Virus record (IMG/VR): IMGVR_UViG_3300037470_000177
Location: 1-38,126 of that record
From: a virus
Lineage: Duplodnaviria; Caudoviricetes
Length of the DNA: 38,126 nt
Strand: one strand, 5' to 3'
Both the position numbers and the translations under genes were made by a program. Shown here piece by piece: positions 1 through 38,126 of the stretch. How positions within the stretch are numbered: position 1 is the first letter of the stretch; every line of letters begins with the position of its first letter. The notes beneath the pieces are model-generated. The model was not told the origin of the DNA, made no database searches, and saw nothing but the letters and a program-made list of their open reading frames with translations.

Positions 1-597
1 GCCCCTGCGTGAAGCAGTCCATCCACCCTGCGGCATGAAAGCCGTGGGGTCAGCCATGGCGTCCTTGCTGCGGGCGTCGGTCAGCCGGCGCATCATCAGC
101 CCAAAGATGTAGTTCTGCTTCTCGTTGCTCTGCGTCAGGGTGAACACCGCCTCAGAAGCCAGGTACGCGGCCACGTACTTGGTGAAGGTCACTGGCCAGC
201 GGGTCAGGTCGTTGCCGTAGGTGGCAGCCTTGGATATGTAGCGGACGTAAATCGGGTCTATATCAGCTACCCAAAACCCCACTTCCTCAACCATGCGCAG
301 CAGCGGCACCGTGAAGTATTCATCTTCACAGACGCCGGCAGTTCGGATGTGGTCGTTGGGCTTGTCGAAGGCGTTGTTGTAGCCGAAGGCAGGTAGGGTG
401 GTGATGGACTTCTCAATCTCTACGGCGCGCATTGCGAAGTTCCACTGCCCTTGTTCTAGGCAGTAGTCGACAGCGCCGTCAGTCCATATATCGTCGAGAA
501 CCCTGCGGGGCTCCCGGTTCTCGGTTAGGCTGGCGAGGCGGCGTTCTCCGATCAGTCGTAGGGCTTCATTGTAAAGTCCGAGTTGAGTCGCCGCCAT
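1..597 (-). CDS. Tail tubular protein A / head-tail adaptor (T7 gp11-like), truncated by the window edge
   Basis: Not in the ORF track. Manual translation from ATG at 597: MAATQLGLYNEALRLIGERRLASLTEN...CLEQGQWNFAMR...; open to position 1. The N-AL-IG and WNFA pattern and the position after the capsid fit this family. Confidence 0.7.
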   Translation of the reverse strand, partial: MAATQLGLYNEALRLIGERRLASLTENREPRRVLDDIWTDGAVDYCLEQGQWNFAMRAVEIEKSITTLPAFGYNNAFDKPNDHIRTAGVCEDEYFTVPLLRMVEEVGFWVADIDPIYVRYISKAATYGNDLTRWPVTFTKYVAAYLASEAVFTLTQSNEKQNYIFGLMMRRLTDARSKDAMADPTAFMPQGGWTASRRG

Positions 598-609
598 GAT
601 GCACCGCCT

Positions 610-1038
610 TTAGAGAGTCATTACATACGAATTGAGCCAGTTGTGGGCCTCTACCTTGGTCTGCAGGTTTTCCTTGATCGATTCCTTATCTTCCTTGCGG
701 ACGATGCAGAACTTCAAGTGCGGGCCGCGGTACTGGACGATGAACTTCTCGAAGGCTTCACCTTCCAGTTGGTCGTCGTCTTTGCTGGTCAGATCGATCT
801 TGACCAGTGGAACCAGCTTGGCCCAAACCCGACCACATGATACCACCAACAGCTCCGCGTACCACTCGCCGGTGTCGACGCTGACGTGAACACGGTCGTA
901 GAGGGATAGTTTGGGGGCTACGTTTGCCAGGTACGAAGGGTTGAGGACTTCCTCAAGGGTGGTGTTGGCTGGGACTGTGAGTGACCAGCTCATGTTCTTG
1001 TGAGGGAACTCGCTGAAACGAATCGTGTCGACGGACAT
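610..1038 (-). CDS. Hypothetical protein (virion module)
   Basis: 142-aa ORF with a GGAG RBS upstream, in the operon between capsid and tail tube. Confidence 0.7.
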   Translation of the reverse strand: MSVDTIRFSEFPHKNMSWSLTVPANTTLEEVLNPSYLANVAPKLSLYDRVHVSVDTGEWYAELLVVSCGRVWAKLVPLVKIDLTSKDDDQLEGEAFEKFIVQYRGPHLKFCIVRKEDKESIKENLQTKVEAHNWLNSYVMTL

Positions 1039-1054
1039 TGTTTTTCTCCGAGGT

Positions 1055-1079
1055 AAAAAAAGGGGGCGCGAACGCCCCC
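1055..1079 (-). terminator. Rho-independent terminator after the capsid/decoration genes
   Basis: Minus strand reads GGGGGCG-TTCG-CGCCCCC-TTTTTTT. Confidence 0.85.
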
Positions 1080-1094
1080 ACCAGCCAATGTTGC

Positions 1095-1436
1095 TTAGGT
1101 CACGATGCCAGCGTTGAGACTCACGCCGGTGGAGCTGACGTGAGAGACAACACCCATCCAGCCTACACCACTGGAACCCACGGTGGTGGTGTGCGAGACA
1201 CCGAGCACCATATCGCCAGGACGCATGCCGAGACGCTGACCATCAGTGAAGAAACCAGCAGCCACCACCTCAGCAGTGGTGTTGGTCGAAACATACGACC
1301 ACAAGCTACCAGCATGTGCCCCAGGGTGCCCGATATCGTCGAAACCCGAAGAGCTGACGTGACCGCCGAGGCCCTGTACAAGAGCGCGGGGCGGGTTGGA
1401 TACGGACGAAGCCGCCGTAGTGCCGTTATAGGCCAT
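1095..1436 (-). CDS. Probable capsid decoration / minor head protein, Ser/Thr/Gly-rich
   Basis: 113 aa, directly after the capsid gene and before the terminator, with an AAGGAG RBS. Confidence 0.6.
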   Translation of the reverse strand: MAYNGTTAASSVSNPPRALVQGLGGHVSSSGFDDIGHPGAHAGSLWSYVSTNTTAEVVAAGFFTDGQRLGMRPGDMVLGVSHTTTVGSSGVGWMGVVSHVSSTGVSLNAGIVT

Positions 1437-1448
1437 GATCCTTACTCC

Positions 1449-2300
1449 TTACTGAGCGACGAAGGCGCTACCGTCGTGGTTAATGACAACGATGCCGCTG
1501 TTTTGCAGCAGCTTCGACCCCATGAAGATCGAGGCACGCGCCCACGAATAGGCTTGCTCCTCGTCATATCCAACCGGAGTTTCCATACTCCCGGTGGCAG
1601 CGGCGTGGCCGATGGCATTCTTGTGGTACAAGAAGCATTTCTCGGCACTGGTGCCTTTGCCTGGAAGGTTGGGGTGCTCGATGATCGAGCAGTTGCGCCA
1701 CTTGTAGCTCATGGGCTTGTCTTTCCAGCTCGACTCCTGACCGGCGTAGGGACGCAGGTCAACGTACTGGGCGTTGGCAAACTCAGGGGCTTGCTCCAGA
1801 TAGGCCAGGAAAGCCGGGGTACACAGCAACGTAATATTGGAATCCCAAGGTACGTCATTGTTGCCCAGGATAACGCGGGCGTGCTGGAACATACTGACCG
1901 ATCCGGTAGCAGCAGCCCCGGTGTCGTTCGTAGCGGTGTTCAGCTCGGTGATAATCTCATCGTCGATCTTGCGATTGACGACGGCCATAGTGGTCATTTG
2001 CATGATTTCGCGCTGGCTGCCCTGGGACGCAAAGACGTTGAAGCTGGTCTTGCGAACGAGGTCATGCCATTCCTGCAGGACAACACTATTCTGAGTGTTA
2101 TTGTCCGCGCGAGCGGGAATCATACCGTTTACACCGCGAGTCATTGCCGCAGCGCCGCCAGAATCAGCGACTAGGAAGACCGCAGTGTTGCCCTTAATAA
2201 CCGCCTCGGTAGTGACGGTATCGCGCAGCAAAGATTGATGCTGTTCGAAACCGGCAATAAATTCCTGGCGGTACTGGGTTTGAAATGCCGTGTCAGACAT
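1449..2300 (-). CDS. Major capsid protein
   Basis: 283 aa, MSDTAFQTQYRQEFIAGFEQ...LRDTVT N-terminus; follows portal and scaffold; followed by a decoration gene and terminator. Confidence 0.85.
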   Translation of the reverse strand: MSDTAFQTQYRQEFIAGFEQHQSLLRDTVTTEAVIKGNTAVFLVADSGGAAAMTRGVNGMIPARADNNTQNSVVLQEWHDLVRKTSFNVFASQGSQREIMQMTTMAVVNRKIDDEIITELNTATNDTGAAATGSVSMFQHARVILGNNDVPWDSNITLLCTPAFLAYLEQAPEFANAQYVDLRPYAGQESSWKDKPMSYKWRNCSIIEHPNLPGKGTSAEKCFLYHKNAIGHAAATGSMETPVGYDEEQAYSWARASIFMGSKLLQNSGIVVINHDGSAFVAQ

Positions 2301-2330
2301 GACAGTTACTCCAATAAACAGGTTTTTAGT

Positions 2331-2460
2331 CCGTTCGCCGGGGTTGTCTGCAGTGCCAAACTACGGGTTGTCTCTTGCGAGGGCCAGTTTGTTTTAGCAG
2401 GGCCTTGCTACTACGGTATTCAGTTTCCAGCGGTGCCATAAATGGGTTGACCGCTGAATT
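2331..2460 (-). promoter_or_regulatory. Structured 5' leader of the capsid gene with three repeats of an internal-loop motif
   Basis: GGGTTG(T/A)C at 2341, 2365 and 2444 on plus; on minus each copy lies in a hairpin, e.g. CAGCGG-TCAAC-CCAT-TT-ATGG-CA-CCGCTG. Confidence 0.5.
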
Positions 2461-2533
2461 GTTTTAAGACTAGCATGAAAAAGTGGAAGGGGGGAATAGT
2501 CCACACTTCTGAGTACCCCCGCCCCCACACTCC

Positions 2534-3487
2534 TTATGCCTTCGCACGCTCCCTCGCACTGTAAAGCTCACGCAGACGATTCTGCATCTTCGAGTCTGCG
2601 TTGTACGCTTTACGGTTTTCCCTCATTGTCTTTTCAATCGTGGTGATTTCATCATCGATTGCGCCAGCGATGTTTGCACCAGCCCCAGGCACCACGGTGG
2701 CTACCGGGTTGATGGTGCGAGCATTCATGGCCAACCAGCGCGCCATGTCCGGGTGATTCAACAGTGCGTTACCATCACCCAGGCGAGCATTGACGAACAG
2801 GTCTTTCACGTCAGCCGGCATGGTGTCGACCAGGCCGCGAATCATGTTGATGTTGGCACGGAAGTCACCGCCCCACTCAGCGCGAAGAACGTCTTCGGAT
2901 TCACGCAGGAACGTGGAGTCTTTCTCTTCCTGGGCGCTGAGCATGCGCTCCTGTTCCTCGTAGTACCAGTGCATGATCTTGTTCACCTGCTCTGGTGAAG
3001 CGTTGGACTCATGCGCGGCTTTCAGGAACCCTTCAACGATAGGCTTGTCATGCTCGCCGATCACCAGGCCGTCGTCGAACGCCAGCTCGTACCCTTCCGG
3101 TGCATCAGGGATACCGTGGGCCTTGCGCCATTCAGCCTGCTGCTCGGGCTTGCCGTCGGCAGGGTACTCGGAAACAGGTTTCAGCTCGCCGCTGTCCAGC
3201 TTCTGGCGCAGGGCCATGTAGCTTTCGAACATACTCTTGGGTGAGTCGAAGCGCTCCAGGGTCTTCTGGTGCTTGGCGTCCGGGGAAATCTTGGAACGCC
3301 AGTCTGGCGCCCAGTCGCCTGCAGGTTCTTCCTTGGCAGCCGGCGTGGTGTCGGCAGCTGCGGCAGCGGGGGGAGTGGTAGTGTCGGCTGGTGCATCAGT
3401 AGTTGTGTCTACCGTATCGTCTGCACCACCCAGGTCAGCGCCGTCGTCGACGTTTTCATCTTGGTAAATGGTGTACCAGGGTTTCAT
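2534..3487 (-). CDS. Capsid scaffolding protein
   Basis: 317 aa with acidic low-complexity N-terminus, PDAPEGY motif and LRAEWG motif; lies between portal and capsid. Confidence 0.8.
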   Translation of the reverse strand: MKPWYTIYQDENVDDGADLGGADDTVDTTTDAPADTTTPPAAAAADTTPAAKEEPAGDWAPDWRSKISPDAKHQKTLERFDSPKSMFESYMALRQKLDSGELKPVSEYPADGKPEQQAEWRKAHGIPDAPEGYELAFDDGLVIGEHDKPIVEGFLKAAHESNASPEQVNKIMHWYYEEQERMLSAQEEKDSTFLRESEDVLRAEWGGDFRANINMIRGLVDTMPADVKDLFVNARLGDGNALLNHPDMARWLAMNARTINPVATVVPGAGANIAGAIDDEITTIEKTMRENRKAYNADSKMQNRLRELYSARERAKA

Positions 3488-3756
3488 TTGTCTTTCCTCT
3501 GCAGTTTCGAGATATCGAGTTTCAGGGCCTTGACGATCTGTAGACCGACAAAGCGCCGTCCCTCGGCAAACGAAGTGTCGCGATCACTCGTTGGGCGGTA
3601 CGAAAGTTCATAGGTGGCGCAAGCGTTCTCTATGATCCATTTGATGGCACGTTGTTGTTGATCGGCCGAGGCCGTGCCAGCTGCCAGGCCCTTTATGGCC
3701 ATGATATCTGCCAGCTCATAGGCTGGCGGATAAAACGGCGCACTCTTCACATCCAT
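3484..3756 (-). CDS. Bbp19-like small phage protein
   Basis: 90 aa with TSFAEGRRFVGLQI motif, typical of the small gene between portal and scaffold in BPP-1-like podoviruses. Confidence 0.7.
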   Translation of the reverse strand: MDVKSAPFYPPAYELADIMAIKGLAAGTASADQQQRAIKWIIENACATYELSYRPTSDRDTSFAEGRRFVGLQIVKALKLDISKLQRKDK

Positions 3757-5393
3757 TATTGATTCTCTACAAGTGGCATGCCTGCTTCTCCGAGCGTTTT
3801 AGCAACATCAGCACCTTGTTGCATACCGGCAAGCACGGTGGCTGCTTCCTGTTGCTCCGCTTGCGCCTGCATCTGTGCCTCAACGTCGTCTTTGCTGACG
3901 ACCCACTTGGCAGGAACGCCAATCCCTTCCAGTACATCACGCAGGGCTTGCTTGGCGTCGATAAGCATAGCAGTCGAAGGATCGAACTGAACAGAAGCTG
4001 CGATGTACTGCTGGGCTTCCATGAAGCGGCTCCCTTTCTCGCGCTCGATGGCCTCGTGCAGCGGGCTTTCGAAGCGGAACTGAATGTCAGCCCCTTGAAG
4101 GCTTTCAGGCAGGTCGAAGGGCGAACCGAACGCCCCGGAGCGCAGGAGAAGGGAGAAAGTCTCTTCGCAAATCGCACCGTTGTACTCCAGCTCCATCGGC
4201 TCAAAGAGCGGAAGAGCATCGCGGATGTACTGCTGAATCCTCTGGCCCACTTCATAAGCTGTCATTTCCGGTGCGCGTTGGGGCAAGTTTAGCTTACTCA
4301 GGTAGAACGCTTCCGACAGCATGAACCGGGTGTCCCGCGCCATGTCGACACCGAGCGGCATGCTGCTCTTGTCCTGAGTCAGCGGGCGTAGCACTTCGCC
4401 CAGCTTCTCATCGTAGGCCGCATCGACCCAGGTGATACCACCAGCGAAGATCGAAACGTCGGAGCGGATAGCCTCCTGCACTGCGATCATCGGCGGGTTG
4501 ACTTGCTTCTCGCCGGCTTCCAGCAGGGTGTAGGTCATAGCCTGCAGCAGACGGGCGTCTGGCAGGGCAGCCACGGTGGCTGGGGAGTAGGCATACTGCG
4601 ACCCGCTCACAGTCTGCCAACGTGGAATAACGTAGATCGGCGAGAACACGCCGACCTTCTCTATGGTCTTCATATGCACGGCGTCGAAGTAGATCGACAC
4701 GTACGGGGTGTTGAAACTGCCATCCGCCATATCGGCTTCCACCACGATATGGCGAACGTCGATTTCTTCGAATGGGGTGCGCTCAGCCATCTTCATAACA
4801 TCAGGGTGCAGCTTGGAAGCGCCGAAGATCCTTACGAGGTCACGCGCAGTGGGCTTCCACTTGCGGACGACCATGCCGATCTTACCTTCCTCATCTTCTG
4901 ACCAAGCCATGTCGCGCAGGTGCCAGCAGCGGTACAGCAAGCCTGACTTTTCCCGGTTCAGCTCGACTGAGATACAGCACTGGCCGAACGTGGCGAAGTC
5001 GTTGTCGCCTTCTTTCGTGGCTCGGATGAACTGGGTATCGCGGTCGTACATCGCCTTGCGCTGTACCTTACCAGCCCACTGCAGCCACACCTGGGCCTCT
5101 GGATCCACGTTGCCGCCTGGCTCCTCAGTGTCGTCGCCGCGGATGGTCAGGTGGAACCACGGCTTCTCAGTTGGCCGGAGCATGAACGAAAAGTAATTGG
5201 CCAGGTCACGGCGGGCCAGGATGGGGTAGCTGGTTGAGAGATTGTCAGCAAAATCAGTACCTAACGAACGGCGGAAGGTGAAGTCCGCACGCTCGGGGTA
5301 GAAATTCTCTGCCATCTCCTGCCATAGGCTGATCAGCGACGAGCGCTTGGAATGCAGCTGCTCGCCCTGCTCGTACAGTTTCTTGTCTTCCAT
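3756..5393 (-). CDS. Portal protein (head-to-tail connector, T7 gp8/Bbp21 family)
   Basis: 545 aa; PRW...YAYSP, MTAYEV and F-FESPL motifs. Confidence 0.92.
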   Translation of the reverse strand: MEDKKLYEQGEQLHSKRSSLISLWQEMAENFYPERADFTFRRSLGTDFADNLSTSYPILARRDLANYFSFMLRPTEKPWFHLTIRGDDTEEPGGNVDPEAQVWLQWAGKVQRKAMYDRDTQFIRATKEGDNDFATFGQCCISVELNREKSGLLYRCWHLRDMAWSEDEEGKIGMVVRKWKPTARDLVRIFGASKLHPDVMKMAERTPFEEIDVRHIVVEADMADGSFNTPYVSIYFDAVHMKTIEKVGVFSPIYVIPRWQTVSGSQYAYSPATVAALPDARLLQAMTYTLLEAGEKQVNPPMIAVQEAIRSDVSIFAGGITWVDAAYDEKLGEVLRPLTQDKSSMPLGVDMARDTRFMLSEAFYLSKLNLPQRAPEMTAYEVGQRIQQYIRDALPLFEPMELEYNGAICEETFSLLLRSGAFGSPFDLPESLQGADIQFRFESPLHEAIEREKGSRFMEAQQYIAASVQFDPSTAMLIDAKQALRDVLEGIGVPAKWVVSKDDVEAQMQAQAEQQEAATVLAGMQQGADVAKTLGEAGMPLVENQ

Positions 5394-5816
5394 TTAGCCT
5401 CCCAACCGTTCGACTTCTTCCTCGCCGACGGTGGCCTCCCGGTTGGTTAGGATCGTGGATACACGACCACGGCGCTTGCGGTTCAACTCGCCCGTAGAAA
5501 CGTCGTCGGTGGTTTGCGGAGAGCCTTCACCGCCAGTGAACCCTGGTGTCTCTACTGCTGTTCCTGGCACTGCCGGCGCTACTGCTGCTGGTGGCGTGGA
5601 CGGCACGTCTGTTGGGGTATTTTGGGCGATGCTCATGTCTGGCATTTTCGGGCCCATCGCGTCGCCAAGCATATTTCCTGCGACCATACCCAAACCAGCG
5701 CCGACCATTCCGCCGACAGACATAATACCCGCCAGCGTACCGCCGCCACCGACCAAACCGCCTATGACGGCGCCGAGAAGCGGGGCTTCTTTAACCGGCT
5801 TGTTTATCTCAAACAT
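5394..5816 (-). CDS. Small virion-associated protein (paralogue 3 of a tandem trio)
   Basis: 140 aa, Gly-rich hydrophobic N-terminus, C-terminus RKRRGRVSTILT...ERLGG; immediately before portal. Confidence 0.7.
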   Translation of the reverse strand: MFEINKPVKEAPLLGAVIGGLVGGGGTLAGIMSVGGMVGAGLGMVAGNMLGDAMGPKMPDMSIAQNTPTDVPSTPPAAVAPAVPGTAVETPGFTGGEGSPQTTDDVSTGELNRKRRGRVSTILTNREATVGEEEVERLGG

Positions 5817-5828
5817 GATTTCTCCCCC

Positions 5829-6302
5829 TTATGCACCAAGCGTCTCAACGGCGCCGCCCAAACCTGTGAGTAAATTTCGCAGTCCTCGCGGGCGACGACC
5901 GCCGCCTTTGGACACATCGGAGCCCATTGTACCAACTAAAGATCCGGCTGGCGCGGCGGGGGCTGGCGGCGCTGCTGCAGCTGGTTGCGCAGCAGGCGCT
6001 GCCGGGGGCTGGGCGACAGGCTGGGCCACTGGTGCCGGCGCAGGTGCTGCAACTGGTGCAGGCTCCTGGGCCTGGGCAACTGGTGCAGGCGCCTGGGCAA
6101 CTGGTGCAGGTGCTTGGGCCTGTGCGGTCGCCGTAGCACCTGGGGTGCCAGCCGGCAGCCCGTTCTGGTTAATGCCTTGCATGGCCTTAGCCACTAGGCC
6201 CCACTGATCTTCTGCTTTTTTGTCAGTGGGTATCATCAGCGGGATATTCCCGGTGCCTGCCCCGGCTGCGGTGTTCATAGTGAGGTTGCTAAAGTCGCCC
6301 AT
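5829..6302 (-). CDS. Pro/Ala/Gln-rich virion-associated protein (paralogue 2)
   Basis: Start moved to ATG at 6302, just after the upstream stop; APVAQ repeats; C-terminus GGGRRPRGLRNLLTGLGGAVETLGA. Confidence 0.7.
   Translation of the reverse strand: MGDFSNLTMNTAAGAGTGNIPLMIPTDKKAEDQWGLVAKAMQGINQNGLPAGTPGATATAQAQAPAPVAQAPAPVAQAQEPAPVAAPAPAPVAQPVAQPPAAPAAQPAAAAPPAPAAPAGSLVGTMGSDVSKGGGRRPRGLRNLLTGLGGAVETLGA
5955..6125 (-). repeat. Imperfect coding tandem repeats (APAPVAQ)
   Basis: Recurrent GCAACTGGTGCAGG on plus, around 6048-6110, inside the Pro/Ala-rich segment. Confidence 0.6.
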
Positions 6303-6303
6303 G

Positions 6304-6912
6304 TCACCCTCCGAATGTCTCGCCACCGCCACCGAATCCACCCAACAGCGTGGATACCCTGCCGCGGCGACCGCCGCCGCGTTTCTTGCCTGTGTTCGCG
6401 GTATCGGCACCCATGGTGCCTGTCAGCTGCGTGCCAACGATAGTACCCGCAGCTGCTGCAGCTGGCGAACTTTCCGGCGCTGGCGGCGTGAACACAGGGG
6501 CTGGTGCGGCAGGTGCAGGCGCAGACCCAGGTTGCTGATACCCTGCTGGGGCTCTGTACGTTTGCTTCATTATGCTTTGCTCCAGGGCGTACAGTTGTTC
6601 GGCCATTGCAAGGCGCTGCTTTTTAACACTGGCAAGGCTTCTTTGCTCTGGCGTCCAGTCAACTGGTTTACCTGGCCCGCTACGAGAACTGAGAATCTTC
6701 TTCTCCCGCGCAAGTTGCGCGTCGTAAGCAGCTGATTTCGAGTCCCACTGCTTGAAAAGGGCTTCTACGTTTGGCCCGCCTAGCAAACCTGGGTTACGCT
6801 CCAGAGGCTTCACGTTCGCACCATGTTTGGCAGCGTCGTAGTTTGAGAAATCAGTAACCCTATTAGGGTCTAATTTAGGCTTACCACCGCCACCACCGAA
6901 TAGACCACCCAT
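6304..6912 (-). CDS. Pro/Ala-rich virion-associated protein (paralogue 1)
   Basis: 202 aa, MGGLFGGGG start, C-terminus GGGRRGRVSTLLGGFGGGGETFGG. Confidence 0.75.
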   Translation of the reverse strand: MGGLFGGGGGKPKLDPNRVTDFSNYDAAKHGANVKPLERNPGLLGGPNVEALFKQWDSKSAAYDAQLAREKKILSSRSGPGKPVDWTPEQRSLASVKKQRLAMAEQLYALEQSIMKQTYRAPAGYQQPGSAPAPAAPAPVFTPPAPESSPAAAAAGTIVGTQLTGTMGADTANTGKKRGGGRRGRVSTLLGGFGGGGETFGG

Positions 6913-7058
6913 TATCGACCCCTCCCCTTGTTCCCAGGCTTGCTTGGCTTACCGGGCTTGGCCGGTCGGCTCTTTACAGCCCTAATGGTCTGGCCCAGGT
7001 TCTCGGGCTCATTTTTGTCCTGCCGCTTGGCACGTACCGGGCGCGTATCTGGTGTCAT
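6912..7058 (-). CDS. Small basic protein (48 aa)
   Basis: Manual: MTPDTRPVRAKRQ...KPGKPSKPGNKGRGR; starts right after the TerL stop and has a TAATG overlap with the next gene. Confidence 0.55.
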   Translation of the reverse strand: MTPDTRPVRAKRQDKNEPENLGQTIRAVKSRPAKPGKPSKPGNKGRGR

Positions 7059-7059
7059 T

Positions 7060-8652
7060 TCACCTGCCATTTCTGCGATCCTTACTGGTTATGACCTTGA
7101 CACCATTGGCGCCGCGATTCTTCACAGTTTCCCGACGTACCAGCCACTCACCGCCGTCGGTCATGAACTTTGGCCCGCTCGACCATGCCATTACAACGGC
7201 ATCGCCGCGGTCTGTAGACCGGCCTAGGCGAGCGCATACGTCCTCTTTGGTTTCGAGTTTAAGCCCTTTCGGTGTGACTTCAAAATGTGGGGCAGCCAAG
7301 TCGGCCATGAGCCGTGGGTCGTCAGGCAGCATCATTGTCGCACCACCGTCCTGGCTAGGGTCTAAGGCTTCACGCAAACGCCAGTATGCCTCGGTTCTCT
7401 TGTTCGTGAATTTCAGCTGCCGATCCTTGGTTCTGGTGTCGACGGCGGTAGACCCCTTGTACGACACAACCGGGATCTTGTTGTCCAGCAGTTTTTCATA
7501 CGTGGCACCGCCGTAACCACCTCCCATGTCGAGGATAATCTCGGCGTCGTCCTTGCGGTTGGCGAGAATGAACCCGGCCACGTCTGAACCGAGCGGCGTC
7601 TCCCGCCCAGGCTTGGCCAGCATGGGAGCAAACCAGTCGTCATACCGGATTGCGATAATGGTTTCGTCAGCACCACCCTGGGCCACGTCGGTGCCCATCG
7701 CGCACATCGGTATGCCCAGGCGTGGGTACTGAGTCCAGCGGCGCTGAGCGTCCTTGATCCACGAAGTGGGTATGCACTGGTTCACGTCATCGCGCAGCGA
7801 TGCCATGAATCCACCCATCAGGATAGAGCGGAACGGCTCGATCATAGCGTCAAGCTGGGCTTGGTAGTCAGTGCCGACCAGATACGGGTTGTCGTGCATC
7901 GAAGCCGGGATGTAGGTTCGGGACAGCGGCTTGACCTTCCTACCGTCCTCCAGCTCTACGAGGTGCGGGCCCTCTACCTCTTGATCCTTGCCGTACTCAT
8001 CTGTGATGAACCAGCGCAGCTCGCCGTGCCTGGCTGGGTTGGGGTGCTGCGGGTCTAGCCAGGGGGCGAACATCTCCACCACCCATGCGCCTTCGGACGA
8101 TAGGGGCGGGTTGGTAGCGATCACTACCCTGGTACGTTGGTTGGGGTCATCGGCGCAGCGCAGCCAGCCCATGAGGAAGCGTATCTGCGTTTCAGCGAAG
8201 TGGGTGCCCTCGTCGAAGGCAATCAGGTCGTGCGGGTTGCCCATCCAGTGCTGCTCATCGCCTACCCTGGCCGCGGCGCCGAACTCGATGAACCGCTCAG
8301 GGCTTACCCGTAGGCTCGGCGGCGGGCTGCCGCTGTAGCCCTTGCGCGAGCCGTGGAATTTTAGGGTTTCGTCGACGATGGGGCTAATGTCGGTGTACTG
8401 CCGGCGCATGATCAAGGATCTGCGGTGGCAGTTTAGGGCTAGCCCAATAATTAGGGAGGTCTTGCCTCCCCCTGGTTCCCCGCCGTACAGCAGGATATCA
8501 GCCTTCGACAGATACGCTTCTGTCTGCGGGCCGGGCGAAGGAACCCAGCGCATGCCCTTGGTTTGAGCATACGCATCTTCCTTTACCTTGTGCCTGTCAG
8601 CATCCGCCAGGGCATTGAGGCGATTGATCGTCTGATCGAGGATCTGGCTCAT
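7060..8652 (-). CDS. terL: Terminase large subunit
   Basis: 530 aa; Walker A GGEPGGGKT, Walker B IAFDE, ATNP coupling motif, nuclease DVAQGGAD and STDRGDA. Confidence 0.95.
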   Translation of the reverse strand: MSQILDQTINRLNALADADRHKVKEDAYAQTKGMRWVPSPGPQTEAYLSKADILLYGGEPGGGKTSLIIGLALNCHRRSLIMRRQYTDISPIVDETLKFHGSRKGYSGSPPPSLRVSPERFIEFGAAARVGDEQHWMGNPHDLIAFDEGTHFAETQIRFLMGWLRCADDPNQRTRVVIATNPPLSSEGAWVVEMFAPWLDPQHPNPARHGELRWFITDEYGKDQEVEGPHLVELEDGRKVKPLSRTYIPASMHDNPYLVGTDYQAQLDAMIEPFRSILMGGFMASLRDDVNQCIPTSWIKDAQRRWTQYPRLGIPMCAMGTDVAQGGADETIIAIRYDDWFAPMLAKPGRETPLGSDVAGFILANRKDDAEIILDMGGGYGGATYEKLLDNKIPVVSYKGSTAVDTRTKDRQLKFTNKRTEAYWRLREALDPSQDGGATMMLPDDPRLMADLAAPHFEVTPKGLKLETKEDVCARLGRSTDRGDAVVMAWSSGPKFMTDGGEWLVRRETVKNRGANGVKVITSKDRRNGR

Positions 8653-9454
8653 CGGTTTCTTTCAGCTCCATGTTGAACTGGTATTGCTGCATTGCTGCAA
8701 CCAGCGGCGGTTCAAGAAAGCGCGAGGAAGGCCCGTCGACATTCCCCATCCAATCCATTTCAGCCCATTCCAGATCTTCTAGAGCGCCGCGGAGAAACAG
8801 CGTTTCGTCCTTGGCATTCTGCTGGGCGACCAGGGCATTCTGTACCCTGCCTTCCAGCTCGCGGCGGCGGGCCAACATCTTGATCCGCGCGTGAGACACC
8901 TCAGACACGCCGTACAACGGCGCCGGCCTGAACAGATCCGACTCGGGCGGAACGCCGACTTCGATGCCGTGGGCCTTGGCGATGATAGCAAAATACTGAC
9001 ACCCAAGCCGTTGATCCTTGTACTCGGTAGCCGCCGCCATGTCCACGCCATACAGGCCGATGCGCTTGAAGCCGCATTCGATGGCCATGGCCATCATGTA
9101 CGCAAGCGAGGACGTGAAGAAGTACGGGGAGTATTTCTGGATGAGGTCGACAAGGGGCAGCTCGATGGAGTTTGGTATCTCGGGGCGCTTCTCAGCCATC
9201 CATACCGGGCCGGGGTAATTGGCCAAAAACTGACAGTATTCGGGGCTGAACCACGGTTGCCCAGGCTCATATCTGTGCAGCTCTACCCATGCGTTTGAGC
9301 GCGGTGCCACGCCATAGACGCCGGGACTGCAGCCGATCATGGCCCAGTTGGGATTACTGAAAGGGGCGAGTCGTAATGAGCTGGGGGCAGAGCCGAGAAG
9401 GCAGATCTGATCTGCCTCAGTGTTGAAATACTGACGGCGAAGTTCAAGTGACAT
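8597..9454 (-). CDS. Putative glycosyltransferase of the Maf/CstII (sialyltransferase-like) fold
   Basis: 285 aa; N-terminal ICLLGSAPS and FTSSLAYMMAMAIECGFKRIGLYGVDM resemble the G-x-GPS and TSG...A...G.K.I.L.G.D motifs of these families; C-terminal coiled coil. Confidence 0.6.
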   Translation of the reverse strand: MSLELRRQYFNTEADQICLLGSAPSSLRLAPFSNPNWAMIGCSPGVYGVAPRSNAWVELHRYEPGQPWFSPEYCQFLANYPGPVWMAEKRPEIPNSIELPLVDLIQKYSPYFFTSSLAYMMAMAIECGFKRIGLYGVDMAAATEYKDQRLGCQYFAIIAKAHGIEVGVPPESDLFRPAPLYGVSEVSHARIKMLARRRELEGRVQNALVAQQNAKDETLFLRGALEDLEWAEMDWMGNVDGPSSRFLEPPLVAAMQQYQFNMELKETDEPDPRSDDQSPQCPGGC

Positions 9455-9558
9455 TTTTCACTCCAAAAATGCCAGCTCCCGGTAGATAGAGCGCTTCTAC
9501 GTAATGGGGTTCTGAACCGACGTGGCTGAACCCTATCTACCGAGAACCTGCACGTTTA

Positions 9559-10011
9559 CTACGTGGACCCGACGAAGCTGTGACCAGCCGCAGTTGTGGC
9601 GAGGGTCAGCCAGGTATCGGTCGTCGCGCCGATCAACTCGACGGGATGACCAAGGGTCGACAACTTCACAGTCGCGTGGGTCGAACCAGCGGAGCTGGTG
9701 ACTTGGGCGTCAGTGAGATTGACGTATACCGGGCCGTTTGCCGTGCTGCTGGCGAGCACTTTGCGCACGCCGGGTACAGGTGGCTCCAGGGTGTATACAG
9801 CGCTCGATCCGGCACTTGTGCCGAGGTCGATGCTCACCCCAAAGGGTTTCAGGTCGGTATCGGTGCTTTCGGCGGTTGTTACACCGACACGAAAGTCATC
9901 CGGCCCGACTAGGAACTCATTCTGAGAACCACCAGATTCTGCAGAGCTGAGCCGCTGCAGACCTAAACGCCGTCCAAAAATGGACGTGAGGATTTTGCTT
10001 CCATATGCCAT
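9559..10011 (-). CDS. Ser/Thr-rich hypothetical protein, probably structural
   Basis: 150 aa, AGGAG RBS, beta-rich with many S/T clusters. Confidence 0.7.
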   Translation of the reverse strand: MAYGSKILTSIFGRRLGLQRLSSAESGGSQNEFLVGPDDFRVGVTTAESTDTDLKPFGVSIDLGTSAGSSAVYTLEPPVPGVRKVLASSTANGPVYVNLTDAQVTSSAGSTHATVKLSTLGHPVELIGATTDTWLTLATTAAGHSFVGST

Positions 10012-10048
10012 GATGTGTACTCCTGCGATTTATAAGTGCTTGTGGAGT

Positions 10049-10213
10049 TTAGCCCCTGCGGTGTTTCCCTTTTTGTTTGGCTTGTTGCTTGCCTTTGTTC
10101 TTCCGTAACTGGGTGGCCTTCTGCAGCGCAATCGCCATGGCCTGATTCTGCGACTTACCGTCCTCAATCAAGGACGTAACGTGGTCTGCAACGTCTTTCT
10201 GTTCGGTGCTCAT
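10049..10213 (-). CDS. Small basic phage protein (54 aa)
   Basis: Manual: MSTEQKDVADHVTSLIEDGKSQNQAMAIALQKA...; TGATG coupling to the upstream gene. Confidence 0.6.
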   Translation of the reverse strand: MSTEQKDVADHVTSLIEDGKSQNQAMAIALQKATQLRKNKGKQQAKQKGKHRRG

Positions 10214-10599
10214 CAATTCGCCTCTACGTACTCGGACAATCCCAGTACCACGGTGCGCTCTGCGTCCTGCGGTACGGCTACCCCGGCGCTGGTCATACTG
10301 GTCAATTTAATGCGTTGAAGCCCAGCAAATGGAGCTGGGTCAAACACCAAGATGGTGTTCGCGTTAACGGCATAAGTTAGGAAGTCGCCGTCGGTGTTGG
10401 TCACGCCGTAGAAATTCGTACTTAGGTCTACGCTCGCCTGGAAGCCGATACGCGCGTTTGTCCAGTTGGTTGAGAACTGAATGCAGGACAGAGTGAGGCC
10501 AGTAATATCAATCTCTTCGCTCACGCCAGCGGCTGCGGTGGAGAACTCCACAGAAGCAAACGTGCGGCTACTCGGTTTCGGGTGCTGTGGCTTCATCAC
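10213..10599 (-). CDS. Hypothetical beta-rich, Ser/Thr-rich protein
   Basis: 128-aa ORF in operon, overlapping the TerS end. Confidence 0.65.
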   Translation of the reverse strand: MMKPQHPKPSSRTFASVEFSTAAAGVSEEIDITGLTLSCIQFSTNWTNARIGFQASVDLSTNFYGVTNTDGDFLTYAVNANTILVFDPAPFAGLQRIKLTSMTSAGVAVPQDAERTVVLGLSEYVEAN

Positions 10600-11059
10600 T
10601 CTGTTCCCCTATCAGGTCTTGAGTCGCCTTCGCAAGCACAAAGGCAATGCGGCGGGCGGCTTCCAAATCGGACATGTCGTCGACGATGAGTGTACCACGG
10701 TCACCCTGGTTGTCATCGCTCTTGCCCTTCCACATTTCGGACTGGCGATTAGTCAGCCAGAATATGCAAGCTGCTGTATCAACTGGAACTATGACTTCCT
10801 CACGGAAGATCCCATCCTTGGTTTCCTTGTACTTGTTGATCTTGTACCCGCACGCCTTCTTGAACAGCGCACCGACCACCATCGCGTCGGCCTGCAGCCT
10901 ACCATCGCGCCACGCAGAAGCGAACTCGGGATACTTCTCTTCCCAAGCGTGCAAGGTAGATACTGAGTGGCCAAGAAGGCGGGCAATCTCGGCATCTTTG
11001 AGGCCCGCCATACTCAGGTCGCGTACCCTCGCTGCGTAGGAGGGCTGATACGTAGTCAT
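10568..11059 (-). CDS. terS: Terminase small subunit
   Basis: HTH (EIARLLGHSVSTLHAWEEKYPEF), ALFKKACGY and DTAACIFWLTNR motifs; start moved to ATG at 11059 (ATGA overlap with pseI). Confidence 0.85.
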   Translation of the reverse strand: MTTYQPSYAARVRDLSMAGLKDAEIARLLGHSVSTLHAWEEKYPEFASAWRDGRLQADAMVVGALFKKACGYKINKYKETKDGIFREEVIVPVDTAACIFWLTNRQSEMWKGKSDDNQGDRGTLIVDDMSDLEAARRIAFVLAKATQDLIGEQSDEATAPETE

Positions 11060-12045
11060 TCCACTAAATCCCAACTCATTGGTGTGCAGGGCGAAACGTC
11101 TTTGGTAAAACGCTTGCCGATTAGTTTATCCCAGTTATCAGGCTTGACACCAGAGGCAGGCCGGAGTACCGCGATATGTGACTCGGTTATGGCTTCGCCG
11201 GCCTTGGCTGCCTTCACAATCCATATTGATCTGCGGTACTGCAGACTGGTTTCTTCACCAGGGCGCGGGCCAAACTTCACTTCGCCCATAGCTGCTTCTG
11301 CCAGGCGTACAGCCCTGACCATCTGCGAGAACTCGTACGGCTCCATAGAGAACCCGGAATCAAGAGTGCCGTTGAACGCATTGCGTGTGAGGTGCTTCTC
11401 GATAACGGTCGCGCCAAGTGCCACGGCCATGATCGCCGCCGTGTTATCCACGCTGTGATCCGACAGTCCTACCGTCAAGTTCATGGCCTGCAGACGCATC
11501 ATTGTCTCCATGTTGAAGTTCTCAGGCTCTGCCGGGTAAGACGACAGGCAGTGCAGCACCGTCAGATCCTTACAGCCTTGCTCCCATGCCGTATGGACAG
11601 CGACCCAAATCTCAGTCAGCTCGGCCATGCCGGTGGATATAATCAGGGGCTTGCCAGTGGCCGCTGCTGCAGCGATCAACTGGTGATGGCCTATCTCGGG
11701 GCTGGCGATCTTGTAGATGGGGCAGTCAATGGACTCCAGACGGTGCACAGCCCCTACTGAGAACGGCGAAGAGAACGGCACAATACCTATCTCGCGGGCC
11801 AGCTTGAACAGCGGCCTGTGCCACTCCCACGGCATCGAGCCCTCTGCGTACAGTTCATGATAGCTGCTACCACCCCAAGGCCCGCCAACAATAGGCACGT
11901 CGACGGCTATCTCTGCCGGCGTATAGGTCTGGAACTTCACGGCGTCGGCGCCGCAGTCCTTGGCTATACGCACCAGCCGTTCGGCCTCGTCGTAGGACTG
12001 CCGATGGTTGGCGCCTATCTCGGCGACGATGAATGCTTTAGTCAT
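11056..12045 (-). CDS. pseI: Pseudaminic acid synthase / NeuB-family nonulosonate synthase
   Basis: IVAEIGANH, GADAVKFQTY, YKIASPE, GLSDH, IEKH motifs; C-terminal SAF domain. Confidence 0.9.
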   Translation of the reverse strand: MTKAFIVAEIGANHRQSYDEAERLVRIAKDCGADAVKFQTYTPAEIAVDVPIVGGPWGGSSYHELYAEGSMPWEWHRPLFKLAREIGIVPFSSPFSVGAVHRLESIDCPIYKIASPEIGHHQLIAAAAATGKPLIISTGMAELTEIWVAVHTAWEQGCKDLTVLHCLSSYPAEPENFNMETMMRLQAMNLTVGLSDHSVDNTAAIMAVALGATVIEKHLTRNAFNGTLDSGFSMEPYEFSQMVRAVRLAEAAMGEVKFGPRPGEETSLQYRRSIWIVKAAKAGEAITESHIAVLRPASGVKPDNWDKLIGKRFTKDVSPCTPMSWDLVE

Positions 12046-12445
12046 GGCTGTAGGTCACTTGAATGAATTTGAAACCGAGGCGGTCAAACAGACACCGCGA
12101 TGCCCAGTTGCCGGGATTGATATTTGCCAGGAACGGGCCGTCATGCTGCTTCATCAGCTCTTTAATAGCTGCGTGAGCGAAGCCATTGCCCCTGCATTTC
12201 TCGAATATCGCAATGCCTATCTCGTTCTGCCTGGTCAGGTATGCAGAGCCTACTAAGCGCTCGCTATGCTTAATCAGATACCACGCCCTGTACGGCTTCG
12301 ACTGTATAAAAGCCACGTGCGCGTCCCAGCCAGGCATTTCCTTGTGCGAAATAGACTGTTCCGGCAAGCGCTCTTCGAGCAATCTGTACAGCAGGCGGCA
12401 ATGCGGAGTGTGATTTACATCCACTTCTACCAGTTCAATGCTCAT
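12038..12445 (-). CDS. GNAT N-acetyltransferase (PseH-like)
   Basis: RGNGFA acetyl-CoA motif, N-AS-LF-RLGF; start at ATG 12445 (ATGA overlap). Confidence 0.75.
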   Translation of the reverse strand: MSIELVEVDVNHTPHCRLLYRLLEERLPEQSISHKEMPGWDAHVAFIQSKPYRAWYLIKHSERLVGSAYLTRQNEIGIAIFEKCRGNGFAHAAIKELMKQHDGPFLANINPGNWASRCLFDRLGFKFIQVTYSHD

Positions 12446-13200
12446 ACCCTTACCTCCCAGCCTTTCCCCTGCAGGTACTCGGCTGCACCGTATGGTGTTG
12501 CGTCTGTCCACTGGAACATGGCGCCAGAGGCCACCGCTGACGCGCCGGCCTTCAATGCCCTATCCATATGCCCGTAGTCCCCACATCCGCCGTTGGCTAT
12601 CACTGGAATGCTGACAGCCTTGGCGATCTTCCTGATAAGCCCCAGGTCGTACCCATTCATCATGCCATCGTTCATCACGTTCGTGACGATCAGCTCGCCG
12701 GCACCGTACATCTCCATGTCCTTGGCGAACTGCACAGGGCTGTAGAAGTGCGTTTCGGCGCCGCAGTTGGTGGTGAGGAACCAGTTGCTGCAGTTCGGGT
12801 CGTATACTGCGTCGACTGCCACGACAATGGCCTGGCTGCCGAACTTCTTCGCTGCATCGCGCACCAACGACACCGTGTTGAACGCAGCGGTACCGATCAC
12901 TACTTTGTCAGCGCCGTTGGCTAGAAGTTCCCTAACGTGCTCCATACAGCTCACGCCACCACCTGCGGCGATGGGCATGAAACACCTCTCAGTGAGATTC
13001 TTTATCATTTCCACGTCAGGATAGCCGCGTGCAGTGGCTCCAACGTCCAGCACCACCAGTTCATCGACTTTGCGCATCTGGTATATCTCGGCAGCCTGCA
13101 TAACATTGCCGACGGCGCGCTGGGAGTTGAACTGCTTACCCTTCACCAGAAGGCCGTCGCGGGTAAGCATTACCGGAATGATGCGACGTGCGAGGCTCAT
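12442..13200 (-). CDS. HisF-like cyclase of acetamidino-sugar modification (WbuZ-like)
   Basis: RIIPVML, DELVVLDV, GADKVVIG, DGMMNGYD, PVIANGG; adjacent to the N-acetyl sugar amidotransferase; start ATG 13200. Confidence 0.85.
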   Translation of the reverse strand: MSLARRIIPVMLTRDGLLVKGKQFNSQRAVGNVMQAAEIYQMRKVDELVVLDVGATARGYPDVEMIKNLTERCFMPIAAGGGVSCMEHVRELLANGADKVVIGTAAFNTVSLVRDAAKKFGSQAIVVAVDAVYDPNCSNWFLTTNCGAETHFYSPVQFAKDMEMYGAGELIVTNVMNDGMMNGYDLGLIRKIAKAVSIPVIANGGCGDYGHMDRALKAGASAVASGAMFQWTDATPYGAAEYLQGKGWEVRV

Positions 13201-14261
13201 TTTTTGTTGCTCTCGGGAGTGAATTTGTCGATCAGCATATCCAGCTGCTTGCGGTTTATACCCAGCCGGTCGCATACCTGCGTCATCGATACGCCTGCGT
13301 AGCGGGTAGGGAACAATCCCTCGCGCCTGGCCAGGATCTTTTCGGCTTCCACACGGTTTATGTCACCGTTGCGTATATCCACCGACAGCTGGGCGCAGGC
13401 CCTGCCGTAGCCGTATTTCTTCCACATCATGTAGTCATGCAGCCCGGTCATGGCGTTATCCAAGTTCTCCCAGGGCCACCAGTTGCCGTCGAACGGCAAT
13501 TCGTACTCCATGCCGGCGTCTTCCGCGATCTGCGCGTTCTCGCGGCTATTCCAGCGGAGGTACTGCCCCAGGAAGTGTGCTTCGACTCCAGCCTTCTCAA
13601 TCGCAGCGTCAGTGGGGAACTCGTACTCGGCCATGTCGGCGCGGGTTATGCCGTCCCAGCCAACCATGTCAGCTGGACGCAGGCCGAGAAAACCCCCGAA
13701 CTCTGAAACCCATCGACGGGTCATCTGCTTGGCATCTTCCGTGCCTAAAGGCCCACCATACGCTGCCTGCGGATTCTCCCCGTAAAACACCAAAGGTATG
13801 CCCAAAGCAACAGCCATACGTATGGGCGAAGTGAATATTGCGACATGTTCCGGCCATGATACGTCTCCCACCAGGGTCAAACCGAGCAAGTTCAACTTGG
13901 CGCGCACTGTCTGGTTCGGTGTTACCTCAATCGTCGGCGCATAACGTTTCAGGTTGTCGATATTCCGGCGACCCAGGTCGGTCAGCATGCAAGTGGTAGC
14001 CGTCACGATCAGCGGCTTTACGCCCATGCAAAGCAGACTCAGCACCTGCGCCGTCGAATCCTTGCCGCCACTGGACGCGACGATGCAGTCATACGGGCCC
14101 TTACCCCTATGACGGTCGAGCAAGGCAATAAGTTCCCCCTTGCGCGCCTTCCAATCTACCTGCTGCTGCGCGTCGTGGTTCAAGCAGGCCGAGCAAACGC
14201 CGTTGACGAAAGCGGTATCAGGCCTGTTTGCACTCATCAGACACCTAGTGCACCTTTGCAT
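13197..14261 (-). CDS. N-acetyl sugar amidotransferase (WbuX/WbpG/PseA family)
   Basis: CTRC...CSAC, PP-loop SSGGKDS, FYGEN, KYGYGRA; start moved to ATG 14261. Confidence 0.88.
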   Translation of the reverse strand: MQRCTRCLMSANRPDTAFVNGVCSACLNHDAQQQVDWKARKGELIALLDRHRGKGPYDCIVASSGGKDSTAQVLSLLCMGVKPLIVTATTCMLTDLGRRNIDNLKRYAPTIEVTPNQTVRAKLNLLGLTLVGDVSWPEHVAIFTSPIRMAVALGIPLVFYGENPQAAYGGPLGTEDAKQMTRRWVSEFGGFLGLRPADMVGWDGITRADMAEYEFPTDAAIEKAGVEAHFLGQYLRWNSRENAQIAEDAGMEYELPFDGNWWPWENLDNAMTGLHDYMMWKKYGYGRACAQLSVDIRNGDINRVEAEKILARREGLFPTRYAGVSMTQVCDRLGINRKQLDMLIDKFTPESNKK

Positions 14262-14715
14262 AGTTACCTCCTGTGCGCTTTTCGCGTTTGTAAGCTGCGT
14301 GGCAATCGCGGTGGTGGGCCGTATTCCTGTTTGGCTTGACGTACATATTCCCTGGCGCGTCGTACTGCTTACAGTGCACACACTTCAACCAGCTAGCGTG
14401 GCCGCACGCCTCGTAAGCTCTAGTCCGCTGGTGAATCAAGACGTGGTAAGACTGGTCAGGGCATATAACCAGATTCGACGGGTCATCGTTACTGTGATCT
14501 AGATCAACGTGGTGCACTACAACTCCATCTGGTAGCTTTTTACCTAAAGCGCGCTCGGCAACAGCTATGTAATTAGTGCAGTTTTCAGCTTTCCTCGGCT
14601 GTGCTTCCCCTGCCTCACCGCTACTGCACAGACGCTGATAGTGCATGTTGCACAAACCTTTAGCTCTATGCGGCCTGCTACAGCCTTCAACATCGCATCT
14701 AACGCATCGATTCAT
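14245..14715 (-). CDS. HNH homing endonuclease
   Basis: CDVEGC...GLCNMHYQR, VVHHVDLDHSNDDPSNL...YHVLIH; start ATG 14715. Confidence 0.85.
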   Translation of the reverse strand: MNRCVRCDVEGCSRPHRAKGLCNMHYQRLCSSGEAGEAQPRKAENCTNYIAVAERALGKKLPDGVVVHHVDLDHSNDDPSNLVICPDQSYHVLIHQRTRAYEACGHASWLKCVHCKQYDAPGNMYVKPNRNTAHHRDCHAAYKREKRTGGNYAKVH

Positions 14716-15307
14716 TGACAGGCTTCTCCAGCAGGAAGTAGGTAATGTCGTCGCCGTCGTCGGTGTGGTACTTGAACCCATACTTCAACAGCTTCAAGTC
14801 CGGGTACAGCTCCATCAGCCTGCCGGCGAAGTCGTCAGCCCATAGAGCTTGAAAGTGCCCCCGGTACAGCAGGCCGCGCCGCTTGGTCGCGTAATACTCG
14901 GCGATGCAGATGTAACGCGAAGACAGGTTGTATATGCCGCGCAGCGTTTCTTCCAGCACTTCAAGCGGCTGGTGAATCAGGAAGCCCCGCGTCAACACCA
15001 GATCGTACTTGCCGTGTAGTTGTGCTTCGAGAAATGAAGCGTTATACGGCGATATGCCGCGAGCCTTCATCGTTTCGCAGGCCATAGAGTTGATATCAAG
15101 CCCTACCAGTACCCGCTTACCCATCATGTAATTCCCGATGGCTGCCAGGTTGTCACCCTGGCCGGCGCCCAGCTCCAGTACCGAGGTAAGTTCGCTGAAA
15201 CGCCCTGACAGCACCTCATACCAGAACTCGTTGCGATTCTTCTGCACGTTGCGCCCATGGTAGTCATCACCGAACTTGCCCTGCCACAGCTTCTCCTGCT
15301 TATTCAT
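14699..15307 (-). CDS. Pseudaminic-acid-biosynthesis-associated SAM methyltransferase
   Basis: QEKLWQGKFGDDYHGRN N-terminus, VLELGAGQG SAM motif, YDLVLTRGFLIH, YRGH...LW-DF. Confidence 0.85.
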   Translation of the reverse strand: MNKQEKLWQGKFGDDYHGRNVQKNRNEFWYEVLSGRFSELTSVLELGAGQGDNLAAIGNYMMGKRVLVGLDINSMACETMKARGISPYNASFLEAQLHGKYDLVLTRGFLIHQPLEVLEETLRGIYNLSSRYICIAEYYATKRRGLLYRGHFQALWADDFAGRLMELYPDLKLLKYGFKYHTDDGDDITYFLLEKPVNESMR

Positions 15308-15425
15308 CACCATCGACTCCCTTCGCGCCGTACTTCCAGCTCCCATAGATATTGCCAATGCCGAACCCAGATACGAGTGCGACTATGGCTATCACCAGCC
15401 ACGAAAAATCAGTTAATTCAAGCAT
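15300..15425 (-). CDS. Small membrane peptide (41 aa)
   Basis: Manual: MLELTDFSWLVIAIVALVSGFGIGNIYG...; fills the gap, overlapping both neighbours. Confidence 0.45.
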   Translation of the reverse strand: MLELTDFSWLVIAIVALVSGFGIGNIYGSWKYGAKGVDGDE

Positions 15426-16017
15426 CGTCGAGCCTCGCAAACATCTTCATTGCACGCTTCCAGTCCTCGTGCGTGTTGATATCGCAGATCCTTTCGTCTG
15501 CGACGTGGATCATCCGCGTGTATTCATTGATCAATGGAATTTCATCGATAAAGTCGCAAGTGCGGCCCCAGTAGAATTGACCGGCATCACGCAAGTCTGG
15601 ATACCCGACACTGAACACGAACGTAGTGAGGTCGCTTGCAACCAGCATCGCGTAACCATCACACAGATCCTCTACGCTCATGAGCGGCGATGTTGCGTAT
15701 ATGCAGCAGGCTACGTGGCCAGCTTGATCGTTCGGCCCTAGACCCATCGCCTGCAAGCATTCGCGTACCACCTCTTGCGTGCCAACGTCATCAGCACCAT
15801 ATGCAGGATCACGCCTGTGCACCTTCGCCCCGTACGCCTCTGCGAGCAGCGATATCTCATCGTCGTCCGTCGATACAACGATATGATCGAACAGCCCGCT
15901 TTCCTTCGCCTTCTGAATTGAATAGGCGATGATGGGCTGGCCATAGAAGTCCTTGATATTCTTGCGTGGGATCCGCTGGCTCCCACCACGCGCAGGGATT
16001 ACTGCGATAACGCTCAT
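15418..16017 (-). CDS. pseF: CMP-nonulosonate synthetase (cytidylyltransferase)
   Basis: IPARGGSQRIPRKNI, VSTDD, CCIYATSP, DAGQFYW, DINTHEDW. Confidence 0.9.
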   Translation of the reverse strand: MSVIAVIPARGGSQRIPRKNIKDFYGQPIIAYSIQKAKESGLFDHIVVSTDDDEISLLAEAYGAKVHRRDPAYGADDVGTQEVVRECLQAMGLGPNDQAGHVACCIYATSPLMSVEDLCDGYAMLVASDLTTFVFSVGYPDLRDAGQFYWGRTCDFIDEIPLINEYTRMIHVADERICDINTHEDWKRAMKMFARLDDA

Positions 16018-16274
16018 GCCCTATATCCCTCTAGCAAAGTTTCAATAAGCGAGCCATCCAGCGCCACATAGACTAGATACCTGCCGTGCTGATCCTGCAA
16101 CTTCTCTAGCTTGTAGATCGTTGTATCGAATTTCGATGTAGCCATCGGGTCGGCGGGCTGGGATATGGTTGCGGGGCATTGCTCGAAGAATGGCATGCAC
16201 AATTCAGGCGACAGGTATTCGACTTCACGCCATTGGCCGTCGGCGGGCCCACCTATGAATAAAACCTTCATCAC
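16014..16274 (-). CDS. Hypothetical protein
   Basis: 86 aa, FIGGPADG N-terminus, coupled in operon. Confidence 0.65.
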   Translation of the reverse strand: MMKVLFIGGPADGQWREVEYLSPELCMPFFEQCPATISQPADPMATSKFDTTIYKLEKLQDQHGRYLVYVALDGSLIETLLEGYRA

Positions 16275-16594
16275 AGCACCTCTGCCAGTATCGAGTCGAC
16301 TACCTGCATCGCCGTCTTCTGCGGCCCCGCCTTGCCCATCGTCCGCATGATGTGGCCAGTACGGGCAATCAATGCCAGGCGCTGCATATCAGTGATTCCC
16401 CTTGTCGTCTGTACATGCACTTCGACCCCGCACACCTCGGCGGCATGCAGTATCGAGTTGGCCACGCTTACTGCCAGTTCCGGGTCGAGCACGTACTTCC
16501 TCGACTCAGTTTGATCGTTGGTTACAGTCTCCGCTTCGACTACCACGTTCTGTTCAGTGCTGTCAGTCCTGACGATCAGCTTGATGTTTTTCAT
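16271..16594 (-). CDS. Hypothetical protein
   Basis: 107 aa, overlapping start/stop coupling. Confidence 0.65.
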   Translation of the reverse strand: MKNIKLIVRTDSTEQNVVVEAETVTNDQTESRKYVLDPELAVSVANSILHAAEVCGVEVHVQTTRGITDMQRLALIARTGHIMRTMGKAGPQKTAMQVVDSILAEVL

Positions 16595-17214
16595 CTGAAC
16601 ACCTCAAACGTGGATAGATCAGGGTAGTCGTCGTTCGGCAGTGGCTTATTGTGCTTCGGCAGGACGGACAGCTTGTGCAGCAGCCTGGCCGCTACATCCG
16701 GCGACATGTAGCAGTGATATCCAATTTCCGTAAACGTATCCTTGTTAGGTGGCACGCCTTCTGTTCTACCATCAAAGCGCATGCGTCTAAGCCACGCGTC
16801 TGCATGTACATCGTCCAGCAGGATCGCTCCCCCCTGGGTATCGCCCAGTACCTTTGTGGCGTGGAATGAAACGCACTGCATAAACCCGCTAGTGTACATG
16901 CCACCACTAAAGAACCTGGCGCTATCCCATACTGGTGATGGCTCCAGCCTGTACATGCCGCACCATTCCTCTTCCCGGAACGCTACCTCAGCACCAGCGT
17001 GGATAATGCTCATTGGCACGCCGACATACGTCTTACTTGGAATGGTTACTACAGGCGCGGGCCTGGGGCGTATAAGCCCGCAACGGTCGACGTACCACTT
17101 CACGGCCAATAACAGCGCCATGGTGCAACTGTTCACTGCTACGCAATACGGTGCGCCTGTGTACTCACATACTGCGCGTTCGAAGTCACGCACTACCTGA
17201 AAGGGATTAGACAT
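16591..17214 (-). CDS. DegT/DnrJ/PseC-family PLP aminotransferase, unusually short
   Basis: VAVNSCTMAL, WDSA, SFHATK (PLP lysine), GGAIL; 207 aa. Confidence 0.8.
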   Translation of the reverse strand: MSNPFQVVRDFERAVCEYTGAPYCVAVNSCTMALLLAVKWYVDRCGLIRPRPAPVVTIPSKTYVGVPMSIIHAGAEVAFREEEWCGMYRLEPSPVWDSARFFSGGMYTSGFMQCVSFHATKVLGDTQGGAILLDDVHADAWLRRMRFDGRTEGVPPNKDTFTEIGYHCYMSPDVAARLLHKLSVLPKHNKPLPNDDYPDLSTFEVFR

Positions 17215-18067
17215 TGGCCAAGTGCTCTTTCAATTCGTCGATGGTCATACGCCTGGCCGTATCGCTGCACAGCCCTTCACGCATGGATTCATGAAGTTTT
17301 TCAAACTCAGGTAAACCCTTGGCGTACTTGAACCACGTAGGGCCCATTGCTTCTAGCAGATCGCCCAGGCGATATGCCGGCAACCATTCAGGTATCTCCA
17401 GCTCGCCTCCCCTCATGCGAAGCGCCAGTTCCCACACAAGGTTGACAGCCTGGCCGATGGTCATGAAGAACCTCGTACACTCCAGATCAGTCACATAGAC
17501 CGGGTCGCCCCGCACCATCGCCTCTTTCCACTTCGGAACGACTGAGCCCTGGGCATTCCATACGTTGCCATACCTGACAGCCGCAAACATCGGCCCCCGC
17601 GTACCGTGCATGTTGTTTGCTGCAAGCAGCAAGCTTTCTCCCAGGGCCTTTGACTGGCCATAGGGCGATACAGGCTGGAAGGCTTTATCTGAGCTCAGAC
17701 CAACTACACGCTTAACGCCTGCTTCCGTTGCGGCTTCAATCAGATTCATAGTCCCAAGGACGTTTGTCTTGACCATTTCATCTGGATTGTAGGCACCAGT
17801 CTCGATTCGCTTTAAAGCTGCGGCGTGAAAGATTGTGTCAGAGCCCCTACAAGCTCGTTTAAGCCTATCTAAGTCACGAACGTCACCCACCATCCACCTG
17901 AGGCGTGAATCATCGCCTAAGGCATCGCGCATCGCCGCCTGGGCATGTTCACCACGTGAGTAGACGCAAATTCTGTCGATATTGGTGTTTTGGAGTACGG
18001 AACGAACAAAGGCTTGTCCGAATGTACCTGTGCCGCCAGTCACGAGAATCGAGTTGATCATATTCAC
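17207..18067 (-). CDS. pseB: UDP-GlcNAc 4,6-dehydratase (PseB/FlaA1 family)
   Basis: ILVTGGTGTFG, GDVRD, HAAALK, SSDKA, YGQSK, RYGNV, TRFFM. Confidence 0.9.
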   Translation of the reverse strand: MNMINSILVTGGTGTFGQAFVRSVLQNTNIDRICVYSRGEHAQAAMRDALGDDSRLRWMVGDVRDLDRLKRACRGSDTIFHAAALKRIETGAYNPDEMVKTNVLGTMNLIEAATEAGVKRVVGLSSDKAFQPVSPYGQSKALGESLLLAANNMHGTRGPMFAAVRYGNVWNAQGSVVPKWKEAMVRGDPVYVTDLECTRFFMTIGQAVNLVWELALRMRGGELEIPEWLPAYRLGDLLEAMGPTWFKYAKGLPEFEKLHESMREGLCSDTARRMTIDELKEHLANV

Positions 18068-18199
18068 CAGCCGTAAAGTTTTTGGCCAAGGGCTGAATGT
18101 TAGAAGGGGAATGGTTTTTCGTCAAAGCTGTGAGCCAGCAGCGAACAAGTCTGTGTTCACCCTGGGAAACGAGATACCTGACAGCTTTTGCGATCTGGG

Positions 18200-18480
18200 A
18201 AAATGCTGTCACATAAATACACACAAACATCGGTTTTTAATTAAAAAATACAATTAATCACCCATAAAAAGCCCAAAATCTATTTATTTACGTGAATACA
18301 TATATTTTTATTTTTTTTATGTGACTACTTATAGATAGCACGTTCTAGAGCGGCTGGTGCTGTCACAAAACGCTTGTGACGCGTCTGTGACAGCGTGACA
18401 GCCTAAACGCCAAAAAGGCCCTTTTTTAGGCTTATGTTGTCACAAGTGTCACACCCGATTTCCTTGTTGTCACAACTACT
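18200..18480. repeat. AT-rich non-coding region with nine TGTCAC(A)/(T)GTGAC motifs
   Basis: Copies at 18207, 18320, 18361, 18375, 18386, 18395, 18438, 18447, 18468, in both orientations, around an AT-rich tract at 18230-18320. Confidence 0.7.
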
Positions 18481-18654
18481 AATAGTTAGTGAATACTGTA
18501 TGCCTGTACATGGGCACAGGCGCAACGATAATCGAAAATCCTGATCGGTTTGAGCCGCAGAGCCGGTGAATCTACTCAAAATTTGAGTGGCACACTTGAC
18601 AAAAACGTCTAGTATATGTGGTGCGACACTACATAAACGGAACGGGAGACGGAC

Positions 18655-18852
18655 ATGAACGCTAAAGAAGCAGATCGCGCCATCGAGCTAGCGAAAGCCA
18701 GGGAATGCGCAGCAGGATGGATGCCGTATACCAATGACGGTGGTGATGAAACTTTCATCGTGACTGTTGTCGAAACAGACACTGGGCGCATTGTGCGCCT
18801 GCAGGACTTCGACGAGGCCCAAGCCTGGGCCGGGAGCGTTTGCCATGAGTAA
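18655..18852 (+). CDS. Hypothetical early protein
   Basis: 65 aa, GGGAG RBS, first gene of the plus-strand block. Confidence 0.6.
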   Translation: MNAKEADRAIELAKARECAAGWMPYTNDGGDETFIVTVVETDTGRIVRLQDFDEAQAWAGSVCHE

Positions 18853-19018
18853 CCGCAGCCTGATACGCAATGAGATACGCCTGGCACGCACTGCGAACCA
18901 CATGGTGGTTCATCTGCGCAGCCTGGGGCTATCTCGCCTGGCATGCCAATGGGCAAAGGGTCGTGACGGTCACATGTGGCTAGCACGCCAGTTCAAGCGC
19001 GATGGGAGGGAGTCATGA
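18845..19018 (+). CDS. Hypothetical early protein
   Basis: ATG 18845 overlaps upstream stop; basic 57 aa. Confidence 0.5.
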   Translation: MSNRSLIRNEIRLARTANHMVVHLRSLGLSRLACQWAKGRDGHMWLARQFKRDGRES

Positions 19019-19305
19019 AAAACTCAACTATGGCCGCTGTGCGTGACTACATCCGCCAGCCTTATGCCTTCCCAGGCGGTTACCCCAAGATACTGATCAT
19101 GGGTGATATGGAAGTCATGTGCAGCGAGTGCGCACGCAAGAATTACCGGCTGATCAGCCAGGCCACCCGATCCGGCCTGATCCATGACAGCTGGTTCGCA
19201 GCGGCTGTCGACGTTTACTGGGAAGGTGAGCCGCTGCACTGCTGCATGTGGGGAGACTGCGAGAAGGTAATCGAGTCGGCATATGGCGAGATTACCGGTG
19301 ATTGA
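19015..19305 (+). CDS. Hypothetical early protein (YAFPGGYP, CxxC)
   Basis: GGAGG RBS, ATGA coupling. Confidence 0.65.
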   Translation: MKNSTMAAVRDYIRQPYAFPGGYPKILIMGDMEVMCSECARKNYRLISQATRSGLIHDSWFAAAVDVYWEGEPLHCCMWGDCEKVIESAYGEITGD

Positions 19306-19369
19306 CAAGTATTGCCCATCCAGCGGGTGGGCAATGCTGGGCAATTACGCCCTTTAGAGGAGAACGAAA

Positions 19370-19576
19370 ATGGCAGAGTATGTAGTTAGCTGGACTGTCG
19401 ATACGGATGCCGAAACTCCGCAGCAGGCCGCACAGTTGGTAGCGATTAAGTATTTCCAGAATCGCATTGCTGCTGGTGATCCGTATACGGCTTGCGTGTT
19501 CAACGTGGTAGATAAGCACAGCGTATCGGTACTGGTAGATCTGGCCGAACTTCACGGTAATCAAACTGAGGATTGA
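19370..19576 (+). CDS. Hypothetical early protein
   Basis: 68 aa, GAGGAG RBS. Confidence 0.65.
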   Translation: MAEYVVSWTVDTDAETPQQAAQLVAIKYFQNRIAAGDPYTACVFNVVDKHSVSVLVDLAELHGNQTED

Positions 19577-19579
19577 AAA

Positions 19580-20542
19580 ATGGCACACCTAATCGATATG
19601 GCCAACGGCCGAGCCAATATGGCGTACGTTGGCGAGACCCCATGGCATGGCCTGGGGCAAGCGCTTACCGACGGTGCGGACTTGGATACCTGGCGGGTGG
19701 AAGCTGGTTTGAACTGGGAAGCGAAGCGCAATGCACTGTACTACCGCGACCTTGAAAAGGTAGTGCGCAAGTCAGAGCGTGAAGTGTTGTACCGCTCTGA
19801 CACTGGTGCAGAGCTGGGCATTGTTTCTCCGTCCTATCAGATCGTGCAGCCAGAGGAGGTAGTCGAGTTTTTCCGCGACCTTACTTCACTGCACGGCTTC
19901 AAGATGGAAACAGCTGGTTCGCTCGATGGTGGCCGCAAGGCATGGGCCCTGGCTAAGACTGGCGGCGAGTTCCGCTTGCACGGTCAGGATCAAGTCGGCG
20001 CCTATGTCCTGCTTGCCACGTCGTTCGACGGCACCCTGGCAACACGTGCCCAGTTCACCAGCGTTCGGGTGGTGTGCAATAACACGCTGCAGATCGGCCT
20101 GAGAGCCGGCAGCGGCATTGCTGTCTCCCACTCGACTGGCTTCGATGCTTCGAAGGTCAAGGTTGAGCTGGGCCTGCTTGAGTCGGCATTCGCTGACTTC
20201 GAACGTAACGCCACTGTGCTGACCGGGCGCAAGGTAGCGCGCAAAGAGGCCGTGCAGTTCCTCATGGATATCCTGGCCGACGGCGAGACTGACGTTGATA
20301 AGCTTTCAGCTCAGAAAGCAAACATCATTCAGAACGTCTACCAACTGTTTGCAGGTGCAGGCATGGGCGCACAGTTTGAGTCGGCCAATGGTACGGCCTG
20401 GGGCCTTGTAAACGCTGTAACCCAGTACTACGACCATACCTATGGCCATAACGCAAACAACCGCTTCAAGTCCGCACAGTTCGGAGTAGGTGCCGAGGCG
20501 AAGGCGAAAGCCTTTAGCCAGGCGCTGAAACTGGCCGCATAG
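19580..20542 (+). CDS. DUF932 family phage/plasmid protein
   Basis: MAH...TPWHGLG, ETAGSL-GGRK-W, SFDG, RVVCNNTL, GTAWG-NAVT. Confidence 0.88.
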   Translation: MAHLIDMANGRANMAYVGETPWHGLGQALTDGADLDTWRVEAGLNWEAKRNALYYRDLEKVVRKSEREVLYRSDTGAELGIVSPSYQIVQPEEVVEFFRDLTSLHGFKMETAGSLDGGRKAWALAKTGGEFRLHGQDQVGAYVLLATSFDGTLATRAQFTSVRVVCNNTLQIGLRAGSGIAVSHSTGFDASKVKVELGLLESAFADFERNATVLTGRKVARKEAVQFLMDILADGETDVDKLSAQKANIIQNVYQLFAGAGMGAQFESANGTAWGLVNAVTQYYDHTYGHNANNRFKSAQFGVGAEAKAKAFSQALKLAA

Positions 20543-20596
20543 GATTGTGTGCCGCACATGGACGTGCACCTTTATTTAAATCCAGAGGAAATAACC

Positions 20597-20851
20597 GTGG
20601 ATATTGAAACTGCGAAAACGTTGAAGCCAGGTATGCGCGTTCGCGTAACTGCTGTGCCAACTGAAACGCACACTGCTTTCGGCATTACGCTCGATGGGTG
20701 GTTCTTCAAGGTGGGCGATGAAGCCGAACTGCTGCAACTTGATACCACCGACGGCGAATGCGATTGGTGGGCGAGGTTCGACGATGGCACCAACTGGTTC
20801 CTTGAACTGGGCTTCGGTGTTGACTATGAAGTACTGGATGGGGAGGCATAA
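20597..20851 (+). CDS. Hypothetical protein
   Basis: GAGG RBS then GTG at 20597. Confidence 0.6.
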   Translation: MDIETAKTLKPGMRVRVTAVPTETHTAFGITLDGWFFKVGDEAELLQLDTTDGECDWWARFDDGTNWFLELGFGVDYEVLDGEA

Positions 20852-20941
20852 ACAACTCGCACTGGAGCTAAATTCCCAGGTAATGCCCATCTAGTTGGTG
20901 GGTATTGCCAGGCAATCTGGCCTGATTAGAGGAGGTGTGCG

Positions 20942-21654
20942 ATGGACTGGTCCTACGCGTTAGGCTTTGGATTGTTCGTGATAGTGGGCAACCTGTTTTA
21001 CTTTTGGGGCGCCTACGAACTTGGATTGCTGTGATGGACGTGCACTGGAGCAAGCGCCTGGCGCCGATAGTTGCGCCAGACCCATTCGAAAACAAACATC
21101 CGGTCAGCCCATGGCTAAAACTGGATATAAAACTACCACCACTAGGATACTGGTGATTTATGAAATTGAAGAGCGCAGCACTGCACGGCTTCCTGCACCG
21201 TGGTGAAGCAGTAGGCCATCCCTTTTACTTCGCTTTGGTCGCAGCGTTTGGCCACGGCCCCTACGCAGTCGCAGCCGGTGTGATGGCACTCATTACCCTT
21301 CTGTTACTGGTAGTGTCAGAGGGGTAAGTCATGGACTGGTTCTTTCTGATAATCCTGGCGCTGGGCTTTATCGCCCTGCTTATCTTTGTCGACCTCAGTG
21401 GTGGTGACGATGATTAAGAAGCGTATCGCTATAGGCCCCCTGCGCCTGAGCGTTACGGACATAGTGCTGATCAAGGTGGCACTTAGCGTCGCCTTGATCG
21501 CAGTATTCTACGTTCCTGCGCCCTGGGACGTCCCACTTGCTATCTCTGCCAATATGGTATGGGTCTGGAGACTGTAATGGCTGAATACGCTGGGCTTGTA
21601 CTGGTGATCGACGTTGTAATGATTGCCACTATCCTTATTGCTGTTATCTGGTAG
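20942..21654 (+). other. Cluster of six tiny, tightly packed ORFs, five strongly hydrophobic
   Basis: Manual ORFs 20942-21034, 21034-21156, 21160-21327, 21331-21417, 21410-21577, 21577-21654. Confidence 0.55.
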
Positions 21655-21663
21655 GAGGTTTAT

Positions 21664-21975
21664 ATGAAGTGCGAAAAGTGTGGCAGTGATATGCGCTGGG
21701 AAGGCCCTTTGCGTACTGGCGGCATGAAGTGCAGCTATTGCGCTTTGCCGTTGCCAGTGATGGAAGCTGAGATACTCAATGCGCAAGTCGATGCGTACAA
21801 ACAGTTGTTCGGAATGGATACTGCCGCTGGCTTCCCTAAGTTCACGGTGCTGGCCGACTACGGCTTGCAGATACATGCCGTGCAGTGTCCTTTCTGCGGT
21901 GAAGACTTCTTCACCCGTAAAGACCGGATAAAGTCCCAGTGCCCAGCCTGCAAATACATTGGAGAAATTGAATGA
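21664..21975 (+). CDS. Zn-ribbon protein
   Basis: Four CxxC pairs, AGGAGG RBS. Confidence 0.7.
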   Translation: MKCEKCGSDMRWEGPLRTGGMKCSYCALPLPVMEAEILNAQVDAYKQLFGMDTAAGFPKFTVLADYGLQIHAVQCPFCGEDFFTRKDRIKSQCPACKYIGEIE

Positions 21976-22184
21976 AACTATCTGATCTGGAATTACTTGT
22001 AAGCGCCATGCGCGAATGTGCAACGACTGACGACCCGGACGTTACCTTTTGGGCACCTGACAGGGGCTTTACAACTTATTCGATCTGCGAGTCAGCAGTC
22101 GAGGAACTTTCTGAGCACACTGTCATCAAAGATGGTATCGCTCAGAAAGGCGACTATAGCCTCCCACTATTTGAGGTGGAATAG
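21972..22184 (+). CDS. Hypothetical protein
   Basis: 70 aa, ATGA coupling. Confidence 0.6.
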   Translation: MKLSDLELLVSAMRECATTDDPDVTFWAPDRGFTTYSICESAVEELSEHTVIKDGIAQKGDYSLPLFEVE

Positions 22185-22400
22185 ATGAACACTGTAGCTT
22201 CTACAACTGGTGGTGCTAATAGCATCACCCTGGGCCAGGTAGACGCCATGATTGCCTGGGAACAGGGCACGCTTGATAACGAGAACACTATCAAGCTGTT
22301 CCAAGGCTTGATTGACAGCGGGCTGGCGTGGTCACTCCAAGGCTGTTACGGGCGCTATGCCAGAGACCTTATACGTGCAGGCTATTGCGAGCGTAGGTGA
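22185..22400 (+). CDS. Hypothetical phage protein (LFQ-LIDSG-AW-LQG-YGR)
   Basis: 71 aa with a motif I recognise from small phage proteins. Confidence 0.65.
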   Translation: MNTVASTTGGANSITLGQVDAMIAWEQGTLDNENTIKLFQGLIDSGLAWSLQGCYGRYARDLIRAGYCERR

Positions 22401-22404
22401 TGTG

Positions 22405-22557
22405 ATGGTCGAGCTAATGGAACTCGTAATCCGCCTGATAAAAGTTCAGGCCGAGATTGCCTCATTCGATAGTCCGCAGCGGTACATGATACAAGAGGCG
22501 GCTGAACTGGAAAGTGAAATCATGCGCTTAGCGCAAAAACTGGAGTTACTAAAATGA
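22405..22557 (+). CDS. Small coiled-coil protein
   Basis: ATG 22405, coupled to the next gene. Confidence 0.5.
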   Translation: MVELMELVIRLIKVQAEIASFDSPQRYMIQEAAELESEIMRLAQKLELLK

Positions 22558-22793
22558 AAATCCCTACTGGCGCTTTAATCGATGTGATCGATCAACTGGA
22601 CGAGAGACTTCACCAGATGCGCTACCTGCATAACAACGGGCCGCGCCCTGGCGACAACGTATCTGAGGAAAGGAAGGAGGTGTACGCACGATTGAACCGC
22701 GACATTGATATGTGTGATGCAAACCTAATTGAGCTGGAGCAGATTCTAGCTCTCGTAAACGAATACAACGAGGCACACAAAAATGAGCACTGA
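22554..22793 (+). CDS. Hypothetical protein
   Basis: 79 aa, GGAG RBS. Confidence 0.6.
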   Translation: MKIPTGALIDVIDQLDERLHQMRYLHNNGPRPGDNVSEERKEVYARLNRDIDMCDANLIELEQILALVNEYNEAHKNEH

Positions 22794-23031
22794 TAAGCAG
22801 TTTCAACTGTACAGCCACCTCACCAAAGAGCAGGCAGACGTTATGCTCGCTGTTCTGGTGAACCTGCACGGCGAGCGCGTGGAAAATTGCGTACGTCCTG
22901 ACGAGTTTGTGGTTACCGTCACTAAAGAGGAGTTCGAAAGTATTCCTGACATTAGCCGCTTGACCATTGAAGGCAACGAAGCCAGCGGCATCGTTACTTT
23001 GAAACTGAAAGAGGTATCTTCTGATGAGTGA
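22783..23031 (+). CDS. Hypothetical protein
   Basis: 82 aa, coupled. Confidence 0.6.
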   Translation: MSTDKQFQLYSHLTKEQADVMLAVLVNLHGERVENCVRPDEFVVTVTKEEFESIPDISRLTIEGNEASGIVTLKLKEVSSDE

Positions 23032-23224
23032 GAAATTCCAGATCGTCAGCCCGCTGGATGTAACGCAGGCAAATCTGTGGCTTGTGATCGCCATCACTAT
23101 GAACGGCGGCAGCATGACGTTCCCGCGTGAAGTGTTTGACGCTATGGAAAGCGTCGAAGTTAACTTCGACACCGACGAGAACAACGATGTTGTCCTTAGC
23201 CTGGAGCCCTACTATGAACATTGA
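23024..23224 (+). CDS. Hypothetical acidic protein
   Basis: 66 aa, GAGG RBS. Confidence 0.6.
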   Translation: MSEKFQIVSPLDVTQANLWLVIAITMNGGSMTFPREVFDAMESVEVNFDTDENNDVVLSLEPYYEH

Positions 23225-23456
23225 AGCCGTTGAAAAGGCGCTGAGTGAGCACGCAGAAGCGCTGAACGCTATCAAGGACATTGATAGCCATGAAGAGCAG
23301 GGCTACGCGTCAGGGCCCATCATCGCCAGTACGGTCAACTTGGCGCCCGGGCAGCTTCTGCTGCAGATGCTGTCAGTGACTCGCCCTGACGATTCCCTGG
23401 CCGATCAGCAACGTACCGTTGGGGTACTGCGCTGGTGTCTCGATAACCGCGCGTAA
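23214..23456 (+). CDS. Hypothetical protein
   Basis: ATG 23214 with GGAG RBS. Confidence 0.55.
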   Translation: MNIEAVEKALSEHAEALNAIKDIDSHEEQGYASGPIIASTVNLAPGQLLLQMLSVTRPDDSLADQQRTVGVLRWCLDNRA

Positions 23457-23498
23457 CAGCGCCGCTGGGCGCAGGGAAGCGCCCTTTAGGAGGATGGT

Positions 23499-23798
23499 AT
23501 GAACTGCAAGCAGGGTGATATGGCCACTGTGGTACGATCAGCAGCTGACAACGAAGGGCGCACAGTCACGTGCCTGGAGTTCGTTGGTGCACCTGGCGTC
23601 GTAGAGATAGAAGATGGGCGCTATATATGGCTACCTGACGGTGACTATTGGCTGGTAGATACTAAGCTGAATGTCTTGAACCAGTTCGACGGACTGATAC
23701 CAGACTGCGTACCGTACGTGCGCGATAGCTGGCTGGTGCCTATCAGTGGCTACAAAGAGCCGCAGCAAGTAAAGGAGGAGGAAGGTGAACCAGCATAA
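23499..23798 (+). CDS. Hypothetical phage protein (MNCKQGD...L-PI)
   Basis: 99 aa, AGGAGG RBS. Confidence 0.7.
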   Translation: MNCKQGDMATVVRSAADNEGRTVTCLEFVGAPGVVEIEDGRYIWLPDGDYWLVDTKLNVLNQFDGLIPDCVPYVRDSWLVPISGYKEPQQVKEEEGEPA

Positions 23799-23900
23799 GA
23801 TTGAATGCCGCTGGTGCGGCTACGCCTGGGACGAAGATACCTGGCACAAGCACTTCACACCGAACTGGTGCGTACACTGTAAAGACCGAGTGGAGAAAAA

Positions 23901-24107
23901 GTGATGGCTAATGTTTACCACGCGTACATCGAGCACCGTACCACACCCGGTAACGGGCGCTACCTGTATATCGTTACGGATACCCTGCAGAACGCGCTGT
24001 CCATCGGTAAGGCACAGTGCAATAACAACGAGGAGGTAACCAGCGTAGACCTTACCGCCCGCGACGTGATCGTCGACCCCGTAGCCGTAGGTTCGGATAG
24101 GGATTAA
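23901..24107 (+). CDS. Hypothetical protein
   Basis: 68 aa, last gene before the convergent hairpin. Confidence 0.6.
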   Translation: MMANVYHAYIEHRTTPGNGRYLYIVTDTLQNALSIGKAQCNNNEEVTSVDLTARDVIVDPVAVGSDRD

Positions 24108-24111
24108 TAGT

Positions 24112-24130
24112 AGGGGGCGCAATGCCCCCT
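24112..24130. terminator. Hairpin between convergent transcription units
   Basis: AGGGGGC-GCAAT-GCCCCCT; weak U-tract. Confidence 0.55.
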
Positions 24131-26274
24131 TACTCTTCTGGTGCCAAGCATATCCACTCAGTGACTTTCCCCGCCCTATCGTTGTTATCTTCCTCAAACA
24201 CCACAACTTCTGCCGCCAATTGAAGTGTACCGATAACCTCAGTCATATCCCTGCGTGAGATATGCAACTGGCGGTAGGCATCGCGCATACGAATCTTGCC
24301 CCCGTTACTATTGATAAGTGCCATCAGCCTTTTAGTTTGCTTTTCGAAACTGCTGTCGGCCATACGCTCGTCGACTTTGTGATAGGTGTTTGAGATAGAC
24401 CAGCGCATGAACTTTTGCGCTTGTTCGTAGTCTGCCATGGTTGCAACTTCACGCCCGTCACCTGCTACCAGAATCGACATAATCTTTGTCGTGTTGTGGA
24501 CGAAGCGGGTGTATAGATTGCCGTGTTTCTGCCGTTGAAGTTCCCAGGCGCTAACAGAAAGTTCCTGTATCGCCTGCTTCACCTCGTCGCTGTACTGAAT
24601 TTGGCGCCCGTAGCCTTCTGGCGTGTAGCCAATCAAATCGCACTGGCGCCCCTGGCGGAAAAATGCGTTCAGCTTGTCCTTCAACTCTTTGGGAATTTTG
24701 GCGTTCGGTTCCAGGCAGAAACTATACTCGGCATCTGGCGGCAGGCTCACAAACACGAAGCGGTTGAGGGTGCCGTCTTCCAAGTGGTTGGTCTTCACAA
24801 CGTCCCATACCTTGTCGGTGGCGCCGCCTATGATCTGCACGAACGGATTCTCTACCGCTGGCAGGCTCTTGGCGCTGTCTGAGTAGGCTTTAGCTGGCAT
24901 GCGCGAGCCGTTGTAGGCTTCCAGCAGGGCACGACTCAGACCAGATCCATTGCCGCCACCCTGCATGCTTTCCAGCTTGTGCGCCATTTCATCCATGCGG
25001 ATGAGGATGTTCGGAGTCACGTTCAACTGCCGGCGCAGGCCAGCTTCCGAGGCGGGGAAGTCTTGGATGCAATCCTTGGCGTCGGTGGCATTGAGCAGCA
25101 TGCCCATGGTATCGAACGCCTCGTTCTTCCCGGTGCCGGTCTCGCCTATCAAGACGATGTACATGTTGAGCTTGCCGTTACGTGAACCGTGCGTGCAGTA
25201 GGGCCCGACCAGCGCCGCAGTCATAGACAGGGCGCAGGCATAGGCAAACTCACAGCGAGGCGTGTATGAGGCAGCGTGGATCCAGCGAGCTATCTCACCC
25301 ACCAGGCCAGGCGCGTCGTCATACAGTTCCTGTGGGAAGGCCAAGTCAGGGTGTGCAGGCTCAGGGATCACCACGTCTTTCCAATCTGAATTAAATCCCA
25401 CCAGCTCGGCGCGCATGCCGGTCATGCTCTTGGCGTAGGCCCTGCTGATTTCTTCCTTGGCAAATTGCAGTGCGCGTTCAGGAGCATCACGCCGGTGGCT
25501 CATGCAGTAGGCCCACAAGGCCGGCGTGTCGACGATAGTGGCCAGCACGTCGTCGAGCGGAGCGCCACCGTCTATGAGCTTGATCAGCAGCCCATGCAGC
25601 ACAGCTGACCTATCCATCTGGCCGGTGCCTTTGCACAGCTGGTTCTGTTCGATGGACAGGCCGAAGTCGGCCAGGCGTACGGCTGTGCCTACGGCCTCTG
25701 GCATGATCAGCTGCTTAGGCTCTTCTACCTTGTTGAGGCCCCATTTTTCTATCTTGCTGAGGGCTTCTGTGGTCTTCACCCTGGCAATGGCCCGCTCTTC
25801 AATGGCTTCAAACGTGACAGTCAGGAACCTGGGGGCCGTGCCAAAGTAAATCTCTGCGTGGTGGCAGGCGGCGAAGGGCACAGTCGAGTCCTTGAACTTG
25901 GCTGCCCAGTGCGCCGGCACCCACACGAAAGCACGCACGCCCTTATGTGATGGTGATAGCTCCATGTACGTGTCGAATGGCAGCTTGAAGTCTTCGAAGT
26001 CCACGTCGTCGAAGTCAAGGCCCAGCAGCTGCCAGTCATCGATCTGGATACTGCCAGTCATCACCAGCCCTACACCTGACAGCCCTGGCGCCTTGGCCAT
26101 CTCTGCTGCAGTGTGGTACGTCTCCCAGTGGGCTGGATTCTTGGTAGACAGGCCGTGCTTGCCGGAGTACGGAACCTTATCGAACTTTTCTCGTTTATCG
26201 TTCCACTGCATGCGGTACGGCACCCAGCGGCTCAGTTCAAACAGTTCGGACAGTGCTTCTATAGCTGTGGTCAT
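24130..26274 (-). CDS. Primase-helicase (N-terminal AEP-like primase, C-terminal DUF3987-type P-loop helicase)
   Basis: GLDFDD and ELSPS-KG-R primase motifs; GETGTGKN Walker A, RMDE Walker B, DGTLNRF. Confidence 0.8.
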   Translation of the reverse strand: MTTAIEALSELFELSRWVPYRMQWNDKREKFDKVPYSGKHGLSTKNPAHWETYHTAAEMAKAPGLSGVGLVMTGSIQIDDWQLLGLDFDDVDFEDFKLPFDTYMELSPSHKGVRAFVWVPAHWAAKFKDSTVPFAACHHAEIYFGTAPRFLTVTFEAIEERAIARVKTTEALSKIEKWGLNKVEEPKQLIMPEAVGTAVRLADFGLSIEQNQLCKGTGQMDRSAVLHGLLIKLIDGGAPLDDVLATIVDTPALWAYCMSHRRDAPERALQFAKEEISRAYAKSMTGMRAELVGFNSDWKDVVIPEPAHPDLAFPQELYDDAPGLVGEIARWIHAASYTPRCEFAYACALSMTAALVGPYCTHGSRNGKLNMYIVLIGETGTGKNEAFDTMGMLLNATDAKDCIQDFPASEAGLRRQLNVTPNILIRMDEMAHKLESMQGGGNGSGLSRALLEAYNGSRMPAKAYSDSAKSLPAVENPFVQIIGGATDKVWDVVKTNHLEDGTLNRFVFVSLPPDAEYSFCLEPNAKIPKELKDKLNAFFRQGRQCDLIGYTPEGYGRQIQYSDEVKQAIQELSVSAWELQRQKHGNLYTRFVHNTTKIMSILVAGDGREVATMADYEQAQKFMRWSISNTYHKVDERMADSSFEKQTKRLMALINSNGGKIRMRDAYRQLHISRRDMTEVIGTLQLAAEVVVFEEDNNDRAGKVTEWICLAPEE

Positions 26275-27599
26275 TCGAAGGCTTCCAGTGTTAAAGACTC
26301 GCCCCGCTGCCTGGCGGCAACGACCATGTAGGCAGCACGGTCTTTCGTGCCCTGCATGATGAGGCGAAACACGCGAATGGTTTTAGGATTCCCTGGCCGG
26401 TTCAGCCTGCCGATGGTCTGGCCGTACAACTCGGCATCTGTGGTGGGGGAGAACCACACCTGTATGTCACAGCCGTTCAGCTGGGCGTTGAGCCCATGGC
26501 CACACGACAGCGGGTGTACCACCAGCATATCCACCTTGCCGGCATTCCACTCTTCAAGGGTAGCAGCGCCGTCGAGCAAGCGCGCGTATGGGTAGCGTTC
26601 CAGTATCGCATCGCGTTCGTGGTCGAACTGGTACACCACCATGATCGGCTCACCCTTGGCTTCATCCACTATCTCGCCCAGGGCATTCATCTTGTCCGAG
26701 TGAAGGTGATCGACGGTGTGGTCGTCCCTGTAAATGAAGCCAGAAGAGAGCTGGAACATCTTGGCTGCCACCCGGTTGCCGCCGCGGGCGTAGGTGGTGC
26801 CGTCGATAGTTACGTCAAGGTCATTCTTCAAGGCTGCGTCGATGTTGCCCTGCAGCGCTTTCACCCTGGGATTGAGCGGGAGGCTTATGTCTATCTCGAC
26901 GGGCTTCTGCCACTCGAATGGCATCCGGTGGACAGCGTTGAAACACTTCATCCTGAAATAGATTTGGGACTCTGCGTCGTGCTTCGGCAGCCAGGCCACG
27001 CCCACTCGGCGCTGCACCTGCACAAAGAAGAACTGCAGGAACGCCTGCTTGTACACGCCCAGGCTTGTGCCCAGGTCGGCAAGGTAGACGTTGCCCCATA
27101 TATCGTGAAGGTGGTTGGCGCGAGGGGTTCCGGTCATCGGCAGGCGCCACTTGAACAGCGGCAAGATAGGGTCGAGGGCCTTGAAGCCTTTGGTGCCTGG
27201 GTTCTCAAGCTTGCTCGATTCATCCATGACGAGCTGTGGGAATAGCTCGGCCAGCCTAGCGCCGTATTCCTTGGCAGCCCACACCAGATTGTCATAGTTG
27301 AGCCCGACTATATCTATGCCTGACTCGAAAATCCTTTTGCGTTCTGCCGGGGTCTTGCCAGCTGCCGAGGCATAGGAATAGGATGGCAGCCATGCGTTTA
27401 TCTCGTCTCCCCACACCATATCGCAGATCCGCACGGTGCCTAGCACCAGGGTGCGCTGCTTGCCGTGGATGAGACTTCGGCGGGCGATGGCAGTGAGGAC
27501 GGTGGCTGTCTTGCCAGCGCCAACGTCAGCCAGCAGCAGTGTTGATGCCTTGGCTATCTGTTTGGCGGCTTCAATCTGAGTGGGTCGGAGGGTTGGCAT
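26271..27599 (-). CDS. SNF2-like SF2 helicase
   Basis: LRPTQ, VGAGKT, MDESS, MTGTP, GHGLN, QTIGRLNRPG. Confidence 0.9.
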   Translation of the reverse strand: MPTLRPTQIEAAKQIAKASTLLLADVGAGKTATVLTAIARRSLIHGKQRTLVLGTVRICDMVWGDEINAWLPSYSYASAAGKTPAERKRIFESGIDIVGLNYDNLVWAAKEYGARLAELFPQLVMDESSKLENPGTKGFKALDPILPLFKWRLPMTGTPRANHLHDIWGNVYLADLGTSLGVYKQAFLQFFFVQVQRRVGVAWLPKHDAESQIYFRMKCFNAVHRMPFEWQKPVEIDISLPLNPRVKALQGNIDAALKNDLDVTIDGTTYARGGNRVAAKMFQLSSGFIYRDDHTVDHLHSDKMNALGEIVDEAKGEPIMVVYQFDHERDAILERYPYARLLDGAATLEEWNAGKVDMLVVHPLSCGHGLNAQLNGCDIQVWFSPTTDAELYGQTIGRLNRPGNPKTIRVFRLIMQGTKDRAAYMVVAARQRGESLTLEAFE

Positions 27600-27608
27600 A
27601 AGCTGACC

Positions 27609-27702
27609 TTGACAGGTTCTAGATGTGTAGTATCATAACACATATACGTTTTTCTTCAACTTTTGATTTTTTGGTTGACAGCCCTTTTTAAAGGTGTATT
27701 AT
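27609..27702. promoter_or_regulatory. Divergent sigma70-type promoters
   Basis: Plus: TTGACA(27609)-N16-TATCAT and TTGACA(27675)-N16-TATTAT. Minus: TTGAAG(27659)-N16-TATGAT with a TGn extension. Confidence 0.6.
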
Positions 27703-27710
27703 GGTGACCC

Positions 27711-27875
27711 ATGAAGACACAAAACGCCATCCACATCTACTGCACTGAAAAGACTCGCGCCAAGCTGCAGATTCTGGCGGCTTCGAGTTTCCGCTCCATG
27801 TCGGCTGAGGTGCAGGCTTTAATTGAACGAGCGTTCAAACAACACATCGCAGACCAAACCAAGAAAGGTGAATGA
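27711..27875 (+). CDS. Arc/Mnt-like ribbon-helix-helix regulator (54 aa)
   Basis: Not in the ORF track. Manual: MKTQNAIHIYCTEKTRAKLQILAASSFRSMSAEVQALIERAF...; RSMSAE-LIE is Arc-like. Confidence 0.7.
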   Translation: MKTQNAIHIYCTEKTRAKLQILAASSFRSMSAEVQALIERAFKQHIADQTKKGE

Positions 27876-27878
27876 GAA

Positions 27879-28379
27879 ATGCTATCAGTTAAATTCAAAG
27901 CCCCTATTGTGATCGACGAAAAAAATCTTGGCGCTCTGCTTTCCTTGGCCGGCGTTGCCGCCGAGGTCGAGCCGTATGCGGATGGCACGAAGCCTGGGCG
28001 CAAGCCGCGGGCGGCAGCTGCACCAGCGCCGGAGCCAGACGCAGCCGAACCTCAAGCTTCTACCCCGGAGCCAGAGGGTGTCAAGGGCAAAGGCAAGCCT
28101 GGGCGCAAGAGCAAAGCACAGAAAGAGGCTGAGGCAGCCGCCGCGGCTATCGAAGCCGCTGGCGCACCCATGACAGGTGAAGCCGAGGATCAACCAGCAG
28201 ACGACGGCGGCGAGGAAGTAGACGCCGGCACCCTGCTCAATCGGTTTTCGGGACTCATCGACAAAGATTTCGAAGCTGCGAAGGATCTACTTGATCGCTT
28301 CGGAGTGGCAAAGTTCAGTGATCTTCCTGAAACTGAGTTTGGCGCATTCAGCAATGCGCTTAGTGAAGCAGATAGTTGA
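27879..28379 (+). CDS. Hypothetical protein with acidic/Ala linker and two KPGRK motifs
   Basis: 166 aa, AAGG RBS. Confidence 0.75.
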   Translation: MLSVKFKAPIVIDEKNLGALLSLAGVAAEVEPYADGTKPGRKPRAAAAPAPEPDAAEPQASTPEPEGVKGKGKPGRKSKAQKEAEAAAAAIEAAGAPMTGEAEDQPADDGGEEVDAGTLLNRFSGLIDKDFEAAKDLLDRFGVAKFSDLPETEFGAFSNALSEADS

Positions 28380-28388
28380 GCGCTGGTG

Positions 28389-28496
28389 AGCCACTGTAGG
28401 TAAGGAACCCAATTAGACCAAGCGAGTCACCAAGCGGAAGGCACCCATACTACCGAAGCGAGTCAACAAACGAAAGAACCCCAGGTTTTCAAAGCG
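28389..28496 (+). repeat. TIGR-like dual-repeat guide array 1 (3 x 36 nt)
   Basis: AGCCA-ctgtaggta-AGGAACCCA-attagacca-AGCG|AGTCA-ccaagcgga-AGGCACCCA-tactaccga-AGCG|AGTCA-acaaacgaa-AGAACCCCA-ggttttcaa-AGCG; intergenic, exactly 108 nt. Confidence 0.9.
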
Positions 28497-28521
28497 ACAC
28501 TGATTAAAAGGAATCACGAAA

Positions 28522-29181
28522 ATGGCAAACGACATTACGAAGTTTTTCGGGGGGCACCAGCAGCCCGACCGGAAAAAAGCACTCGAAGCAATGGCCAATT
28601 ATGCTGCATCCAAGGCCGCTCTGTCTGGTAATCAAGCACTGCTCCGTCTCACCAAGACTGGTCAATGGGTCTTCGGTTCCGACAGCACCAAGCTAAAGGA
28701 TGGCACCGTGCTGATCGCCGACCCTGCGTCCCAGCAGTCCGGGTACGTCGCCTGGTGGTTGGGCAAGCCAGAAGCCGAGGTTATGCAGCCTCTGCACCTG
28801 GGCCCGGTGGATCCGTCGAAGTTGCCGGAGGTAAAATCGGGTAGCGTTCCACCTGGCGCCAAGAAGGCATCTGGTAAGGGATGGGAGGCGCAGTGCGCCA
28901 TCAGCTTCATCACTCAGGACAAGATCCCTCTGGCCCTGCTGTATAAAGCCTCTTCCCTCGGTGGTAAGAAGGCGTGCCTCACCCTGGCCGGCGATATCAT
29001 GTTCGGCATGACGGAAAACCCGGCCCGCTGCTACCCGGTGGTTGAGCTGCAGGTCGACAGCTATCAGCACAAGGAATATGGCGAGGTGTTCAATCCCGTG
29101 TTCGTGATCACTGGATGGCTGGACGAGAATGGAGAGGAGGTCAAGGATCTGGCAAAACTTGGCAAGGATGGTTTGCTCTAG
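28522..29181 (+). CDS. Putative ssDNA-binding/annealing protein of the phage PolA module
   Basis: 219 aa; G-WVFG, G-VAW, SY-HK-YG-V-P-F-I-GW pattern; function inferred from context. Confidence 0.5.
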   Translation: MANDITKFFGGHQQPDRKKALEAMANYAASKAALSGNQALLRLTKTGQWVFGSDSTKLKDGTVLIADPASQQSGYVAWWLGKPEAEVMQPLHLGPVDPSKLPEVKSGSVPPGAKKASGKGWEAQCAISFITQDKIPLALLYKASSLGGKKACLTLAGDIMFGMTENPARCYPVVELQVDSYQHKEYGEVFNPVFVITGWLDENGEEVKDLAKLGKDGLL

Positions 29182-29193
29182 CGAGGTAACACC

Positions 29194-29412
29194 ATGTTTA
29201 CGTCAGTGTTTTTCATCGTGTTCACGATTGTCCTGTCACCGACGGAGCACATCGGCCTGATCGGGCCGAAGTTTGAAACGATGGCAGAGTGCAAGGCAGA
29301 TCTGGAACCAGGCTATGCCTTCATCTACGCCGAGGCGGAAGCCCAGGGCTTCGAGGACTTCTCGCTCAATGCCCATTGCGTCGAGCACAAGCTGCCTACC
29401 AACGGCGTTTAA
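29194..29412 (+). CDS. Small membrane-anchored or exported protein
   Basis: Hydrophobic N-terminus, F-T-EC...C; GAGG RBS. Confidence 0.6.
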   Translation: MFTSVFFIVFTIVLSPTEHIGLIGPKFETMAECKADLEPGYAFIYAEAEAQGFEDFSLNAHCVEHKLPTNGV

Positions 29413-29555
29413 GCCAAGGTGCGCGAGGACCCCAAAGCGACCTAGCGAGCCACTATTCGTTAGAACCCCAAAGCCTCGAAGCGAGTCAGCTGCAACGAGA
29501 TACCCAAACTTGCCAATCGAGTCATCTAGCACGAAACACACATAGCGACCTAACG
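29412..29555 (+). repeat. TIGR-like dual-repeat guide array 2 (4 x 36 nt), directly upstream of the TasH-like gene
   Basis: Spacer pairs aggtgcgcg/aagcgacct, ctattcgtt/aagcctcga, gctgcaacg/aacttgcca, tctagcacg/tagcgacct; exactly 144 nt; last loop repeat is degenerate (AAACACACA). Confidence 0.9.
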
Positions 29556-29574
29556 AACTAACAGGTGAAAGATA

Positions 29575-30522
29575 ATGGACAAAGAAATTATTAAAGCCAC
29601 GATTGCGCCGAAGCAGGGCAACAAGTCCAAAGCTGGCGCCCCCCTCCCCAGTGATTACTCTCTCGTTGATGCTCACCGCGTACTGGACAAGGTAGACGGT
29701 GGCACGCTTCACGTGGACAACGTGGAGCTGCTGTTGCCGCGCGAGCACATGGAGTACCACGGCAATCTGCGTGTGCGTGATGAGTGGGGCACTCGTCTCA
29801 AGGCGTTGATGGACGACCGCTCCCAGGCGCTCAAGCTGCAGCTGAAAATCAACAATCAACTGCTGGCCTTCAAGCGTGGTACCGACGATTTCAATCCAGA
29901 GACTGCGGCTATCTTGGAGTCTATGCTCGTAGCCCCTACCACCTGGCTCCGCGATATAGACAAGCAGGTCACCAAGCACCTCAAGGCTTCTGCTGATCCA
30001 CTGGTGAAGTGCCTGCTGAACGTGCCTGGTTGCGGCCCGGTCACCACGGCGTACCTTATGGTCTATGTGGATCTGGAAAAGGCAGACTCCCCGTCAGCCC
30101 TCTGGAAGTACGTGGGCCTGCACTGCGCCTCTGGTGATCGGTACGTGAAGGGTGAGAAGGGCGGCGGCAACAAGACCCTGCGCACGATTCTCTATAACAC
30201 TGCCTGCAGCATGATGAAGCAGCCTGGTAACCCGTACCGTGAAGTCTACGACCAGACCAAGGCCAAGTACGCGAACAGCGACAAGATCGTGAAGTCCCGC
30301 AACACCCAGGGGCATCTGGTCGAGGTAGCTTGGAAGGACACCAAGCCGTCTCACCGCCACGGTGCCGCACTGCGTGCGATTATCAAGCACTTCCTGGCAG
30401 ACTTCTGGTTGATGGGTCGTCGGGCGTACGGACTGCCGGAGCGTACGTTGTACGCTGAACAGATCCTGCACCACGATGGGATCATCAAGCCGGAGTCGCG
30501 CGGGTGGAAGCTTGAGGGTTAA
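29575..30522 (+). CDS. tasH: TasH-like RNA-guided nuclease: N-terminal HNH, coiled coil, Nop/IS110-like RNA-binding domain
   Basis: HNH-like DAHR...GG...DNV...EH-EYHG; VPGCGPVTTAYL, SALWKYVGL and GNKTLR match the IS110 Transposase_20/Nop-like domain; no DEDD domain; flanked on both sides by 36-nt dual-repeat arrays. Confidence 0.85.
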   Translation: MDKEIIKATIAPKQGNKSKAGAPLPSDYSLVDAHRVLDKVDGGTLHVDNVELLLPREHMEYHGNLRVRDEWGTRLKALMDDRSQALKLQLKINNQLLAFKRGTDDFNPETAAILESMLVAPTTWLRDIDKQVTKHLKASADPLVKCLLNVPGCGPVTTAYLMVYVDLEKADSPSALWKYVGLHCASGDRYVKGEKGGGNKTLRTILYNTACSMMKQPGNPYREVYDQTKAKYANSDKIVKSRNTQGHLVEVAWKDTKPSHRHGAALRAIIKHFLADFWLMGRRAYGLPERTLYAEQILHHDGIIKPESRGWKLEG

Positions 30523-30546
30523 GACCATTAGGAGCCAGGGACGGCC

Positions 30547-30978
30547 AGCCAAGATGTAGGAGAAACCCACCGGTGCTAAGCGAGCCACTAACAGTTAGTA
30601 CCCCAACATTGCGTAGCGAGCCACCCACTAGAAGAACTCCATCAAGACCAAGCGAGCCAACGAAGGAAAGAACACCACCTTCTGTGAGCGAGTCAATCCA
30701 CACAAGCGCCCCAGGATAAGTCAACGAGCCATCCTCTGAAAGGAACCCACGCTTCAATAGCGAGTCAGATACGCCAAGACACCCGGCCCAACGAATCGAG
30801 CCATTAACTTGGAGACACCCAAGTTACCCAAGCGAGCCATTACATCGAAGAACCCCAATTGCACTGAGCGAGTCACTAAGCGGAAGCACCCCATGTGATT
30901 GCAGCGAGTCAAAAAAATAAAGAACCCCGACAATCATAAGCGAGTCACCGAATAACAGATACCCATTAACCGAGAACG
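30547..30978 (+). repeat. TIGR-like dual-repeat guide array 3 (12 x 36 nt), directly downstream of the TasH-like gene
   Basis: Edge repeat A(G/A/T)CGAGYCA at 30579, 30615, 30651, 30687, 30723, 30759, 30795, 30831, 30867, 30903, 30939; loop repeat (AGAACCCCA consensus) 18 nt after each; 24 variable 9-nt spacers; exactly 432 nt. Confidence 0.95.
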
Positions 30979-31005
30979 TATTGCAGCCATACAGGAAATA
31001 CTAAA

Positions 31006-31263
31006 ATGAACAAGTCGAACATAGGAAACGCCAGTGAGTTGCGCGCAGCACTGCTGCTTGCTATCGAAGCAGTTTGCGCTGGTCGCATGAACGTATCACA
31101 AGCAAACGCCGTAGTAGGTTTGTCAGCGGAGGTTCACAAGTCTATCAGGCAAGAGTGGGACATGAGGGTGTACGCCGCCGAGAACTTTGCTATGCAAAAT
31201 GGCGAAGTAATTAAACTGCTTGATAGCGCGGTCGAACCTGTTGAGGTACAAGGCGATGAGTAG
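31006..31263 (+). CDS. Hypothetical protein
   Basis: 85 aa, AGGA RBS. Confidence 0.65.
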   Translation: MNKSNIGNASELRAALLLAIEAVCAGRMNVSQANAVVGLSAEVHKSIRQEWDMRVYAAENFAMQNGEVIKLLDSAVEPVEVQGDE

Positions 31264-31822
31264 GGTGAGTGCAGAAAGTTTGGGTCGTGGGTGCGACATG
31301 TTATTGAAGACTGGGTGGTATGGTAACGCCTACGACGTTACGCCGCACGTTGCGCCAGATACTTACGCGGAGAAGCAATTCGTAGAAATTACTTACCGAG
31401 GTGAAGTTGTACTAGTGCCGATGCGCGGTAGCAGAGTATCAATCGGTGCTAGGCGAGAGTGCCTGTGGCGACCTACACCTTTTAACTACTCTTACCACTT
31501 CGCAAAATGGTTGGGAGAGCGGATTGCTAAAAGGATGTTCAGGACTGGTGAGCGTGTTATCTGTTTGCACGGTAATAAAGACATTGGCGATTACTACACT
31601 AGGAGATTCGCAGGGCGAGTGTTTATGGAAGAACTAAATCACTTCTTTCAATTTAAACTGGATGAGCTGAATGGTGTCAAACACTCTACGCGCTGCGAGC
31701 ATTCTAAATGCCAAATGGTTTCTTACAACACCTTAATATTTGCAGTTGCAGATACTAAAGAACAGCTAGACGCCGCGTGTATATTAGCCTGGGAATTAGG
31801 GGATACATATGATCCACGCTGA
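31256..31822 (+). CDS. Hypothetical protein (visibly more AT-rich than flanks)
   Basis: ATG 31256 overlapping upstream stop; overlaps the polymerase start. Confidence 0.6.
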   Translation: MSRVSAESLGRGCDMLLKTGWYGNAYDVTPHVAPDTYAEKQFVEITYRGEVVLVPMRGSRVSIGARRECLWRPTPFNYSYHFAKWLGERIAKRMFRTGERVICLHGNKDIGDYYTRRFAGRVFMEELNHFFQFKLDELNGVKHSTRCEHSKCQMVSYNTLIFAVADTKEQLDAACILAWELGDTYDPR

Positions 31823-33761
31823 CTTTGAAACACGCAGCATCATCGATCTGACAAAGACTGGTGCATACGTCTACGCGGCCCATCCCACCACCGACGTTAA
31901 CTGCCTGGGCTGGGCCGTCGACGATGATGAGGTTCAGCTCTGGATGCCTGGTGATCCCTTCCCGGTCGACTTGAAGTACGCCCTCAAGGAAGGCCACATG
32001 ATAGCAGCATGGAATGCGCAATTCGAACGCCTGATCTGGAACAACGTGTTCATCAGGCAGGGCGCCCCCAAGCTGCCGATTGACCGCTTCTACTGCATTG
32101 CCGCGCTGTCCAGGGCCAGGGGTTACCCAGGCAAGCTGGAACGTGCCGCGCAGTTCGCTGAGCTGGATATAGGCAAGGACATGGAAGGCCACCGCCTCAT
32201 GATGAAGCTCTGCAAACCGCGCCGTATCGAGGACGACGGCACCATTGTCTGGTGGGACGACCCCATGGAGCATTACCGCCAAGGTGAGTATTGCGTCCGC
32301 GACGTGGATGTGGAGCGGGCCATGTACCACAGCTTCATTCCCTTCACCGATGAGGAGCTGGACGACTATCACCTGTCCGAAGAAATCAACGACCGCGGCG
32401 TCTGCGTCGACGTGGAACTGTGCCACGCTGCAGTGTCTGGCGCGGCCATGGAAAAGCTCAGCTCAGACGACGTGATCACTTCGCTAACCAACGGTGCCGT
32501 CACTTCCCATACCCAGGTGCAGAAGATACTTGCCTGGGTGGAGCAAGAGTGGAAGCCGCTCGACAGCCTGAACAAGTCAGATGTGTATGATGCGCTGGCC
32601 GAGGACGACATACCGCCTGTGGTTGCCGACGTGCTTGAACTGCGCTTGGAGAACGCCAAGGCTGCAGTGGCCAAGTTCGATGCGATCCTGCGGCACCAGC
32701 GGTTCGGCGTTGTGTACGGTGGCTACATCTACCGGGGCGCCGGCCAGACCGGGCGCTTCACCAGCATGGGCGTGCAGAAGCACAACCTGCACCGCAAGTC
32801 GAACAACGATGCTATCCCGATCTTGAAGAAGCGCGGTATCCCTGGGCTGCGGATGATGGGCGATCCCGTCCACCTGCTGGCACAGATGACGCGCCCGGTG
32901 TTCGTTGCCAGTGAAGGCACACAATTCCTTATCGCTGACTTCGCGCAGATCGAGGCACGTGTTACCGCCTGGCTGGCAGGTGAACAGTGGCTGCTGGATA
33001 TATTCGCTGATCCCGACGGCGATCCCTACTGCGCATTCGGCACCACTGCTTTCGGTAGGGTCATTACCAAGGCCGACGAGCTGGAACGATTCGTAAGCAA
33101 AGGCTGCGTGCTGGGCCTTGGCTTCGGCGGCGGTGAGGGCGCCCTGGCCAGGACGTTGAAGAAAGAGAACATCACCTTGCCGCAGAAACAACGTCAAGAT
33201 CTTGTAAAGACCTACCGTGAGCTGAACGCTGACACCAAGAAGCTGTGGAAGGCACTCAGCTCAGCCGTCCTCATGGCCATGTACGGGCCGGGAACGCTCG
33301 TACCCGTAGGGCCCATCACCTATCTGTTCGACGGCCAGCATCTGTGGTGCAAGCTGCCTTCTGGCAGGCTCATCTGCTACCCCTACGCCAAGGTGGTGCA
33401 GGATGAGTGGGGCGATAGCGTTGAGTACCGTCGCGGCAACCGCAATCCCAAGTCAGGGGTCATGGAGTGGCCCACTGTACGGCTGTGGCACGGCCTGTTG
33501 ACGGAGAACCTGGCCCAGGCCATAGCCTTCGACTTGTTGATGGGTGCTCTGCGTAGGCTGCGCGCCTGGGACGTACGGTTGCACACCCATGATGAGGTGG
33601 TTGCCGAGGTGTGGGGGGATCTGGCAGAGGAACGCTTGCAACAGATGCTGCAGATCCTGTGCGCCGGAGAGGAATGGTCTGAGGGTCTGCCGATAGCAGC
33701 AGAAGGCATGATCGAATCCCGGTATGGTAAGGGCAAAACAAGAGCGAAGTATCTACGATGA
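31809..33761 (+). CDS. polA: Phage family A DNA polymerase with 3'-5' exonuclease
   Basis: ExoI DFETRS, ExoII AWNAQFE, ExoIII YCVRDV, TGRF, motif A DFAQIEAR, motif B R-K-LGLGFG, motif C HTHDE. Confidence 0.95.
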   Translation: MIHADFETRSIIDLTKTGAYVYAAHPTTDVNCLGWAVDDDEVQLWMPGDPFPVDLKYALKEGHMIAAWNAQFERLIWNNVFIRQGAPKLPIDRFYCIAALSRARGYPGKLERAAQFAELDIGKDMEGHRLMMKLCKPRRIEDDGTIVWWDDPMEHYRQGEYCVRDVDVERAMYHSFIPFTDEELDDYHLSEEINDRGVCVDVELCHAAVSGAAMEKLSSDDVITSLTNGAVTSHTQVQKILAWVEQEWKPLDSLNKSDVYDALAEDDIPPVVADVLELRLENAKAAVAKFDAILRHQRFGVVYGGYIYRGAGQTGRFTSMGVQKHNLHRKSNNDAIPILKKRGIPGLRMMGDPVHLLAQMTRPVFVASEGTQFLIADFAQIEARVTAWLAGEQWLLDIFADPDGDPYCAFGTTAFGRVITKADELERFVSKGCVLGLGFGGGEGALARTLKKENITLPQKQRQDLVKTYRELNADTKKLWKALSSAVLMAMYGPGTLVPVGPITYLFDGQHLWCKLPSGRLICYPYAKVVQDEWGDSVEYRRGNRNPKSGVMEWPTVRLWHGLLTENLAQAIAFDLLMGALRRLRAWDVRLHTHDEVVAEVWGDLAEERLQQMLQILCAGEEWSEGLPIAAEGMIESRYGKGKTRAKYLR

Positions 33762-34000
33762 GTTTTCACATATTCCCCGACGAAGTACGCAAGGCCCGTA
33801 GATTACACTTTTGCGTGTGGTGCGGGCAGAGCATATACGCAGGTGAGTCTTACGCGCACGTAGACGTGGTTACTGACGAAGGTTTTCAACACCAGTATTG
33901 GCACCATGAATGCCTCGACGCTTCGCGTGAAGACCTTGAATACGGCGACGAGTTTTCGCCATACGACAACGAGAGGCCATCAGGTGAAGATAGGAATTGA
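33758..34000 (+). CDS. Small Zn-binding hypothetical protein
   Basis: RKAR-H-CVWCG...H-EC. Confidence 0.65.
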   Translation: MSFHIFPDEVRKARRLHFCVWCGQSIYAGESYAHVDVVTDEGFQHQYWHHECLDASREDLEYGDEFSPYDNERPSGEDRN

Positions 34001-34460
34001 TCCAGGGTGCAGTGGCGCCATCGTGATTCTCAACGACGACCTCAGCTACGTAGCTCACATACCCATGCCAGTGGTGAAAGTCGGCACCAAGAGCCGCGTC
34101 AACGGCGCAGCTGTCCGCGCTTTCATACTGGATGGATTAAGGGATGGTCACGCGCACGCCTACATCGAGCAAGTCGGGGCGATGCCAGGGCAGGGTGTAT
34201 CCAGTATGTTTACATTCGGCCACGCCGCTGGAGTGGTAGAGGGTATCATCCAGGGCCTGGGCATACCTTACACGCTGGTCACGCCGCAAGCCTGGAAAAA
34301 ACAGGCGGGCCTTATAGGCCAGGACAAAGACGCGGCAAGGTCACGTGCCATCCAGCTGTACCCTGAGCTGCGGGCCCTGGACTCCAAGGCCAAGGGTCAG
34401 GCACTGGCTGACGCCATTCTAATCGCGCACTACAAAGCGCCGAGGGATAACCTGCTATGA
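33984..34460 (+). CDS. RuvC-like Holliday junction resolvase
   Basis: KIGIDPG, YIEQV, F-FG, P-WKK, ADA-LIA; start GTG 33984. Confidence 0.85.
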   Translation: MKIGIDPGCSGAIVILNDDLSYVAHIPMPVVKVGTKSRVNGAAVRAFILDGLRDGHAHAYIEQVGAMPGQGVSSMFTFGHAAGVVEGIIQGLGIPYTLVTPQAWKKQAGLIGQDKDAARSRAIQLYPELRALDSKAKGQALADAILIAHYKAPRDNLL

Positions 34461-34651
34461 ACGAAGTGACTGTAGACCGTGAAGCTTTAAGGGCAGTGCT
34501 GCAGGCTTTAACTGGCGAGCCGCACTACATCCGCGAGCTGCAAGCCACTATGGGTTTGCCGAATAACCCCATCGAGAAACTCATTAACGACTTCAATGCT
34601 TCTGTAGCCTACCAAACGATAACGGACGGGTTGTTCGGAGGTGAAGAATGA
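34457..34651 (+). CDS. Hypothetical protein
   Basis: 64 aa, coupled. Confidence 0.6.
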   Translation: MNEVTVDREALRAVLQALTGEPHYIRELQATMGLPNNPIEKLINDFNASVAYQTITDGLFGGEE

Positions 34652-35307
34652 GTACACACGCCCTGTTCTCACCGTCATCTGCTGAGCGCTGGTTGAAGTG
34701 CGGTTACTCGATCAAGATGAAACCCTTCTATCCCAGCACCGACACTGCTGCATCACTGAACGGCACCAAGCACCACGGCATCGCCGGCATTCATCTGGAG
34801 AACGGCACCGACTCTCGCATACCTGGGATCAACGTCTACCTGAATGCTGTTCGCAATACGGTGATCGAGGGTGGCAGTGAACTTCTCGTCGAACGCAAGG
34901 TCGTAATTGCTAAGGATCTGTGTGAAGGCACCCTGGACGCCGGAGTGATCGCGCCTGACTGGTTCCACATCTTCGACTTGAAGTGGGGCAAGTCACCCGT
35001 CCACGCCACCGACAATCCTCAGTTGATGCTGTACGCCCTTGGCATCGTGCGAGAGTACCAGCTGGGCAAGGGCACGCCCTGCACCCTGTCCATCGCGCAG
35101 CCGAACGCCACCTCGGGCTTCCCGTTGAAGCACTGGAACACCGACGTGGATCGACTGTTGAAGTTCTACGAGAAGGTGCAGCGCGCCTTCGAAGAGGGCC
35201 TGAAAGAGAACCCGAAAGCCGTGGCCGGGTCGCACTGCTACTGGTGTCCTGCCAAGATGAACTGTGAAGCTTACCTGATTCACTCAGGCAAAAAGCGTAG
35301 GGGTTGA
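34648..35307 (+). CDS. DUF2800 / Cas4-like PD-(D/E)XK nuclease
   Basis: HALFSPSSAERWLKC, GT-HH, GTLD, DLKWG, QLMLYA, HCYWCPAK-C. Confidence 0.85.
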   Translation: MSTHALFSPSSAERWLKCGYSIKMKPFYPSTDTAASLNGTKHHGIAGIHLENGTDSRIPGINVYLNAVRNTVIEGGSELLVERKVVIAKDLCEGTLDAGVIAPDWFHIFDLKWGKSPVHATDNPQLMLYALGIVREYQLGKGTPCTLSIAQPNATSGFPLKHWNTDVDRLLKFYEKVQRAFEEGLKENPKAVAGSHCYWCPAKMNCEAYLIHSGKKRRG

Positions 35308-35675
35308 AGATGAACACACTTGAAATGTTGCATAGGATCGACGAGCTGAAAGCCAAGCGCGATATGATTAGCGACTTGATCAACGGTTACACCGAGCGGC
35401 TTGAAGACGCCATGAAGGCGTCAGGTGATGAGTGCTTGGAGACAGCCACCGCCGTTGCCTTCTGGCGCAAGGAAACAAAGGTCGAGGTAGCCGACTGGGC
35501 CTGGCTGCAGAAATATATCAAAGAAGAAGACGCCTTCGACATACTGCAAAAGCGTATCTCACCAGCGGCACTAAAGCGCCGAGTGGATGCCGGCGCAGAG
35601 CTGGAAGGTGTTACTATTCGAGAGAGCAAGAGCTTCATTGTTGGGAGTAGAAAGTATGAAAAACCGGAGTCTTAA
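35304..35675 (+). CDS. Hypothetical coiled-coil phage protein
   Basis: 123 aa, V-DW...I...AFD-LQKRIS...GV. Confidence 0.7.
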   Translation: MKMNTLEMLHRIDELKAKRDMISDLINGYTERLEDAMKASGDECLETATAVAFWRKETKVEVADWAWLQKYIKEEDAFDILQKRISPAALKRRVDAGAELEGVTIRESKSFIVGSRKYEKPES

Positions 35676-35856
35676 ACCGCGCCTGCTGTACGGCGGGCCA
35701 TGGGGTGGCAAGGTATCTGGCATTCCGTGGGGCGGAACCCTGATATTCACCCTCGGTGAGCACCATGGGTTCTACAAAGGCGATGGCCGTTGGATTGAAA
35801 TGCCCAGGCCAGATGCCACGTGGATGACGATAGATGAAGTATCGGAGTTTAAGTGA
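35656..35856 (+). CDS. Hypothetical protein
   Basis: ATG 35656 with GGGAG RBS; GGPW-G motif. Confidence 0.55.
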   Translation: MKNRSLKPRLLYGGPWGGKVSGIPWGGTLIFTLGEHHGFYKGDGRWIEMPRPDATWMTIDEVSEFK

Positions 35857-36134
35857 TGGATAAGCTAAGCGTTGCAGTGATAGGCCTGCTGCCTCGGCAG
35901 GCCGAGCGGGTGTCTGCACTGTACGGCGAGGATCTTGAGCTACGGTTTATACAGACTGACACTGCCATGCAGAAGATCCGCGCCACCGTGGAGTCAACAG
36001 ACCACGTGTTGATCATGACGAAGTTCACACCCCACGATATCCAAGACGGACTTAGGAAGCGTGGCAAGATGGAATTTTGCAACGGCGGTACATCATCTGT
36101 GGGGCAGAAGCTGGACGAACTGCTAGGCCGATGA
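35853..36134 (+). CDS. Small alpha/beta protein (DUF2325-like)
   Basis: VAVIG, DHVLIMTKFTPH, GGTSS; its stop abuts array 4. Confidence 0.55.
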   Translation: MMDKLSVAVIGLLPRQAERVSALYGEDLELRFIQTDTAMQKIRATVESTDHVLIMTKFTPHDIQDGLRKRGKMEFCNGGTSSVGQKLDELLGR

Positions 36135-36278
36135 AGCCATTGTGCCGCAGGAACCCACACCTCAGTAGCGAGCCAATGGGAATAAGAACCTCAGTCCACC
36201 AAAGCGATCCAAAAGCTATAAGAATCTCAGACAGTTAAAGCGAGCTATCAAGCGGAAGAACCCCACTCTCACTAAGCG
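36135..36278 (+). repeat. TIGR-like dual-repeat guide array 4 (4 x 36 nt), distal, at the operon end
   Basis: Spacer pairs ttgtgccgc/cacctcagt, atgggaata/gtccaccaa, aaagctata/gacagttaa, tcaagcgga/ctctcacta; exactly 144 nt. Confidence 0.9.
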
Positions 36279-36303
36279 AAGCCCTGTTAACGCAGGGCTT
36301 TTT
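36279..36303 (+). terminator. Rho-independent terminator directly after array 4
   Basis: AAGCCCTG-TTAACG-CAGGGCTT-TTT; overlaps the stop of the convergent hydrolase gene. Confidence 0.8.
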
Positions 36304-36844
36304 CTCTGTTGTTCACTATCACTGGGCCCCACCTCACCGCCACCTCAGCAGTACCTATCGAGGTATGCCGGTGGGGCATCTCCCATTGCTTGACACGTGG
36401 GTCTTTTCCGATGTACCCGGTCTTGCCCATGCGCCCCCACAGGGAGAAAGGCATCAGCGCCGACAGCCAGACCACATTATCCCGGTGTGACCAGTAGACG
36501 TGGATGAATTGCAAGTGCGGGTCGAACTCAACGTCATCATCCAGCGCCGGGTTGATCAGCACCAGGCCCCTGGTCTTCACTTGCTTGGTGATACCGTACG
36601 CTACAGCCGCACCATTGGAGTGACCCAGTATGATCTGCTCAGGCCACACCTCGTTGGCCATGCGGTTGACTATCCGTCGGTTGATGAAGGGCACGATGAC
36701 TGAGAACATAACGGGAATGTACATGTACTTGAGCAGCACCACCTTGAACTTAGGCATGATGTGCCGGAAGAATGAAATCGATGAGCGCCCTGGGTCAATC
36801 GTTTTGATCCCATGCAGCAGATATACCCTCACCATGACGATCAC
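36287..36844 (-). CDS. Alpha/beta hydrolase (lipase/esterase-like)
   Basis: LLHG oxyanion motif, LGHSNG nucleophile elbow, LINPAL, D-VV, C-terminal His. Confidence 0.8.
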   Translation of the reverse strand: MIVMVRVYLLHGIKTIDPGRSSISFFRHIMPKFKVVLLKYMYIPVMFSVIVPFINRRIVNRMANEVWPEQIILGHSNGAAVAYGITKQVKTRGLVLINPALDDDVEFDPHLQFIHVYWSHRDNVVWLSALMPFSLWGRMGKTGYIGKDPRVKQWEMPHRHTSIGTAEVAVRWGPVIVNNREKALR

Positions 36845-37293
36845 CCCTCAAGCGAATACCCACCTGCTTCTGCAAAGAGCTGCTTGCACCTGGCCATTGT
36901 GATCGTCGGCTGTCCATATGGCGAACCAGGCAGCGATGCCCACACCTTATTGCATTTCTTGACAGCTGCTTCGAGACGGCCAGCAAGCACGTCGTTGATC
37001 GCACCACGTTGATGGATCAGCAACCGAGCCGCCCGGTCTTGCGAGGCTGGCGAGAAGTCTGGCAGATCCAGGGTGCCACGGCAATCGTCCCAGGTGCGGG
37101 CCAGGAACTGATACGCCCCAGCTGCTGTGCTGGTGATGTACCGCGTACCTGATCGGCGCCGTATGCGCTTCCTTGGGTGATCGTCAAACGAGTTGAAGAG
37201 CCCACCGCCGAACATGGTGCGGTAGCCGTTCTGGCCCGCCGTGCCCTCTGCGTGCCGGAGCATCCAGAGGAAAGCGTATAGGTTCATGTTCAT
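36841..37293 (-). CDS. Endolysin, lambda-R-like lytic transglycosylase
   Basis: AFL-ML-AEGT, DHP, STAAGAYQFL-TW, DFSP-SQD, WASLPGSPYGQ. Confidence 0.92.
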   Translation of the reverse strand: MNMNLYAFLWMLRHAEGTAGQNGYRTMFGGGLFNSFDDHPRKRIRRRSGTRYITSTAAGAYQFLARTWDDCRGTLDLPDFSPASQDRAARLLIHQRGAINDVLAGRLEAAVKKCNKVWASLPGSPYGQPTITMARCKQLFAEAGGYSLEG

Positions 37294-37493
37294 CGCCACA
37301 GATCCTTCAACTGAGATAGGGCCCAGGCCACGACTGTCGTGATCAGGAGGAAGCCACCGATGAACCCCTTCTGGCGCTCAAGGTACTTCTCAATTTTCGC
37401 CATCCTCACGTCAAGCTTTTCAAGCTTGTCTAGGACTTGGGTAACTGAGTCGTCAGCCTTATCTTCGCGCATCTGCCTATGTTGGTCGTACAT
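37290..37493 (-). CDS. Putative holin-like membrane protein
   Basis: Coiled coil plus one C-terminal TM helix, directly upstream of the endolysin. Confidence 0.5.
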   Translation of the reverse strand: MYDQHRQMREDKADDSVTQVLDKLEKLDVRMAKIEKYLERQKGFIGGFLLITTVVAWALSQLKDLWR

Positions 37494-37496
37494 GGT

Positions 37497-38111
37497 TTAC
37501 TCCCTATCATGCGTGATCGCCGGGGTGGGTTGGGTCATGTTGGTGAGGGATTCGGCTGCACCCACGATGCCTTTCACCTGACGGGTAAGGCTTTCTTCGA
37601 AGTAGGTGCTCTCTGCTGCTTCGAACTGTTCGCGTGTGAACCTGGGGAGGCGCTTGAAGTGGTGGTACAGGACGTTCAACTCAGCGATGGCGTCGTTGAT
37701 AAGCTTCTCGGTGAAGGCCCGGCTTGACAGCTTCTGCTGTATGTCCACCTCGAAGCGGCGCTTGTCGAATTTATTGTACTCGCTCAGCTGCAGCTTAGCC
37801 CGCAATTCATCCAGATCGATTTCTTCACGCATGCGGCTGAACTGGGCTTCACGCAGCGCGCGCAGGCGATTGTGCATGCGCAGGCCGATGGCCCGGTACG
37901 CCCGCTCGGGTGTGAGCTGGGCATTGATAACGAAGTTCTCAGTCTGGAACTGGGAGTTCTCGAAAGGGATATCGAAGAACGCTTCCTCGATTTCCTTCAC
38001 CACGTCTTCGGTGTTCTCTTGCGTGATCAGGTCTTTCATAATTACCTCATACCCCTGCCAGGCCGCGCCTTGCTGTTGCCAGTGTGGCAGCAGGGTTGAT
38101 TGCAGATTCAT
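37497..38111 (-). CDS. Hypothetical coiled-coil phage protein
   Basis: 204-aa ORF; true start may be later (MKDLITQE). Confidence 0.65.
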   Translation of the reverse strand: MNLQSTLLPHWQQQGAAWQGYEVIMKDLITQENTEDVVKEIEEAFFDIPFENSQFQTENFVINAQLTPERAYRAIGLRMHNRLRALREAQFSRMREEIDLDELRAKLQLSEYNKFDKRRFEVDIQQKLSSRAFTEKLINDAIAELNVLYHHFKRLPRFTREQFEAAESTYFEESLTRQVKGIVGAAESLTNMTQPTPAITHDRE

Positions 38112-38126
38112 CTGAGAACTGGATAC

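Follow-up and report, generated by a model that had tools for sequence, protein, structure and literature searches.

INTRODUCTION

The closest described system is SpTIGR of Salicola phage CGphi29 (PMC12045711, PMC13421893), in which one 11-unit array adjoins tasH and no other unit is found in 40.7 kb. The target of its nuclease SpTasH is 16 bp long (PMC12045711; MM1-MM16 in 10.64898/2026.08.11.744272); single mismatches are tolerated mainly at positions 2 and 8 (10.64898/2026.08.11.744272), and a mismatch at position 5 turns the enzyme into a nickase (PMC13421893). Processing of tigRNA in E. coli needed full edge repeats (PMC12045711). In stem-loop TIGR arrays (PMC12045711; 10.64898/2026.09.09.750476) the unit is closed by a flanking stem, and in one published locus of that kind three subarrays lie about 450 nt apart. 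The published TIGR array finder requires at least four spacer intervals and searches around tas loci, so it would miss a lone unit that lies 20 kb off or belongs to a tas-less genome.

We analyzed a 38,126-nt stretch of phage DNA (Duplodnaviria; Caudoviricetes; IMG/VR record IMGVR_UViG_3300037470_000177, positions 1 to 38,126), here called the window. Judged from sequence, its guide system is of the known TIGR-TasH type. It shares with CGphi29 SpTIGR the 36-nt register, the AG/CCA boxes, an HNH motif, a Y/H dyad, half-edge array ends, and a terminator behind the last array, and the effectors are 53% identical. The window phage differs from CGphi29 in that its units are dispersed over five sites, as far as 20 kb from tasH, that one lone unit is closed by a stem, and that natural targets can be proposed.

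RESULTS

The effector gene lies in the replication operon.

29575 to 30522, plus strand: tasH, 315 aa, with HNH nuclease, coiled coil and Nop domain (phmmer, homology to SpTasH)

In phmmer searches TasH matched the solved SpTasH chain 21kl_A (E = 8.8e-107), with 165 of 309 aligned residues identical, and chain 9mty_A (E = 4.1e-12). D32, H34, N49, H58, and H62 align with SpTasH D28, D30, N45, H54, and H58, and of this predicted HNH motif D32, N49, H58, and H62 are invariant in all 30 aligned homologs. The predicted processing dyad Y293/H300 aligns with SpTasH Y289 and H296, and five of the ten Nop residues named for SpTasH processing are identical. A match to Pfam PF02371 covers the Nop-like segment. 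An IS110 transposon with a DEDD RuvC-like recombinase and a bridge RNA was considered and rejected, that segment being the sole match and the N terminus aligning with the TasH HNH domain. The 37 ORFs that were scanned include no cas gene, if one sets aside a PD-(D/E)XK DUF2800 nuclease, which is a usual member of replication modules of this sort. The locus resembles CRISPR in having repeat-spacer arrays that would be processed to guides; unlike CRISPR, it has two 9-nt spacers per unit and a Nop-domain effector. By homology, we identify it as a phage dual-repeat TIGR-TasH system, a known kind of RNA-guided DNA-cutting system.

The guide arrays on the same strand are as follows.

28389 to 28496, plus strand: TIGR array 1, 3 units, between ORF 27879-28379 and ORF 28522-29181
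29412 to 29555, plus strand: TIGR array 2, 4 units, immediately 5' of tasH
30547 to 30978, plus strand: TIGR array 3, 12 units, 3' of tasH
36135 to 36278, plus strand: TIGR array 4, 4 units, at the end of the replication operon, 5.6 kb from tasH

The sequence-only reading had placed the whole repertoire, 23 plus-strand units of 36 nt, in four blocks. Our recount reproduced the blocks with 3, 4, 12, and 4 units, but the list was incomplete: a 24th unit at 9527-9492 on the minus strand had been overlooked, giving 24 guide units at five genome places, the furthest about 20 kb from tasH. Each unit consists of AGYCA, 9 variable nt, AGRAMCCCA, 9 variable nt, and AGCG, AACG, or ATCG, that is, edge, spacer A, loop, and spacer B with box C/D motifs in both repeats, as in dual-repeat TIGR. 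Positions 1, 5, 15, 22, 33, 35, and 36 are invariant in all 23 array units. The AGCCA start claimed earlier is present at every block start, but unit 4.3 begins with ATCCA and unit 4.4 with AGCTA. The unit boundary had been set inside the edge repeat, where it coincides with the register of mature SpTasH tigRNA (Table S3 of PMC12045711). With a repeat-position profile, array units scored 18.9 to 31.2, whereas the next-best site in the window reached 9.1 and the maximum over 60 Markov-null genomes was 18.4.

Arrays 2 and 3 flank tasH, all blocks end in half edge repeats, and the terminator stands after array 4, not array 3. A count of full versus half edges over 54 arrays was set aside as unreliable because the pattern drops degenerate end units. 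As had been noticed, two arrays start at stop codons: the TAA of ORF 29194-29412 runs into array 2, and array 4 comes directly after the TGA of ORF 35856-36134. This is not special to the window: in 30 related loci, the distance from the tas stop to the first downstream unit was at most 3 nt in 14 and at most 30 nt in 26.

Transcription signals of the replication operon were found at its two ends.

27609 to 27702, plus strand: two sigma-70-like promoter matches (11/12), by consensus match only, at the head of the operon
36278 to 36310, plus strand: terminator-like hairpin with a 10-bp stem and a T run, right after array 4

The scan returned no further plus-strand consensus promoter; promoter and terminator hits overall were at chance level (5 versus 4.3 and 10 versus 9.0), and a weak plus-strand terminator-like site lies at 31284. 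It had been proposed that guides are cut from one polycistronic mRNA, which is thereby segmented. From the sequence this is plausible: the promoter pair with no further consensus promoter, the 10-bp terminator right after array 4, and the Y293/H300 dyad favor it, while the chance-level scans, the site at 31284, the half-edge block ends (full edges were needed in E. coli), and the position of array 4 at the operon end, where a cut segments nothing, weaken the case.

A further step would be that the arrays are dispersed because TasH segments the replication mRNA and so regulates its stability and translation, with guide content secondary. We consider this improbable. Only 3 of the 14 gene junctions of the plus operon exceed 12 nt, and all three bear arrays; the dyad is kept, and leaders of 19 to 27 nt with purine-rich ribosome sites are left after arrays 1 to 3. 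However, the junctions are long because arrays fill them, array 4 and the terminator close the operon, relatives exist without arrays at the same gaps or without tas, and the guide-allele matches described below would be unexplained.

The 24th unit lies in the virion-gene operon.

9492 to 9527, minus strand: lone tigRNA unit, 20 kb from tasH, score 31.1 with a profile not trained on it
9469 to 9553, minus strand: stem enclosing the lone unit, then a T run; 19 contiguous pairs (5 G-U) plus 4 outer pairs
9559 to 9574, minus strand: own allele of the lone guide's candidate target, the last 16 nt of ORF 9559-10011, matching at 13/16 with all 3 differences silent

Half edge repeats bound the lone unit at either end. 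Its stem folds at -40.7 kcal/mol (z = -5.28, reached by 0 of 200 shuffles), and in the alignment the close relatives L103 and L104 have a plain terminator at this place. The flanking stem recalls stem-loop TIGR, and the dispersed arrays recall the locus with three subarrays. Published stem-loop Tas proteins, however, have no Y/H loop, and edge repeats are missing from their units, whereas in the window a full dual-repeat unit sits on the stem and TasH has the dyad. We did not assign the locus to stem-loop TIGR, given edge repeats, dyad, and a stem on the lone unit only. Release of an isolated dual-repeat unit may be made possible by the stem, which would mark a transition from dual-repeat towards stem-loop guides; we offer this tentatively, as part of the multi-site homing reading discussed below.

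That units spread into gaps away from the effector gene was supported by comparison with relatives, in which homologous sites are empty and, in G027, a different lone unit lies one gene away. The array 1 gap holds other units in strains of runs X1-X3 and one lone unit each in G001 and G030. The array 4 gap is empty in G001 and G030 and holds other units in strains of runs X1-X4. The window shares unit 2.3 with L041 (1 of 18 spacer letters differs), as well as units 3.7, 3.8, and 3.12 in the same order. Lone units were also found as orphans in three complete genomes without a TasH-profile match (G030, G064, and G065); these orphans may have been left behind when tas was lost. No unit was found in 32 more distant records. 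Several candidate exchanges were rejected. Unit 1.1 had seemed to reappear in array 4 of a relative, but 7 of 46 letters differ and all four runs represent one strain, so identity was not accepted; the distal arrays of L037 go with a second Tas-like gene that has different box D letters and are no case of dispersal; and half-unit sharing overall (16 pairs versus 7 in the control) is weak outside close families.

Strains differ by exchanges of whole and half units, which would fit the idea that recombination between arrays left the distal and lone units behind as inert remnants. So would the half edges at block ends and the three spacer pairs within 1 mismatch across the window arrays (0.21 expected), but these pairs all contain the edge motif and may therefore be repeat-derived. 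Inert remnants would hardly be expected to include a lone unit that scores at the top of the array range and has its own stem and a site-specific match, or a unit (1.3) that stays the same in strains with 71 differences over about 560 nt in the gene that follows, and we regard this explanation as very improbable.

We searched for targets using the 16-bp two-strand tandem TasH geometry, first noticed on the window's lone unit before testing, in seven clade records with 58 guide-pattern units.

10101 to 10116, minus strand: site for the G027 lone guide, 15/16, in ORF 10049-10216; the G027 guide lies just after that gene
32173 to 32188, minus strand: site for the last array unit of G001, 15/16, in polA; G001's own allele differs at 4 silent positions
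31809 to 33761, plus strand: polA, family A DNA polymerase gene, candidate target gene (Pfam PF00476, E = 1.7e-11)

Three of the 58 units matched another clade record with 1 mismatch in the TasH geometry and none in six other geometries, while shuffled spacer pairings gave 2 such matches in 20 rounds; on computational grounds, this favors two-strand 16-bp tandem targeting. All three 15/16 sites sit in the gene adjoining the guide's position (chance per site 4.6e-6, 4.6e-6, and 2.3e-5), with the single mismatch at target positions 7, 5, and 16. A 16/16 target was found for no guide among the sampled alleles. This counts against the reading given in the Discussion, as do the mismatch positions: none is 2 or 8, where SpTasH mainly tolerated single mismatches in one study, and position 5 gave a nickase in another. 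The best matches of PolA are about 35%, and 2 distant tas loci were found in GTDB genomes.

All four lone units of the clade (window, G027, G030, and G001) have a near-match in the neighboring gene. The window's lone guide fits the relatives' allele of the adjacent gene (G027 and G028) at 15/16 and its own allele at 13/16, all differences being silent, and the G027 guide fits kin at 15/16 and its own allele at 10/16. The G030 guide matches its own genome at 14/16, 41 nt away, and the G001 guide at 12/16 with all differences silent. Near-matches that differ by silent changes alone turned up for 8 of the 58 guides, against 14 of 400 pairings drawn at random (P = 9e-4); in controls the counts were 0, 2, and 1 of 58. 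In a family-blind scan allowing up to 3 mismatches, 5 of 14 lone units had sites, all within 41 to 84 nt, versus 1 of 213 long-array units (P = 2e-6). The contrast to control geometries was modest (5/14 versus 3/42, P = 0.018), and for the new cases alone it was 4/11 versus 3/33 (P = 0.054), the new sites counting as near-matches and not as silent variants.

For 22 of the 23 array guides no candidate target was found, and their best local sites were no better than controls; unit 2.2 has an all-silent 5-mismatch site in the window's own polA at 32214 (null 3/400). The likely targets of most long-array guides are other mobile elements. No self target was found in the window with 9+9 or 8+2+8 geometry (best 4 mismatches), and two IMG/VR scans with these geometries, later judged wrong, gave 25 and 9 matches, none homologous to the clade. 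Unit 1.3 matched a window site at 16/18 on the same strand, which was within chance for four geometries. Tolerance at position 9, suggested by 5 of 6 differences to L041, was dropped at 7 of 30 over all near-identical pairs.

The near-matches in the carriers' own genomes, and the report that nuclease-lacking Tas proteins repress transcription (10.64898/2026.09.09.750476), could suggest that guides repress neighboring genes of the carrier by imperfect binding without cutting. Yet own alleles have 2 to 6 mismatches and fit worse than kin alleles where kin were sampled, SpTasH is strongly mismatch sensitive (10.64898/2026.08.11.744272), and the HNH residues are intact. We give such self-repression hardly any credence.

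DISCUSSION

The lone and some edge guides fit the relatives' allele of the adjoining gene better than the carrier's and are therefore likely aimed at related phages. Our main reading, to which we assign a probability of roughly 60%, is that guides are placed next to their targets and bring about a local, homing-like conversion of genes between related phages; adjacency of the lone guides to their targets is the likely reason for dispersal. The candidate target is found at the cognate locus of element-free relatives, the carrier's own allele differs, an empty site adjoins, and the best kin match is 15/16. By inference from SpTasH, 36-nt guides would be released by the Y/H dyad and address 16 bp on two strands. 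During co-infection, lone and some edge guides would direct TasH to cut or nick the related phage, and with the carrier as repair template its resistant allele would be transferred along with the guide next to it, which would amount to marker exclusion or RNA-guided homing. If the parallel to free-standing homing endonucleases holds, this could account for gene conversion, lone-unit spread, and orphan units in tas-less genomes. Cuts at the internal edge repeats of arrays 1 to 3 would sever the operon transcript as a side effect.

The T-even homing endonucleases SegF, SegG, and MobE (PMC2988022, PMC2790892) are comparable in their intergenic position in a phage operon, an HNH nuclease, and a target in a neighboring conserved gene that belongs to related phages, with marker exclusion expected. 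MobE acts by a nick and mobilizes a passive neighbor in trans (PMC2988022, PMC2790892). Unlike in these elements, RNA would supply the specificity here, a single nuclease would act at many sites, and what moves would be a 36-nt guide; homing itself is proposed.

Alternatively, guides may be born locally: spacers would be captured from the carrier's neighboring DNA, the carrier would escape by silent changes, relatives would keep the older allele, and position would reflect acquisition. We think this rather unlikely. It accounts for the same guide-allele matches, for the clustering of near-matches 41 to 84 nt from lone units, and for own alleles that are always nearer than chance and never perfect, and the mechanism of TIGR unit acquisition is unknown (10.64898/2026.09.09.750476). 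The static match pattern follows equally from local spacer capture with self-escape. On its own, however, local birth leaves unexplained both the orphan units in tas-less genomes and the selected RNA stem of 19 bp, G-U pairs included, that encloses the lone unit. It is also compatible with homing as a later function.

Extending the homing reading, TIGR-TasH might be a programmable multi-site homing system in which one nuclease serves 36-nt guide cassettes that home beside their own target gene, even into tas-less phages; we hold this at slightly less than even odds. Both main TIGR papers list as open questions what TIGR systems naturally target and how their units originate and spread, and the window bears on both. 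It offers defined guide-target pairs that link related phages, together with empty sites and silent self-escape, so that a single small protein and a handful of oligonucleotides would be enough to test either question. If true, multi-site homing would name the natural targets of TIGR as alleles of related phages and explain how units originate and spread from tas, and an RNA-guided homing element in phages would tie TIGR biology to marker exclusion and gene drive.

A TIGR-TasH system with guide units at five sites

The window, a 38-kb virus contig and a whole record, carries genes for a head-tail connector, capsid, terminase, SNF2 helicase, and PolA. The record may be incomplete, because no terminal repeat was found in the window and the genomes of relatives are 55 to 67 kb. 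Four blocks of 36-nt units on the plus strand had been recognized by the sequence-only reading, and all four were recovered in place:

28389-28496 (+), array 1, 3 units
29412-29555 (+), array 2, 4 units
29575-30522, tasH
30547-30978 (+), array 3, 12 units
36135-36278 (+), array 4, 4 units
9527-9492 (-), additional lone unit

In each array unit, a central 9-nt loop repeat separates two stretches of 9 variable nt, and an edge half stands at either end; the units scored far above chance in a repeat profile scan. The lone unit was detected with the same profile at a score of 31.1 (best other window site, 9.1; best of 60 null genomes, 18.4).

The ORF at 29575-30522 matched SpTasH, the solved TasH of Salicola phage CGphi29, with an E value of 8.8e-107 and an identity of 165/309. 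In this alignment the HNH residues are retained, as are Y293 and H300, the counterparts of SpTasH Y289 and H296, described as the catalytic pair in guide maturation (PMC13421893). Identity extends to 5 of 10 auxiliary residues. The unit register proposed from sequence is exactly that of mature SpTasH guides (Table S3 of PMC12045711). The system is a dual-repeat TIGR-TasH system, which as such is known.

The gap separating the tasH stop codon from array 3 contains, at 30533-30546, the remnant of half a unit, with an edge half and 9 nt but no loop; this stretch differs among strains. Spacer B of unit 3.8 (30799-30834), retained in the related locus L041, resembles a TIGR loop repeat (consensus of loci L028 and L029) and might target the array of another phage. 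Elsewhere, a minus-strand block (11056-18067) contains the sugar-pathway genes NeuB, HisF-like, cytidylyltransferase, aminotransferase, and dehydratase, which suggests nonulosonic-acid synthesis, perhaps for virion glycosylation.

Dispersed units are uncommon

Arrays were found in 38 of the 40 related loci scanned, and blocks parted from tas by other genes in two of the 40, L001 and L037. The separated blocks of L037 were rejected as dispersal since they belong to a second Tas, and a far match in L030 was rejected as a distal unit since it scored below its null. This second TIGR locus (L037:14601-16417), at a distance of 3.6 kb from the first one, encodes a Tas-like ORF of 377 aa, and its box D reads TG, not AG. 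Distal units occurred in 2 of 27 whole records, the relative G001 and G020; these records include partial redundancy, and two further 1-mismatch matches were counted as chance. CGphi29 has a single array, whereas the window has five sites. Described array positions are upstream of, downstream of, on both sides of, or within tas, with three subarrays at one locus (PMC12045711; 10.64898/2026.09.09.750476). Given this rarity and these published positions, five sites across 27 kb are uncommon, yet of a kind already known.

Lone or far-off units were also seen in unrelated viral records (G064:16672; G065:35877 and 80745; G066:35852; G068:4730; G020:5479; G071:20883, 22090, and 41406). Several are closed by 8- to 17-bp stems, and one identical unit is common to G065 and G066.

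Filled and empty sites in relatives

Comparing relatives gap by gap, as the sequence-only reading had proposed, revealed both filled and empty gaps. Strains from four sequencing runs have arrays at all four window gaps, with some units inserted or replaced. L041, whose PolA DNA is 86% identical to that of the window, has four guides in common with it (1 to 2 differences in 18), located in the same arrays and following the same order. In the relatives G001 and G030 the array-4 gap is empty, and the array-1 gap holds one unit each. At the lone-unit site, the relatives G027 and G028 have a short terminator hairpin instead, between flanks 82 to 94% identical to the window; the window unit is closed by a 19-bp stem, in which 5 pairs are G-U (z, -5.28). 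One gene upstream, at a position that holds no unit in the window, G027 carries a lone unit that differs from the window's.

Two small window ORFs (33758-34000 and 34457-34651) are absent, at joints, from co-occurring strains. The near-identical phages of loci L012-L018 have 7 to 21 units, with single spacers common in new A/B combinations, as would be expected of recombination at loop repeats. In G030, a complete relative, a 219-aa ORF (L146:14090-13070, minus strand) occupies the slot of tasH and arrays 2 and 3. On its flanks are four tracts, each of 8 to 15 GGY motifs repeating every 5 nt, as in the vrRNAs described for VIPR systems; the only match of the protein was phrog_4652, of unknown function. 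Judged from these sequences, one locus appears to alternate between two RNA-guided systems, that of G030 being a candidate VIPR.

Some guides nearly match relatives' alleles beside the units

SpTasH targets are described as 16 bp, 8 per spacer on opposite strands (PMC12045711; 10.64898/2026.08.11.744272). Earlier searches under other geometries gave no targets; this one was spotted on the window's lone unit first and tested afterwards. That lone guide matches the final 16 nt of the upstream gene at 15/16 in G027 and G028 and 13/16 in the window, every difference being silent. For the gene upstream of its unit, the G027 lone guide matches the window allele at 15/16, the G028 allele less closely, and the G027 allele at 10/16. 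The final G001 unit ahead of polA has a 15/16 match in the polA of both the window and L041; in G001 polA the match is 12/16, the four changes being silent. For the lone guide of G030, the match lies 41 nt away in the upstream gene of G030 itself (14/16). The lone guide of G001 matches the next gene at 12/16, and all of its differences are silent.

One-mismatch matches to a relative were found for 3 of 58 clade units, a set in which one or more units probably fit the pattern by chance; six other geometries gave 0 and 20 shuffle rounds gave 2. All-silent sites were found for 8 of the 58 guides versus 14 of 400 random pairings (P=9e-4). A family-blind scan of 141 loci from about half of IMG/VR yielded 333 distinct units; among those with a 200-nt flank, 5 of 14 lone units (3 of the 14 known beforehand) had a nearby site with at most 3 mismatches, versus 1 of 213 long-array units. 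Against control geometries, the lone-unit contrast gave P=0.018, and the new cases alone P=0.054.

Several results argue against targeting. No guide matched any sampled allele at 16/16, and mismatches at the positions seen here are described as reducing cutting or giving nicking in SpTasH assays (PMC13421893; 10.64898/2026.08.11.744272). The 23 array guides had no target better than controls, apart from one site for unit 2.2 in the window's own polA, which has 5 mismatches, all silent. Finally, the lone unit has half edges, and full edges are described as required for processing in E. coli (PMC12045711).

Possible homing by TasH guides

Judging from consensus elements only, the replication operon would be one transcript, from 27609-27702 to a terminator at 36278. 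Cutting at internal edges by TasH would sever it at arrays 1 to 3, leaving 19- to 27-nt leaders. Taken as a whole, the sequence-only reading held up in its observation and in part in its interpretation. Through the 19-bp stem, the lone unit may become accessible to TasH or to a double-strand RNase of the host. During co-infection, TasH could attack the relative's DNA next to the empty site; with the carrier as template, repair would convert the relative's allele and carry the unit along. This would resemble free-standing homing endonucleases, for which repair-driven conversion carries the element into a relative (PMC2988022), a nick can be enough, and passive neighbours are movable in trans (PMC2790892). 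As the main rival, spacers may have been captured locally, the carrier then escaping self-targeting, which yields the same snapshot.

Homing by TasH guides predicts orphan units in genomes without tas, and such units were found in G030, G064, and G065; the Tas profile used there picked up the divergent Tas of G069 and G071. In the open-access literature, we found no paper describing lone distal guides, homing, or natural targets of TIGR systems. In PMC12045711, "homing" occurs in a reference title only, though the authors propose in their discussion that mobile elements compete and that inheritance is biased. Local capture and homing may both hold, one as the origin of the guides and the other as their function.
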